Positions 1 through 64,000 of a stretch of DNA of 64,000 nt are shown here, one piece after another (the stretch's first letter is position 1; every line of letters starts with the position of its first letter). The translations under genes and the position numbers were made by a program. Below the pieces are notes generated by a model, which made no database searches, was not told the origin of the DNA, and saw only the letters and a program-made list of their open reading frames with translations. Source of the stretch: Leptolyngbyaceae cyanobacterium. Its GTDB lineage: Bacteria > Cyanobacteriota > Cyanobacteriia > Phormidesmidales > Phormidesmidaceae. The DNA lies in contig CBDHHL010000032.1 of the NCBI GenBank assembly GCA_965263355.1, positions 3,072,001 to 3,136,000 of the forward strand, in the 5' to 3' direction.

Positions 1-331
1 GCATTCCCTGGCGACGAATTTTATCAGCAAAATGACATTGGTCTAAGGGGACTATATCTACATCACGATTCAGATGCAACGATAGATCGCCCATCAAACC
101 ACAGATATTGCCTGTGTTCCAGGTGTCTACTGCCATATCAATGTCTGATCTGCGAGTAAAGCGTCCTGGTTCAGTTACTGAGCCGAATACATATCCACGG
201 GTAATGCCATAGGTCGCACTATGGGCACACAACCACTCCATCGCTGATTTTAGCAATTGCAAACGATCAGCTTCATTTTGTTTTTTCTCTCTTGCTAATC
301 GCGCATCTAAGAGCGGCGTTGGAAATGCCAT
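1..331 (-). CDS. Minimal nucleotidyltransferase (MNT/MntA-like), partial; runs off the left edge
   Basis: Not in ORF track. Manual translation from ATG at 331: MAFPTPLLDARLAREKKQNEADRLQLLKSAMEWLCAHSATYGITRGYVFGSVTEPGRFTRRSDIDMAV...RDVDIV. It shows the Pol-beta NTase GS...SDID motif and a third acidic residue in VDIV. Confidence 0.8.
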   Translation of the reverse strand, partial: MAFPTPLLDARLAREKKQNEADRLQLLKSAMEWLCAHSATYGITRGYVFGSVTEPGRFTRRSDIDMAVDTWNTGNICGLMGDLSLHLNRDVDIVPLDQCHFADKIRRQGM

Positions 332-388
332 AAGGCTAGTTTAGAGACAAGTGTCTTACTGCGTATCTTAGATCAAGTGCTAATGGAA

Positions 389-2944
389 CTAAACAATTAG
401 GTAATATAACAAAGCTGTCATACCTAATGTGATGCCGTGTAGGGGGGCTAGTTTTAACCAGGGCTGGCGGGCAATGCGCTGGATTAAGAGGATGCTAAGC
501 AAAGCTCCAAAAATTAGGCTCACCCCTTGTAAAAATGCAATCACTGCTGGATGGGCCACTATAACGGGGCCAGTGCTGGCTAAGCCAAAACTGGCGAGGG
601 TGACTGGAATAATGCGGCCTGCTTCGGTCAGACCAAGGGATAAGTAATGGGCCAGGTTGCTAAAGAGCACGATGGGTAGCCAGCCATAGGCTACCTGGAT
701 GAAGGGACGGGCTTTGAGTCGGGGCTGGATGAGTTGGGTCAGTGTGTAGGCAGTCCAAGCCAGGGACAGTGGGGCAAATAGGAGGAGAAATGTAGCGATC
801 GCATGCCCCCCAAACCCCTCCACCATATCCGCAATCCCTAACCATGAAGCGACTTCCGGTAACCGATGCACCAACACCGCTCCCCACAGCAATAACAACA
901 GCGCTACTTCATGATTCACTGGTTTATGCGTAGTCCATAGCTCAATCCCCGGTGGACGCAAATTAAACTCCACCGACCGATGGGGACAGGCCTTTAAACA
1001 GGTCATACACAGTACACAGTTGCGATTGTCCACCAGCTGCGCCGGATGGGAATACACCGGACAACCCCCAGTTTCCTGGCCTTCTCCTTTTTCAGGACCG
1101 CCCTTATAACATTGATAGGTACTGCAACTGGCCGAACAAATACCCCGTTGCCCTCGCAGTTCTGTCATAGACAGTTTGGCAAATAACCCATTCATGCCAC
1201 CGATGGGGCATAGATAACGACACCAAAATCGACGTTCAAATAGAGCAGAACAAATCATGGCTCCAGCGGTGATAATCAGCAACAGCCAGGCTGATAGATA
1301 GGCAGTATTTTCCAAATTCCATAGCTCTTCCCAGATCAAAATTGCTGCAAAACCGGCATATAAGATCCAACCGCCCCAGCGTTCTGCCCACTGCCTGGGC
1401 CATTCACCCAGCTGCCGATGAGGCCATAGCCACAGAGACAACTTCTGGGTAATCTCGCCATAGATCATAAACGGGCAAACGGCACACCACAGCCGACCCA
1501 CAAAGGGAAATAACAACAAGATTAAGGGCCACCACCAGGCCCAAAAGAAATTTAGGGCAATATTACTGTCTCGGGTCTGGGGACCCAAAAATAACAGAGC
1601 AACCACGAGTATATAAAACCAGCTGGTAAAACCAAAATTGATCCGATCGGGCCACCAGGGGCTGCGCAAAAATTGACGTAGTTCAGGATAGGTATTCAGC
1701 AGGTTCCAACGTAATTGATCGTCTTTTTCACCGGCAGGCCAGAAGACTTCTTCATTTAAGCGAGACTTACAGTCTGATTGTTCAATTGCCCGCTGGACAA
1801 GACCGTCGAGTTCACGTAAATTACCTGGAAAATCATAGCTTTGGAGACGGCGTAAGGCTTCAGGGGTGAGGGTTGGTTTTTTGAGACCCCGTTTCCTGCA
1901 GTAGAGCTGGATATAGTAATTCACCTGGGATTCTATATCGGCTTTGCGGACCCGTAGTGGAGGGACTTTTATCCTTTGTGGAGCAAGGCTAGCAAAGGGT
2001 TTCAGACTCTTTTCTGAAATCATCATGATCCAGGCCAAGCTGGTTTTTATGGCTGGAGGAGCATGACCCGGTTGGGGGCTAGGTTGGTACTGTCCGGTTT
2101 TAATCAGTCTGAGAATTTCAGGACGTAGGGCTGGGTCCAAATCTTGAATATTGTTGAGCAAAAGGGTGCCTTTCCCGAGCCAGTCGAGCAACCCTGGACG
2201 ACTTTCGCCTCGACCAAATAGTTCAATAGCACGCAGGGTTTTGCAGTTCACTTTGATCATGGGTTCTTTTTTGTAGGCCGAACCAAAATGAATTAAGGCA
2301 GCGAGATTATCTTTTTCGAGACCGGGTTCACCAAAGATTAAAACTGGATCACGATGGTCATTGGCGCTCACCCTGGCGGCGTCACGGACGTCCTGACGTA
2401 AGCGTTGGGCATAGCGACTGGCCCCAACGACACCGCGACTGACTTTGGGTACTAGATAGGGGCGTAGCTCTTGTTGTCGTTCTTGCTCGTACAACAGCTG
2501 GGCAGATAGCTGTTCAACTTCTTCGGCAAGGATTTCAGAGAGTTCCTGGTTGAGGCTGGGGTATTCATAGGCAATTTGTTTGAGGCGGTCTGCCGATAGT
2601 TGCCATAGTTCGCAATCTTCAAGGGTGATGACAGTGTAGTCAGTGGTCTGGTCTAGCAGAATTTCCTGTAAATGCAAAATGACACCGGGCAGCAGGTCCA
2701 CGGTTTGGGCTGTGGAGGCGCGTTGGGTGCGGTAGCGTTCTAGATGGCCGCTTTTCAGAATGTATAGGGAATCTGGGTGGGTGTCTTCTAAAATCAAACG
2801 GCGATTGGCTTGGAGGAGGCGTGGTGTGAGGTGGGATGCGATCGCAACCAATACCTCCCCCGGTAAAACCTTTAGGCATGTCGCTTGACGCAGCCAATCG
2901 ACCCGTGCTGCGACTTCAGCCATTTCAGTCGAATACTCCACCAT
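389..2944 (-). CDS. Fusion of cNMP-binding domain, sigma54-activator-like AAA+ domain and polytopic membrane 4Fe-4S domain
   Basis: N-terminal CAP-like segment (SLYILKSGHLE). AAA-like PVLIFGEPGLEKD, GTLLLNNI and YDFPGNLREL. TM helices with RLWCAVCP, RFWCRYLCP and CVLCMTCLKACP. Confidence 0.85.
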   Translation of the reverse strand: MVEYSTEMAEVAARVDWLRQATCLKVLPGEVLVAIASHLTPRLLQANRRLILEDTHPDSLYILKSGHLERYRTQRASTAQTVDLLPGVILHLQEILLDQTTDYTVITLEDCELWQLSADRLKQIAYEYPSLNQELSEILAEEVEQLSAQLLYEQERQQELRPYLVPKVSRGVVGASRYAQRLRQDVRDAARVSANDHRDPVLIFGEPGLEKDNLAALIHFGSAYKKEPMIKVNCKTLRAIELFGRGESRPGLLDWLGKGTLLLNNIQDLDPALRPEILRLIKTGQYQPSPQPGHAPPAIKTSLAWIMMISEKSLKPFASLAPQRIKVPPLRVRKADIESQVNYYIQLYCRKRGLKKPTLTPEALRRLQSYDFPGNLRELDGLVQRAIEQSDCKSRLNEEVFWPAGEKDDQLRWNLLNTYPELRQFLRSPWWPDRINFGFTSWFYILVVALLFLGPQTRDSNIALNFFWAWWWPLILLLFPFVGRLWCAVCPFMIYGEITQKLSLWLWPHRQLGEWPRQWAERWGGWILYAGFAAILIWEELWNLENTAYLSAWLLLIITAGAMICSALFERRFWCRYLCPIGGMNGLFAKLSMTELRGQRGICSASCSTYQCYKGGPEKGEGQETGGCPVYSHPAQLVDNRNCVLCMTCLKACPHRSVEFNLRPPGIELWTTHKPVNHEVALLLLLWGAVLVHRLPEVASWLGIADMVEGFGGHAIATFLLLFAPLSLAWTAYTLTQLIQPRLKARPFIQVAYGWLPIVLFSNLAHYLSLGLTEAGRIIPVTLASFGLASTGPVIVAHPAVIAFLQGVSLIFGALLSILLIQRIARQPWLKLAPLHGITLGMTALLYYLIV

Positions 2945-3407
2945 GGTTGATCACCCTGACTATTCGGATGGTTTGGATGATGACATAATCACCCGCCACA
3001 CTACAAATAGTAAAAAAACGAGGTAAGTGATAGTAAACAGCCAGTTTTGCCAGCTGTCGCCTGCCTGAATAAAGTCTATATCCATCATATTTGTTTATGT
3101 ATCATTCAAGGGTTGAAGCCGGGATTATCATATATGACCTTTGGGGTTAGACCGAGCTGCAACAAAATGTAGATACGATTTGTTGGTTAACTAAGTTGCT
3201 ATAGGTAAACGAGCTTTTAGCACAGCAGGATGCCCATTGATCAAACTGTTAAATCATAGGGTGCTTTCTTTTGAATTTGAAGCTTGGCACTTGTAGATAA
3301 CAGTTACCTTACACAAGAAATTTGGGCGTTCTACCAGCTCAAGATACGTTCAGCATTAGCAATACTACAAATCTGCAACAGTTTTCAGGAGCGTCTGTCA
3401 AAGATAT

Positions 3408-3707
3408 GTGAGCATGTACTTACAAAGTTTCGGTAAACCGTACGGTAACTCACTAACGGCGCTTGAAGTAATCGCTAGGATTAAGTTACCCGGCCCCGTT
3501 GATAGGCTGTTCATTATGCTAAGTAAACCCCTGAAAACTTCTAATACTCAAGATGCTTGGCTCCAAAAGCCACTTAAAAAACTGAGCCGCCATACGTTGC
3601 AAACCTCCCATCCTCATTGGAGTGAAAGCGAGCTAAATCAAGCGATTTTGATGTTGGATCTTAAGCAAGACAATCCTTGTGGTGATTTGGGTTTGATTTT
3701 GACATAA
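3408..3707 (+). CDS. Hypothetical small protein (start possibly ATG 3516)
   Basis: ORF only, in a 1-kb intergenic gap; no recognisable motif. Confidence 0.25.
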   Translation: MSMYLQSFGKPYGNSLTALEVIARIKLPGPVDRLFIMLSKPLKTSNTQDAWLQKPLKKLSRHTLQTSHPHWSESELNQAILMLDLKQDNPCGDLGLILT

Positions 3708-3951
3708 AATCATCGATCAGGCTCAAAATCACGCTTATGGGAACCTTTAGGCTCGGATTCGTTCTGGATAGAGACGTTTTATATCAAGCCTTCCTCACAA
3801 GTCGTCCAGACAACGATTCTGGCCTGAATTTCTGTGTTAAGGTGGCCCTGGATGAGCGTCAATTTCTGCTAGCCAGTTCGTCTAAACCTTTCTGGGTGTC
3901 AGCTGCCTAAGCGTTACTCTCGTCAGAATTTCAATTGTTTGGAGAAGGTCC

Positions 3952-4212
3952 ATGTCCATTTATGTAGGGAATATCGCCTACAGCGTTTCGCAGGAAGATA
4001 TTCAAGAGGTATTCGCAGATTACGGTACCGTTAAGCGAGTAACTGTTCCTATGGATCGCGAAACTAATCGTCCTCGCGGATTTGCGTTTGTCGAAATGTC
4101 TTCAGAGTCTGAAGAAGATGCGGCTATTGACGCCCTAGATGGGGCCGAGTGGCTCGGTCGCGAAATTCGTGTAAACAAAGCTCGTCCTCGGGAGGAAAGA
4201 CCGAAGCGTTAG
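3952..4212 (+). CDS. rbp: RRM-type RNA-binding protein (Rbp family)
   Basis: RNP2 IYVGNI and RNP1 RGFAFVEM; GGAG SD upstream. Confidence 0.93.
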   Translation: MSIYVGNIAYSVSQEDIQEVFADYGTVKRVTVPMDRETNRPRGFAFVEMSSESEEDAAIDALDGAEWLGREIRVNKARPREERPKR

Positions 4213-4244
4213 ATAGTAATTATCCTAGCTAATTTTACTGATGG

Positions 4245-4279
4245 GAAGTGCCACATCTCTGTTGTGAATGTGGCACTTC
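4245..4279. terminator. Hairpin between convergent genes, probable bidirectional terminator
   Basis: GAAGTGCCACAT...ATGTGGCACTTC 12-bp inverted repeat. Confidence 0.65.
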
Positions 4280-4290
4280 TTGGTGTCAAG

Positions 4291-4473
4291 CTACTGCCAA
4301 AAGTACGTCCCCAAGAATACCGCTGCTGTGCTGCCGAACAGGACTGCCCAAATTACCCACTCTAGTGGTGTAATGCTTTTGGGATCAAATTTGAATCGGC
4401 TGGGCTTAGGACGCTTTTGAGGTACTTTGCCATAGTTGGGATCTTGTTCTTTTCTCCGTTTAGCTTCTCCCAT
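4291..4473 (-). CDS. DUF2839-like small membrane protein
   Basis: Characteristic MGEAKRRK N-terminus plus one C-terminal TM helix. Confidence 0.75.
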   Translation of the reverse strand: MGEAKRRKEQDPNYGKVPQKRPKPSRFKFDPKSITPLEWVIWAVLFGSTAAVFLGTYFWQ

Positions 4474-4488
4474 GGGATGCTCCGTTAG

Positions 4489-4842
4489 TTAAGCTAGTTT
4501 TTCTTGTAATTCGGTTTCTTTGGCGCGAAAGCCGACTAGAACGGCCTGGTTGTCTTTGACAAATAGAGGGCGTTTTATGAGCATAGCGTCTGCGGCAAAT
4601 GCATCAATCCATTGATCGTCATTCCAGGTTTTCTTTTCTTCTCCTAATGCTCGATAAGACATGCCGGATGTGTTACGCATGGGTCTGGCGGTTAGAGAGT
4701 TGACCCAGGCTGTAATCTGTTCACGACTAGGGGGATGATCTTTAGTGTTGATAAATTCATAGTCAATGCTATTGTCATCTAGCCATTTGAAAGCTTTTTT
4801 GCAGGTGCCGCAGTTAGGAATGCCGTAAACCTGGAGCGCCAT
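4489..4842 (-). CDS. ArsC/Spx/MgsR-family protein
   Basis: YGIPNCGTCKKA CxxC motif; LIKRP motif. Confidence 0.88.
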   Translation of the reverse strand: MALQVYGIPNCGTCKKAFKWLDDNSIDYEFINTKDHPPSREQITAWVNSLTARPMRNTSGMSYRALGEEKKTWNDDQWIDAFAADAMLIKRPLFVKDNQAVLVGFRAKETELQEKLA

Positions 4843-4884
4843 AGTTAATTTGGTTATGTAATTTGCTTACGGATGGTAGCACCT

Positions 4885-4942
4885 GTAGGGTGGGCATTGA
4901 CTGCCAAGCCGTAGCCAGTAGCCATAGTGAGCAATTCCCACC
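4885..4942. repeat. Degenerate GTAG REP-like element
   Basis: GTAGGGTGGGCATTG ... GTGAGCAATTCCCACC, intergenic. Confidence 0.4.
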
Positions 4943-5029
4943 AGCGAAAGTTTACGTAATCAGTGTTATCACATTGGAGCTTCTGAGGTTAAATAGCCTA
5001 TAAAATCTTAGGTTGCGGGAGATGGCATC

Positions 5030-5695
5030 GTGTATAAGCTAATTATTGGTAACAAAAATTACTCGTCGTGGTCTTTGCGGGCCTGGCTATTTTTAACGGA
5101 AAGCGGGCTATCGTTTGAGGAAATTCGGTTGCCGCTGTTTACGGAGGCGTGGCAGCAGATTGGTCAGTATAGCCCAGCGAATCGGGTGCCAGTGCTGATG
5201 GATGGGGATATTGCGGTTTGGGATACTAGTGCTATCTATGGTTATGTGCGATCGCAGCATCCAAACGCCATTGGTTGGCCCACAGATTTACAGGCTCAAG
5301 CCACGGCTCGCTCCACCGCTGCTGAAATGCATAGTGGTTTTCTGGGTATTCGAGAGCAATTACCCCAAAACATTCGAGCCCGGGTTCCAGTGGCACGAAC
5401 TACCCTAGAACCATCTACTCAGCAGGAAATTAGCCGAGTGGAGCAAATGTGGTCCGAGGCGTATCAAACCTATGGTGGTCCTTGGCTGTTTGGTGATTTT
5501 TCCATCGCCGATGTCGTTTATGCACCTGTGGCGCTCAGATTCGTTACCTATCAAATTCAGTTAATGTCTGGGGCTCAGCCATTTGTAACAGCAGTGCAAG
5601 CCCTGCCCTCTATACAGTCCTGGTCAGAGGCTGCCGCTGCAGAAGTAGAAGCAATAAGCTTTATTGATCAACTACACATCACTGGAAATCAATAA
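5030..5695 (+). CDS. Glutathione S-transferase family protein
   Basis: GNKNYSSWSLR, RVPVL, WDTSAI, AEMHSGF and FSIADVVYAP motifs. Confidence 0.9.
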   Translation: MYKLIIGNKNYSSWSLRAWLFLTESGLSFEEIRLPLFTEAWQQIGQYSPANRVPVLMDGDIAVWDTSAIYGYVRSQHPNAIGWPTDLQAQATARSTAAEMHSGFLGIREQLPQNIRARVPVARTTLEPSTQQEISRVEQMWSEAYQTYGGPWLFGDFSIADVVYAPVALRFVTYQIQLMSGAQPFVTAVQALPSIQSWSEAAAAEVEAISFIDQLHITGNQ

Positions 5696-5861
5696 ATAAA
5701 CTTGGAGATATGCCTACCTGTAGGAGACAACTATTCTATCTATATAAGGGAGATTGATAATTCTTTACAGAATCACAATCATTGCTGTATATCCGTTGCA
5801 TTATTAAAGCGGTAAGCTACGATTAGGAAATTAATTCGTTCACTTGTAGAAACATAAACAG

Positions 5862-5897
5862 ACTATGGCAGCTTTTAGTGAGGCTGTCATAGTTTTC
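5862..5897 (+). terminator. Terminator-like hairpin in the infC leader
   Basis: ACTATGGCAGC...GCTGTCATAGT stem followed by a T-run. Confidence 0.45.
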
Positions 5898-5963
5898 GTT
5901 AGTGTTTCAATTTAACATTGTCCATTTAGTCCTGTCGCGTTCTAGATAAAGAGGGAAAGACTT

Positions 5964-6449
5964 ATCGTACAGAAACATCGAATTAACCGCCAGATTAAAG
6001 CTCCGCAAGTGTTGCTAATTGACCATGAAAACAATAACCGTGGTCTGACTGACACAAAGGATGCATTGAAGCTGGCTGAGGAAGTAGAGTTAGATTTAGT
6101 TCTAGTCTCTGAAAGTAAGCAAGCTCCTGTGGCGAAAATACTGGACTATGGTAAGTTTCAGTATCAGCAAAAGAAGCGCCAAAAGCAGAGTGCTCGCACC
6201 ACAGTTAAAGAGGTGAAGCTTCGCCCTAATGTTGGTGAGTCTGATTATCAGCTGCGTATTACCCAAGCGATTCAGTGGTTAGGTAAGGGAGATTCCGTTA
6301 AGTTTCGGGTGCGTCTGCGAGGACGAGAGCATCAGCATCGCGATCGCGCACTGGAATTATTGGAACGGATTGTTAAAGATCTTAAAGAGGCTGGTAAGAT
6401 CCAGTCGTTTGATCGGCGGGCGCTTGTTTTGCAACTAATGCCAGCGTAG
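5964..6449 (+). CDS. infC: Translation initiation factor IF-3, probable non-canonical ATC start at 5964
   Basis: The in-frame region upstream of the track start encodes IVQKHRINRQIKAPQV (conserved IN..I motif). Also PVAKILDYGKF, VKEVKLRP and RLRGRE. GAGGG SD at 5951-5955; in-frame TAG at 5943. Confidence 0.88.
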   Translation: MVQKHRINRQIKAPQVLLIDHENNNRGLTDTKDALKLAEEVELDLVLVSESKQAPVAKILDYGKFQYQQKKRQKQSARTTVKEVKLRPNVGESDYQLRITQAIQWLGKGDSVKFRVRLRGREHQHRDRALELLERIVKDLKEAGKIQSFDRRALVLQLMPA

Positions 6450-6480
6450 CAGACTATTAATTTTTTATTGTTTGATTCTA

Positions 6481-6508
6481 TAGGCCATTGTTGTATGACA
6501 ATGGCCTA
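6481..6508. terminator. Bidirectional terminator hairpin
   Basis: TAGGCCATTGT-N6-ACAATGGCCTA between convergent genes. Confidence 0.6.
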
Positions 6509-6955
6509 CGTTTGTTCATGCTGTTGCACCATAGTTTCGATATCTTGGGCTGCGACTTTGAGGTCGTCAGCGCTAAGACTGGTAGTGATTGGGTAGTGCC
6601 GATCATCAAGCTGAGTGTAAACCGTAATGGTGAGTTGTTCTAAGGGTTGGCTATTAGACGCCAAATGTGTAGACAGTTGAGAAGCTACCTGGGTGAGGAC
6701 ATCGATCAAACTGGAACGATGGGCCTGAACAGTAAAAATACCAGGTTCCCACTGGGCAATATCCTCAGTGCCCAAGTTCTCAGACTGGGTGGTAAAGCGT
6801 TTGATTTGGTTGATGGCTGGATGCGCCATCAATGTGAGAAAAAGTTGCGAAGTAATGTTGTCGGTAGGAGTAGGCAGTTGGCTAGCAAAGTCGAACGTTA
6901 ACCATAGAAAATGGAGCGGCCTAGGTGACTTGTTGGCATTCTCTTGTGTGGACAC
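6506..6955 (-). CDS. Hypothetical protein
   Basis: 149-aa ORF with AAGGA SD upstream; no motif recognised. Confidence 0.6.
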   Translation of the reverse strand: MSTQENANKSPRPLHFLWLTFDFASQLPTPTDNITSQLFLTLMAHPAINQIKRFTTQSENLGTEDIAQWEPGIFTVQAHRSSLIDVLTQVASQLSTHLASNSQPLEQLTITVYTQLDDRHYPITTSLSADDLKVAAQDIETMVQQHEQT

Positions 6956-7033
6956 AGGTCAGTCCTTTTAGGTGAGTGATTTATGATACCAGTCAATGGG
7001 CTTTCTTTTTACGTTGGTTGGTCTCATAACAAA

Positions 7034-7061
7034 AACCACTCCTAACAAAGCAGGAGTGGTT
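7034..7061 (-). terminator. Intrinsic terminator after htpX
   Basis: AACCACTCCT-N8-AGGAGTGGTT followed by a T-run on the minus strand. Confidence 0.65.
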
Positions 7062-7123
7062 CAACAAGATGTTTTGATTGTCTCCTCTTACTTTTGAAGG
7101 AAGGAAGGAAGAGGAATTTGTCG

Positions 7124-7987
7124 TTAAGCAACTATTAACTCTTTTTCAAGTTCTAAGAGGCGCTCAACCCGTTTGTCTGTTGCTGGGTGGGTAGAAAATA
7201 ATCCGCTAAACATTTGCTTAGGGACAGCATGCATAATCATCAAGGGCTCATAGGCTGGATTACCCGCCATGGGCATTTGGCGAGCGCTGGTTTCGAGACG
7301 CTTAAGGGCATTCGCCAGGGCACGAGGGTTACCAGTGAGCTTCGCAGCGCCAGCATCGGCGGCAAATTCGCGGGTGCGGCTAATGCCAAGTTGAATTACA
7401 GTAGCCGCCATCGGGGCCAGAATCAGTGTGGCCATCAGAGCTAGAGGATTGGGTCCATCCTCGTCGCTAGAGCCCCCCATGCCGCCAAACCACATGGAGT
7501 ATTGCAGTATCTGGGCTAGAAATGCGATCGCACCCGCAATCGTTGCAGCCACTGCCTGGGTGAGGGTATCGCGGTTTATGATATGGCTCAGCTCATGGGC
7601 GATAACACCTTCCAGCTCATCGGCGGGGAGCATTTTCATAATGCCTTGGGTAACGGCAACCGCTGCATGTTCAGGGTCGCGACCGGTGGCAAAGGCATTG
7701 GCCGACTCAGTAGGCAGCATATAAACCCCAGGAACTGGCATATCAGCTTTTTCGGCTAGCTTTTCTACCATGGCGTACAGTTGGGGCTGCTCTTCTTTAC
7801 TCACCGGTTGGGCTCGGTGGGCAGCCAGGGCAATCTTATCGGAGTAAAACCATGAGCCCAGATTGGTCACGGCTGCAATTAAGATGCCAAACATGACACC
7901 ACCTGTGCCGCCCAGGATGTAATAGCTAATGCTAATGAGTAGAGCGCTCAAAACGCTCAGTAGTACAAGAGTTTTAAATTGGTTCAT
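7124..7987 (-). CDS. htpX: Zinc metalloprotease HtpX (M48)
   Basis: NAFATGR, HELSH zinc motif, SRTREFAAD, FSTHP. Confidence 0.93.
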   Translation of the reverse strand: MNQFKTLVLLSVLSALLISISYYILGGTGGVMFGILIAAVTNLGSWFYSDKIALAAHRAQPVSKEEQPQLYAMVEKLAEKADMPVPGVYMLPTESANAFATGRDPEHAAVAVTQGIMKMLPADELEGVIAHELSHIINRDTLTQAVAATIAGAIAFLAQILQYSMWFGGMGGSSDEDGPNPLALMATLILAPMAATVIQLGISRTREFAADAGAAKLTGNPRALANALKRLETSARQMPMAGNPAYEPLMIMHAVPKQMFSGLFSTHPATDKRVERLLELEKELIVA

Positions 7988-8190
7988 ACTATCTCAACCC
8001 TTTGATTTTGCCATTACGCTTATAGTACTGAGAAAAGCTGAGACGGGACAGGGATGGCAATCCGCACTATGACCGAACAGTTATCGATAGGCCGTAATAA
8101 GGTGGGCTGAAATTGTAGATAAATCTATAGTTGTAGGTAACTCTATGTCTATCTGGATCTTTGTATTTCGTTACTCACTGTAGGAGGTTT

Positions 8191-10257
8191 GTGTTAGTGA
8201 TTAATCGATGGGGAATGGCAGTAATGGCACTGGCACTGTTTGCAACACCACTGGCTGCCAAAGAGCCGTCGTTAGAAACTTCACAGCAAGCTGAGGAAGC
8301 TCAGCCTGAATTATCTGAGTCAACTGTTGACGTGACTGAACTCAAGGCATCCCTTGAAGAGTTGTTGCCTCAGTCTGCACCGCCACCCCCAATAATTACT
8401 AACATCCTGCCTGCAGATACTCCGGCAGCCATCATTGTGAATACCCGTGAGGATGCCTGGGCCACACTTAAGCAATATGCGCTGTTTTCTCAGCTGAGTC
8501 AGGCGTTTGGGACAGAGCCAAGCCCCCAAGCACTGCCCTTACTGCCGTTGGGGATGAACTATGAGGCAAATGTGCAGCCATGGATTGGGGATGGTGTTGC
8601 GATCGCGTTATTGCCCGTGCCTAGTGTGCGGACGATCAATCCCGTAGAACGACTGGTCACTATCCTGCCTATTAATGATGCAGCTGCTTTTGTCGACTTT
8701 ATTCCCACTCTCGCAGAAGCGTTTGCAGAATTACCTGAACAGCACTCATACCGCACATTTCCTATTTGGCATTGGCCCTCAGAGTTTGTTCCCTACGAAG
8801 AATTTTCTTGGGAGGATGTGCCAGAAGATACAGACCTCGAAGAGTTTCCTGCACCCGAACCGGTTGAACTGTCTCCTCACCCCTTATCTCCTCCGAGCAT
8901 TCTTAACCCCTCCCGTTCCTATCGTCAACCCGAACCTCCCTATATTTACATTCCCGATCCTAACGCCCCCTATGCAGCCGATGGCTACACTATTCCCGGC
9001 TATGCTGTTGCTCATTTGGGGAACTACATTGTCGCTGCCGAGAATATGGACAGTTTGCGACAATGGATTGAGTACCAGACCCAGGGTGGCCCGACGCTAA
9101 CCAGTAACCCTAATTTCGAGAAAACTCAAAATCATCCCCAGGCCCAAACGAGTTTGGCGACTGTGTATGGTAACTTAGGTCAGCTGCTCAATTTTGAATT
9201 TAGTAATCCATTTCAGAGCTTCGGGTTGCCTCCGATTCCTCAGCCGAGTCTCAGTGAGCGGGCGGCTATATCGAGCGCGTTCAGCAACGTTACCTTTGAT
9301 GCCCTGATTTATCCTGATGTCAAAGGCATGCATCTGGAAGCACATCTATATACTGAGGGGGTACTACCCGACTTGCCCCCGTCCCCCAATGCTGACCACT
9401 CTATTTTGGGCTTGATTCCAGCAGCGACATATTTAATGGGCAGTGGGTATGATATCAGCGGGTTTTGGAATGATATATCATCGGCGTTTTCCTTAAATGA
9501 TGTGTCGGGAGGCTTGATTGAGACGGCCCGTTCGATTGTGGCGCTAACCACGGGGTTAGATTTAGACACAGATATTTTGGGATGGATGGATGGAGAATAC
9601 AGCCTATTTTTCTTCCCCAGTCGTTTTGGCCTGTTGAATTCGTTTTTCCCCGGTGTGGGCCTTGAAGCTGGGGTCTTGCTGGAAACTAGCAATCGTTCAG
9701 CGGCTGAAATCGCTTTAGATGCTCTGGATAATGTGGTGGGTGAAGAGGTGGCGCTGCCTGCACAAATAGCAGAACACTCAGTCATCAACTGGCAATATGA
9801 TATTAACGGTGATGGCCAAAAAGAGAGTGTCCTGGCCCATACTTGGGTGACAGACGATACGTTAGCCTTTACCAGTGGCAATGGTGCCATGGAGCGTCTG
9901 GTCGTGCCTGCAGGGTTTCACTCGTTGAGTAGTCACAGTACATTTCGTAATGCGACGGAAGGTTTCCCTACCCCCAACAATGGTTATGTATACGTCAATG
10001 CAAGTTCCACACTGTCATTTTTTTACAACCTATTTGGCTTTAATCAGGCAACCGACCCTTGGGCTGCAGATGTTCGTAGCTACTTTGGCACCATTCGTAG
10101 CTTTAGCTTTAGTACTTCCAGTAGTGCGCAACAGTTTCAGATGGATGCATTACTTGGGTTAGCAGCCAGTGAGCCAACTCAAGAAGATGTTGAAGAAGAG
10201 AGTTTTGAAGAGGACAAGACTCTGGAAGAAGACGTTGAAGGAGACATGAGCCCTTAG
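8191..10257 (+). CDS. DUF3352-like secreted protein
   Basis: Signal peptide; NVQPWIGD and DILGWMDGE motifs; AGGAGG at 8182-8187 favours a GTG start at 8191/8197. Confidence 0.75.
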   Translation: MLVINRWGMAVMALALFATPLAAKEPSLETSQQAEEAQPELSESTVDVTELKASLEELLPQSAPPPPIITNILPADTPAAIIVNTREDAWATLKQYALFSQLSQAFGTEPSPQALPLLPLGMNYEANVQPWIGDGVAIALLPVPSVRTINPVERLVTILPINDAAAFVDFIPTLAEAFAELPEQHSYRTFPIWHWPSEFVPYEEFSWEDVPEDTDLEEFPAPEPVELSPHPLSPPSILNPSRSYRQPEPPYIYIPDPNAPYAADGYTIPGYAVAHLGNYIVAAENMDSLRQWIEYQTQGGPTLTSNPNFEKTQNHPQAQTSLATVYGNLGQLLNFEFSNPFQSFGLPPIPQPSLSERAAISSAFSNVTFDALIYPDVKGMHLEAHLYTEGVLPDLPPSPNADHSILGLIPAATYLMGSGYDISGFWNDISSAFSLNDVSGGLIETARSIVALTTGLDLDTDILGWMDGEYSLFFFPSRFGLLNSFFPGVGLEAGVLLETSNRSAAEIALDALDNVVGEEVALPAQIAEHSVINWQYDINGDGQKESVLAHTWVTDDTLAFTSGNGAMERLVVPAGFHSLSSHSTFRNATEGFPTPNNGYVYVNASSTLSFFYNLFGFNQATDPWAADVRSYFGTIRSFSFSTSSSAQQFQMDALLGLAASEPTQEDVEEESFEEDKTLEEDVEGDMSP

Positions 10258-10315
10258 TAAACTATGTTGGGTGTGAATGCTATGGCCCAACTGCCTCAAG
10301 AAAATCTCCATAAAA

Positions 10316-10349
10316 ACGCTATTACCACTGATATCAGTGGTAATAGCGT
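10316..10349. terminator. 34-bp perfect palindrome, probable bidirectional terminator, next to short heptamer repeats
   Basis: ACGCTATTACCACTGAT|ATCAGTGGTAATAGCGT; AAAAC/TT-type heptamers at about 10355-10381. Confidence 0.6.
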
Positions 10350-10391
10350 AATTCAAAACTTAAAACTCAAAATTAAAAACTTTCTCTTTCT

Positions 10392-10625
10392 CTAATAGCT
10401 TTCATCGCCGTCAACATTTTTTAAGGCCAGTAGATGATTAGCTTGTTGCAAACGCTCTGCAATATTTTGGCGCATGGTTTCATTCACTGTGGGGTCTGCT
10501 AATACGGCTTGGGCGAGTTGTCGATAACGAGCACTGGTAACAATATCGACTTTCTCCAAGTCATTTAGGTTCTCATAAACCGTTTTTGGTGAAGGCTTTT
10601 CCATAGGACTCCTTTGGTCAGGCAT
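10392..10625 (-). CDS. Small hypothetical protein
   Basis: ORF with plausible ATG at 10625; helical, ends in DESY. Confidence 0.6.
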   Translation of the reverse strand: MPDQRSPMEKPSPKTVYENLNDLEKVDIVTSARYRQLAQAVLADPTVNETMRQNIAERLQQANHLLALKNVDGDESY

Positions 10626-11063
10626 AGCTGACCTGGTAGCTAGTGATACTATTGTGCTCGAAACTTTGATAGACAATATGACAGCGCATGTTTACAACAG
10701 AAAACCATAGGGTTTAGATCATTTCGTAGTAAAACTTAAACTTTTGTCAGCAGAATAATACTTCCTCTTGTCGGCAGCCTATGCTTGGTCATGGCAATTT
10801 TAAGGAAATCCTAAGAGAGCTTGGTTGAGACAGTTGACAGGGAAGCTTTTGTGCTGCTGAACACAATCGTAATAATTTGACAGTTTTGTTAAGGGATTGT
10901 CCAAAAAAGCTTTTGTGTTGGAAAATATAGACCCTTGGTCGAGTTATCTTGTAGCGATTGTTGAAACGGTTTGCACGTTGTCTGTTTCCCGAATCTACGC
11001 TAAGCTAACCGCCCTAGGAATTCTCGTCAATGATGCGCGTTCGCTAACAATTACTTCACTTCT

Positions 11064-14000
11064 ATGACTACCCACCGATTGCCTGTTAAACAGGGTTTAT
11101 ATGATCCCCAATTTGAGCATGATGCGTGTGGAGTGGGGTTTGTCGTGCAAATGAAGGGACTAGCCTCCCATGAAATTGTAGGGCAGGGTTTAAAGATTCT
11201 CTGTAACTTAGAACATCGTGGGGCTTGTGGTAGCGAAGTAAACACAGGTGATGGAGCAGGTATCTTAGTGCAACTGCCCCACAAGTTTTTGCAAAAGGTG
11301 GCGACAGTAGAGGGCTTTACTTTGCCTGGCCCAGGGCAGTATGGTGCGGGACTGATTTTCACCTCTCCAGAACCATCTGTACGAATGGAGAGTCGGCGTC
11401 GGTTTGAGTCGGTGGTGGCTCAAATGGGACAAAAGGTTTTGGGGTGGCGTGATGTGCCCACCGACAATAGCTCCCTGGGGGCGACAGCACAGGTCAGTGA
11501 GCCTTTTATGCAGCATGTGTTCATTGAGCGCTCAGCTGACCTGGAAGATGACTTATCCTTTGAACGGAAGCTCTACGTTATCCGTAAGCTAGCGTATAAC
11601 TCTATTGGTAAGTCTGGTCATGATAGCTATTGGTATCTAGCTAGTTTGTCATGCCGCACTATGGTTTATAAGGGCATGTTGACCCCACCTCAGGTAAGAG
11701 ACTTTTTCCTAGATCTCAGTGATCCTGACTTTGAAAGTGCGCTTGCCCTGGTCCATTCTCGCTTTAGCACCAATACATTTCCCAGCTGGGAGCGGTCTCA
11801 TCCCTATCGCTACATCGCTCATAACGGTGAGATCAATACGATGCGCGGCAATATTAATTGGATGGTAGCCCGACAGTCGATGTTCGAGTCAGAGCTTTTT
11901 GGTGATGACATGGCTAAGGTAAAGCCGGTTATCAATATCAATGGTAGCGACTCAACCATTTTTGATAATGCTTTGGAGTTGCTGGTGTTGGCAGGTCGGT
12001 CGTTGCCCCATGCGGTGATGATGATGATCCCTGAGCCTTGGACTGGGCATGAGTCTATGGATGATGTCAGCAAAGCATTTTATGAATACCATGCCTGCTT
12101 GATGGAGCCTTGGGATGGCCCGGCATCGGTGGCATTTACCGATGGATCTATGATTGGGGCGGTGTTAGACCGCAATGGTTTACGTCCGTCTCGTTACTAC
12201 GTGACCAAGGATGACCGGGTGATTATGGCCTCAGAAGCAGGAGTGCTACCTGTGGAGCCGGAGCAGGTCCTAGAGAAGGGGCGTTTGCAGCCAGGACGGA
12301 TGTTCCTTGTGGATATGGCAGCTGGCCGGATTATTGGTGATGAAGAGCTGAAGTCAGAGATTGTTGGTGCCCAGCCGTATCGTCAGTGGTTAGACCAGTA
12401 TCAGCTCAAGTTGGAAAACTTACCTGTAAAGCCCTCACTGGCTGAAGCGGCTAATGGGACGTTGCGGCAGCGCCAGATGGCTTTTGGCTATACCTTTGAA
12501 GAGCTGCGGATGTTGTTGACGCCGATGGCTCAAAATGGTGTTGAAGCCATTGGCTCCATGGGCACTGATACACCACTGGCGGTGCTGTCAGATAAGCCAA
12601 AACTACTGTATGACTACTTTCAGCAGTTATTTGCCCAGGTTACCAATCCTCCCATTGACTCAATTCGTGAGGCAATTATTACGTCAGCAGTAACGACGGT
12701 GGGTTCGGAACGTAACCTGTTGGATCCTCAACCGGAGAGCTGTCGGTTGATTCAGCTGAAAACACCGATCATCAGTAACGGGGATCTGGCTAAGCTGCAA
12801 AATATTGATGAACCGGGGTTTGAGTCTCTCACATTGCCGATTTTGTTTGATCCAAAGTCGGGAGCAGAAGGGCTAGAGTCGGCGATGGAGTCAATTTGTA
12901 GTCAGGTGGACGAAGCGATTGTTGCTGGTGTCAACCTGATCATTCTTTCTGATCGTGGTATCGGTGCGACCCATGCTCCTATACCTGCTCTTTTAGCTGT
13001 TTCAGGTCTTCACCACCATCTCATTCGTACGGGGACTCGGACTCGTATCGGTATTATTCTTGAATCTGGAGAGCCCCGCGAAGTGCATCACTTTGCTGTG
13101 CTGCTTGGGTATGGCTGTAGTGCTGTTAATCCTTACCTAGCCTTCGAAACTCTGGACAATATGATTGCTGACGGCATGCTGGTGGATATTCAGCTTGAAG
13201 ATGCCTGTAAAAATTACATCAAGGCGGTGACCAAAGGCACTATCAAGATCGCCTCAAAAATTGGTATCTCTACTTTGCAAAGCTATCGAGGGGCGCAGAT
13301 TTTTGAAGCGATTGGTCTCAACCAAAACGTGATTGATAAGTACTTTACCTGGACGGCATCGCGGATTGAAGGGATCGGTGTAGAGGTAATTGCTAAAGAG
13401 GCGATTATGCGCCATGGCCATGGCTTTGCTGAGCGGCGAGATATTCCTGTGTTGGATGTGGGCGGTGACTACCAATGGCGTAAAGATGGAGAAGCCCACC
13501 TGTTTAATCCAGATACTATTCATACGCTGCAACAAGCTGTGCGTTCAGGTGATTATGAAACTTACAAGCGCTATGCCAGCCTGGTAAATGATCAAACTAA
13601 GCAACACTTCACCCTACGGGGACTGTTGGAGTTTAAAGACCGACAGCCTATACCTATCGATGAAGTAGAGCCTATTGAAGCAATTACCCGGCGCTTCAAA
13701 ACAGGAGCAATGAGTTATGGTTCTATTTCTAAAGAGGCTCATGAATCATTAGCTATTGCCATGAATCGGATTGGCGGCAAGTCCAACACTGGTGAAGGTG
13801 GGGAAGACCCTGAACGATTTACCTGGACCAATGAGCGAGGAGATTCTAAAAACAGTGCTATCAAACAGGTGGCCTCAGGTCGCTTTGGAGTGACTAGTCT
13901 ATATCTCTCCCAAGCAAAAGAGCTTCAGATTAAGATGGCTCAAGGTGCTAAGCCTGGTGAAGGTGGCCAGTTGCCAGGTAAGAAAGTCTATCCCTGGATT

Positions 14001-15650
14001 GCCAAGGTGCGTCACTCCACGCCAGGTGTGGGACTAATCTCTCCACCACCACACCATGACATTTACTCCATTGAAGATTTGGCAGAGCTGATTCATGATC
14101 TGAAAAATGCAAATCGTTCTGCTCGGATTAACGTCAAACTGGTATCTGAAGTCGGTGTAGGTACTATTGCCGCTGGTGTGGCCAAGGCTCACGCGGATGT
14201 GGTGCTGATTTCTGGTTTTGACGGCGGTACGGGAGCGTCTCCTCAGACGTCGATTAAACACGCTGGTTTGCCCTGGGAGTTGGGGTTGGCAGAAACTCAT
14301 CAAACGTTAGTGCTGAATAATCTGCGCAGCCGGATTGTGGTGGAAACTGATGGCCAGATGAAAACGGGGCGTGATGTAGTGATGGCTGCACTACTCGGGG
14401 CAGAGGAGTTTGGCTTTTCCACAGCACCTTTAGTCTCCCTGGGCTGTATCATGATGCGTGTATGTCAAAAAAATACTTGCCCTGCTGGGATTGCGACTCA
14501 AGATCCAGGCTTACGTAAGAGCTTTGTCGGGGAGCCTGAGCACGTTGTTAACTTTATGCAGTTTATTGCCCAGGATGTACGGGAGATAATGGCTCAATTA
14601 GGTGTGCGCACATTTGATGAACTAGTGGGACATACTGATTGGTTAAATGTGAAGGCAGCGGTTGACCATTGGAAGGCTAAGGGTGTAGATCTCTCTAAGG
14701 TTCTGGAGCAGCCTGAGGTAGATGACAGTGTTGGGCGTTACTGCCAGATCCCTCAGGATCATGGTCTGGATAAATCTTTAGATATCACTACCTTGCTGGA
14801 TTTATGTCAGCCTGCTATTGAGAAAGGTGAGAAAGTCAGTGCCACATTACCCATCTGTAATGTTAACCGGGTAGTTGGCACGATTCTTGGCAATGAGATT
14901 ACTAAGCAACACTGGGAAGGCTTGCCGGAAGATACAGTGCATCTCACCTTCCAAGGCAGTGCTGGTCAGAGTTTTGGTGCGTTTGTTCCTGCTGGTGTCA
15001 CCTTAGAGCTGGAAGGAGATGGTAATGATTATTTGGGTAAAGGCTTGAGTGGTGGCAAGATTGTTGTCTATCCTCCCAAAGCGTCTACGTTTAGGCCTGA
15101 AGATAACATTATTATTGGCAATGTTGCTTTCTATGGTGCAACTGGTGGTGAAGCCTACGTCTATGGCATGGCGGGAGAGCGGTTTTGTGTGCGTAACTCC
15201 GGTGTTCATGCTGTGGTAGAGGCGGTGGGCGATCACGGGTGTGAATATATGACCGGTGGTAAGGTAGTGATTTTGGGGTCCACGGGGCGCAATTTTGCGG
15301 CTGGTATGAGTGGTGGTATCGCTTATGTGCTCGATGAAGTAGGTGACTTTGCCACGCGCTGCAACACAGAAATGGTGGACTTAGAGCGTTTGGAAGAAGC
15401 GGAAGAGATTGCTGATTTGCGAGAGATGATTGCTAAACACCATGGTTATACTGGCAGTCTTAAAGCACAAACAGTTCTGGATGCCTGGGACGGTTTCTTG
15501 CCCAAATTTGTCAAGGTGATTCCTCGAGATTATAAGCGAGTAATTCAGTCTCTTCGGCAGGCGTTGCAGGATGGTCTCAGTGGTGACGATGCTTTGTCGG
15601 CAGCATTTGAAGCAAATATCAAAGACGTTGCCCGTGTAGGTGGCAATTAG
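11064..15650 (+). CDS. gltB: Glutamate synthase large subunit
   Basis: [10 protein letters not shown]-terminal Cys GATase; [29 protein letters not shown]; 3Fe-4[18 protein letters not shown] domain. Confidence 0.97.
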
Positions 15651-15736
15651 TAATAAATATCGAGGGGTGGTGGGCCGTGCCCATTACACAAGGTTCAAAA
15701 TTCACGACACACAATTCATAATTTACGATTTCTCCC

Positions 15737-17221
15737 ATGGGTAAACCAACAGGCTTTCTCGAATATACTCGCGAAATTGCACCGGATGTCTCGCCGTTAA
15801 TGCGTATCAAGCACTGGCAAGAGTTTCATACGCCATTGCCAGAGCAGAAACTGCGTAACCAAACCGCTCGCTGTATGGACTGTGGGACGCCGTTCTGTCA
15901 TACAGGTAATACCATTAATCGCATGGCTAGCGGCTGTCCTATCAACAATCTCATTCCTGAGTGGAATGATTTGGTATATCGAGGGCTGTGGAAAGAAGCG
16001 TTAGACCGGTTACATAAAACTAACAACTTTCCTGAGTTTACTGGGCGGGTATGTCCTGCACCCTGTGAGGGTGCCTGTGTATTGGGTATCCACAATCCAC
16101 CGGTAACGATTAAAAATATTGAGCACGCCATTATCGATAAGGGTTGGGAAGAAGGCTGGGTAGTTGCTGAACCACCAGTCAATCGGACGGGTAAAACTGT
16201 CGCTGTTGTTGGATCGGGGCCTGCAGGTCTGTCAGCGGCAGCTCAATTAAATAAAGCGGGACATTTGGTTACTGTTTATGAGCGAGCGGATCGACCTGGC
16301 GGATTGTTGATGTACGGCATTCCTAATATGAAGTTAGAGAAAGAGGCCGTGGTGATGCGCCGTCTCAAGCTGATGGAGCAGGAAGGAATTCGGTTTATTT
16401 GTAATACTGAAATTGGTCAGGATTTGCCTGCTGAACAGCTCGTGGAAGAATACGATGCGGTGATCCTTTGTACGGGGGCGACTCGACCACGGGATTTGCC
16501 CATTGAGGGACGGGATGCTCAGGGGATTCACTTTGCTATGGAGTTTTTGACGAAAAATACTCAGGCGGTGATCGACCCGACTCAAAATGAGCATGTGATT
16601 TCTGCGGCAGGCAAAGATGTGGTGATTATTGGTGGGGGTGACACGGGCACGGACTGTGTGGGTACGTCGATTCGTCATGGTTGTACCAGTGTGACTCAGC
16701 TAGAAATTATGCCAAAGCCACCCATGGAGCGTGCTGTCAATAATCCTTGGCCCGAATGGCCCAAGGTTTATCGTATGGATTATGGTCAGGAAGAGGCGGC
16801 AGCCAAGTTTGGTGGTGACCCACGAGCTTATCTTTCTACAGCGAATAAGTTTGAGCTAGATGATGATGGCCATGTTAAGGCTATTCAGATTGTAGATATC
16901 GCTTGGGAAAAAGATGAGAATGGTCGTTTCCAAATGCAAAAAGTGACGGGTTCTGAGCGCATGATTCCGGCTCAGCTGGTGTTGCTCGCTATGGGTTTTC
17001 TGGGACCAGAGCAGCCACTGATTGATGCTCTGGGGCTGGATCAGGATGGCCGCAGTAATATTCAGGCGGAGTATAACCAGTATGTGACTAGTATGCCTGG
17101 GGTGTTTGCGGCGGGTGATTGCCGTCGGGGACAAAGCCTTGTAGTGTGGGCGCTTAATGAAGGTCGTGGGGTGGCCCGGGAATGCGATCGCTACCTAATG
17201 GGTCACACAGATTTGCCATAA
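15737..17221 (+). CDS. gltD: Glutamate synthase small subunit (NAD(P)H-dependent)
   Basis: [50 protein letters not shown]. Confidence 0.96.
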
Positions 17222-17289
17222 ACATGAACAATCAGTGAGAGGGTATACAATCTTAAGGGCAAACTTGATGTGTAAGCTTTTAAGATTCA

Positions 17290-17754
17290 ATGACATTGCA
17301 AGTTGGTGATCCAGCTCCTGACTTTAGTTTGGCTGATGCAGACGGAAATACCGTCAGTCTGGCGGACCTAAGTGGGAAGCGTGTAGTGCTATATTTTTAT
17401 CCCCGTGATAATACCCCTGGGTGCACAAAAGAGGCCTGTGCCTTTCGAGATAACTATGATGCCTACCAGGCAAAAGACGTAGTTGTTTTAGGCGTCAGTG
17501 CCGATGATGCAAAGTCCCATCAAAAATTTATCACTAAGCACGACTTGCCATTTCCATTGCTAGTGGATGAAGACGCTAAAGTTGCCACAGCCTATGGTAG
17601 CTACGGTCTGAAAAAGTTTATGGGCAAAGAATACATGGGTATTAGTCGTAGTACCTTTGTGATTAGCCCTGATGGGAATTTAGAAAAAATTTATCGCAAA
17701 GTGAAAGCCGAGAAACATCCAGTTGAACTGCTTTCTGACCTCGACGAGCTGTGA
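17290..17754 (+). CDS. bcp: Peroxiredoxin Q / Bcp
   Basis: YFYPRDNTPGCTKEAC. Confidence 0.93.
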   Translation: MTLQVGDPAPDFSLADADGNTVSLADLSGKRVVLYFYPRDNTPGCTKEACAFRDNYDAYQAKDVVVLGVSADDAKSHQKFITKHDLPFPLLVDEDAKVATAYGSYGLKKFMGKEYMGISRSTFVISPDGNLEKIYRKVKAEKHPVELLSDLDEL

Positions 17755-17758
17755 ACCC

Positions 17759-18214
17759 ATGCCACAATTTTGGCGACCAGTACGTACCCTGCTGGGATTG
17801 CTGTTACGGCGACCTCTCATTGGTACCTGTGTGATTCCTATCTTGCCTGATGGCCGTATCGTTTTGATTCAACGCCGTGATAGTGGCCGTTGGGGCTTAC
17901 CAGGTGGTTTGGTTGACTGGGGTGAGGATATTGCCTCCGCTGCCAAACGGGAGCTATGGGAAGAAACAGGGTTAAGCATATTGAGTATCGGTCGCCTGGT
18001 AGGGGTCTATTCTCACCCAGAGCGGGACCCCCGCTTTCATTCTGCCTGTATTGCCCTCGAAGCCTACGTAGATGGTGAATTTAACATCCAGGATAAGGCT
18101 GAGGTGATGAGAATTGCTGCGTTTACCGTGGATGACATTCCCCGTGGTAACCTAGCCCACGACCACGATCAGCAGCTACAGGACTACGTGAATGGAGCCA
18201 CTGTTTTGGCCTAG
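17759..18214 (+). CDS. NUDIX hydrolase
   Basis: Nudix box PGGLVDWGEDIASAAKRELWEETG; ATG at 17759. Confidence 0.9.
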   Translation: MPQFWRPVRTLLGLLLRRPLIGTCVIPILPDGRIVLIQRRDSGRWGLPGGLVDWGEDIASAAKRELWEETGLSILSIGRLVGVYSHPERDPRFHSACIALEAYVDGEFNIQDKAEVMRIAAFTVDDIPRGNLAHDHDQQLQDYVNGATVLA

Positions 18215-18227
18215 GTCTGGCAGCAAA

Positions 18228-19025
18228 ATGCCCGTACGCAATCTGCGCCGTCAGTTCAAGCACGGACAGCTGTTTTGGCGAGAAATTGGTCGCGGACAGG
18301 CATTGTTTTTTCTCCATGGCTCTTGGGCCGATGGCGATCAGTGGCGTGATGTACTCTCGATTTTGGGACAGCAATATCACTGTTTAGCTCCCGACTTGAT
18401 TGGTTTTGGTGAATCAGGGCGATTACAGGATAAGTCAGCCTATTCAATCACTATGCAGGTCAATACTTTGGCCGAATTAATCAGTGCTTTACGATTAAAC
18501 TCTGTTATTTTCGTCGGACATTCCTTGGGGGCGTGGGTTGCTGTTCGTTATGCTCTCCAATATCCAGAGCAGGTGAAGGCGCTCTGTGTTTTGGAGCCTG
18601 AGGGTCTGGTGTATGAGCCCAAACGCTGGCGACGGGAACGTTGGCTAGCCAGCCCTTTGGCAGGCCTCTGGTTAGCGATAACTAAACCATTTGCTCGAAA
18701 ACAGGTGATGGGTCGGACACCAGCCTGGTTTCAGCAATATCACCTGCGAACGTTATTGAAACGTTACCCTGCTGCCTGTCGGCTGCTATTTCAGCGGCGT
18801 CGGAACCGATTAGAACCTGAGATTTTGGGCAGTTTACTTGGGAGTTTATCGATGCCGATGGTGGTTCTCCAGGGAGAACAGGCCGGGGAAACCAGTCGGC
18901 AATTAACCCAAAGATTTGCAATGGCGGCTCCAGGGGCAATGGTCAAGGTATTACCAGGTACCGATGAACTACCCAGCTATGAAGCCAAAGCCGTGGCTGA
19001 GTTTTTAGTACATTGGATCGGATAA
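18228..19025 (+). CDS. Alpha/beta-fold hydrolase
   Basis: FLHG, PDLIGFGES, GHSLG nucleophile elbow. Confidence 0.85.
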   Translation: MPVRNLRRQFKHGQLFWREIGRGQALFFLHGSWADGDQWRDVLSILGQQYHCLAPDLIGFGESGRLQDKSAYSITMQVNTLAELISALRLNSVIFVGHSLGAWVAVRYALQYPEQVKALCVLEPEGLVYEPKRWRRERWLASPLAGLWLAITKPFARKQVMGRTPAWFQQYHLRTLLKRYPAACRLLFQRRRNRLEPEILGSLLGSLSMPMVVLQGEQAGETSRQLTQRFAMAAPGAMVKVLPGTDELPSYEAKAVAEFLVHWIG

Positions 19026-19122
19026 TACGGAGATTGCAGGCTTACTCCAGCCTTGCCTGGAGTATGGGAGAATTCAGCGAGCAGGTTAGTGTTAGGCGAA
19101 ATGTTTGACAACCGCTTGAGTA

Positions 19123-20748
19123 ATGTCTCCTTTGGTAATGAAGCGATTATCTTTTTCATCCAAAATTAGCGAAATCAACCCTTGGCTTTTTGTAATCCTT
19201 GCCATTGGTTTATTAACGTATAGTTTGTCAATTTGGTGGGGGCTACCTACAACTATCAGCTGGGCTCCTGATGCCATACATCCTTTGGATGTGATTGAAA
19301 AGACTAAAGCATATCCCTACCCGCCGCTGCATTTCTATATTTTACATTTTGTTTATGTGCCCTTTATTCTGGCGGCAAAAGTAGGATGGATTAATTTAGA
19401 ATCAATTTCTGGCATTACGACACTTATGTTAGTGGGTAGAGCCACATCTGTTCTGATGGCATTGGGGATTATTGTAAGTGTATATCTTACGAGTTTAGAC
19501 GTCAGTGAGAAGCAATTGCCAGCCCTTTTATCGGCTGCTTTTATATTAGGAAATGCTCCTCTGATTTATTACGGAAAAATAATGAATGTGGATGTTCCTT
19601 ATATTTTCTGGTTCTCCCTTTCGCTAATCTTTTATATCCGTGCAATTAAGTACGATACGCTAATTGACTATTCCTTATTTGCATTGATTTCAATGCTGTC
19701 TATCTGCACTAAAGATCAAGCCTATGGCTTGGTAGCCGTGCCAACTATTTTGTTGGCTTACCGATGCTTCCATGGTGGACAGAATAGAAAAACTTTAAGG
19801 TTATTGATTCCTACAATTATAGGAATCTCTACTTTCTTAGTGATTCACAATATTGTATTTGATTTTTCTGCTTTCGAAGATCATTTTAATTTCTTAGGAA
19901 AATCAAGCTATAGGCCAACCGACTTTACCGATGCACCGATTGTTTATATGCAGAGATATATCTACTTTGTTCTTAGATTCTTTAAAGATATTCAGTTTAA
20001 TTTAGGTTGGCCTATGTCAATCGTTTCTGTGGGTGCGATCGCGCTCACTTTACTCAGAAAAAACAAACAACCTTTATTACTGTATCTATTGCTTCCTTGC
20101 CTTTCCTATTATGGTTTACTTTTGAGTTTTATTATGTACTCCCGCGATCGATTTGTGATCCCAATATGCCTGATTCTCTATATTTTCTGTGGTCATTTTT
20201 TGGGTGAACTATTAGAGAGATTTCAGCGAGTACATGTAGCGAAAGTGGGACTATGGTTGACGCTAATGACTTTGTTCACCTATTCATTCTTTTATGCTAA
20301 TTCAGTCAATTTACTGATGCTGACTGATTCTCGATATTTTGTTGAGGATTGGATGCTCAGCCATATTCACCCTCCTGCTACGGTTGGTTTTGTTGAAAAG
20401 TTACGCAATCATCCGCGATTTATAGCGTTACACAGGAAGAAAATCCCTGTTGGAGGGATCTCAAGCGGTAAGTTAGAAGAAACAGTAGCACAACAAGATT
20501 TTTCTTACCTGATAACGTCTAGTGGATATGCAGGCAACCGCTTTCCAAAGGGCCATAAAAAATCTCAAGGCTTTGAAAAACTCAAGGATGAGACTCACTA
20601 TAAGTTAATTTTTTGTCATCGCTCAAAACCGCTTTGGAATTTTCTCCACATTGAAGAACCAACCCCAGCAGAGCATGACGACCCGCGTCGGAAGACCGGT
20701 AATCTAAATAAGATCAATCCTGAGATTTGCATGTATGAGAAACGTTAA
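19123..20748 (+). CDS. GT-C (ArnT/PMT-like) integral-membrane glycosyltransferase
   Basis: Many TM helices; WAPD, YPPLHFY, MNVDVP and CTKDQA motifs; visibly AT-richer than neighbours. Confidence 0.7.
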   Translation: MSPLVMKRLSFSSKISEINPWLFVILAIGLLTYSLSIWWGLPTTISWAPDAIHPLDVIEKTKAYPYPPLHFYILHFVYVPFILAAKVGWINLESISGITTLMLVGRATSVLMALGIIVSVYLTSLDVSEKQLPALLSAAFILGNAPLIYYGKIMNVDVPYIFWFSLSLIFYIRAIKYDTLIDYSLFALISMLSICTKDQAYGLVAVPTILLAYRCFHGGQNRKTLRLLIPTIIGISTFLVIHNIVFDFSAFEDHFNFLGKSSYRPTDFTDAPIVYMQRYIYFVLRFFKDIQFNLGWPMSIVSVGAIALTLLRKNKQPLLLYLLLPCLSYYGLLLSFIMYSRDRFVIPICLILYIFCGHFLGELLERFQRVHVAKVGLWLTLMTLFTYSFFYANSVNLLMLTDSRYFVEDWMLSHIHPPATVGFVEKLRNHPRFIALHRKKIPVGGISSGKLEETVAQQDFSYLITSSGYAGNRFPKGHKKSQGFEKLKDETHYKLIFCHRSKPLWNFLHIEEPTPAEHDDPRRKTGNLNKINPEICMYEKR

Positions 20749-20790
20749 GGGTGAATCCCAAATGTGGTTGGCCATTAAAAGGATGGTGCC

Positions 20791-22101
20791 CTATTGGTAA
20801 ATGAAGACTCGCTTGGCAGCACGAGTAAAGGCTACATAACATAGTTGGTTTCGTTCAACCACTTTTGAGTTTCTCATCAAATCTGGTAAGTCTACAAAAA
20901 CATCTTGAAATGTTGAGCCTTGGCTTTTATGGACTGTCAGGCTGTAGGCATAGTTCACGTCGTGAAACTGTTGCCGAAATTCCCAAAAGATTTCCCATTG
21001 TTTGTTGGTGGCATAGTCTCGTGACCGACGCTCATAATCGGGCATGCTGGTTTCTTGCAACACATTTAGATCTTGAAACTTACCGTCTTCTGTGTATACA
21101 ACGAGTTGCCAGACGGGCAAACCTTCTATTTTTCCAGGCTTCACTTCTAATACTTCACACTCTTCTGAAGTTTGTAGAATGATACCGCCTTCTTCAAGAC
21201 AAGGATTATTGGCAATTAGTCGCTCGCCGGGGACAAATTGCTCTAAGTCATTACCGTAAATAGCTTGGCGAATGATGCGATTGAGCGTTTTGACCCGCTG
21301 GTTAGTATAGGCCAGGACTCTCACATAGTTGGGGTCAGCTTTGTATTTGTCACAGGTGAAAGCACGGATCAAAACATCGCGCCAGGGGTATTTGGGCAGG
21401 ACAAAAAAACCTTCGGTGCGGTCTTCATTTACATCACTCTCATACCGAGGCAACTGCCCCCGCTCAATATTCCGGCGAATATCATCAGCAATCACCCCAA
21501 TTGCCCCGCCATAGCGGATGACCTGGGATAATGATGACTGATGCATAATCTGACTAAAGCAGCAAGACTCCGTTTCATTAACGGGCGGCAGCTGGGCCGG
21601 ATCCCCGACAAATAGCATCTGGGTGGGAATATCTAATCGAGAAATCGCCTCCACCAGAAGCTTCCACATTTCCTGGTTGATCATGGAGCACTCGTCCACG
21701 ATTACCAATCGATAGTCCGGCACCTGATTATGCTGATCGCTGACGGACTTAAAAATCTGCTCACCGCTGCCCGTATCGATAACGGGCTTTAACCCCAGTA
21801 GCCGACAGCAGGTGACTGATTCCACATCCTTAATATCCCAATGGGAGGACATGGTTTTAAGTACTTTGGTGGCTTTATTACTAAAAGCGGTTAGCACAAT
21901 CGGCCAGTCGCAGCCTTGGTCGCGCAAATGGGTGACCAGAGCCTGTAATAGGGTGGTTTTGCCCGTACCTGCATAACCCGTCAGCAAGTAAAGCTTTGAC
22001 GGACTTTGTAAAAATTCTTCAATGGCTTGCAGGGCGTCCCACTGCTCCTCACTTAGCTCAATCCCTGGCAGTATTTCTGGAATCGTGGCAGTGCTATCCA
22101 T
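20791..22101 (-). CDS. SF1B (RecD/Dda-like) ATP-dependent DNA helicase
   Basis: GYAGTGKT, VDECSM, GDPAQLPPV, TVHKSQGSTF, YVAFTRA. Confidence 0.9.
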   Translation of the reverse strand: MDSTATIPEILPGIELSEEQWDALQAIEEFLQSPSKLYLLTGYAGTGKTTLLQALVTHLRDQGCDWPIVLTAFSNKATKVLKTMSSHWDIKDVESVTCCRLLGLKPVIDTGSGEQIFKSVSDQHNQVPDYRLVIVDECSMINQEMWKLLVEAISRLDIPTQMLFVGDPAQLPPVNETESCCFSQIMHQSSLSQVIRYGGAIGVIADDIRRNIERGQLPRYESDVNEDRTEGFFVLPKYPWRDVLIRAFTCDKYKADPNYVRVLAYTNQRVKTLNRIIRQAIYGNDLEQFVPGERLIANNPCLEEGGIILQTSEECEVLEVKPGKIEGLPVWQLVVYTEDGKFQDLNVLQETSMPDYERRSRDYATNKQWEIFWEFRQQFHDVNYAYSLTVHKSQGSTFQDVFVDLPDLMRNSKVVERNQLCYVAFTRAAKRVFIYQ

Positions 22102-22299
22102 CCGAACCTAGCGTCAGGGTACGTTCCTTATCATATCGAAGGCCATCAAATGAATACAAGTGAACTAACAAAGGTTTTGTATTTATCTATTCGATAGTGA
22201 GAGATTGCTCTCACATGGGATCTCCCCCCCTTGAGCGGGTGTTTTGCCTGTAGTGTCTCAGGTATGCTAGAGGCCGTTAACCTATCGTGTTCTGTTTTT

Positions 22300-23730
22300 A
22301 TGCCTGTGGGGGGTCGCCATATATCACACATCAAAGGGCAGATTGATCGATATATTCATGCGCCCCAGACGGAAATAGCTTTAGTTACACTGATTTTATT
22401 ATCAGTGGCTTTGGTCGTCATTGAGGTGGTGCTGGAGGCTAGAGGTCTTGAAAATCTTTGGGTGAGCCATCTGCAGACGGGCCTTACCAGCATTTTTATT
22501 CTGGAGCTTGGCTGCCGCTATTGGGTGGCACGCAAAAAACGACGCTTTTGGCGAAATTATTGGTTGGATGCTTTGGCCGTAATGCCGATGATAACGGCCT
22601 TTCGGCTACTGAGACTGCTGCGAATTTTACGACTGCTGCGGGCTGGAATTTTGCTAAATCGGAGCTTAGGGCGGTTGTCGAGTGCGATCGCAACTAGCCT
22701 TGGCCTCCAAATCGGTGTATTTATGATTATGGGTCTGATCGTGCTCACTGGCGGTCTGGCTACCTATCTCTTTGAAGCCCCTGCTAATCCTCGTATTCAT
22801 TCCCTGCGCGACTCCATGTGGTGGAGCTTTTTATCCCTAGTGGCCGGAGAACCCATTGGCGGTGACCCCCAAACTGACATTGGTCGTGTCATTGCCCTAG
22901 TGATCATGATGGGGGGATTAACCACCTTTGCTGTGTTTACGGGTGTTGTCTCTGCTGTGATGATGCGCAAACTAGAAACATTTATGGACTTTAAAGCCTT
23001 GGAAATTGATGAACTGCGCGATCATATTGTGATCTGTGGCTGGAATCGAGGTGGTCATCTCATCGTTGAAGAGTTGCTGGCCGATGGTGATATGGAGCAC
23101 TATGCCGTGGTGATTGTTGCAGAAGAGACCGAAGAGCCTTCCCAGGTGCTAGCCCATCTAAATCAATCCCAGTTATATTTTTATCCTGAGGACTATACTA
23201 AAATCGATATTCTTGAAACAGTCGGTATTTTGCATGCGTCGCGAGCAATTTTGCTGGCAGATGCTACCCACCCCCGCACAGATCAGGATCGAGACGCTCG
23301 AACTGTTTTAGCAGCACTGACCATCGAAAAACTAAACCCGTCGATCTACACCTGTGCGCAATTGTTGGATCGGCGCAATGATGTTCAGCTAAGGCTTGCG
23401 GGTGTGGATGATGTGATTGTGACAGAGGAAGTATCGAGTCATCTAATCGCAACATCTGCTCGCAACCAAGGGTCAGTCGAGGCCCTGGCCGAGCTGCTGA
23501 CGGTGCAAAGCGGTAATCAAATTTATGAAATACCGATGCCACTTGCCTGGGTAGGTAAACAATATTGGTCGTTAGCCCAACACCTCAAACAACAATCAGA
23601 TGCTCTGTTATTAGCTGTTGAGTCCATGCAACAAGAACAACGCATCACACAAGTAAATCCGCCAGCAACCTTATTGTTGTTGGCGGATGATCGATTAGTG
23701 ATTATTGCTCGCCAGGCACCTAAACTCTGA
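22300..23730 (+). CDS. 6TM voltage-sensor ion channel with RCK (TrkA_N) domain, atypical pore
   Basis: S4 FRLLRLLRILRLLR; pore helix WWSF...P.T..GR; RCK HIVICGWN. Start uncertain (22231/22264/22300). Confidence 0.85.
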   Translation: MPVGGRHISHIKGQIDRYIHAPQTEIALVTLILLSVALVVIEVVLEARGLENLWVSHLQTGLTSIFILELGCRYWVARKKRRFWRNYWLDALAVMPMITAFRLLRLLRILRLLRAGILLNRSLGRLSSAIATSLGLQIGVFMIMGLIVLTGGLATYLFEAPANPRIHSLRDSMWWSFLSLVAGEPIGGDPQTDIGRVIALVIMMGGLTTFAVFTGVVSAVMMRKLETFMDFKALEIDELRDHIVICGWNRGGHLIVEELLADGDMEHYAVVIVAEETEEPSQVLAHLNQSQLYFYPEDYTKIDILETVGILHASRAILLADATHPRTDQDRDARTVLAALTIEKLNPSIYTCAQLLDRRNDVQLRLAGVDDVIVTEEVSSHLIATSARNQGSVEALAELLTVQSGNQIYEIPMPLAWVGKQYWSLAQHLKQQSDALLLAVESMQQEQRITQVNPPATLLLLADDRLVIIARQAPKL

Positions 23731-23751
23731 CGTTGGAGGTTGATTATGCGT

Positions 23752-24924
23752 TTATAAAGGGGCCAATTCTCCAGTTTCTAGGGAGGATGCCTGTTCTTGA
23801 TAGTCAATCGTCACAATTACTGGTGTGATCTTAGGAAGATCTTGGAAGCCGCGCATATCAAATTCCAAGGGTCCTTCTTCTAAGGTGCTACCTGCTAAGA
23901 GGCCTGCTAAGGCACCCTCTGAGGCATTCAGCGGTTGGTGATGAGTTAATTGAGCCGTCACTGAAATATAAATTCCAAATAGCACAACACCAAAAGCGCA
24001 CCAATTGATTAGACTGAGGGATTCACCAAAGAAGACAACCGCCATCAGTGCAGAAATGACGGGAATGGCAAGCATGGAAACCGTAACTAAACCCGCTGAA
24101 AACTCTTTCAGAGAATAGGTGAGTAACCCTTGACCCAATGCTTGGGAAATAACTGCAAGGGCAATGACCGCGACCCAGCCTTGGATGGTCGACGGAAAAA
24201 ATGCTTCATGGCTGCCTAGCATAATAACGGCTGCAAAGAGACTACCAATAAAGCTGTTCCACATCATAATCCAGGAGGTTTCATGTCGTGGTGTTAATCG
24301 ATCAATGCACAAAATATTGATCGCGGCCAATAATGAGGCACCCATCGCAGCAATATCGCCTGAAAAGCAGCCTTCTATAAGCTGTAAATCTTGTAGGCTG
24401 ATGATAATTACTCCTGCGATAGCGACCCCCATACCGAGTAGAAACTTTTTGCTAAAGGTTTCTCTAAATAAAAGCCAACTTATTAACGTAGTAAAAATTG
24501 GCAACATATTATCTAGTAGTGTGGCGTTGGCGACGCTGGTTTGGGTCAACGACCAAGACCAGAGGCTTAAAGAGCCGGAAAAAGATAGGCCAGACAGTAT
24601 CAGCAAAAAAATATCCAGACGTTGTAGCTGGAGGAGGGGCAATAGACCGCCAATTGTTCTTTCCCTAGGGCCTTCAGGACTTAGGGATGGAGCTTGAACA
24701 TGCTGGAATCGATGCCAGCCTAAGAAAACTAACGTAGCAATGCCTAATCGGTTAAATGTAATAGCGTAGGGGCTAATTTCTGTCTGAACTACCACAATCA
24801 GAATAGCGGCGCATGCTATGCCGATTAGTGCAAAAACGAGAGAAACTGTTCCCATCAATTGGCTTGAACTTTCAATAGCGGGAACTTGAGGAAACAAGCG
24901 CCCAGAGTCTTTACGCACAATCAT
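23752..24924 (-). CDS. EamA/DMT-family transporter
   Basis: About 10 TM helices in two repeats; SLTQTSVANATLL, FFGE. Confidence 0.87.
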   Translation of the reverse strand: MIVRKDSGRLFPQVPAIESSSQLMGTVSLVFALIGIACAAILIVVVQTEISPYAITFNRLGIATLVFLGWHRFQHVQAPSLSPEGPRERTIGGLLPLLQLQRLDIFLLILSGLSFSGSLSLWSWSLTQTSVANATLLDNMLPIFTTLISWLLFRETFSKKFLLGMGVAIAGVIIISLQDLQLIEGCFSGDIAAMGASLLAAINILCIDRLTPRHETSWIMMWNSFIGSLFAAVIMLGSHEAFFPSTIQGWVAVIALAVISQALGQGLLTYSLKEFSAGLVTVSMLAIPVISALMAVVFFGESLSLINWCAFGVVLFGIYISVTAQLTHHQPLNASEGALAGLLAGSTLEEGPLEFDMRGFQDLPKITPVIVTIDYQEQASSLETGELAPL

Positions 24925-25013
24925 CGTTTAGGTGCTGTATCCGTTTGAAATTGAACCTAATCACTAGACTATAACGCTGGTCGAGCTGATTTTTGGAAGG
25001 GTAGTTCACAAAT

Positions 25014-25027
25014 GTAATTATAGATAC
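25014..25027. promoter_or_regulatory. NtcA-like site GTA-N8-TAC
   Basis: GTAATTATAGATAC in the AT-rich divergent intergenic region, 90 bp upstream of the EamA gene. Confidence 0.3.
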
Positions 25028-25384
25028 GGTTTTCTATGTTTTTTCTGCCCTTTAAGCACTCAATATGAGTGGTTGAAAGCCTTTGTGGGAAAGCGTTCAA
25101 GCCCGATAGTCCACTAATTATAAAGCGCTAAATGGATCCTGCAATTGTCAGTTATTTTTGATGGCTTTGTCATGAAACCTTGGTAATTTATCTCAAGCTG
25201 AAACACCACTCACCGCCTTACCCAAAAACTCGAGTTTGACCAATATGCTGCTATGTCCGGTATCAGTTTCTGTAACCTCGGTCAGGCTAGCTGTAGTACT
25301 GCCTATGCTGATGACTGTAAAGCGCTAAAGCAATGAGGCGATTGCTACAGATATTAGCGGCGGTCAATAAGTGGATGTAGAACC

Positions 25385-26916
25385 ATGGTTCAGCAAGGAC
25401 AAAACATACAAAGCATAAGGGTGAAGCGTTGGTTACTTTGGATGGGGGCAATGGCGTTAGTGGGAGGTACCTTAAGTGCCAGGGCTAACCTGTCGTCTGA
25501 ATCAGTGACCATGACAATGGCACCCGCGATCGCGAATGAGGTCCCTTCAATGAATGAGGTCCCTTCGCAGTGAATGAGGTCCCTTCAGTGAATGAGGTCC
25601 CTTCAGTGAATGAGGTCCCTTCAGTGGATGAGGTCCCTAAAATCGTGCGTCAACAAACATTTGATAACTATCGTCAGGTAATTGAGCGTACACGGTCGAT
25701 GATTTACGACCAGCCGAGTCAAACCCTGGCAGATCGTTGGGGCCTGGATATCCTGGACGTTACTTGGGAGGATACTGGGCGCTACGATAATTCGGCAGTG
25801 GGGCCTAACATCAGTGATATGACGATTCAGGTGCAGCAGCAGGATCCCGATACGGGTGAATATTCGCTACATCTGATGCCTGTTATTCGTTATCCCAATT
25901 TTGCTGATTTGACGGGTGATGTTCCGATCGATCAGTTTTATGTCTTGACTGGTAACGAAAAGGGTGAGGACTTAAGGCGGGTTTCCTTGACGGATGTTTT
26001 GGGGGATTTACGCCGTTATCTCAGTCAGCCAGAGTCGTGGGCTGGGTCTGAAAAATCTTTGTTGGCAGATCGTGATAGCCATGTGTTGGTCAGCGCCCAA
26101 GCAGCATTTTTGCCAATTCCCCTAGCAGAGGCCGCCACGTTTAATCCTGTGTTGTTTAACTATCAGTCTTATCCTGGGGATCCGGCTGTACTAACGCTGT
26201 TGGTTACCCGTGAAGGAACCAGTGCCACCATTATTGATAATCAGCGGGATGGGTTTGATGCTGGAGGTACTTGGGGGCAGCGGTTATTTTTTAATCAAAA
26301 CGGTGAGCGGGCCAGCTTAACAGGTCAGCGCTTGAGCGATTTTCAATCTGAGTCGAGTAGGGATCCATCCTCTGCCAGTGATCAGTCTGTTAGGTCTGAT
26401 GCTGAAAAAGAAGGGCTGAATATGGTCATGCTGATTCAGGTGCCGTTGAAACAGAAACAACCCTTTTTACCCAATGCGCCGATGGTCTTAGCGGATGCTA
26501 TGCCTATGGAAGCGGAAATGAGCATGGTTGCCCGTGGCAGTAGTAATGTGGAGGCAGCGGTGATTGGCCATGGCGCGATTGAAGGGCCCTTTACTGAAAT
26601 TGATAATCTGGACATCGAACGGGATCCTGATTTTCCGATTCGGGTGACGGTGCAGTTTTATAAGGCTACTAGCAACGGCGTGGTCTCTGCCGATGACATG
26701 CGGGAAATCCATGAACAGATTCAAAAAGTCTATGATGATGCCGATTATGTAGGTAGTCTGGTCTTAGACGGTCGTCAGGGGCGACCTACTGAGTATGCGG
26801 GGGATCACCAGCAACCAGATGATTGGTGGGAAAACTTTTGGGAGCACTCCCGTGAGCGCTTGGATATGAGTGAGGAAGAGGCAAGAGAACTTTGGGAAAG
26901 GTTGCGAGGTAAGTAG
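25385..26916 (+). pseudogene. Secreted uncharacterised protein split by a +2 frameshift in a tandem repeat (ORFs 25385-25573 and 25570-26916)
   Basis: ORF1 has a signal peptide and ends NEVPSMNEVPSQ; ORF2 starts with the same NEVPSV repeats; repeat copy 2 is 20 nt instead of 18. Confidence 0.7.
25535..25638 (+). repeat. 18-bp coding tandem repeat, about 5.7 copies (AATGAGGTCCCTTCAGTG = NEVPSV)
   Basis: Read directly; copy 2 (25553-25572) has 2 extra nt. Confidence 0.95.
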
Positions 26917-26939
26917 GGTTTAATGGTCTGCTTGGAGAG

Positions 26940-26967
26940 CGTTGGCTTCGACTACGCTCAGCCAACG
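26940..26967. repeat. Short palindromic dispersed repeat (CTTCGACTACGCTCAG type)
   Basis: CGTTGGCT-TCGACTACGCTC-AGCCAACG just after the stop codon. Confidence 0.55.
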
Positions 26968-27081
26968 TGCTTATCCTGTTGCTTTGGTTCGGTCTTTTCA
27001 CCATCAACCCGAACATATTTTATGGACGCTCCCAGTTGTCCTTTTGTAAGCTAAGAATATAACCCTTCACCTGGTTGAATC

Positions 27082-27564
27082 ATGTCTGCTATAGTGCCCT
27101 CCCAGCAAGTTCAAAATCGGACAACCGCTAGTTATCTGTTGTGGATAGGTTGGCTGTTTGGTGTAGGTGGGCTGCACCGACTATACAACGGCAAAATTGC
27201 ATCGGGGCTACTTTGGCTGTTTACGTTTGGACTGTTTGGATTTGGGCAATTGGTGGATCTGTTACTGATTCCAGATATGGCTAAAAAACGTCATCGTCAG
27301 CTATTCGGTGATCAACCCTCTAACTTTGACCTAAATCCTGTTGTCCCGGCTGAAGTTAGCCAAGACACGCTAGCGGTTAAGCTACTGCGACTGGCTAAGC
27401 TTCACGGTGGTCAGGTTACGGTTACCCAGGCTGTGATGGAAACTGGGCAGTCCTTCGAAACTATTGAGACTGAACTTAAAACGATGGTTAAGTCTGGTTA
27501 TGCCGATGTTACAAATCGCCCCGGCTCAGGTGTAGTGGTGTATGAATTCCCAGAGCTGATGTGA
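27082..27564 (+). CDS. TM2 (NINE) domain protein with C-terminal winged-helix-like region
   Basis: GLHRLYNGKIASGLLWLFTFGLFGFGQLVDLLLIP. Confidence 0.85.
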   Translation: MSAIVPSQQVQNRTTASYLLWIGWLFGVGGLHRLYNGKIASGLLWLFTFGLFGFGQLVDLLLIPDMAKKRHRQLFGDQPSNFDLNPVVPAEVSQDTLAVKLLRLAKLHGGQVTVTQAVMETGQSFETIETELKTMVKSGYADVTNRPGSGVVVYEFPELM

Positions 27565-28222
27565 CCCTTTCTGCATCCCCATCGAAAAAAATGTTTCTAC
27601 AATAGGCAACTTCTTGACAGCCTAGGATTAGCGCTTTTGTAACTAAGCTCGCTCCCAGGGCACATGCGGTAAGTCCTATCAAGCCAATCAAACCATCGTC
27701 ATTTAAAAGCCCAAAGCCAATTATAAAAATACAGATGGCAGGTATGGTGTTGGTGCCAGGAAAGGGAATCATCATGCAGGCTGCCAACAAGGCAACGATG
27801 ACACCCAACAGGAAACGACCGAGTGTGCTTTTGCAGACTATCGATAATCGCGGCTTAGAGATTGCCTCTATGCGTCGTAGCCAGGGTAATCCAATTTTTA
27901 TAAAATTCCGAACTTTTCCCCTCTCAAAACCTCGTTCTAGCCACTTCTCGGGTAGTGATGGCTTCCTCTTACCTCGTATTAGCTGAAATGCTAATACGAT
28001 GATCACAATACCTAATGGTGTTGATATTACAGGTGCTGGCAGAGGTAAAGCTGATGGTAGTGAAAGTAGGACAAATAGAAAACCAAAAGAATGCTCACCC
28101 CCCAAAGTCAGCAATTCTTTGAGGGTTACATTTTTGGATACTTGGACTTCCAGAGGACTGTTGTCTGTCGCTGTTGGAGCATCCAAAAAATAGCGCTGCA
28201 GTTCAGCGGATAGTTTAACCAT
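27509..28222 (-). CDS. exoD: Exopolysaccharide synthesis ExoD-family protein
   Basis: SFGFLFVLLSLPSALPLP, IPFPGTNTIPA, DDGL. Confidence 0.85.
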   Translation of the reverse strand: MVKLSAELQRYFLDAPTATDNSPLEVQVSKNVTLKELLTLGGEHSFGFLFVLLSLPSALPLPAPVISTPLGIVIIVLAFQLIRGKRKPSLPEKWLERGFERGKVRNFIKIGLPWLRRIEAISKPRLSIVCKSTLGRFLLGVIVALLAACMMIPFPGTNTIPAICIFIIGFGLLNDDGLIGLIGLTACALGASLVTKALILGCQEVAYCRNIFFDGDAERVTSALGIHTPLHLSRGDL

Positions 28223-28465
28223 AGTGGGTCAGTTTAGAAGTTACTTATATATGTTTCGCCTAAGACTTAATTGTTCTGGAGGCGTAAGGAATTAAACTTT
28301 GTCCACATCCAGAACGGTCGCTTTACCACAGAGAAAATTATAGGTTTCAATTTGGATGTAGTTGATATTTCAAAGCTTCTCCAGATTGACTCAAAGCTCA
28401 AACCTGTAGTTCCATCAGCTAGCTTAGCTGCACGGGACAGCACCTGGATAGATCGATGACTCTAT

Positions 28466-29236
28466 TTACTGAGTTTGATGGACCTGGTCGCAGAATTGCT
28501 GGATGGCTTGGATGGCTTGCGATCGCAAATCCACTAGTGGTTTGGCAAACGGTGGTTGCCAAGCTGATAGCCCCAACAGATCTGATGTCACCAGAATCTG
28601 GCCATCACAGTGAGGGCCTGCACCAATCCCAATAGTAGGAATACCCAAGGTTTGGCTAATGGTTTTGGCCACATCATAAGGAATGTGTTCTAAAACGATG
28701 GCAAACGCCCCTGCACGTTCTAGGGCCAGCGCTTCCTGAAAAATCTGCTCAGCGTCTTCTGGGGTTTTACCCTGTTGACGAAACCCACCAAACTTATGCA
28801 CCGATTGGGGCGTCAGACCCACATGTCCCATTACAGGGATGCCAGTTTGAGTCAGGCGAGTTACCGTTGCTGCCATGGGTGGTTGTCCCCCCTCTAACTT
28901 CACGGCTTGGGCCCCCGTTTCCTTCATCACCTTGCCAGCATTGATTAAAGCTTGCTCAGGACTGACCTGATAGCTTAAAAATGGCAGGTCTACCACCATA
29001 AAAACCTTAGATAGACCACGGCGGACGGCTTTAGCATGATGGATAATTTCATCCAATGTCAGCGGTACTGTATTCTCATAGCCCAGGATAGTCATGGCCA
29101 GCGAATCGCCGACTAAGGCAATATCCACGTTAGCTGCATCTACAAGCTGTGCAGAAACGTAGTCCCAGACCGTTAGTGCCGCTAAGGTACGTCCCTCTTC
29201 TTTTCGGCGGGCTATCTGAGAAACCGTGATGGGCAT
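28466..29236 (-). CDS. panB: 3-methyl-2-oxobutanoate hydroxymethyltransferase
   Basis: [33 protein letters not shown]. Confidence 0.96.
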
Positions 29237-29396
29237 GGCTGATTACACCGTAGTCATTTTCTGTCGACAAATATTGTGGATGGTTTGACCATCCCTTCTA
29301 CAATTAGGCCACAGCTAAACCATTTTGAGGGTGTACCAAGCGATCTATATTTTCTACTCTTTCCTATCTGTAAGTTATCTATCGACATACTGAAGC

Positions 29397-30431
29397 TTAG
29401 TTAGCAAAGGCATCATGGGTAGAAGCCCGTCCAGTAGAAAGGCTAACCCAGCCTAAGCCTTGAGTAGTTCCGACCCAGAGTTTATCGCTTACATCAGTCG
29501 CTATAGAGAGTACGTGACTGGAAGGAAGATTGGGTACCTGACTCACAATCGCTCCATTGTACGGATTGAGCTTAAATAAACCATTCTCAGTCCCTACCCA
29601 CAGACTTTGGGTTTTATCAAACGCAATATCCGTCACACTTTTGCCGCGCATTTGCGTGACAGAACGGAGCAGTGCTCCAGTATCTGCATCAAAGACAAAT
29701 AATCCTTGGGATGAGCCTACCCACAGCTGCCCTTGGGGTCCTGTGGAAATGGTTTTAACGGAGCCCCCTGGGATGCTAGACACTCGATTTAGAATAAACG
29801 CACTGGCAGTATCTACACGCACTAGACCTGTAAGCGTCCCAACCCAAAGTTGTCCTGTTTTGTCTATGGTGAGCGCATTGGCGCTAATGCCTGGTAAATC
29901 TTGCAGTGTTGTCATTAGCAAACCCCGGTCAGGACTAATCATCGCCAGACCCCGATCCGTACCTGCCCATAAAAAACCACGACCATCAATCACCATATCC
30001 AAAATTCGATTAGACGGGAGACGGAAGTTTTGGGCTGTAATTTGATTGATCCGTGGATCGACCCTAACCAGGCCGTTGTAAGTGCCCAGCCAGATACGGC
30101 CTACCCGATCTTGAGTCATCGCGTCAATAAAACGGTTAGGTACGTTGACCCGAGATTGAATCACTCCTGTGGCTGGATTGATGCGGGCCAGACCTTGGTG
30201 AGACCCCACCCAAAGACTACCAGTATAGTCTGACTGTAGTGCCCCTACCTGTAAATCGGCGGCTAGTGGGTTGGCCTGATAGGGCCGATCTGAAGGCAGC
30301 GGCACCGATCTTGGCGGTGGGTCAGTATAGAGTGGAGTCCGGTTTGATTCTTGAGCACTAACCGGTAGCACGGCGCTCCAAAAAAGTGTTGCCCCTACGG
30401 CTATTTGAATAAGTCGTTTAGCAGAAACCAC
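29397..30431 (-). CDS. Secreted beta-propeller (Reg_prop-type repeats), stand-alone
   Basis: Signal peptide and seven D..G.LWVGT..GL-type repeats. Confidence 0.8.
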   Translation of the reverse strand: MVSAKRLIQIAVGATLFWSAVLPVSAQESNRTPLYTDPPPRSVPLPSDRPYQANPLAADLQVGALQSDYTGSLWVGSHQGLARINPATGVIQSRVNVPNRFIDAMTQDRVGRIWLGTYNGLVRVDPRINQITAQNFRLPSNRILDMVIDGRGFLWAGTDRGLAMISPDRGLLMTTLQDLPGISANALTIDKTGQLWVGTLTGLVRVDTASAFILNRVSSIPGGSVKTISTGPQGQLWVGSSQGLFVFDADTGALLRSVTQMRGKSVTDIAFDKTQSLWVGTENGLFKLNPYNGAIVSQVPNLPSSHVLSIATDVSDKLWVGTTQGLGWVSLSTGRASTHDAFAN

Positions 30432-30570
30432 AGTGACGTCTCCAATAGTTCATTAGGTATAGGTCTTAACGTCCTACGCTATTTCTAGCCTACGCTAGCC
30501 AACAGGTAACCTGGTGCTCTTGATAACTTGCCCAAGCATTTATGTCAATCTAAATCAGCCTAAAGCAATC

Positions 30571-30585
30571 ATTAGTAAATCTAAA
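30571..30585. promoter_or_regulatory. Putative RbcR (LysR) box upstream of rbcL
   Basis: ATTAG-TAAAT-CTAAA, one mismatch to ATTAG-N5-CTAAT. Confidence 0.4.
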
Positions 30586-30733
30586 AACTTTATTAGGAGA
30601 GAAAAAACATTCTCAACAACTGTGGAACATTAAAGTTATACAAACGTTGCCACCAAACAAGTCTGGTCAATCAGTGAATCGCTGCATTCTGTATAGCTAG
30701 ACTCATATTTCAAAAACTTAATGGTACTCCACG

Positions 30734-30762
30734 TAGATTCATAAATAAAAGTTATGAATCTA
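30734..30762. promoter_or_regulatory. Perfect 11-bp inverted repeat with LysR T-N11-A core in the rbcL promoter region
   Basis: TAGATTCATAA-ATAAAAG-TTATGAATCTA. Confidence 0.55.
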
Positions 30763-30819
30763 TACAGAACTTCCAAAACGCTACTTATCAAATCGCTGAT
30801 AGTATTCTTAAAGAATTAG

Positions 30820-30833
30820 GTAGTTTTCATTAC
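30820..30833. promoter_or_regulatory. NtcA-like site just downstream of a putative -10 box (TATTCT 30803-30808)
   Basis: GTAGTTTTCATTAC within TTAGGTA-N8-TACCTAA. Confidence 0.45.
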
Positions 30834-31068
30834 CTAAAGCAATAAGGAGAACAGTCAATTTGGCTGTCTGGCAGCTTTTGCTGCTCGATACCACTTTGGA
30901 ACTTAGAGCCGCCTTAGGGGCTAAACATTTTTCACGTCCAGAACTGTCGTTTTGTCGTGGAGAAACTGCAGGTTTTTACTTGGATGTGGTTTGGTGGCCT
31001 TCGTCAGGCTGACCCTGTAGGCGTTGCAACAGTTCTAAGCCATCTAGTTTGATCACAGGAAGGGAGAT

Positions 31069-32499
31069 ATGTCTTACTCTCAGACGTCGACGCAGTCGAA
31101 GGCTGGTTATAGTGCTGGTGTAAAGGATTACAAGCTGACCTATTACACCCCTGATTACACGCCTAAAGATACCGATATTTTGGCCGCTTTCCGGATGACC
31201 CCCCAGCCTGGGGTTCCTCCTGAAGAGTGTGCAGCTGCTGTGGCTGCAGAATCTTCCACCGGTACTTGGACCACTGTATGGACTGACCTTTTGACCGACA
31301 TGGATCGGTATAAGGGTCGTTGCTATGATATTGAGCCCGTACCTGGCGAGGACAATCAGTATATTTGCTACGTAGCCTATCCTCTGGATCTATTTGAGGA
31401 AGGTTCGGTTACTAACTTGCTTACCTCTCTTGTAGGTAACGTATTTGGTTTTAAGGCTCTACGGGCTCTACGTCTGGAAGACCTACGGATTCCGGTGGCT
31501 TACCTTAAGACCTTCCAGGGACCTCCCCACGGTATTCAGGTTGAGCGCGACAAGTTGAATAAGTATGGTCGTCCTCTGTTGGGGTGTACCATTAAGCCCA
31601 AGCTTGGTCTGTCTGCTAAGAACTATGGCCGTGCGGTTTATGAGTGCCTACGTGGTGGTCTGGACTTCACCAAGGATGACGAGAACATTAACTCTCAGCC
31701 TTTCCAGCGCTGGCGCGATCGCTTCTTGTTCTGTGCTGATGCCATTAGCAAGGCTCAGGCTGAGACTGGCGAAATCAAGGGTCACTACTTAAACGTGACA
31801 GCTGGTACGTGCGAAGAGATGCTGAAGCGGGCTGAGTTTGCTAAAGAACTAAAGCAGCCCATCGTTATGCATGACTTCCTGACTGGTGGATTTACTGCTA
31901 ATACTACTCTGGCCCACTGGTGTCGTGATAATGGGTTATTGCTTCACATCCACCGAGCGATGCACGCGGTAATCGACCGTCAAAAGAACCACGGTATTCA
32001 CTTCCGTGTTCTAGCTAAGTGCTTACGGATGTCCGGTGGTGACCATATCCACACTGGTACTGTGGTTGGTAAGCTTGAAGGTGACCGTGCAGGTACACTT
32101 GGTTTCGTAGACCTGCTACGTGAGAACTATGTAGAGCAAGACAAGTCTCGTGGTGTTTACTTCACTCAAGACTGGGCTTCCATGGGTGGTGTAATGGCTG
32201 TGGCTTCCGGTGGTATCCACGTATGGCACATGCCTGCTCTAGTTGAAATCTTTGGTGACGACTCCGTACTTCAGTTCGGTGGTGGTACTCTGGGTCACCC
32301 CTGGGGTAACGCTCCTGGTGCAACTGCTAACCGGGTTGCCCTTGAAGCTTGTGTTCAGGCTCGTAACGAAGGTCGCAACTTGGCTCGCGAAGGTGGCGAT
32401 ATCATCCGTGAAGCTTGTAAGTGGTCTCCTGAGTTGGCTGCAGCTTGCGAACTTTGGAAGGAAATCAAGTTCGAGTTCGACACTGTAGACACACTCTAA
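31069..32499 (+). CDS. rbcL: RuBisCO large subunit, form IB
   Basis: [44 protein letters not shown]. Confidence 0.99.
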
Positions 32500-32609
32500 T
32501 CACTAATGCTGGGGTAGCAGTTGAAGTAATAAAGCTAAAACTGCTGCTCCGGTTACTGCATCAGCTATTTGAAGCTGCTTTAATGCTTGTGATGCATTGA
32601 GTCTCACCA

Positions 32610-33005
32610 ATGGACCTAAAGCGAATTGCAAAAGATACGGCTAAGACGCTGACAAGCTATTTAACCTATCAAGCGGTTCGAGTGGTCATAGGTCAGTTGA
32701 AAGAGACAGATTTGCCTCGCTCTTACTGGTTCAATGAGTTTGCTACCCGAGATAAGTTACAGGATGGAGAAGTCTTTATTGCTGCGCTTATGCAGGAGCA
32801 GGCTGATTTAGCCCTTCGGGTCATGACTGTCCGGCAACATCTTGCGGAAGAGATCACTGAATTTCTTCCAGAGATGGTAACAACGGGCATTCAACAAGCG
32901 AACATTGAGCATCGTAAGCAGCATTTAGAGCGCATTACTCAAATGAGTTCTGAAGAACTTCAGGGTAGGGCGGATGCAAATGATGGAGATTCTCAGTCTG
33001 ACTAA
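32610..33005 (+). CDS. rbcX: RuBisCO assembly chaperone RbcX
   Basis: AKDTAKTLTSYLTYQAVR, LALRVMTVR; located between rbcL and rbcS. Confidence 0.97.
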   Translation: MDLKRIAKDTAKTLTSYLTYQAVRVVIGQLKETDLPRSYWFNEFATRDKLQDGEVFIAALMQEQADLALRVMTVRQHLAEEITEFLPEMVTTGIQQANIEHRKQHLERITQMSSEELQGRADANDGDSQSD

Positions 33006-33036
33006 ACCGTTGTAAACCGATACTGACGAGTAGATT

Positions 33037-33381
33037 ATGAAAACTCTGCCTAAAGAGCGTCGTTACGAAACGCTATCCTATCTTCCTCCTCTAAGTGATG
33101 CTCAGATCGAGCGTCAGATCCAGTATGTTCTTGAGCAGGGCTACTTCCCTGCTGTTGAGTTCAATGAAACTTCTGATCCTGAAGTTTACTACTGGACTAT
33201 GTGGAAGCTGCCCATGTTCGACGCTAAGAGCACTCGTGAAGTGCTAGACGAAGTTCAGGCTTGCCGTTCTGAGTATCCCGACTGCTTTATTCGTGTAGTT
33301 GGTTTTGATAACGTGAAGCAGTGCCAAATCCTTAGCTTCATCGTTCACAAGCCTGGTTCTGGCAGCAGCTATCGTTATTAA
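33037..33381 (+). CDS. rbcS: RuBisCO small subunit
   Basis: [28 protein letters not shown]. Confidence 0.98.
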
Positions 33382-33427
33382 GTTGGCTATTAGCTCAGTA
33401 CTATTGAGCTAGTAATTTCTGAGTAAT

Positions 33428-33456
33428 GGGAGCTGAGTACTCAGCTCCCTGTTTTT
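33428..33456 (+). terminator. Intrinsic terminator of rbcLXS
   Basis: GGGAGCTGAGTACTCAGCTCCC perfect palindrome followed by TGTTTTT. Confidence 0.75.
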
Positions 33457-33509
33457 GTATTAGGATATGCCTGCGAACGAGCTCCAGTGCTGCATGTGGT
33501 TTTGCTGAC

Positions 33510-34652
33510 ATGTTAAGAACAGTCAAAATTGAAAATTTTCGCAGCTTTCACCAATTTGAGCTAAACGATCTTGGCAGAATAAATTTATTGGTTGGTGCGA
33601 ATAATAGCGGCAAAACGTCGGTTTTGGAAGCTATTCATCTGTTGCGCGCTCAGGGGAATCCTAGAGCTTTTATCGAACTGATGGAAAGCCGAGGAGAATA
33701 CATAATCGGTGAGTCAAAATCTAACCGTGAGTGGAGTATTCGCCACCTTTTCCATGGTCATAGTTTTGAGGCAGGCAGTGAGTTTTCCATAGCAGGGGTA
33801 ACACGGAAGGCTGAAAACCCGGAGCAGTTGACCGTGTCGGTTTCAACTCATGATCCTCGGCGTCATGCTTTTCGTGAAGATATTAGTCGTTCTCTAGACA
33901 TAGAGAACGAAGATAGACTTAGTTTGTTTGAAGCTTATGACCTTACAGTTGATTGGTCATTTGGAAAGGAGCGTAACTCCTGGGATAGCATTGTGTCTCT
34001 TCAGGGCGGTTTATCGTTACTTGCTTCCCCCATACCACCTCGCCCTGTAAGAGCTGGTCAATCTTCTCCAAGCAATAATCTTAAAGTTGAATTTTTAACC
34101 TGTGCAGGATTAAGTGTTGCTCAAGTCGTCAAATGGTTTGACAAAATTGTATTAACTCCTGAAGAGGAAAATGTATATGAAGCGCTTCGAACAATTGAAC
34201 CCAATATCAAGCGAATTGCAACCGTCAACAATAGCAAGATATCTGAGGGAATATCTGCTCAGAAAGGGTTTGCTGTCTTAATCGATGACTATCGAGTGCC
34301 GATTGGCAGTATGGGCGATGGTATATGGCGCATGTTGGGATTAGTATTAGCTTCCATACAGGTATCCAATGGCTGTCTATTGATTGACGAAATTGATACT
34401 GGGCTTCATTTCACCGCAATGACCGACATGTGGAAATTGATTTTGGAAATAGCGAGGCGTCTAAATGTTCAGGTGTTTGCAACAACTCATAGTAATGATT
34501 GTTGGCAGAGTTTAGCCGCTGTCGCCAACCAATATGATACTAGCGATGATGGCATTACGATTCAACGCATAGAGCGAAATAATTCGATGAGTATTGTCTT
34601 CTCTGAAGAAGAAATGCTCATAGCCGCTAATAGAGGTATTGAGGTGCGTTAG
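33510..34652 (+). CDS. ABC/AAA_21-type ATPase (AriA/OLD-like)
   Basis: IENFRSF, Walker A GANNSGKT, signature SMGDG, Walker B LLIDEIDTGLH, H-loop ATTHS; ATG at 33510. Confidence 0.88.
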   Translation: MLRTVKIENFRSFHQFELNDLGRINLLVGANNSGKTSVLEAIHLLRAQGNPRAFIELMESRGEYIIGESKSNREWSIRHLFHGHSFEAGSEFSIAGVTRKAENPEQLTVSVSTHDPRRHAFREDISRSLDIENEDRLSLFEAYDLTVDWSFGKERNSWDSIVSLQGGLSLLASPIPPRPVRAGQSSPSNNLKVEFLTCAGLSVAQVVKWFDKIVLTPEEENVYEALRTIEPNIKRIATVNNSKISEGISAQKGFAVLIDDYRVPIGSMGDGIWRMLGLVLASIQVSNGCLLIDEIDTGLHFTAMTDMWKLILEIARRLNVQVFATTHSNDCWQSLAAVANQYDTSDDGITIQRIERNNSMSIVFSEEEMLIAANRGIEVR

Positions 34653-34654
34653 TT

Positions 34655-35308
34655 TTGAGCAGTCGTCACTATAAACCCAAGAAACTAATTGTTGAAGGAT
34701 ATCAAGATAAAAGAGTGATACCAGAATTAATTGAGGCCAATGGTATCAATTGGGGTGAGACACGTGAAGAAGCCATTGTTGATATTGAGGTTTATGGTAG
34801 CGATCAATTTATTGATTCAGCTATTATTTCTACCGAGCTAAAGGCGTCGGGATTATTAGCATTAGGTTTGATAGTGGATGCTGACAGTAATCTCAATAAT
34901 CGTTGGCAAAGCATCAAAAATGCCTGTTCTAAGAGCATTGCTGATATGCCAGACACCTTGCCTGAGACGGGCTTAATCCACACTACACAATCAGGAGTCA
35001 AGTTGGGTGGATGGATTATGCCAGACAACCAAGCACAGGGAATGCTTGAAACTTTTCTTAGCTATTTAGTGCCGGATGTCAGTGAATTCCTATGGCAGTA
35101 TGCGCAGGAAGTGACTCAAGTAGCTAAACAAAAGGGAGCAGCCTTTATTGATGAGCACTTTGACAAAGCCAATATTTACACTTGGCTGGCATGGCAATGT
35201 CCACCAGGACGTCAACTACACAATGCTGTGATGGAGAAAATTCTGGATTCGACGCATCCAAAGGCACAAGCGTTTGTCAATTGGTTCAAGCAGTTGTACG
35301 AACTTTAG
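34655..35308 (+). CDS. TOPRIM-fold protein (DUF3226-like)
   Basis: LIVEGYQD, GLIVDAD (DxD), WIMPDNQAQGMLETFL, DKANIYTWLAWQ; starts 2 nt after the ATPase stop. Confidence 0.78.
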   Translation: MSSRHYKPKKLIVEGYQDKRVIPELIEANGINWGETREEAIVDIEVYGSDQFIDSAIISTELKASGLLALGLIVDADSNLNNRWQSIKNACSKSIADMPDTLPETGLIHTTQSGVKLGGWIMPDNQAQGMLETFLSYLVPDVSEFLWQYAQEVTQVAKQKGAAFIDEHFDKANIYTWLAWQCPPGRQLHNAVMEKILDSTHPKAQAFVNWFKQLYEL

Positions 35309-35321
35309 TGTGGCAATGTTG

Positions 35322-35909
35322 CTAGACTTTGATAGCGCTGGGTTCGGCAGCGGCGGCGATAATGCGATGACAGCCTGACTCTGGGTAGGCCCAGCCGCAG
35401 TAGCATTCTTTGGGGTTGCCCCAGCATAGTCCCAGGTATAACTCACTGCGAGTGGCGCTGATATCTGCCCATTCAGTTTCTTGTATGTAAGTTTCAACGG
35501 TGGCGCTATCTATCTCAATGGGGTCATGTCCTGCTTCCCACAGCCTTAGGCCTGGGATGGAAGCATGCCAAAATTCGATAATACTTGATTTGGCCGTTGC
35601 CAAAGTAGCTTTATCCGCTGGGATCGCCGTTAGGTCTGGGTGAATTTCTGGCAGCTTAATAGTCTGGCCTTTAAAGGTACAGGGATGCCAGACGAGGCCT
35701 GAAACATTATGGTCTCGTTGGTACTGATGAATTTGATCGCGAAAATCTTTGAATGCAAAGACCTTGCTAAGTTTGTCTGCACCAATAGCTTTAGAAACGA
35801 CAGGATTTGCCAGGCGATCGTCAGTTGATAGTAATACGCGCTCTCCGCGCCAGGCGGCCTTGAGTTCTTGATCGAGGATGTCGATAAGTTCCTGAGTGGT
35901 GTAGGTCAT
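35322..35909 (-). CDS. Hypothetical protein
   Basis: 195-aa ORF with ATG start; no catalytic motif recognised. Confidence 0.75.
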   Translation of the reverse strand: MTYTTQELIDILDQELKAAWRGERVLLSTDDRLANPVVSKAIGADKLSKVFAFKDFRDQIHQYQRDHNVSGLVWHPCTFKGQTIKLPEIHPDLTAIPADKATLATAKSSIIEFWHASIPGLRLWEAGHDPIEIDSATVETYIQETEWADISATRSELYLGLCWGNPKECYCGWAYPESGCHRIIAAAAEPSAIKV

Positions 35910-36061
35910 TACTCTACCGGGCGGCTTGATGGCATTTTAGCAAGCGTTGTTAGTTGGTGCAGTAAAGTAACGGACTTGTTCAAGGAATTGAGGTAAAAGT
36001 GAGTGGGCAATAGTCAATGGCAGTGGTAAAAACATTGTATGCAATGTACCTGGGCAATGAA

Positions 36062-36252
36062 CGGTTGGGGTTGTGCCCGACATGGCAACGGTCAACGGTT
36101 AGATAACGAACGGAACGATGCCAGGAGTAATTCGTATAGGCCTGCAGTGTTGACGGAAGCCGCTACGTTTACGTTGGGTGGCTGACCGGTGCGTCCCCAC
36201 CAGTCGGTTGGGGTTGTGCCCGACATGGCAACGGTCAACGGTTAGATAACGA
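36062..36252. repeat. 48-bp perfect direct repeat (36062-36109 and 36205-36252)
   Basis: CGGTTGGGGTTGTGCCCGACATGGCAACGGTCAACGGTTAGATAACGA occurs twice. Confidence 0.95.
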
Positions 36253-37072
36253 CGGTGCGTCCTAAATTATCTGGACTGGTGGTATCGACAGTGGCGTAAG
36301 TGGGTTTGAAGGTAAATAGCCCTGGTTGTAGTAGATACGCAATCACACAGGGGTCATGGAGTGGAGCGCCGTCCATACCATAACGTTCTCTATCGTAGGT
36401 ACCGTAGTGGGTAAGTAGGTCGGCAGCCGCGTTGCCGACAGCGCTGTTGAGTTGCCTAAAGGCGGTTAAGTGCTTAGCGGTGGTGAGCACTTGATGGGTG
36501 GTGTCTAGGGTAATTAATTTAATGGGAATGCCTGACTCAAAAACCGCCTTTGCTGCATGAGGATCAACATAGATATTAAATTCGGCGGCGGGAGTTATGT
36601 TGCCGTGGGTGATGGCTCCTCCCATGGCAATGATCTGCTTTATCTTGGTGGCAATCTGAGGGGCTTGAATAAGCGCAACAGCGATGTTGGTTAAGGGTCC
36701 GAGGGTGGCTAGGGTAATCGGCTCTGGTGCCTGTTGCAGGGTGTCGATTAAAAATGCAACAGCGTGTTGCACCATTAGTGACTGTTTGGGTTCAGGTAGC
36801 TCTGCTCCTTGTAAACCGGTGGTTCCGTGGATATTCGCAGCAGTTGCTAAGGGGCGTAATATCGGTCGAGGACAGCCTGCATAAACAGGGGCGTTTACCC
36901 CGGTTAGAGCACAAATCTTGAGGGCGTTTTGGCTGGTGTAGTGGAGGGAGACATTGCCTGCGACGGTGGTGATGCCAAGGATATTTAACTGGGTGGGATG
37001 GGCCAGGGCGAGGAGGAGCGCGATCGCATCGTCCACCCCAGGATCGCAATCAATGATAATCGGACGCGCCAT
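36092..37072 (-). pseudogene. Inosine-uridine-preferring nucleoside hydrolase, interrupted by a 42-bp in-frame stop-containing insertion (36206-36247)
   Basis: DCDPGVDDA, AEFNIYVDP, LHDP. After GRTVV the insert reads I*PLTVAMSGTTPT, then DWWGRTGQPPNVNVA...SLSNR* resumes. Removing the insert gives 312 aa. Confidence 0.8.
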
Positions 37073-37161
37073 GGGCTGATCAAAGGAAAATCTGGCTGTC
37101 TAGCTTGTAGCGTATTCGATCATATACGCTAGCGTGGTAGCACGGTATAGGACGTAGTTGA

Positions 37162-38229
37162 ATGCAGTATCCCCCTCATCAGCCTGTCGTCAGAGCTTTA
37201 TTGTTTAGTCTGTGCTTGCTTGTGGCTAGTTGTGAAGGTAGCCCCTTGGGGAGTTCCCTGGAAAAAACCTTGGAGCCCGATCCACGTCTAGTGGACGAAG
37301 ATACTTCAGAAGAAGACACTGCGAATCGTGCAACAGCCAGTACGCCAGATGTGGTTTCTAGTACTACTGACCCAAGTACAACGGCGGAAACGCCGGTAGA
37401 AGACACGGTAGGGGCAGAGGCTGTGAGCCAAACAGAGGGGCCAGAGACAGAGTCCCCCCCCGCTCCTACATTTACCCAAGCCAGCTACATCGATATTGGC
37501 GAAGCACCCGAAGAACTGCAGCAGTACATTGAGGACTTAGTCAGGCTGAATGTATTAATGATGATTGATGTTGAGGCAGATGACAATATCGAACGTAACC
37601 CCAATGAATTTTTGCCTAATCAAGTGATTACTCGTCGTGAATATGCCCGTTGGCTACTGGCGGTTAATAATCAGTTTTATAGCGATCAAAGTTCTAAAAA
37701 GATTCGACCAGCGGTTGAAAGTGCCCAACCAGCTTTTCAAGATGTGGGTAAGGCCAATATTGATTTTTCAGCGATCCAGGGATTGGCTGAGGCAGGTATT
37801 ATTCCCAGTTCCCTAAATGGCAGCACGACAGTGGTAAAATTTCGCCCTGATGATCCCCTAACCCGTAAGGATCTGATTCTTTGGAAGGTCCCTCTCGATA
37901 CACGTGCACCATTGCCAGCTGCTACTGTTACCGCTGTAGCAGACGTGTGGGGGTTTCAGGATGCTGGCAAAATTGAGCCGATAGCCCTTAAGGCAGTCCT
38001 GGCCGATCATAGTAATGGAGATTTTGCCAATATTCGTCGAGCCTTGGGGTACACCACATTATTCCAACCAGATAAGGGCGTTACCCGAGCTGAAGCTGCC
38101 GCCGTCCTTTGGCGATTTGGTAATAGCACCGAGGGTATTAATGCCGCCAAAATTTTGGCAGCAGAGCAGAAAAAAATAGTTAACGATGCTGATGACGCTG
38201 AGACAGAAGACAAGAATCCAGAATCTTAA
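37162..38229 (+). CDS. S-layer homology (SLH) domain lipoprotein
   Basis: Lipobox LVASC; FLPNQVITRRE, FRPDDPLTRKD, FQPDKGVTRAEAAA. Confidence 0.87.
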   Translation: MQYPPHQPVVRALLFSLCLLVASCEGSPLGSSLEKTLEPDPRLVDEDTSEEDTANRATASTPDVVSSTTDPSTTAETPVEDTVGAEAVSQTEGPETESPPAPTFTQASYIDIGEAPEELQQYIEDLVRLNVLMMIDVEADDNIERNPNEFLPNQVITRREYARWLLAVNNQFYSDQSSKKIRPAVESAQPAFQDVGKANIDFSAIQGLAEAGIIPSSLNGSTTVVKFRPDDPLTRKDLILWKVPLDTRAPLPAATVTAVADVWGFQDAGKIEPIALKAVLADHSNGDFANIRRALGYTTLFQPDKGVTRAEAAAVLWRFGNSTEGINAAKILAAEQKKIVNDADDAETEDKNPES

Positions 38230-38270
38230 CCTTTGTAGGGGCGTTGCATGCAACGCCCCTACAAAGGTTA
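38227..38270. repeat. 44-bp perfect palindrome with GTAG REP core; likely also a terminator
   Basis: TAACCTTTGTAGGGGCGTTGCA|TGCAACGCCCCTACAAAGGTTA. Confidence 0.8.
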
Positions 38271-38335
38271 GACTGCAATAGCATTAGAAAATTTCCTAAT
38301 ACCCCCACGACATGGGAGAATGAAGCCCGCTTATT

Positions 38336-39634
38336 TTGTCAGGTAAAAATGTGGTGAAGGCCATTGTGATTGGTAGTGGTGGGCGTGAACACGCCATGGC
38401 ATGGGCATTGTTACAGTCGCCTAAGGTGACTGCAGTGGTGTGCATTCCGGGGAATGGTGGTACGGCTACACTACCGGGCTGTAGCAATTTAGCTATGTCC
38501 GTTGATGATGTGGAGGGGATTGCTCGGTTTTGTTTGGTACAAAATATGGGCCTGGTGGCGATTGGTCCAGAACAGCCCCTAGCCGATGGTGTTGCTGACG
38601 GGCTGCGGGCCCAAGGGATTACTGTGTTTGGCCCTGGGCAAGATGGCGCGCAGCTAGAAGCTAGCAAGGTTTGGGCAAAGGCGTTAATGCAAGAGGTAGG
38701 GATTCCCACCGCAGCCAGTGCTGTATTTGATAATGGCCAAGAGGCTATTGCCTATGTGGAGATGCAGGGAGTGCCGATTGTCATCAAGGCAGATGGATTG
38801 GCGGCGGGTAAGGGGGTGACCGTGGCCATAACCCTGGAGGAAGCGAAGGCTGCGATCGCATCTATGTTTAATGGTCAGTTTGGTGCGGCAGGCGATCGGG
38901 TGGTGATTGAAGAATTTCTCACCGGTCAAGAAGCGTCGGTTCTGGCCGTAACTGATGGTGTAACGATTCGTCCCCTGATGCCAGCCCAAGATCATAAACA
39001 GGTGGGTGAAGGAGATACCGGTCCTAATACTGGTGGTATGGGAGCCTATGCGCCGACTCCAGTAGTCCCTCCAGAGCTGTTGGATCGGATACAAACTGAG
39101 ATACTAGAGCCTATGCTACAGGGTTTAAAAGATCGGGGGATTGATTACCGGGGTGTGGTTTATGCAGGCTTGATGATTTCCCCCGAAGGTGACCCCAAAG
39201 TGATTGAGTTTAACTGTCGTTTTGGTGATCCTGAAACTCAGGTAGTGCTGCCATTATTAGAGACACCGTTAGATCAGATTATGTTGGCCTGCTGTGAGCA
39301 GCGGCTGGAAGACTTGCCTGACTTTGAGTGGAAGTCAGGCTATGCGGCTTGTGTGGTGATGGCGGCTGAGGGCTATCCTGGCAAATATCCCAAGGGTATG
39401 GTCATTAGTGGTATTGATGCGGCGACCAATACTGGTGCAATGGTATTCCATGCCGGGACACAATTGGAAAAAGGTGTGGTCCGATCCAGTGGCGGTCGAG
39501 TCTTAGGTGTGACTGCTGTCAGTGAAGGATTTGAGAGTGCGATCGCAGATGCCTACCAGGCTGTCAATGCTATCCAGTTTGAAAATGCTTACTATCGAAA
39601 AGACATTGGCCATCGTGTTAGGAAGCAGTTTTGA
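38336..39634 (+). CDS. purD: Phosphoribosylamine--glycine ligase
   Basis: GSGGREHA, KADGLAAGKGV, QDHK, NTGGMGAY, EFNCRFGDPE. Confidence 0.97.
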   Translation: MSGKNVVKAIVIGSGGREHAMAWALLQSPKVTAVVCIPGNGGTATLPGCSNLAMSVDDVEGIARFCLVQNMGLVAIGPEQPLADGVADGLRAQGITVFGPGQDGAQLEASKVWAKALMQEVGIPTAASAVFDNGQEAIAYVEMQGVPIVIKADGLAAGKGVTVAITLEEAKAAIASMFNGQFGAAGDRVVIEEFLTGQEASVLAVTDGVTIRPLMPAQDHKQVGEGDTGPNTGGMGAYAPTPVVPPELLDRIQTEILEPMLQGLKDRGIDYRGVVYAGLMISPEGDPKVIEFNCRFGDPETQVVLPLLETPLDQIMLACCEQRLEDLPDFEWKSGYAACVVMAAEGYPGKYPKGMVISGIDAATNTGAMVFHAGTQLEKGVVRSSGGRVLGVTAVSEGFESAIADAYQAVNAIQFENAYYRKDIGHRVRKQF

Positions 39635-39715
39635 GCCCATTCACTGCCTACCCCCTATTCCCACTCCCCGCTAGAATTCATGTCACAATAGCGTTGAGCG
39701 GTTTATGCAGATTGA

Positions 39716-41743
39716 ATGGTTGAGCTGTTTCAAACAATTCGTATTCTAATCGCCGATTGGTGGAAAGATTTTACGCTTCAGACGCGGTTAATGGCAGCGG
39801 CCACATTGGTTGTATCTCTAGTTATGAGCAGCCTGACATTTTGGGCCGTCAATACGATTCAGCTCGATGCCCGTTTGAATGACACTCGTTTTGGGCGTGA
39901 TCTAGGCCTGCTGTTAGCTGCCAACACCGCACCATTGGTCGAATCTCAACAGCTGGATGAACTGGCGCTATTTTCTCGACGTTTTATGGAAAGTACGTCG
40001 AGTATTCGCTATATGCTCTATGCCAATCCAGAAGGAAATATTTTTTTTGGTATCCCTTACTACTCTGGCTCAGCGGCCCAAAACTCGCTTACCTTGAGCC
40101 GGCGCATGCAGCTTCCAGAGAACTATGTTAATAATGTCGATTTGCCGATGGTGCGGCAACATCTTACACCAGCAGGGGAAGTGACCGATGTATTTGTACC
40201 CCTTAAAACAAGGGGTAATCAATATCTGGGGGTATTAGCCCTGGGCATTAATCCTAACCCAACGGTAGTAGCTTCCTCACACCTGACTCGTGATGTCACG
40301 ATTGCGGTATTTGTTTGTATTTGGGTGATGGTGATTTTAGGGGCGGTGTTTAATGCGCTGACAATTACTCAACCCATTAAAGAACTCCTGACTGGTGTGA
40401 AAAATATTGCTGCCGGTAATTTTAAGCAGCGGATTGATCTTTCTCGTGGTGGTGATGAGTTGGGTGAACTCATTCAGAGCTTTAACTATATGGCAGAGCG
40501 ACTTGAGCGCTATGAAGAACAAAATATTGAAGAATTAACTGCTGAGAAAGCAAAACTAGAACGGCTGGTTTCTACGATTGCCGATGGAGCAATTTTGATC
40601 GATGCCAACATGGAAGTGGTTTTGGCTAATACGGCAGCGAGCCGCATTTTTGGTTGGGATGTGCAGCTCCCTCCCGATGGCAACGTATTGAAGCATCTGC
40701 CCTCCGAGGTCAGGGTGCAAATGACCCGACCGCTTTATCAGGCGGCCCAAGGAGCTTCCTCTGAAAGCCAAGAGTTTCGTATTGCCTTGACTGAGCCTGT
40801 TAGCCGTACTATTCGCGTATTACTAAATTCTGTTTTGGACCAGTCAGGAGAAACCGTTAAAGGGATTGCGTTGACGATTCAGGATATCACCCGAGAAGTG
40901 GCTTTAAATGCGGCCAAAAGCCAATTTATTAGCAATATTTCCCATGAACTTCGGACACCTTTGTTTAATATCAAGTCGTTTATTGAAACCCTTTACGAAT
41001 ATGGTGAAGACTTGTCTGATCGTGAGCGTCAGGAGTTTTTGGAGACAGCGAACCATGAAACTGATCGACTGACGCGGTTAGTAAATGATGTTCTAGATTT
41101 ATCACGGTTGGAGTCTAATCGTCGCTATCAGTTCAATGCATTAGATATTCATCAACCCATTGAACAGATTCTGCGCACCTATCAACTCAATGCCAAGGAT
41201 AAGGGAATTGAGTTGATTCAAGAGATTGAGGTAGGACTCCCTCCCGTACGGGGGAACTACGATCTGATGTTGCAAGTATTTGGTAATTTAGTGGGCAACG
41301 GCCTAAAATTTTCCAGTGCGGGAGGCTGTGTTGCGATTCGAGCCTATCGAGCCCCCTCAATGGTTGATGATCACCCTGACTTTGCCGGTAATCATGTCCG
41401 CATTGAAATTGCAGATACGGGTATAGGCATTGCTCCTGAGGATCAAGATGCAATTTTTGATCGCTTCTATCGAGTCGAGAATCGGGTTCATACCCTTGAA
41501 GGCACTGGACTTGGGCTGTCTATTGTTAAAAATATTATCAATAAACACAGTAGCAAGATGTGCCTGGTCAGCGAAGTTGGGGTGGGCACGACATTTTGGT
41601 TTGACCTAGCTGTTTATGAAGCTCCCCTGGTTAAGGCTGAAGCAGAGGAGCTAAGGGCTGCTAAGGCTCACGGTTCTAACACTCATGGAGAGGGTGCGAT
41701 CGCACCTGTAGTTGTCCAATCTACACCACCGGAGTTAACCTAA
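39716..41743 (+). CDS. nblS: Sensor histidine kinase Hik33/NblS/DspA (TM-HAMP-PAS-HisKA-HATPase)
   Basis: FTLQTRLMAAATLVVSL, NDTRFGRDLGLLLA, SHELRTPLFNIKSF, G-boxes; adjacent to purD. Confidence 0.92.
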   Translation: MVELFQTIRILIADWWKDFTLQTRLMAAATLVVSLVMSSLTFWAVNTIQLDARLNDTRFGRDLGLLLAANTAPLVESQQLDELALFSRRFMESTSSIRYMLYANPEGNIFFGIPYYSGSAAQNSLTLSRRMQLPENYVNNVDLPMVRQHLTPAGEVTDVFVPLKTRGNQYLGVLALGINPNPTVVASSHLTRDVTIAVFVCIWVMVILGAVFNALTITQPIKELLTGVKNIAAGNFKQRIDLSRGGDELGELIQSFNYMAERLERYEEQNIEELTAEKAKLERLVSTIADGAILIDANMEVVLANTAASRIFGWDVQLPPDGNVLKHLPSEVRVQMTRPLYQAAQGASSESQEFRIALTEPVSRTIRVLLNSVLDQSGETVKGIALTIQDITREVALNAAKSQFISNISHELRTPLFNIKSFIETLYEYGEDLSDRERQEFLETANHETDRLTRLVNDVLDLSRLESNRRYQFNALDIHQPIEQILRTYQLNAKDKGIELIQEIEVGLPPVRGNYDLMLQVFGNLVGNGLKFSSAGGCVAIRAYRAPSMVDDHPDFAGNHVRIEIADTGIGIAPEDQDAIFDRFYRVENRVHTLEGTGLGLSIVKNIINKHSSKMCLVSEVGVGTTFWFDLAVYEAPLVKAEAEELRAAKAHGSNTHGEGAIAPVVVQSTPPELT

Positions 41744-42117
41744 CCCACCAACTTGGTAACGATGCTCCAAGCACCTTGCTCACGAGTAGAAAAGTCTGAT
41801 GGATTAAGCCATTTAGGATCAATAGCCACTGGTTTAATGACCAAGCTTTCTGCAATTGCTCTACCATCCAAGCCTAAGAATTGGGCGTATCGTTTGAGAA
41901 ATCCCTTGACGTAGATTGCTTCAGGGAGCTGTAACCAGTTACCTGTTTCAATAGCTCGCAATTGCTGCTGTTGAATGTGAGTCCGCGTTGCAACGTGTTG
42001 TAAGGATAACCCTTGGCGTGTGCGAATAGCCTGCAAATATCGACCCACTTTCATCAGCTGATGCTCTCGACCGTTCCCACTATGGGAGTTCTCTATTGTT
42101 TTAGGAAAAACGCTCAT
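41740..42117 (-). CDS. Stand-alone Xre/RodZ-like helix-turn-helix protein
   Basis: GRYLQAIRTRQGLSL...LRAIETG...LPEAIYVKGFLKRYAQFLGLD; no TM segment or RodZ C-terminal domain. Confidence 0.82.
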   Translation of the reverse strand: MSVFPKTIENSHSGNGREHQLMKVGRYLQAIRTRQGLSLQHVATRTHIQQQQLRAIETGNWLQLPEAIYVKGFLKRYAQFLGLDGRAIAESLVIKPVAIDPKWLNPSDFSTREQGAWSIVTKLVG

Positions 42118-42529
42118 TACTTTACAAATAGATACAACACACCTTTGTGTAGTCTATTGATCCCACTTTTCTGAATCAAGCAGGTCTTACCCTCTCTTTG
42201 CGAAGGGGATTGTACTGAGTTTGGTCTGCAGCCATACCATTCAGGCTATGAGTAGCCTCATCATCAAGTGATAAATGGCTGATTTGGTAGAGCTTGAGGT
42301 GTTAATTGAGAAAAAAGGTCGACCCCAGTTTTTGTCTTCAATACAGGCTTCATAAGCGTAAATACGTACATCTATGTGTGAAAAACATGACAAAAGTGCT
42401 CTGCATATACGTACATTTTTGAATGACTGTTAATACTCATCATATTAAGGACCCTATCAATCTGACCCAAATTACGAAAAATTACCCCATAATCGAACGT
42501 AAGAGAGGAGTGGGCAGGAATTCTTGTCT

Positions 42530-44974
42530 ATGGGGTTTGTTATGGCCTTTTCTCCCTCTTTGTTGCAACAACTGCTGCGACGGCACGTTTCGCATCTTTG
42601 GCAAAGTCGTCGTTTACCACAATTAGCCCAGCGTACCTGCGAGCTATATTTTGATAGCCAAGGCCCTCGGGCTCAAACCCATTGCCGAGAGGTTTTACAA
42701 ACTCAGGTAAAGCTTGATGCCCAAAGTTTACAACGGTTTTTTCGGACAGAAATAGGTGACTTATTATTAGAGCGATTAGCTCAGTTGATTGAGTTACCTC
42801 ACGATAGTGCTGGACGTCAGGCCTTAATTAAGCGGCTTACCAAGGTGGATCAGCTCTCGATTATGAGTGTGTTGTCTCACATTGCAGGCAATTTGCGGAC
42901 TGATCGTCTATTAGAAACGGCTCAACAAATTAATCTGCTGCTCCAGACAACAGATCAACTGCTGGCTTTACTTAAGACACTGATGGAGCAGGAAGCTATT
43001 GACCAGAGCGGGCCTGCCACGGATCTTCGGTTGCCTGGTTCTTGGGGAATACGTCAGCGAATCTTGCGCTTGCATCGACAATCGTTGCAGCCATTTCAAG
43101 TATTTCTTTACGAACCCTTGGGAGAGATTTCTGAGCCAGTGTCTGTGGTGGTCATTTCCCATGGCTTAGCCGCTAACCCCCAGGCCATGGCTCCCTATGC
43201 TAGGCATCTTGCCTCCCATGGGTATCTAGTGGCTGTTCCCCAACATCCTGGTAGCGATAATCATCACCTGCATAATTTACTGGTGGGGACTGTTGATGAG
43301 ATATTTTCGCTACAAGAGTTTTTTGACCGTCCCCATGACATTAGTATTCTTTTGGATGAACTAGAACGGCGAAATGAACGTGAGTATGACGGGTATCTCA
43401 ATTTAAATGATGTGGGTATTTTGGGGGAATCATTTGGTGGTTATACGGCGTTGGCTCTCGCCGGTGCCACTATGGATTTTGACGCGTTGGCTCAACGTTG
43501 CGAAGGCATCTCTGACAGTTTGAACGTGTCGTTGTTGCTGCAGTGCCGAGCCCTATCTCTATCGCCGATGGTCAAGCCGCCGCTTCAGGATGCTCGAATT
43601 AAGGCGATTTTTATTGTTGACCCCATTGGTAGTGGTCTGTTTGGGGGCGATGGACTGGCGTCTGTGACGATTCCAACGATGCTCGCCACTGGCAGTCAGG
43701 ATAAAATAGCGCCGTTGGCGCTGGAACCGCTTCAGATGTTCCCCCAGCTTGCCAGCCGCGATCGCTTTTTAGCCGTTATTCGGGGTAAATCCCATATTCA
43801 TGATCTTAGTAAATTACTCTCTTCTTTGAAACTTGCAACTGTTAGTGAGCTGCCAAACTTAACCCTTTCACCGCCTATCATTGAGAGCTATCTTTGTGGG
43901 TTGAGTGGACTATTTTTTCAGCAATACTTACGACGATCTGACCGGTGCCATGCAACATTTCCCGCCTATGCCCAATCTATTAGTCAAGCACCCTATGACT
44001 TGTCTCTTATTAGTGCAAAATCGGATTATGCTCTACAGCCTGTGCTCAATGATTTTCAGCAGAGGTTAGCTCAGCTGAAATGGCAGACTATGACGGTTCA
44101 GTATCAAGATGGCTTTTTTGCAGCGGCTGATGGTTTAAGCCTCTATTATCAAAGCTGGTTGCCCACCTCAATGGTTAAGGCAACAGTGATTTTAGTCCAT
44201 GGGTTAGGTGGGCATAGCAGTCTCTTTCAAAATGTTGTCAAGGCCCTATTGCCTGAAGAATATGCGCTTTATGCCTATGATCTAAGAGGGCATGGGCGTT
44301 CCCCAGGACAGCGTGGTTATATTCATCGTTGGTCAGATTATCGTAACGACTTGGCGTATTTAATTGCCATGGTTAAGCACCAACACCCGATGGTCCCGTG
44401 TTTTTTGCTAGGGCATAGTTTAGGCAGCATTATTGCTCTGGAGTATGCACTGCACAGACGTAGGCATTTGGGTGAACCCAGCGCTATCGCTTATCTGAAC
44501 GTTAACGGTATTGTGGCTGCAGCGCCACCCTTTGGTAACCATGCCACCACTGATATGCGTTTAAAGATTGGGCAGCTATTGTCGTTAAGCTGGCCCCGAT
44601 TTTCTATGTCTTTGGGATTAAAGCATATTCCGCCATCGCGAGATCGATCTATCGTCTTGGCCTATGCCCATGACCCCCTTAGACATCAACGGGGTACAGC
44701 TCGCTTAGCGACAGAATTTTTAAAGACAATCAAAACCCTACGCACCCATAGTAACTATTTGACAGTGCCTATTTTGATGCTCCATGGAACGGAAGATCAG
44801 GTCGCTGACCTTGTTGTTAGCCATGATTTTTTTCAAGCCTTACCTCAGGCGAATAAAAGATTTATTAAATATCAGGGAGCTTATCACGAACTTTATAACG
44901 AAACTAATCAAGCAGAGATCATGATGGATATTAATCATTGGCTAGGGGAGCAACTTAAAATAGTTGATGGTTGA
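42530..44974 (+). CDS. Tandem alpha/beta-hydrolase fusion (dienelactone-hydrolase/lipase-like + lysophospholipase/monoglyceride-lipase-like)
   Basis: Domain 1: VVISHGL, HPGS, GESFGG. Domain 2 (from M at 44090): LVHGLG, YDLRGHGRS, GHSLG, HGTED, YHELYNE. Confidence 0.85.
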   Translation: MGFVMAFSPSLLQQLLRRHVSHLWQSRRLPQLAQRTCELYFDSQGPRAQTHCREVLQTQVKLDAQSLQRFFRTEIGDLLLERLAQLIELPHDSAGRQALIKRLTKVDQLSIMSVLSHIAGNLRTDRLLETAQQINLLLQTTDQLLALLKTLMEQEAIDQSGPATDLRLPGSWGIRQRILRLHRQSLQPFQVFLYEPLGEISEPVSVVVISHGLAANPQAMAPYARHLASHGYLVAVPQHPGSDNHHLHNLLVGTVDEIFSLQEFFDRPHDISILLDELERRNEREYDGYLNLNDVGILGESFGGYTALALAGATMDFDALAQRCEGISDSLNVSLLLQCRALSLSPMVKPPLQDARIKAIFIVDPIGSGLFGGDGLASVTIPTMLATGSQDKIAPLALEPLQMFPQLASRDRFLAVIRGKSHIHDLSKLLSSLKLATVSELPNLTLSPPIIESYLCGLSGLFFQQYLRRSDRCHATFPAYAQSISQAPYDLSLISAKSDYALQPVLNDFQQRLAQLKWQTMTVQYQDGFFAAADGLSLYYQSWLPTSMVKATVILVHGLGGHSSLFQNVVKALLPEEYALYAYDLRGHGRSPGQRGYIHRWSDYRNDLAYLIAMVKHQHPMVPCFLLGHSLGSIIALEYALHRRRHLGEPSAIAYLNVNGIVAAAPPFGNHATTDMRLKIGQLLSLSWPRFSMSLGLKHIPPSRDRSIVLAYAHDPLRHQRGTARLATEFLKTIKTLRTHSNYLTVPILMLHGTEDQVADLVVSHDFFQALPQANKRFIKYQGAYHELYNETNQAEIMMDINHWLGEQLKIVDG

Positions 44975-45425
44975 TTTTCAAGAACTATTGGTTTAGGTCT
45001 TAATATTACAGGCATATTAAGACAACCCCTGATTGCTAGGTGATCCCACTATAATGAATGTATTAGAAATTCAGCTTTAATTGCTAGGCTTATCCAAAAT
45101 TACTAAGTTTTTGGCAACTATTTTGCCTGGTTAAATAGCTGGATTCTTAACTATGAGTCGTGATTTATCTGGCTGTTTTTTATTGTTATCTAATTGGTTT
45201 TTGCTGCTAATAGTTTGCGACTTTGAGCCCGTCAACAGTTCCCGGAATAGACTCTTTTCTCGTGTTTTCTGTATAGATAATACGGTTTGAGCTACGGGTT
45301 TAGGTGTGAGCTTGGGTCTATATCTATCTTTAACCACTCCTCTCTTTGCTGGGTAGAGCTGTAGGCCTTTTGAATGTGACTAGTCTGTATCTTGAGGGAG
45401 CGCACTCAAGAGTGCTCTTAAGAAG

Positions 45426-47444
45426 ATGAGTGATCGATGTCTCCTTAGTTGCCCGCTGTATGTCGCGCCAACAACTAAGGGCTCTGTAGAGTTAAATCAC
45501 ACCATTCCTGATTTGTTGGATATGGGGTGTGCGTATGATTATGTGCCTAGGCTATATCAGTGGACTCTCCATGGCTGGGAGGCTTATAACTATGGTGAAT
45601 TTCGGACTGCAGCAGAAGAGGTGGCATTGGGATTGCAGACGGAAGGCTTGACGGGTGGTGGGGAGCTGCCACGCATTGGTCTATTGTTAGATAGCGATAT
45701 CCATTGGGCAATGGTGGATATGGGCAGTGCGATCGCACGCCTGGTCACTGTACCTCTCGATCGCGGACAACCCACATCTACCATTGGCTGGATTGTTGCC
45801 GATGCTGGTCTAAAAGCACTGGTTGTTTCTAATTGGAAAATATTAAAACGCGTTTATCACCATGTTCAGCAGGTTGAGCTAATTATTGTTGTTGAGGATG
45901 CCCCACCCCCTGTCTGGGCGTTAGGGGAGGCTACCATTAAACCCCTAGTAGCTATTCGCCATCAAGGGCGTTTGATCCATACAGCATCAGCAATTCAGGC
46001 ATTGAAAGCGCAGCTCCATCCCGATGATTTAGCTACCATTGTTTACAATTCTGATGCTGGTGGCCGTGTCAAAGGGGCTATGCTCAGCCATCGGAACTTG
46101 ACCGGCAATATTTGGGCGGCGTTTAGTAGCATGCCTGGACTGTTGCCGGGGACACCAGAAGTAGCCCTATCGTTTTTACCCCTTAATCATATTTTTGCAA
46201 GGGCTTTTCTCTACGGTCATTTTGGCTTTGGTCACCATATCTATTTTTCATCTCCAAAGCGGGTCTTTTCCCATTTAGCGACGGTTAAACCGACAATTTT
46301 TATTACGGTGCCACGGTTACTTGAGAAAGTCTATGAGCGAGTTAATGCTCTCCGACAACAATCCTATGGACTCAACCACTACTGGTTGACCTGGGGGTGG
46401 CATCTGGCCCACCGTGAGAGGTTGCCCCGTCTTCTGCATTGGGTGCTGGGGCACACCGTGTTTAATCATTTGCGTCGAGCATTTGGAGGCAGCATTCGCT
46501 ATCTGCTATGTGGGGGGGCAGCCCTCCGGCCTGAGATTATGACCTTTTTTAATGGTGTCGGTATTCCGGTAAAGCAGGGCTATGGGCTGACGGAGACCAG
46601 TTCTGTGCTGAGCTATACCCGTGATCGCTGGCTGCGTTCCGGTACTGTAGGGGCACCAATTCCTGGGGTGGAAATGCGGCTGGCGGCAGATGGTGAAATC
46701 TTAGTGCACAGTCCCTATACCATGGCTGGATATCACCATGATCCAGCGGCTACAGATGCTGTGATTGATGCTGACGGCTGGTTCCATACCGGAGACTGGG
46801 GAGAATTTTCTGTGGATGGACTCCTGACACTCCATGGTTGTAAAAAAGATCTCTTTAAGTTGTCTACCGGTAAATATGTGGCTCCAACACCAATTGAAGC
46901 CCAATTGGAAAAGTCTCCCATTGTCAAGCAAGCTTTGTTAGTAGGACCTGGACAGAAGTTTTGTGGGGTGTTGATTGTGCCTGGGGTTGAAAGCCTCAGG
47001 TCAATACTTCAAGCTAGGGGCGAGAGCTTGGCAGACTGGCAGTTGTCGTTAACGACTGTGTTAGGAGATGTGGAGAGGGATGCTAACACATTAGCGCTGG
47101 TGCGAACTGACACGTTAGCGCTGGTGCGAACTGACACGTCAGCGCTGGTGCGAACTGACACGTCAGCGCTGGTGCGAACGCAATACCAAACCCTGATCGA
47201 TCACCTCAATGAACAATTGCCAAGTTGGTCAACTATTAAGCGGTTTGTACTGATTAACGAAAAGCCTGATGCTACAGGTAGCCGTCAGCAGCGTTACCAG
47301 GCCTATGCCCAGGAGATTAAGGTCTTGTATCAGGAGGCTGAGCTTGGGCATCAGGGACCGCCGAGAAAGTTATCTCGTTTATATCAACGGTGGAAGCGTT
47401 TAAGGCCCTTTAATTGGCGTAACCGTCCAACCAATGTGGCGTGA
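45426..47444 (+). CDS. Long-chain fatty-acid--CoA ligase homologue with degenerate motifs
   Basis: SFLPLNH, VPRLLEK, CGGAAL, QGYGLTE, GWFHTGD, KLSTGKYVAP; P-loop reads YNSDAGGRVKG. Confidence 0.85.
   Translation: MSDRCLLSCPLYVAPTTKGSVELNHTIPDLLDMGCAYDYVPRLYQWTLHGWEAYNYGEFRTAAEEVALGLQTEGLTGGGELPRIGLLLDSDIHWAMVDMGSAIARLVTVPLDRGQPTSTIGWIVADAGLKALVVSNWKILKRVYHHVQQVELIIVVEDAPPPVWALGEATIKPLVAIRHQGRLIHTASAIQALKAQLHPDDLATIVYNSDAGGRVKGAMLSHRNLTGNIWAAFSSMPGLLPGTPEVALSFLPLNHIFARAFLYGHFGFGHHIYFSSPKRVFSHLATVKPTIFITVPRLLEKVYERVNALRQQSYGLNHYWLTWGWHLAHRERLPRLLHWVLGHTVFNHLRRAFGGSIRYLLCGGAALRPEIMTFFNGVGIPVKQGYGLTETSSVLSYTRDRWLRSGTVGAPIPGVEMRLAADGEILVHSPYTMAGYHHDPAATDAVIDADGWFHTGDWGEFSVDGLLTLHGCKKDLFKLSTGKYVAPTPIEAQLEKSPIVKQALLVGPGQKFCGVLIVPGVESLRSILQARGESLADWQLSLTTVLGDVERDANTLALVRTDTLALVRTDTSALVRTDTSALVRTQYQTLIDHLNEQLPSWSTIKRFVLINEKPDATGSRQQRYQAYAQEIKVLYQEAELGHQGPPRKLSRLYQRWKRLRPFNWRNRPTNVA
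47086..47179 (+). repeat. 24-bp coding tandem repeat, about 4 copies (DT[L/S]ALVRT)
   Basis: ACAC[G/A]T[T/C]AGCGCTGGTGCGAACTG units read directly. Confidence 0.95.
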
Positions 47445-47530
47445 TTGCGTTTGGCATTTTAGGGGCTTGTGTGATGTTTTTGGGTAGGTGTTGCCTGCCT
47501 TCTGTTTACCGTCTTTAGAGGAGATCGATC

Positions 47531-49903
47531 ATGACTTTTCTTCCCTTGAAAACAGTAGCCGTGCTGGGTGCTGGTGTTATGGGTACTCAAATTGCAGCCC
47601 ATTTGGCGAATGCGGGATTACAGGTGTTACTGATGGATTTGCCTGCACCTGAAGGTAATAAAAATGCAGTTGTGGAAGGTGCCTTTAAGAAGGCTCAAAA
47701 GACCTCACCACCGATCCTATTTTCTCCTGATGTGGCCCACCGGATTGAGTTAGGCAACTACCATGAACACTTTGCCCGTTTGAGCCAGGTAGATTGGGTG
47801 ATTGAAGCTGTGATTGAGCGATTGGATGTTAAGCAGCAGCTGATGGCTCGCCTCGAACAGGTGGTCCGTTCTGACGCTGTGATTTCTACCAATACTAGTG
47901 GGTTGCCCATTGCGCAGATTGTCGATGGACGGTCCTTAGACTTTCGACGGCGGTTTTTAGGTACGCACTTTTTTAACCCACCCCGATATTTGAAACTGTT
48001 GGAGCTAATTCCGACTGACGAGACTGCTCTGGAGATAATGCAACGGGTGGCATGGTTTGGTCGTCACTACTTAGGCAAAGGAGTAGTGGTAGCCAAGGAT
48101 ACCCCCAATTTTATTGCTAACCGCATTGGTCTGTTTGCGACATTTCTAGGTATTCATGCGCTAATCAACGAAGGCTATTCCATTGAAGAGATTGATACAT
48201 TGACGGGCACATTAGTGGGTCGGCCAAAATCGGCAACGTTTAGGACAGCTGATCTCGTTGGCTTGGATACCTTGCGTCATGTGGCTGAAAATATTTATCC
48301 GGCTATTTCCCACGATGAACAACGGGAAATGTTTAAGCTGCCCCCACTGTTAAAAACGTTGGTGGAAACTGGCTCGCGAGGTGCGAAGTCTGGCCAAGGG
48401 TTCTATAAAAAGGTGGGTAAGCAGATTCTCTCTGTGAATCCTAAAACCTTTGCCTATGAAGTGCCCTGTCCACCAGATTTACCTGGACTTGAAACTGTCT
48501 CTCAAATACCTGAACTGATTGCCCGAGTTAGGGAACTGTATACCCTGGAGGGTAGGGCGGGAGACTTCTTCCGAAAAACTACCCTTGCCCTCTTAAGTTA
48601 CAGTGCCTGTCGCTTGCCCGAAATTGCTGATAGTCCCGTGGATGTGGACCGAGCTATGCGTTGGGGATTTGGCTGGCAAATGGGACCGTTTGAGCTGTGG
48701 GATGCTATTGGGTTCCATCGTGTGCTGTATGACATGCAGGCAGTACACCTGTGTGTGCCTGATTGGGTGACTGACATGGCGGCTACAGGAGAATCTCACT
48801 TCTATCGGAGTACCCAGGGGGTGCCCAGTAGTTTGTTGATGGCTGATGCGGTACTTGGACCCATGGGGCAACAAATGATAGAACAGCCTCAAAATGAGAT
48901 TTATCTGCCGTTGATTAAAACAACAAATAGGACGCTATGGGAGAACTCGGAAGCGGCACTATTGGACATGGGAAATGGGGTGGTACTCTATGAGTTTCGG
49001 TCTAAAGGCAATACCCTCAGTACAACTGTGGTGGATGGCTTACAGACGGTACTGGATATGTTGTCCCAGGACGACCAGTATCGAGGGTTAGTGATTGGTA
49101 ATAACAGCGATCATTTCTGTGGTGGGGCTAATCTTGTGGAAATGGTCACGGCGGCCCAAACCGATAATTGGCAGATGATTGCCGATTTGTTGGTGACATT
49201 TCAGCGGCTGTTACAGCGGATTCGTTACTTCCATAAACCGATTGTGGCGGCTGTCCAAGGTCGAGTATTAGGGGGGGGCTGTGAGTTAGTCATGGCCTGT
49301 CCCCATGTGGTGGCGGCGGCTGAAAGTTATATCGGACTGGTGGAGCTAAGTGTTGGTCTGATTCCTGGGGCTACGGGCACAACTCGTATGGCTAAGTGGG
49401 CAGCTCAGCAGGCTATGAGTGGCACTGCTCAGCATATTCAACCGTTCTTAAATCATGTGTTTAAGACGGTGGCGACAGCGACTGTCTCGGGTAGTGCTTT
49501 TGAGGCGATTGAGTTGGGCTTTTTGCCTCCTAATGCTCACATTGTTATGAACAATGACCAGCGACTGTATGTGGCGAAAGAAGAGGTGCTGTGTCTTGAT
49601 CGGGTGGGCTATCGTCCTCCTGCCCATGATAGTTTTTGGGTGCTAGGTGAGCAGGGTCGGGCGGTGTTGGATCATATGGCGTATACCCTGCAACAGGGGG
49701 GATTTGCCAGTGACTATGATCGGTTCTTGGCAGGGCAGCTGGCCTATGTGATGACGGGAGGAAAATTGACGGCTGCGGCGCGGGTGTCTGAGGAGTATTT
49801 GTTGAGGTTGGAGCAGGCGGTGTTCTTGCCGTTGTTGCAACAGAAGAAGACACAGGAGAGGATTGCGCATTTGTTGAAGACCAAGAAGCCGTTGCGAAAT
49901 TGA
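47531..49903 (+). CDS. fadN: 3-hydroxyacyl-CoA dehydrogenase / enoyl-CoA hydratase (FadN-type domain order)
   Basis: GAGVMG, STNTSG, GTHFFNPPRYLKLLE, PNFIANRIG; crotonase FCGGANL, GGGCE, GLVELSVGLIP; ends KPLRN. Confidence 0.92.
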   Translation: MTFLPLKTVAVLGAGVMGTQIAAHLANAGLQVLLMDLPAPEGNKNAVVEGAFKKAQKTSPPILFSPDVAHRIELGNYHEHFARLSQVDWVIEAVIERLDVKQQLMARLEQVVRSDAVISTNTSGLPIAQIVDGRSLDFRRRFLGTHFFNPPRYLKLLELIPTDETALEIMQRVAWFGRHYLGKGVVVAKDTPNFIANRIGLFATFLGIHALINEGYSIEEIDTLTGTLVGRPKSATFRTADLVGLDTLRHVAENIYPAISHDEQREMFKLPPLLKTLVETGSRGAKSGQGFYKKVGKQILSVNPKTFAYEVPCPPDLPGLETVSQIPELIARVRELYTLEGRAGDFFRKTTLALLSYSACRLPEIADSPVDVDRAMRWGFGWQMGPFELWDAIGFHRVLYDMQAVHLCVPDWVTDMAATGESHFYRSTQGVPSSLLMADAVLGPMGQQMIEQPQNEIYLPLIKTTNRTLWENSEAALLDMGNGVVLYEFRSKGNTLSTTVVDGLQTVLDMLSQDDQYRGLVIGNNSDHFCGGANLVEMVTAAQTDNWQMIADLLVTFQRLLQRIRYFHKPIVAAVQGRVLGGGCELVMACPHVVAAAESYIGLVELSVGLIPGATGTTRMAKWAAQQAMSGTAQHIQPFLNHVFKTVATATVSGSAFEAIELGFLPPNAHIVMNNDQRLYVAKEEVLCLDRVGYRPPAHDSFWVLGEQGRAVLDHMAYTLQQGGFASDYDRFLAGQLAYVMTGGKLTAAARVSEEYLLRLEQAVFLPLLQQKKTQERIAHLLKTKKPLRN

Positions 49904-49975
49904 GGTTTTTGGGGCGGTTGGATTTGTTGGTTTTTGGTTTTTGGGGCGGTTGGATTTGTTGGGTTTTGGTTTTTG
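49904..49975. repeat. 32-bp G/T-rich tandem repeat (about 2.2 copies), followed by a REP-like hairpin at 49989-50016
   Basis: GGTTTTTGGGGCGGTTGGATTTGTTGG[T/G]TTTT twice; AGGCTGGGTT...AACCCAACCT. Confidence 0.75.
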
Positions 49976-50067
49976 CCTGGGTTGAAAGAGGCTGGGTTTG
50001 TGGTGCAACCCAACCTATGGGTTTAATTGTCCCCTTGTTGTTATTGCTTGTTTACGTGGAGATCATT

Positions 50068-51249
50068 ATGCGAAGTACGTATATTGTTGCAAGTGTAAGA
50101 ACGGCGGTTGGCAAGGCTCCACGTGGGGCACTGCGGCATATGCGGCCTGATGATATGGGGGCAGCGGTGGTGCAGGGGGCAATGAAGCGGCTGCCTGCGT
50201 TACAGCTAGATCAGATCGAGGATGTGATCATGGGCTGTGCCATGCCTGAGGCAGAACAGGGCTATAACCTGGGCCGGGTGATTGCCCATCGGGCTGGGTT
50301 GCCCCCATCGGTGCCAGGGATGACGGTAAATCGCTTATGTTCGTCTGGTCTGCAAACCATTGCCATGGCACACCAGGCCATTAGTCTGGGGCAGGCAGAG
50401 GTGATAATCGCTGGGGGTGTGGAGTCCATGAGCTTGATTCCTATGGGGGGTGATCGGTGGAGCCCGAATCCAGCCATGATGGTTGAGATGCCCCAGATAT
50501 ATACCTCCATGGGGTTAACGGCGGAAAATGTGGCAGAACAGTTTGACATTGCACGGGCAGATCAGGATGTGTTTGCCTTGCGATCGCACCAAAAGGCCCT
50601 CAACGCCATTGCGGCGGGTCACTTCGCCGATGAAATTGTGGGTCTCACCGTAACGGATACGGTCTACATAGACGGTGAGACCCACACCCAGAAGACAGTC
50701 TTCGAGGTGGATGAAGGCCCTCGACCAGATACCAGTCTGGACGCATTAGCAGGGTTGCCACCGGTCTTCCGCCGTGGCGGGAGTGTCACTGCCGGTAACT
50801 CCTCCCAGATGTCTGATGGGGCTGCCGCTGCAATTCTCATGAGCGAAGACAAAGTCAGAGAATTAAACCTTACTCCCATGGCTCGTCTGCTGGGATTTGC
50901 TGTGGCTGGCGTGCCCCCACAGATTATGGGTATTGGTCCAGTAGACGCGGTACCCAAGGTGCTGAAGCAGGTCGGGTTGAGCCTGGATGACATCGGTTTG
51001 ATTGAGTTAAATGAAGCCTTTGCAGCTCAAAGTCTGGCGGTAATTCGTAAGTTGGGGTTGAACCCGGACATTATTAACGTGAACGGCGGTGCGATCGCCC
51101 TGGGCCATCCTCTGGGTTGCAGTGGTGCAAAACTGACTGCCACGTTACTCCATGCCATGAAACGTCATCATGTCCGCTATGGCATGGTCACCATGTGTGT
51201 GGGAGGTGGCATGGGTGCCGCCGGGGTGTTTGAAAATTTGTTGCTCTAA
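50068..51249 (+). CDS. fadA: Acetyl-CoA C-acyltransferase (3-ketoacyl-CoA thiolase)
   Basis: ATG 50068 with [32 protein letters not shown]. Confidence 0.93.
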
Positions 51250-51354
51250 TTTAGGTAAAGTGACAAAAAAAGACTAGGCTTGGAAAGTAAGGGTGACGTT
51301 TGTTTTCAGCTACACTTCAACAAATTTCAACAAGATTATAAATTTTTCTGCATA

Positions 51355-51392
51355 GACCCGTAGGGGTGTTGTATGTAATGCCCCTACGGGTC
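51355..51392. repeat. GTAG REP-like palindrome (variant of the 38227 copy)
   Basis: GACCCGTAGGGG-TGTTGTATGTAATG-CCCCTACGGGTC. Confidence 0.7.
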
Positions 51393-51395
51393 GGG

Positions 51396-53849
51396 ATGAT
51401 TATTATGGCTCTCTTGACTGTTGGTTTAATCTTTGGCTTGCTGGGACTGTTCGTTGGCTTGGCATATATTAATGTCCCGATGTTGGCGTGGTTTGCCTAC
51501 GCAGCGTTAGTGTTAGGCATCGCCCATGCCCCCCTATGGCTATGGGGATTATTGGGCTGTGTGGCCATTGTGTTTAATGTGCCGTTTATTCGTCAGGTGG
51601 TGATTACGGCCCCCATTGTTAAATCAATTCAACAACTTAAGTTGTTGCCAGCCATCTCAGAAACAGAACGAGCGGCGATTGAAGCCGGTACTGTATGGGT
51701 CGATGGGGAGCTTTTTTCTGGTCAACCCAACTTCCAACGAATTTTGGCAGAGCCTTATCCCGCCCTGAATCCGGAGGAGCAAGCCTTTGTGGATGGCCCT
51801 GTGGAGCAGGTGTGTCGCATGGCCACAGACTGGGAGATTCATCAGCGTAAAGATTTACCCCCCGATGTGTGGGCCTATCTCAGACAAGAACGCTTTTTTG
51901 GCATGATGATTCCGCCAGAGTATGACGGTCTTGGGTTTTCGAATACGGCCTACAGTGCGGTGATGACTAAGCTGGCATCACGCTCGTTTACCCACACGGC
52001 GACGGTCGGTGTGACCAACTCCCTCGGACCCGCAAAACTACTTCTGCGCTATGGCACCAATGAGCAAAAGCAGCGTTACCTTCCTAAACTCGCGACCGGT
52101 GAAGAAATGCCATGCTTTGCCCTGACGGAACCGACGGCGGGTTCGGATGCGGCCAGTTTGCAGTCGAGCGGGACGGTGTTTAAGGGGCAGGACGGTGAGC
52201 TATATCTAAGGTTGAACTGGCAGAAACGCTATATTACGCTGGGTGCGATCGCAACCCTAATCGGTCTGGCTGTCCGCCTCTACGATCCCGATAATCTTCT
52301 AGGCAAGGGCACAGATGTTGGCATTACCTGTGTATTGGTTCCCGCTGACACTCCTGGTGTGCAATTGGGGCGTCGCCATGACCCCATGGGTGTGCCCTTC
52401 TATAATTCACCCATTGCCGGTCGCAATGTAGTTTTGTCTGCCTGCCAGATCATCGGCGGTGTAGCCCAAGCGGGACAGGGTTGGACCATGCTGATGCAAA
52501 GTCTCGCCGCTGGTCGAGGCATTAGCTTCCCGGCAACTGCGACCGGTGTTGCCAAATTAATCTCTCGTGTGACCAGTGCCTATAGTGTGGTGCGCGAACA
52601 GTTTGGGTTATCTATCGGTAAATTTGAAGGCATTGAAGAACCCCTGGCGCGCATTGGGGGCCTCACCTATCTGATGGATGCGGTACGTTTGTATACCTGT
52701 GGTGCCGTCGATCAAGGCGAACAACCTGCAGTGGTATCTGCCATTGCCAAGTATCAATTTACTGAATTATCCCGTCAGTTGATCAATCACGGCATGGATA
52801 TTCTCGGTGGTGCTGGCATCTGTCGTGGTCCCCGCAATCTGTTGGCCAATATTTATACAGCTACACCCATTCCAATCACAGTAGAGGGAGCTAATATTCT
52901 CACCCGCAGTTTGATTATTTATGGTCAAGGCGCAATCCGCTGTCATGGTTACATTGTGGATGAAATTGCCGCGTTAGAAGACAATAATGTTGCTGCATTT
53001 GACCATGCATTGTGGCGACATATGGGGCTGGTGTTGCGCAATTGGGCGCGGGCAAAAGTCTTGGGTTTGACCCATGGTCGTCTGGCGAAAGCACCGGTAC
53101 GAGGAGAAACGGCCCGCTACTATCAGAAGCTAGCCTGGGCCTCTGCCACATTTGCCGCCCTATCAGACTTAGCCATGCTCACCTACGGCGGTCGCCTCAA
53201 ACGCCATGAGAAAATTACGGGGCGCTTTGCCGATATGCTCTCTTGGATGTATTTAGCAACCGCTACGCTTCGACGGTTTGAGGCAGAAGGTCGTCGAGAC
53301 GATGATTTGCCCTTGGTTCATTGGGCGATGAATCATAGTCTGGGACAGATTCAGCAGGCATTAGAAGGTCTATTGGTGAACCTAGATATTCCTGTTTTAG
53401 GAGGGCTGATGCGGGCAATTACATTGCCGTGGTTCCGGTTAAATCCCCTGGGTGTGATGCCTACAGATGCCCAAGGCCATGCAGTGGCACAGCTATTGCA
53501 ATCTCCTGATGGGCGTAATCACGTTACTGCAGGTTTGCATGTGCCCACGGATGCAGAACAGGCCCTTGGCCGTTTGGAGCGCGCCTATCAGTTATCGATT
53601 GTGGCGATGCCTGTATTTAAGATAATCAAAACTGCATTGCGCAATGGGGAGCTGAAGATTATGCCTCCTGTGGGTCGGGTGGAAGCAGCGCTAAGGGCTG
53701 GAGTGATTACGAGCGCAGAATCTGACCTAGCAATCGCTGCAGAGCGGGCGCAGTTGGATGCGATTCAGGTGGACTCGTTTACATTGGTGGATTATCAACG
53801 CATTGGCAGGGAGTATATCGAGGAAGAGATTACGGAAACTGAATCATGA
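51396..53849 (+). CDS. fadE: Membrane-anchored acyl-CoA dehydrogenase, FadE type
   Basis: N-terminal TM helices; ISETERAAIEAG, NSLGP, CFALTEPTAGSDA, REQFGLSIGKFEGI, ITVEGANILTR (catalytic Glu); DUF1974-like C-terminus. Confidence 0.93.
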   Translation: MIIMALLTVGLIFGLLGLFVGLAYINVPMLAWFAYAALVLGIAHAPLWLWGLLGCVAIVFNVPFIRQVVITAPIVKSIQQLKLLPAISETERAAIEAGTVWVDGELFSGQPNFQRILAEPYPALNPEEQAFVDGPVEQVCRMATDWEIHQRKDLPPDVWAYLRQERFFGMMIPPEYDGLGFSNTAYSAVMTKLASRSFTHTATVGVTNSLGPAKLLLRYGTNEQKQRYLPKLATGEEMPCFALTEPTAGSDAASLQSSGTVFKGQDGELYLRLNWQKRYITLGAIATLIGLAVRLYDPDNLLGKGTDVGITCVLVPADTPGVQLGRRHDPMGVPFYNSPIAGRNVVLSACQIIGGVAQAGQGWTMLMQSLAAGRGISFPATATGVAKLISRVTSAYSVVREQFGLSIGKFEGIEEPLARIGGLTYLMDAVRLYTCGAVDQGEQPAVVSAIAKYQFTELSRQLINHGMDILGGAGICRGPRNLLANIYTATPIPITVEGANILTRSLIIYGQGAIRCHGYIVDEIAALEDNNVAAFDHALWRHMGLVLRNWARAKVLGLTHGRLAKAPVRGETARYYQKLAWASATFAALSDLAMLTYGGRLKRHEKITGRFADMLSWMYLATATLRRFEAEGRRDDDLPLVHWAMNHSLGQIQQALEGLLVNLDIPVLGGLMRAITLPWFRLNPLGVMPTDAQGHAVAQLLQSPDGRNHVTAGLHVPTDAEQALGRLERAYQLSIVAMPVFKIIKTALRNGELKIMPPVGRVEAALRAGVITSAESDLAIAAERAQLDAIQVDSFTLVDYQRIGREYIEEEITETES

Positions 53850-54333
53850 GGCTTGATTGTGGTAAATGCGTAGTATGCCACTGCGATTGCTGTAGTCAGG
53901 ATGAAATAAATCTTTAAGGGGGGCTCATCCTGACTACTTTTTATATTGTTACTGGTGTCGGGCGCGTCGGGTTCAACACGTGTGCTCATCAAGTGCGTGC
54001 GGCAATTGAGCACATTATCCTTGGCAACAATTCCTTTCCTTCAACGTGGACTGATGCTCTAATGCGCCACCGAAAACTCTATATTGATTGAGTTCGTGAT
54101 TTGCAACTTGGATAGCAAATGTAAATGCTCCTGTATCTTGAGTTAAGGAACGAAATCTGACAATTCCAGAAGGTCTTCTGCTCCTAGCCTACTTTGCCTG
54201 AAATGCCATATGGCGGATAATACTTTGTAGTAGTAGTATCGGACTATAGAACTAGGATAGGTTTGCTAGATGCTAAGCTAGGAAAATAGGAAGGCAAAAA
54301 AATAGGGGACGATGCATCCCCTACAAACAATAA

Positions 54334-54477
54334 ATGTTGCCTTCAGTCTACCAAACCATCTGCCGTACACATCTGAGCGAACAGCAGTATCTAACGCTAG
54401 AGCTGGTGTTACTTTTGATACAAGCCCATCGAGAAGTCACCCTTGCTACCTTAGCCAGTCTATTTCCTTGTGTCTGA
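54334..54477 (+). mobile_element. N-terminal fragment of a cyanobacterial IS4-family transposase
   Basis: Not in track: MLPSVYQTICRTHLSEQQYLTLELVLLLIQAHREVTLATLASLFPCV*, resembling from memory the MLP..YQ..L...L...QYLTL start of these transposases; hairpin at 54303-54323 upstream. Confidence 0.55.
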
Positions 54478-55973
54478 TGTGTTTTAGATGACTGTCTGGG
54501 CATTGGCAGCTCGTCAATAGTACTGAGAACCCATTCAAAGAGATCAGGAAACGGCTGTCCAAAGAGTCGTTGAGCCGCAGTGGTGCCATCAGCTCGTTTA
54601 AGGTCGAAATTATGAATGATGGTGAGCACCTTCAAGGACTGATGAGAAAAGCCTCGATTGACATGATGGCGTTGCGACAAATAGCCATTGCGCCCTTCGA
54701 CGGCAGAGGAAGTGCGTTGATACTTGGCACACATCCACTGGCACCACTGCACCCAGTGTTGGCGTTGCGTGTCATCCATCTGTAGTGTCATGGTGTGGGC
54801 CATCAGCTGATCATAGGCATCGCTAGCGGCCTGTTGATAGCGAGATTTGAGCTGAGGCTTTCGAGTTTTATCAGCGTGTTGAGACCAATAGACCCAGGGT
54901 AAAAGGGCTGTCAGTACCCAATTTTGGACGTCCATCTCCTGGGTTTCTGCCGCTAGTGCCTGCATCACCCAGTGCCACCAGGCATGAATGCCGGTGGCGA
55001 ACTTAGGGATCTGAGCTTGAAAGGTGGCAATCGCTTTTTGAGTCGTATCGCCCCCATAGAGATGCGCCAGTTCGTTGAGTGTGCTCAAGGGGACCTCCAG
55101 CCGCGTCGTTAAGTCCTCAAAGAATTGCCATTGGGCGGTTTCAAGGGTGAAGGGGTGGACCGTTTGGCTAATGTCTGCCAACGCACAATGATAGGTTTGC
55201 TGGTCTTGTTCGAGCTGTTGATGTTGCTGCGTGAGCGTCTCGAGTTGTGAGGTCAAGGTCTGTTGTTTAGACGGGTCTGTTGTTTTGTTTAATTGGTGGT
55301 GGAGTTTGTCTGCTTGTTTTTCAAGCTGAGCAAGTTGACGCCCCAGCGCACTCCCGATAGGACGACCTAATGCCCGCATCGCATGGAACAGATCCGCAAC
55401 ACTGACGGTACCCAGACCGCAGAGAGCTAGCTTCACCAAGGCACGGGCACCATCACTGACCATAAAGTGGCACTGCCATTGAGTCTGATTCCACCAGGCC
55501 TCAACCTGTTTGAGCCAAGTGTCATAACAGCGGTTCTCACATTCGATTTCTGTGAAAATAAACCCACTGGCTAACTCCACCAGCACCAGAATCGGCAATC
55601 CAAAAAAGGTTTCATCGCCGCCGAGGCAGATACCGGGTTTGTTGGCGGGTTGGCAATGCTCGGCTTGCGCCACTTCGTAGGCCACGATAGCTTGCTGGAG
55701 ACGGTGTTTGAGTTGACGTAGGGCACTCGCAGAACTGCCCACATGAGTATCGAGGTGCACTGCCTTGAAGAACGTTGATAAACTTTCGGCTCCCACCCCT
55801 TGTTTGATGCCAAAGTGGTAGATCACCCCCACCACCAGACGTAACAGCCAAGCTGACCCGGCGGCAGTTTCCCACAGACCTGATTCTGGATACTGATTGC
55901 GACGGGCAATGGCTTGCTGATGTCGATGCACACTGCTTTTGCTGATCCCAATGAGGTGTTTATTTATACACAC
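54348..55973 (-). mobile_element. Putative transposase (DUF6399-like), probably 5'-truncated; its 3' end reads through into the IS4 fragment
   Basis: HTH SKSSVHRH, GGDETFF, MVSDGA, DLFH, RTSSAVEGRNG, IHNFDLKRADGTTAAQRLFG (DDE-like acidic motifs). Confidence 0.7.
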
Positions 55974-56701
55974 CTGAAAGGTGTTTTTGTTTCCCCCGTC
56001 TTGAAGAGTTACCCATTCTTGGTTTTATATATGATATCCCTCCTGAAAATTTAGCCAATAGGATGAGAAGCAAAAAAGGGAACAGATTGAGAGCTATACG
56101 GACAACTTATCCTAGACTTTCGGCCTGCCTGTTTTATCTTTGGACCCTTCACGATGAAGGCAGAACATTCAGATTTATGCTTAACGTAGAACTATCTGAT
56201 AAAGCTAGAGACGAAATATACTAAGCCAATATACTTATTTTAATGCTACGCAGTTTAGCTATCCAGCTCATAAATTTCCTGAAACAAGTTATTGCAGCCT
56301 CACATAGGGCTTTGAGGTGTACAATGCCTCTTGCGATCGCAACTAAGGCATTGACATCCAGAGTAGGCTGCTCTAACCCTATTTTTTCTAGAATTTGCTG
56401 CGGTAGCCGCCATAAGTTCATCATACTCAGGATATTCCCGTACCTCAGGATTTAAACTATAAACCGCCGATTCTAAGCATGCTGCCTTACAAATTTACGC
56501 ATGAACTCTATCAGGGTCTCAACCACTTCGAGGGCAACGCCATTGTAAAGGCTGACGCGACAGCCACCTCTAGTGCGATGTCCAGCTATATCGATAATAC
56601 ACACTCAAGTAGCTTCGTGAATGAACTGCTAATGCTATTAACGTAAACGACAAAGAAAAGACCCGATGCAAGTCTTTTCATCTCCCCTAACTACTGAAGT
56701 G

Positions 56702-56830
56702 ATGTTTGAGTTTCCCCTCGTTTTAGCCCCCACTTTGATTGTTCCATGGTTAGCCGTCCTAAATGGGCTCGTGGCCTGGAAACTGTGGGAATATCAACGG
56801 TCTTTTACTCAAAAGACAAAAATACAATAA
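56702..56830 (+). CDS. Candidate 42-aa single-TM small protein
   Basis: MFEFPLVLAPTLIVPWLAVLNGLVAWKLWEYQRSFTQKTKIQ; below the track length cutoff. Confidence 0.35.
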   Translation: MFEFPLVLAPTLIVPWLAVLNGLVAWKLWEYQRSFTQKTKIQ

Positions 56831-56958
56831 AATACGCTCACCCTGCTTGATTAATCCTGCCACTGTATAGAACTGCCCATAAACTATGGCTAGCTTTTGC
56901 TAGACTAGGCCTTTAACCCTTTACAGTGGTTATGTCCTATTATGAGTGGCAATAGTCA

Positions 56959-58266
56959 GTGACACAAGTATCGACAACACCAGTTGTCAGTGAGGAACAA
57001 ACCAGTCAAGCAGACAACATAAAAAAAATTGTCCTGGCTGGCATTATCGGCAATATTATCGAATGGTACGATTTTGCACTATTTGGTTATTTTGCCCCGG
57101 TTATATCTACCCTGTTTTTTCCTAACGACAATGAGCTAACGTCCCTATTAGAAACCTATGGAGTCTTTGCCGCTGGATTTATTATGCGGCCAATTGGGGC
57201 AACAGTTTTTGGCTATATTGGAGATCGCATTGGCCGCCGTATAGAATTATTTATCTCAGTACTCTTAATGGCATTGCCCACATTTATGCTGGGATTATTG
57301 CCAGACTATGCCCACATTGGTATTGCCGCTCCTATTACGTTAGTTGTTCTAAGGTTAATCCAAGGCTTGTCGGTAGGAGGAGAATTTACCGGTTCAGTCA
57401 CCTATGTGGCCGAAACAGCGCCTCAAAACCACCGAGGATTTATGGCTAGCTTTACCAATTTTGGTTCCATGTCAGGCACATTGCTGGGCTTAGGCATTGT
57501 CACCTTAATGACAAATCTGTTGCCAGATGCTGATCTTCGTAGTTGGGGATGGCGTTTGGCATTTTTATTAGGCGGTGTTTTGGGGTTAGTTGGTTTCTAT
57601 ATTCGGCAAAATCTACCTGCATCTGAAGTGTTTCAAGAACAGCAGGATGAGAGTGAAATGCCCTTGCTCACTGCGTTTCGGCAAAGTTGGGTGCCGATGG
57701 TACAAACCATAGTCTATACGGGGGGCTACAGTACTGTTTTCTATATTTTGCTCGTGTATCTGCCGACCTATTTGGACAAGTTTACGGATATTGCCTTAAA
57801 TCAGGCCCTACTGATTAATACGGTTGTGATCGCACTACTATTGCCTATCACCCCCCTCATGGGCTGGCTATCAGATTTCACCCTACGTCGTAAAGTCTGG
57901 TTATTGATTGCCGTCATTAGCTTAGCCAGCCTGGGTTTTCCGGCATTTTTGTTATTTCAACAGGGTACTCTCCCCTGGATCTGGGTTGCCCAAATCACTC
58001 TAGTTACCCCAATTGGCATCCTATTGGGGGTATCACCAACCATGATGGTAGAGCTATTCCCCACAAAAACCCGTCTAACAACCTATTCTGTTTCTTTTAA
58101 CGTGGGCGTCAGCCTTTTAGGCGGGACCTCTCCCTTGATCGTGACCTGGTTGATCGATGTTAGTAACAATGTTTATGTCCCAGCCATATACCTAATTGTC
58201 AGTGCGGTCATGGCGGCGATCGCAGTGAGTTTTATGGTCGATCGCAGCCGTGAACCGTTGCTATAA
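56959..58266 (+). CDS. MFS metabolite:H+ symporter (ProP-like)
   Basis: GNIIEWYDF, RPIG, GDRIGRR, RLIQGLSVGGE, WGWRLAF. Confidence 0.9.
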   Translation: MTQVSTTPVVSEEQTSQADNIKKIVLAGIIGNIIEWYDFALFGYFAPVISTLFFPNDNELTSLLETYGVFAAGFIMRPIGATVFGYIGDRIGRRIELFISVLLMALPTFMLGLLPDYAHIGIAAPITLVVLRLIQGLSVGGEFTGSVTYVAETAPQNHRGFMASFTNFGSMSGTLLGLGIVTLMTNLLPDADLRSWGWRLAFLLGGVLGLVGFYIRQNLPASEVFQEQQDESEMPLLTAFRQSWVPMVQTIVYTGGYSTVFYILLVYLPTYLDKFTDIALNQALLINTVVIALLLPITPLMGWLSDFTLRRKVWLLIAVISLASLGFPAFLLFQQGTLPWIWVAQITLVTPIGILLGVSPTMMVELFPTKTRLTTYSVSFNVGVSLLGGTSPLIVTWLIDVSNNVYVPAIYLIVSAVMAAIAVSFMVDRSREPLL

Positions 58267-58290
58267 GGCAAACATTCCCAGTATCCTCCC

Positions 58291-59181
58291 ATGGTCAGAA
58301 TCGCTATGCCAAAACTGCTTGTCACCGGAGCCAGCGGCTTTCTAGGTTGGAATCTGTGCCAGATTGCAGCAACCGATTGGGATGTATATGGCGTTTACCG
58401 ATTGCGATCGCTAACCATACCCAACAGTACTCTCCTCAAAGCTGACTTAACCAACTCCGAGGAACTCCAAACTCTCTTTCATACCATCCAACCTGATGCA
58501 GTCGTACACCTGGCAGCAGAGTCCAGTCCCAACCGTTGCCAAGAACACCCTGACGCAGCCTACCGAATAAATGTCACTACATCAGTGGAAATTGCAAAAT
58601 TATGTGCTGATGCCGACATTCCCTATGCCTTTGCCTCCAGCGAACAGGTTTTTAACGGCTTAAACCCGCCTTACCGAGAAGACAATCCACCTTCCCCAGT
58701 CAATCGTTACGGTGAACAGAAAGCTCTGGCAGAGTCAGCAATACTAAATTGCTACCCCAAAGCCGCCATATGTCGGCTTCCTCTTATGTTCGGGGCTGCC
58801 CCCTCCACGGCCAGTAGTTTTCTGCAACCTTTTATCCAAACGTTGCGTGAGCGGCGAGAATTAAAGTTGTTTATAGACGAAATTCGTACCCCAGTCAGTG
58901 GGACAACGGCTGCTCAAGGATTACTCCTGGCTCTGCAGACCGTGCAAGGGATCATTCACCTGGGGGGGAAAGAACGCATCTCTCGCTATGACTTTGGTCG
59001 TTTGATGGTGGAAATATTCGATCTGCCTGCTGATGGGCTCAAGCCTAGCCACCAAAAGGACGTAAACATGTCAGCGCCCCGCCCCCCCGATGTGTCCCTC
59101 GATAGTACTAAAGCCTTTGCGATGGGGTATGCCCCACTCAACCTGCGTGAGGAACTACAAGCACTACGAGGAAACGTATAA
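58291..59181 (+). CDS. RmlD-like NAD(P)-dependent reductase (extended SDR)
   Basis: LLVTGASGFLG, HLAA, YGEQK, PRPPDVSLD; alternative start 58306. Confidence 0.85.
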   Translation: MVRIAMPKLLVTGASGFLGWNLCQIAATDWDVYGVYRLRSLTIPNSTLLKADLTNSEELQTLFHTIQPDAVVHLAAESSPNRCQEHPDAAYRINVTTSVEIAKLCADADIPYAFASSEQVFNGLNPPYREDNPPSPVNRYGEQKALAESAILNCYPKAAICRLPLMFGAAPSTASSFLQPFIQTLRERRELKLFIDEIRTPVSGTTAAQGLLLALQTVQGIIHLGGKERISRYDFGRLMVEIFDLPADGLKPSHQKDVNMSAPRPPDVSLDSTKAFAMGYAPLNLREELQALRGNV

Positions 59182-59283
59182 CCCAAGACTCAAACTCACC
59201 AACTCTCTCCAGGGCTTCTACCACGCAAAACTCAAACTTCAAAACTACACACCAGTTTGAGGCTATTTCTCCATCTCACCCTT

Positions 59284-61173
59284 CTACCAAGTTAATCGCA
59301 GACCCTGCTCTAACATCTGGTCTTGTAGCTCAGTCATATACCCTTGTTCCACAATCTCTGATGCTGATAGCTCAGGCTGTGTCACCAGCCAACCTGCCGT
59401 CACACCAGCGGCAGCACCGATGCCCCACTCACTCATATGAACTCGCGTCAGCGCATTAACAATGTGACTCACAGCAATGCTCTTACCTCCAATAAGAAGA
59501 TTATTCACCGATTGAGGCACTAAACTCTCTAATGGAATTTGTACCGGTCGAACAACAAATTCTTTAGCAGGGGCACTGCCTGCTTCCCAGGATGGACTAC
59601 CATTGCGATAACGGCAGCCATGAATATCGATATCATAATGACTCACGGCCACTGTTGTCGGCGTAAAATCTCGTCCTCCTGGCTGGTCTATTCTTAAGTC
59701 TGCCTCAAGCATTAGAAATGCATCATCACCATAGGCATTACGACCTAAGATCCGTCGTCCCTCACGGATATATGGCACCATACTCAGCCCCGATAGAGTC
59801 CCCATATAGGCCTCATCCCCCGATAAATACCTTAGGGGCAACCCAGATTGCGCTTGCGTTTGTAACAACCAACGGGCAAATAGCAACGCATGATCTTCTC
59901 CATGGCGCAGTGCTATTGCTGAGAGGCCACCCATCCAGTTCTGTTGCTGGCCATTCTCCTTAATTTGATCAGCAGTCAAAATCAATGGCGGGTCCATCCA
60001 GGTCCAGTCATTTCCACGGTTCCAGTTCACCATTGTCATATCACCTATAGCAGGCATATCCTGAAAGGGATCGTTGCGAGTTGTGCTGACAATCCGGCGA
60101 TAGTTAAAAAAGCTGCGTCCTGTGAAAAACGGAAAACCTTCCATTCCAAAAACTTTCTCATGCTCATGTACAGCATAGAGGGGAGGATATTGTTGTAACA
60201 CCCGCTCTAAGTCCGTCAGACTTTTGCCATTATCATCGTGGAGTGCTACCACGAAGGGATAGGTAAATGCCTGGGTACAGGCTGGATTATCTTTTTCTGA
60301 TCCGTTGATTTCTCCAGTTGTCGTTCGGGCCTCCGACCCTAATCGGTGGGGTAGATTCGCCCACCCGATAAACTCTCCCGTATCGGTGGAATCAATAACG
60401 ATCATCCGCTGACCAGCAGGAGGCTCTAAGCGCACTGGAATTTTCTCAAAGCTGTCATCGGCGGACCAGGAGTACCAACTAGCTAACTCTTGGGAAAATC
60501 GACCTGCCGGTACATAGTTTGAGCGCTTAGGAATACGCTGGACGGCATGAATGGCCACAATCTCTTGACCACCGTCATCCCAGGTAGCTCCCTTAAAGGC
60601 CGTTTGAGTTTGCCAGCGACTCTTAGGCGCATTGGGCAGGCTATTTTCTAAATGCATTTGGGCGGCAGTTGCCCCTGCTTGGGGGACAAAGCAGAGGTGT
60701 CCTACCCAGCAGGCATTGACATCTTTGACAGCCACAGTCCCCTTGCCGGTCCACTTCGGTAAAGTCACTCTTTGTTGAGCAATTTCTTGTTTAAACCTCT
60801 GCCAACTAGATGAAATATTTTGAGCCGCTCGCATAGCCAATGATTCATCAATCGCAGAGACCCCTTGGGAGCTAATTTGCCCACCTAGCCAAGGCGTCAG
60901 CTCAATCAAACAGGTTGTTGCTCCAGCTTCCATCGCGTGATAAGCAGCTGCCACTCCACCTAAAGAACCGCCGATGACAACTACTTGACATTCCCATATT
61001 TCCTGAGGCTGCGGTAATGGAGTCAGATTCGGTCTACCATTTGCCAACATCAGTGGTGGTGGCGATGGTGGCATGACAACCTCCTCACGCCCTGGCTGAG
61101 GGGCACAAGCCCAGCCTGCACTAAGAACAGTAAAGCAAGCAAACCATTTGGTCAGCAGATCAAATCGAACCAT
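59284..61173 (-). CDS. Exported FAD-dependent oxidoreductase
   Basis: Lipobox-like WAC; VVVIGGSLGG, WLGGQISSQG, IDSTDTGE, PYIREGRRI, IPLESLVP. Confidence 0.85.
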   Translation of the reverse strand: MVRFDLLTKWFACFTVLSAGWACAPQPGREEVVMPPSPPPLMLANGRPNLTPLPQPQEIWECQVVVIGGSLGGVAAAYHAMEAGATTCLIELTPWLGGQISSQGVSAIDESLAMRAAQNISSSWQRFKQEIAQQRVTLPKWTGKGTVAVKDVNACWVGHLCFVPQAGATAAQMHLENSLPNAPKSRWQTQTAFKGATWDDGGQEIVAIHAVQRIPKRSNYVPAGRFSQELASWYSWSADDSFEKIPVRLEPPAGQRMIVIDSTDTGEFIGWANLPHRLGSEARTTTGEINGSEKDNPACTQAFTYPFVVALHDDNGKSLTDLERVLQQYPPLYAVHEHEKVFGMEGFPFFTGRSFFNYRRIVSTTRNDPFQDMPAIGDMTMVNWNRGNDWTWMDPPLILTADQIKENGQQQNWMGGLSAIALRHGEDHALLFARWLLQTQAQSGLPLRYLSGDEAYMGTLSGLSMVPYIREGRRILGRNAYGDDAFLMLEADLRIDQPGGRDFTPTTVAVSHYDIDIHGCRYRNGSPSWEAGSAPAKEFVVRPVQIPLESLVPQSVNNLLIGGKSIAVSHIVNALTRVHMSEWGIGAAAGVTAGWLVTQPELSASEIVEQGYMTELQDQMLEQGLRLTW

Positions 61174-61223
61174 TACTCAGCCTATTAGAACGGAGATATT
61201 CTACCGTCGATTTGTGGGGCGTC

Positions 61224-62612
61224 TTATTTTCGTGTCACCAGGGTAGGAATTTGCGCGGCAATTAATATTTGAAATCGTCGCGTCAAGACAATAGCAGCGA
61301 CTAATTGCCCCAATGCTAAACACCACCATAAACCATTGCCTTGCCAACCAAACCACTGACCCATCACATAGCCTAAACCAATACCAATACCCCAATGGAC
61401 AAGCACATCCACCGTAGCCAGTAAATGCGTATCTTTGAGCCCTTGTAACGTGCCCGCACTGATAATGCGAATCCCTTGAGCAATCTGAAACACAACTCCC
61501 ACCTTAAAGAGCGCAGATGCAATATTGACCGTTGCTGCATTCTCTGGCAAATTCACGTCTAGATAGAAACTGGCAATAGTTTGGGGTAGTACCCACAGCG
61601 GTATAGCGAGAATCACCACCAAGATGAGATTCATTAGTAGGTTAGCTTGGGCTACTCTACGGGCTGCCCGAGGGTCTGCAGCACCCATTTTGTGACCTGT
61701 CCGCATGGCGGCGGCATAGGCAAAGCCCCAGGAAAACATCAGCAACAGTTCCGTAGTGGTCATGACAATGCGATGGGCTGCCAACAGCTCTGTGCTCCAT
61801 AGTCCCATCAACAAAGCTGCAGCTGTGAAGGCTCCCATCTCAGTACTGTAGTCGACACACAAAGGCCAACCAAGATGAATAATTTCGGCAAGGATGGCGC
61901 GATCGCACCGCCACCACCCCCTTAATAACCTCAATCGCTTCAGGGATGGATACAGCCGTAACACCACCACCGCCACCACAAAGTTGAACCAAAATACCAG
62001 AGTACTGGCCCAGCCAATGCCCGCCAGCCCTAACTCCGGCAATCCCCATGCCCCATAGGTCAGCCCGTAGTTCAAACCAATATTCAGCGGAATCCCCAGC
62101 CCCATGAGCACTAGCAACAGACCAGGTCGCGATAGTGCCGTCAAAATTTCCTTAAACACAAACAGCCCTAAGACTGCAGGCAGCCCCCACACAATCGCGT
62201 GTAAATAGATCGTTGCCAGCGATACAATAGCGGTCTGCTGACCAAAGATACGAAAGATGATATCCAGGTGCCAGATCAGCGCCATTACGGGTAAAGAAAT
62301 ACCAAAACTTAGCCACAGACCTTGAACATTGATGCGGCTAACCCGATAGTGATCGTTTGCGCCATGGGCTTCGGCTGCGATCGCACCCGTCATTTCTAAT
62401 AGACCAGCACATAGGAAAAACAGCATCCAAAACGAGGTTGCCCCCAACCCACCAGCCGCTAAGGCTATCGTGCCTAAGCCCCCCATCATCAGCGTATCCA
62501 CAAAGTTCACAGCACCCTCTGACAGCTGAATCAACATCAAAGGAATCGCTAATTTGAGGGAGGCCTTTGCTTCAGCCCAAAAGTGCGATCGCTGATTAAA
62601 AAAGATGCTCAT
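61224..62612 (-). CDS. MATE-family efflux transporter (NorM-like)
   Basis: LAIPL, FVDTLMMGGLG, LPELGLAGIGWAS, about 12 TM helices. Confidence 0.9.
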   Translation of the reverse strand: MSIFFNQRSHFWAEAKASLKLAIPLMLIQLSEGAVNFVDTLMMGGLGTIALAAGGLGATSFWMLFFLCAGLLEMTGAIAAEAHGANDHYRVSRINVQGLWLSFGISLPVMALIWHLDIIFRIFGQQTAIVSLATIYLHAIVWGLPAVLGLFVFKEILTALSRPGLLLVLMGLGIPLNIGLNYGLTYGAWGLPELGLAGIGWASTLVFWFNFVVAVVVLRLYPSLKRLRLLRGWWRCDRAILAEIIHLGWPLCVDYSTEMGAFTAAALLMGLWSTELLAAHRIVMTTTELLLMFSWGFAYAAAMRTGHKMGAADPRAARRVAQANLLMNLILVVILAIPLWVLPQTIASFYLDVNLPENAATVNIASALFKVGVVFQIAQGIRIISAGTLQGLKDTHLLATVDVLVHWGIGIGLGYVMGQWFGWQGNGLWWCLALGQLVAAIVLTRRFQILIAAQIPTLVTRK

Positions 62613-62795
62613 AGTAGATGCAGCGTGATGCCATTAAGTAAATTCAGACGGTTAATCGCAAATTTCAGACATGCCCCTCCATTCACCTTAAGGCCCATAG
62701 CGGACACAGTACAGATACCAAACCCATACCTACCCCAGGTGATAGCACCACCGATACACTACAGTCTTAATAATTAATTGACTTTGATTTGCTAA

Positions 62796-64000
<1,205 letters not shown>

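Follow-up and report, generated by a model that had tools for sequence, protein, structure and literature searches.

Whether any cyanobacterium can break down fatty acids by beta-oxidation is the question raised by five co-oriented genes in a 64,000-nucleotide stretch of DNA (the window) from a Leptolyngbyaceae cyanobacterium. Reviews hold that cyanobacteria lack beta-oxidation, which bears out what the original prediction said of the general opinion, and a 2023 review states that such genes have never been reported in this group. Judging from the gene content, motifs and gene order described below, the operon is native and conserved and likely beta-oxidizes fatty acids from the cell's own acyl lipids, through an entry step that is probably non-adenylating.

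The operon is not new; it has already been mentioned in print, briefly, by three papers. In Chlorogloeopsis fritschii PCC 9212 under far-red light, the genes UYEDRAFT_05553-05557 were induced 8- to 22-fold (Ho et al. 2019, PMC6424891): the acyl-CoA dehydrogenase (ACAD, 05553) 22-fold, the thiolase (05554) 19-fold, the 3-hydroxyacyl-CoA dehydrogenase (HADH, 05555) 21-fold, the acyl-CoA synthetase (05556) 10-fold and the lysophospholipase (05557) 7.8-fold. They are called beta-oxidation genes there, and as they are induced, lipid synthesis is repressed and thylakoid membrane is lost. The five gene types and their order are those of the window, the match being by annotation and order and not by sequence; the C. 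fritschii lipase is annotated as a single lysophospholipase, whereas the window lipase is a three-part protein of 816 aa. That paper contains no discussion of ligase motifs, of an electron-transferring flavoprotein (ETF), or of the conflict with the "no beta-oxidation" view. In another report, labelling of three other cyanobacteria, which are not established carriers of the operon, left a persistent label that fits an absence of beta-oxidation (PMC8252387). No biochemical chain-shortening test in any cyanobacterial carrier was found in the literature.

The operon in its genome and its relatives

The ORF map of the window confirms the five predicted co-oriented genes as plus-strand frames between 42524 and 53849. 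The features of the locus are as follows.

41740..42117, minus strand: small HTH_25 gene (RodZ-like/XRE-like; Pfam PF13413, 82.8 bits), divergent from the operon
42524..44974, plus strand: three-part lipase, 816 aa (Pfam: DUF1400 and two alpha/beta-hydrolase domains)
44975..45425: spacer between lipase and ligase homologue, 451 bp, AT-rich (read from the sequence)
45426..47444, plus strand: ANL-superfamily acyl-CoA-ligase homologue, 672 aa (Pfam: AMP-binding and AMP-binding_C_3)
47086..47179, plus strand: 24-nt tandem repeat, 3.9 copies, in frame (LALVRTDT x4; TRF)
47531..49903, plus strand: FadN-type bifunctional HADH/enoyl-CoA hydratase, 790 aa (Pfam, NCBIfam)
49904..49984: 32-nt tandem repeat, G/T-rich, 2.5 copies, in the fadN-thiolase spacer
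50068..51249, plus strand: 3-ketoacyl-CoA thiolase, 393 aa (TIGR01930, 465 bits, cut-off 240)
51366..53849, plus strand: E. coli-type long FadE acyl-CoA dehydrogenase, 827 aa (NF007000, 1011 bits, cut-off 600)
53892..53937: hairpin, 43 nt past the fadE stop (perfect arms of 13 nt, loop of 20 nt)

The thiolase frame runs from 49900 to 51249, and its start was revised to the Met at 50068, where homology begins; the N-terminal extension is spurious because it is a read-through of the 32-nt G/T-rich repeat. The intergenic stretches hold just two short inverted repeats. The 451-bp spacer, with one 10-nt inverted repeat and nothing else of that kind, may be the site of a putative internal promoter, and the hairpin after fadE may mark the operon end. 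A promoter scan returned 8 promoter-like sites compared with 17 in shuffles, i.e. fewer than expected by chance, and a terminator scan gave a count no higher than chance. Host-type REP palindromes had been proposed for the operon, but this one hairpin is all that was found, and its 13-mer belongs to no repeated family within the 64-kb window. The HTH_25 gene is a possible regulator of the operon; 13 related loci have it in the gap that separates nblS from the operon, at 53-75% identity (among them L001, L002, L005-L008 and L012-L016), its conservation as a neighbor being limited to the close clade. Of 16 representative loci, 3 have an Lrp/AsnC regulator upstream, and the other flanks are unrelated housekeeping genes; no conserved partner beyond the block (transporter, thioesterase or ETF) was found among the neighboring genes.

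The window also carries the host genes rbcLXS, gltB, purD and nblS and contains 27 HIP1 sites compared with 0.65 in shuffles. Five of these, predicted at 43758, 45729, 50580, 51091 and 52245 and found there, fall inside the operon, which makes up 18% of the window and has a HIP1 density like the rest of it; the GC content is also similar (0.45-0.52 in the operon, 0.43-0.52 in the window). An 8242-bp contig from run X1 spans 38905-47146 without a mismatch, joining purD, nblS, the HTH gene, the lipase and the ligase homologue, and a second contig spans 51581-54413. The data sets that match the operon include no RNA; they are three DNA contig sets from one study, probably from the same sample as the window assembly, and all three break at 47146/47150, within the LALVRTDT repeat. 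HIP1 density, the bridging contig and synteny agree with the earlier view that this is resident host DNA and not contamination. Recent horizontal acquisition in this genome was rejected, as GC, HIP1 density and clade-wide synteny count against it. The label "acquired" did not hold up: the event cannot be dated, and no donor can be named because peptide patterns served to select the six non-cyanobacterial sequences of the outgroup.

Searches with FadE found 66 loci; the cyanobacterial clade accounts for 60, of which 57 have cyanobacterial titles and three are titled "uncultured bacterium". The proposed check by synteny and phylogeny came out in favor of the operon: the order ligase-fadN-thiolase-fadE is complete in 40 of these 60, and the long cyanobacterial FadE sequences in the tree, 54 rows, group as a single clade (SH-aLRT 100). 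Among the remaining loci, 19 are cut by a contig end and one (L016) lacks the upstream genes; there fadE alone remains, on a long branch. The idea that the operon is an oddity of this genome is ruled out by the presence of the same block in 60 related loci from several cyanobacterial orders. In comparisons with the eight closest relatives, the cycle genes have a dN of 0.06-0.11, the ligase homologue one of 0.15-0.29 and the lipase one of 0.13-0.26, and dS is at least 1; all five proteins have changed far less than silent sites, and the dN/dS ratios are rough because dS is saturated.

Predicted enzymes of lipid release and chain shortening

The lipase consists of DUF1400 (aa 40-119), an N-terminal cutinase/PAF-AH-like alpha/beta hydrolase with the Ser in GESFG, whose match to cutinase is weak (E 0.008), and a C-terminal Hydrolase_4 domain (PF12146, 238 bits) with the GHSLG Ser, the Asp and the His in place. 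The Ser-Asp-His triads of both domains are conserved across double-hydrolase orthologues; in 27 lipase sequences the HGLG oxyanion motif never varies, and conservation of the GHSLG Ser, the Asp and the His is complete or no lower than 90%. The best match of the C-domain to solved monoacylglycerol lipases has an E of about 3e-34, about 290 residues aligning with the Rv0183-type enzymes of M. tuberculosis (6eic/7p0y) and human MGLL (3jw8) at E about 3e-34 to 1e-29. It is thus predicted to be of the monoacylglycerol lipase/lysophospholipase type but, unlike those enzymes, follows DUF1400 and a second, cutinase-like hydrolase in the same polypeptide.

In FadN, the 3HCDH_N/3HCDH domains occupy residues 8-293 and the C-terminal ECH domain residues 489-628 (Pfam). 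In an alignment with E. coli FadB (6tnm), the HADH His and Glu (GTHFFNP, LLELI) and both crotonase Glu residues (GGGCEL, GLVEL) fall on catalytic positions. The thiolase aligns end to end with the solved 8gqg (E 7e-102), with its Cys-His-Cys set intact, including MCVGGG, and the catalytic Glu of FadE (ITVEGAN) aligns with that of LIFEGTN in ACAD9 (ACAD9/VLCAD). The catalytic motifs claimed for the cycle enzymes therefore all align to solved enzymes. On an Acaryochloris plasmid, fadN was matched in three pieces.

FadE has the architecture of E. coli FadE (NF038187) and PRK09463, i.e. ACAD N, M and C domains, a C-terminal ACDH_C (PF09317, 309 bits) and a hydrophobic N-terminus. The latter is an anchor of ~85 aa (hydropathy above 1.6 over residues 1-85), from which the enzyme is predicted to be membrane-anchored. 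The E. coli-specific FadE_coli model scores 868 bits, below its 1300-bit cut-off, and the closest non-cyanobacterial FadE sequences are 45-56% identical.

The combination of an E. coli-type FadE with FadN, put forward as a mosaic, is not special. Two gammaproteobacterial loci, L055 (a Wenzhouxiangellaceae MAG) and L056, also hold fadE-fadN-thiolase, with the three cycle enzymes side by side; they differ in having fadE first, no adjoining lipase or ligase, and identities of just 38-55%. Another counterpart is the fadN-fadA-fadE operon of Firmicutes, yusL-yusK-yusJ in Bacillus subtilis. The FadN domain order (dehydrogenase first, hydratase last) and the fadN-thiolase-ACAD gene order are shared with it, and full-length alignments of FadN from Bacillus and Priestia with the window FadN give 41% identity. 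In contrast, the Bacillus FadE model NF058590 gives 106 bits on the window FadE against a cut-off of 600, and the window operon has the long E. coli-type FadE with ACDH_C and anchor, plus the lipase and a degenerate ligase.

These enzymes might act on something other than the cell's membrane lipids: branched-chain or amino-acid-derived acyl-CoAs, storage lipids, exogenous lipids acquired from a host or the surroundings, or acyl tails that belong to secondary metabolites. Many carriers are, by their record titles, benthic, mat-forming or sponge-associated, large carrier genomes hold further short ACADs, and the lipase is missing from some loci, e.g. L001 and several Pleurocapsales. In E. coli, however, FadE of this long, membrane-bound type is the enzyme for long-chain fatty acyl groups. 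Of the 60 loci, 31 have a monoacylglycerol-lipase-like gene alongside the block, in four of them as a fusion with the ligase, and the published induction in C. fritschii runs alongside repressed lipid synthesis and thylakoid loss. Such other substrates are thus considered improbable.

The ligase homologue and the proposed entry of acyl chains

The second gene product has the AMP-binding (PF00501, 184 bits) and AMP-binding_C_3 (PF23562, 51 bits) domains, and the protein atlas assigns it to a generic "AMP-dependent synthetase" family only. Its structural model (pLDDT 83.2, pTM 0.82) has the ANL fold with N- and C-domains, the best structural matches being CAR A-domains, CoA ligases and luciferases; pLDDT falls below 50 at residues 548-576. 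The LALVRTDT repeat lies in the C-terminal domain, is absent from all 26 aligned orthologues and is unique to this genome.

The ANL motifs are A3, the phosphate loop (P-loop); the A8 Arg; A10, the catalytic Lys; and A5 and A7, the adenosine/ribose contacts. In the window protein A3 reads YNSDAGGRVKG and departs from the canonical [ST][ST]G[ST][ST]GxPKG (in the alignment with CAR, IYTSGSTGTPKGAM against VYNSDAGGRVKGAM), A8 reads GCKKD, and the A10 Lys is gone; A5 (YGLTE) and A7 (TGD) are kept, as in all close relatives. Motifs were counted in 40 operon ligases, with three ligases from the same genomes as controls. None of the 40 has a canonical P-loop, which all three controls have. At the Lys position of PKG the operon orthologues have K, L, Q, V, T or S, and G-x-T-G-x-PKG is retained in 11, mostly Pleurocapsales. 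The A8 Arg is likewise absent from all 40, with C, S, Q, M, L, V, T or I in its place; about 33 have lost the A10 Lys and about 7 still have it, and in the window's clade a deletion has removed the A10 loop. A7 TGD is present in every one, and the A5 Glu in 26, the other 14 having Gln. Canonical paralogous ligases in the same genomes have the P-loop, A8 Arg and A10 Lys all present; two of them (L071, L072) received no Aas name, and NCBIfam has no Aas-specific model. The degenerate form is limited to about 20 of the 150 best representatives, and canonical ligases with YTSGTTGxPKG and TDRKKD take over at 33-40% identity.

Because the P-loop, A8 Arg and A10 Lys are lost, the homologue is predicted to be non-adenylating, and most likely it would keep just the CoA-thioester-forming half-reaction or a carrier role. 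In the proposed series of lipid release, activation and cycle, the first and last parts stand, and activation is doubtful. The lipase and ligase homologue form a single protein of 1021-1024 aa in four Pseudanabaena/Tumidithrix loci and in representative P0012; a predicted complex of the window's ligase homologue with the C-terminal lipase domain scored 0.00, in a prediction made without control runs that counts neither for nor against binding.

The canonical pathway, in which the homologue is an ATP-dependent long-chain acyl-CoA synthetase with a divergent P-loop, fed free fatty acid by the lipase, is judged unlikely. The confidently modeled full two-domain fold, the A5 and A7 contacts, the 11 orthologues with G-x-T-G-x-PKG, the A10 Lys in about 7, and the slow change of the protein relative to silent sites would all suit such an enzyme, and representative P0033, a patatin-lipase fused to a canonical ligase, indicates that the fusion needs no exotic chemistry. 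What speaks against it is that the P-loop varies freely with no new conserved variant, that the A8 Arg is lacking throughout and the A10 loop deleted in the window's clade, and that paralogues in the same genomes retain every motif.

A non-adenylating entry has a precedent. In platensimycin biosynthesis, PtmA1/PtmA2 are described as a natural split of the ANL reaction, with PtmA2 non-adenylating (Wang et al. 2018, via PMC6594144). PtmA2 is an ANL-fold protein that is unable to adenylate yet forms a CoA thioester, a likeness drawn from its description and not from sequence; unlike PtmA1/PtmA2, the cyanobacterial operon has no dedicated adenylating partner gene, its neighbor being the lipase. 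The ligase model superimposes better on the thioester-forming luciferase 4g37 (rmsd 5.0, TMq 0.64) than on the adenylate-forming 4g36 (rmsd 10.8, TMq 0.53). This conformation gives a weak hint of PtmA2-like thioesterification, and the conformation of a predicted model does not count as evidence for activity.

The degenerate motifs might also be read as decay, as might the lone fadE of L016 and the three-piece fadN of the Acaryochloris plasmid. That the operon is a decaying relic, a biosynthetic pathway run in reverse, or an assembly or contamination artefact is nevertheless very improbable: the five frames are open, catalytic residues are intact in four of the proteins, dN is far below dS, and host HIP1 density, bridging contigs and nblS synteny in relatives all point the other way. 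FadE-type FAD acyl-CoA dehydrogenases are oxidative enzymes with no reductive role, and no phaC was found in the cluster.

Electrons, carbon and the meaning of the operon

The 64-kb window contains, as predicted, no ETF or glyoxylate-shunt gene. Genome-wide searches covered five relatives that carry the operon. ETF (PF01012) and ETF-QO (PF05187) were each found in none of the five, controls matching in 10 and 3 of 14 genomes; malate synthase was found in none, and no convincing isocitrate lyase in any, with positive controls. A single 23.8-bit short match to isocitrate lyase in a 311-aa frame of G005 was rejected as too weak for a glyoxylate shunt. The window-type FadE, unlike that of E. coli, is therefore found in a genome type without any ETF homologue. 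Because ETF, ETF-QO and the glyoxylate shunt are missing in carriers, we infer the electron acceptor of FadE and the fate of acetyl-CoA.

In the preferred reading, native beta-oxidation of the cell's own acyl lipids, the lipase would free or hand over acyl chains from lyso- or monoacyl lipids, and these would reach CoA via the ligase homologue. FadE, FadN and thiolase would then shorten the acyl-CoA by two carbons per round. NADH would feed the respiratory chain, and FadE would pass its electrons to the quinone pool of the membrane with no ETF in between; acetyl-CoA would be used in TCA-type reactions or returned to lipid synthesis, with no net gluconeogenesis. By the published data on C. fritschii, the pathway may serve membrane-lipid turnover when light energy is short. 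It could be starved of substrate because its entry enzyme lacks the adenylation motifs.

A more specific proposal, which we regard as speculative and rather unlikely, combines an ATP-free or split entry with an ETF-free exit. The lipase and a thioesterification-only ANL protein (fused in Pseudanabaenaceae) would load lipid acyl groups onto CoA, or the acyl source would be an acyl-adenylate borrowed from acyl-ACP synthetase, and FadE electrons would pass to plastoquinone. If true, this would couple thylakoid lipid breakdown directly to photosynthetic/respiratory electron transport when energy is short. The degenerate ligase could be a second natural case of split or ATP-independent acyl-CoA formation, and the missing ETF raises the long-standing question of the electron acceptor of E. 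coli-type FadE.

Returning to native beta-oxidation in general, the premise of "no fatty-acid degradation", found in reviews and in engineering papers alike, underlies natural-product discovery by isotope labelling and the design of free-fatty-acid production strains. A minority of lineages carry the conserved, inducible operon, and culture collections include several of them, which makes fatty-acid burning directly testable; the "no beta-oxidation" premise should not be extended to these taxa.

The operon and its setting in the window

Five co-oriented open reading frames fill positions 42524-53849 in the ORF listing of the window, as the original prediction had it, and the catalytic residues of the cycle enzymes are in place.

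Genes of the operon and its downstream neighbor (position, strand, product)
42524-44974, +, gene 1: lipase, 816 aa; a DUF1400 segment and two alpha/beta-hydrolase domains
45426-47444, +, gene 2: AMP-binding (ANL) protein, 672 aa, by domain profiles; the ligase homologue
47531-49903, +, gene 3: FadN, 790 aa; domain order dehydrogenase, then hydratase
start 50068, +, gene 4: thiolase; Cys-His-Cys set present
51366-53849, +, gene 5: long FadE, 827 aa; NF007000 at 1011 bits (cut-off 600 bits), ACDH_C domain
54348-55973, -, directly downstream of the operon: DUF6399 gene

The C-terminal domain of the lipase matches solved monoacylglycerol lipases from M. tuberculosis and man (E about 3e-34 to 1e-29); the N-terminal domain gives only a faint, cutinase-like match. 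The GxSxG Ser, the Asp and the His are kept in both hydrolase domains of 12 two-domain orthologues, and across an alignment of 27 sequences the residues of the C-domain triad are either invariant or conserved to at least 90%. In alignments, FadN matches E. coli FadB at its catalytic residues (the HADH His and Glu and the two crotonase Glu), and FadE matches ACAD9 at the catalytic Glu. The FadE N-terminus is strongly hydrophobic over ~85 residues. The thiolase ORF from 49900 is overlong because it takes in a G/T-rich tandem repeat (32 nt) that lies in the spacer; the true start is 50068. In one related locus (L024, 3275-4129), a two-domain lipase retains GQSFG in its N-terminal domain and is without the nucleophile and His of the monoacylglycerol-lipase-like C-terminal domain (GQGVG, ARCAL).

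The operon is host DNA, and its description as a real, resident lipid-catabolic operon is borne out. Also in the window are rbcL-rbcX-rbcS, gltB, infC, purD and nblS, which encodes a cyanobacterial kinase (1129 bits). The HIP1 octamer (GCGATCGC) occurs at 27 sites, versus 0.65 in shuffles, and the 5 sites inside the operon are as expected for its 18% share of the window; its GC content against the window is not unusual. A mismatch-free contig of 8242 bp links purD to the ligase gene by way of nblS, a small HTH gene and the lipase gene, and a second runs from fadE to beyond its stop. These contigs belong to three public runs from a single study, which are probably the source of the window itself, and so check the assembly rather than provide independent evidence. 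They argue against a chimera at these two junctions. All three contig sets break at 47146/47150, exactly where the ligase gene carries an in-frame repeat (24 nt x 3.9). The sets break again at both ends of the DUF6399 gene. Since its depth is 2-3 times that of the flanks and each contig has 5-8 variant letters, this gene is probably present in several copies and may be a mobile element.

Two further features lie elsewhere in the window. At 33426-35308, an OLD/AbiEii-like ATPase gene (AAA_15/AAA_21) immediately follows rbcL-rbcX-rbcS, and a DUF3226 gene starts 3 bases past it; the two genes may be a defence pair, in which case their location is unusual. In an 851-aa protein (389-2944, - strand), a 4Fe-4S (Fer4_5) segment accompanies a cyclic-nucleotide-binding domain and an AAA+ core of the sigma-54-activator type, which are not usually found together in a cyanobacterium.

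Distribution among cyanobacteria

A scan with FadE against one genome per prokaryote species gave 66 loci: 57 titled as cyanobacterial, 4 as 'uncultured bacterium' and 5 from other phyla. By title, the carriers include Leptothoe, Leptolyngbya sp. PCC 7375, Adonisia, Nodosilinea, Leptothermofonsia, Myxacorys, Acaryochloris, Pleurocapsales/Xenococcaceae, Pseudanabaena, Tumidithrix and Elainellales. The 54 long cyanobacterial rows (3 of them titled 'uncultured') group as a single clade with an SH-aLRT of 100 in a quick maximum-likelihood tree, outside which fall the six non-cyanobacterial rows, a small outgroup picked by peptide pattern. The Pleurocapsales sequences are monophyletic within the clade; the window FadE groups with marine Leptothoe/'Leptolyngbya' relatives (best match L013, 90%). 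The ligase-fadN-thiolase-fadE order is identical in 40 of 60 clade loci; in 19 the contig runs out before the whole block is visible, and in one (L016) fadE stands alone after nblS and an HTH gene. Thus the operon, predicted from a single genome, is not peculiar to it and is a clade-wide cyanobacterial trait. An even sample of the phylum, anonymous and perhaps extending to non-photosynthetic classes, has the FadE-specific ACDH_C domain in 13 of its 401 genomes. The operon is widespread, but within a minority of cyanobacteria.

The lipase gene adjoins the block in 31 of the 60 loci, and the genes outside it vary by lineage (Ycf4, CCB2/4, OpcA, GST, others). The sole recurrent neighbor is an Lrp/AsnC regulator, present in 3 of 16 representatives.

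Lrp/AsnC genes directly upstream of the operon, same strand
L041, 2264-2848: Tumidithrix
L051, 2280-2846: Pseudanabaena
L039, 1952-2623: FACHB-502

The window's clade has a divergent HTH_25 gene in its place. Against eight close relatives, dN is 0.06-0.11 for the three cycle genes, 0.15-0.29 for the ligase gene and 0.13-0.26 for the lipase gene; all five genes are constrained, since dN is low against a dS of at least 1, which is saturated.

Several loci depart from the common arrangement. In L016, from an uncultured Leptolyngbya MAG, fadE (5569-7977) comes straight after purD-nblS-HTH, lipase, ligase, fadN and thiolase are absent from the entire 16.5-kb locus, and the FadE branch is long (0.35 versus 0.05 for its sister); the locus resembles an operon reduced to a remnant. 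Upstream of the Nodosilinea sp. P-1105 operon (L017, 3-2447) is an unrelated ORF with a Tc-toxin-complex-like TcA C-terminal TcB-binding domain. A copy in Acaryochloris marina S15 (L080, NZ_CP064927.1 106099-120468) lies on a 210-kb plasmid of conjugative type (MOBF, MPF_T). There the ligase and an acyl-CoA dehydrogenase are annotated, and the fadN match is split in three pieces with no gene listed. Because two further Acaryochloris plasmids also match the operon, plasmids are a possible route of its spread.

The operon is already in print, in passing. Ho et al. (2019; PMC6424891) named UYEDRAFT_05553-05556 of Chlorogloeopsis fritschii as beta-oxidation genes. The five genes (ACAD, thiolase, HADH, acyl-CoA synthetase and lysophospholipase) rose 22-, 19-, 21-, 10- and 7.8-fold, respectively, in far-red light, and higher still in rfp mutants; their likeness to the window operon is by annotation and gene order, not by sequence. 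Beck et al. (2018; PMC5862535) listed a co-occurrence module with ACAD and HADH 'around' a thiolase. In the work of Figueiredo et al. (2021; PMC8252387), fadB was missing from all 129 KEGG cyanobacteria and fadE, fadN and fadA from 'most', and the authors' conclusion was that cyanobacteria do not have the pathway. FadN stands in for FadB, and we therefore infer that their minority carries the window's operon type. According to a 2023 review (PMC10114076), gene sets of this kind were 'never reported in cyanobacteria'. A keyword search of open-access text returned neither a biochemical test in a carrier nor a description of the ligase's motifs.

The degenerate ligase homologue

The activation step of the original prediction is the weak link. 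In alignment, the ligase homologue reads VYNSDAGGRVKGAM opposite IYTSGSTGTPKGAM in the A-domains of carboxylic acid reductases, and the P-loop, A8 and A10 motifs of adenylate-forming ANL ligases are lost in all or most of the family.

Motifs in 40 operon ligases, the window's among them
Canonical A3 P-loop: 0/40
PKG within the P-loop: 11/40
A5 Glu: 26/40 (Gln in 14)
A7 TGD: 40/40
A8 Arg: 0/40
A10 Lys: about 7/40 (Pleurocapsales types)

In the window's clade a deletion has removed the A10 loop. Every motif is retained in three control ligases encoded by the same genomes; two, paralogues of 662 and 673 aa, are probably the acyl-ACP synthetase. P-loop positions differ freely among the orthologues, which looks like constraint lost rather than a new motif. 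Among the best 150 matches in a search of 1.84 billion representatives, about 20 have the degenerate form and canonical YTSGTTGxPKG...TDRKKD ligases come next at 33-40% identity, which makes the family a minor branch of the ordinary long-chain acyl-CoA synthetases.

The homologue is not decaying: it is modelled with confidence as a complete ANL fold (pLDDT 83.2, pTM 0.82), with low confidence only at a repeat insert and the tail. Of two luciferase structures, the model's domain arrangement is closer to 4g37 (second, thioester-forming conformation; rmsd 5.0) than to 4g36 (adenylate-forming conformation; rmsd 10.8), a hint only. The insert, an expanded in-frame 24-nt repeat in the C-terminal domain (47086-47179, LALVRTDT x4), is modelled as disordered and occurs in 0 of 26 aligned orthologues.

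On these sequences, we lean towards a non-adenylating protein, for which PtmA2 is the known precedent among ANL enzymes (PMC6594144). In four Pseudanabaena/Tumidithrix loci, and in one protein representative, lipase domain and ligase homologue form one protein of about 1021 aa, a fusion indicating that the two act together. Fusion alone demands no unusual chemistry, because a patatin-like phospholipase is also fused to a canonical ligase relative (P0033, 962 aa). Another canonical relative is fused to a TetR regulator (P0018, 842 aa).

Exits for electrons and acetyl-CoA

The genome check for etfAB, ETF-QO and aceA/aceB covered five carriers, those holding L007, L022, L012, L041 and L006. None has ETF, ETF-QO or malate synthase, and one gave a single 23.8-bit isocitrate-lyase look-alike; control genomes were positive for each family. 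FadE is the sole acyl-CoA dehydrogenase in 2 of the 5. With ETF and ETF-QO missing from these genomes, FadE may pass its electrons directly to the membrane quinone pool.

Judged from the genes, a working beta-oxidation cycle is quite probable. A scheme in which entry is ATP-free or split and electrons also reach plastoquinone without ETF is, as a whole, unlikely. Net gluconeogenesis from acetyl-CoA would not be supportable, and the likely output of the cycle would be energy and reducing power, not carbon skeletons.
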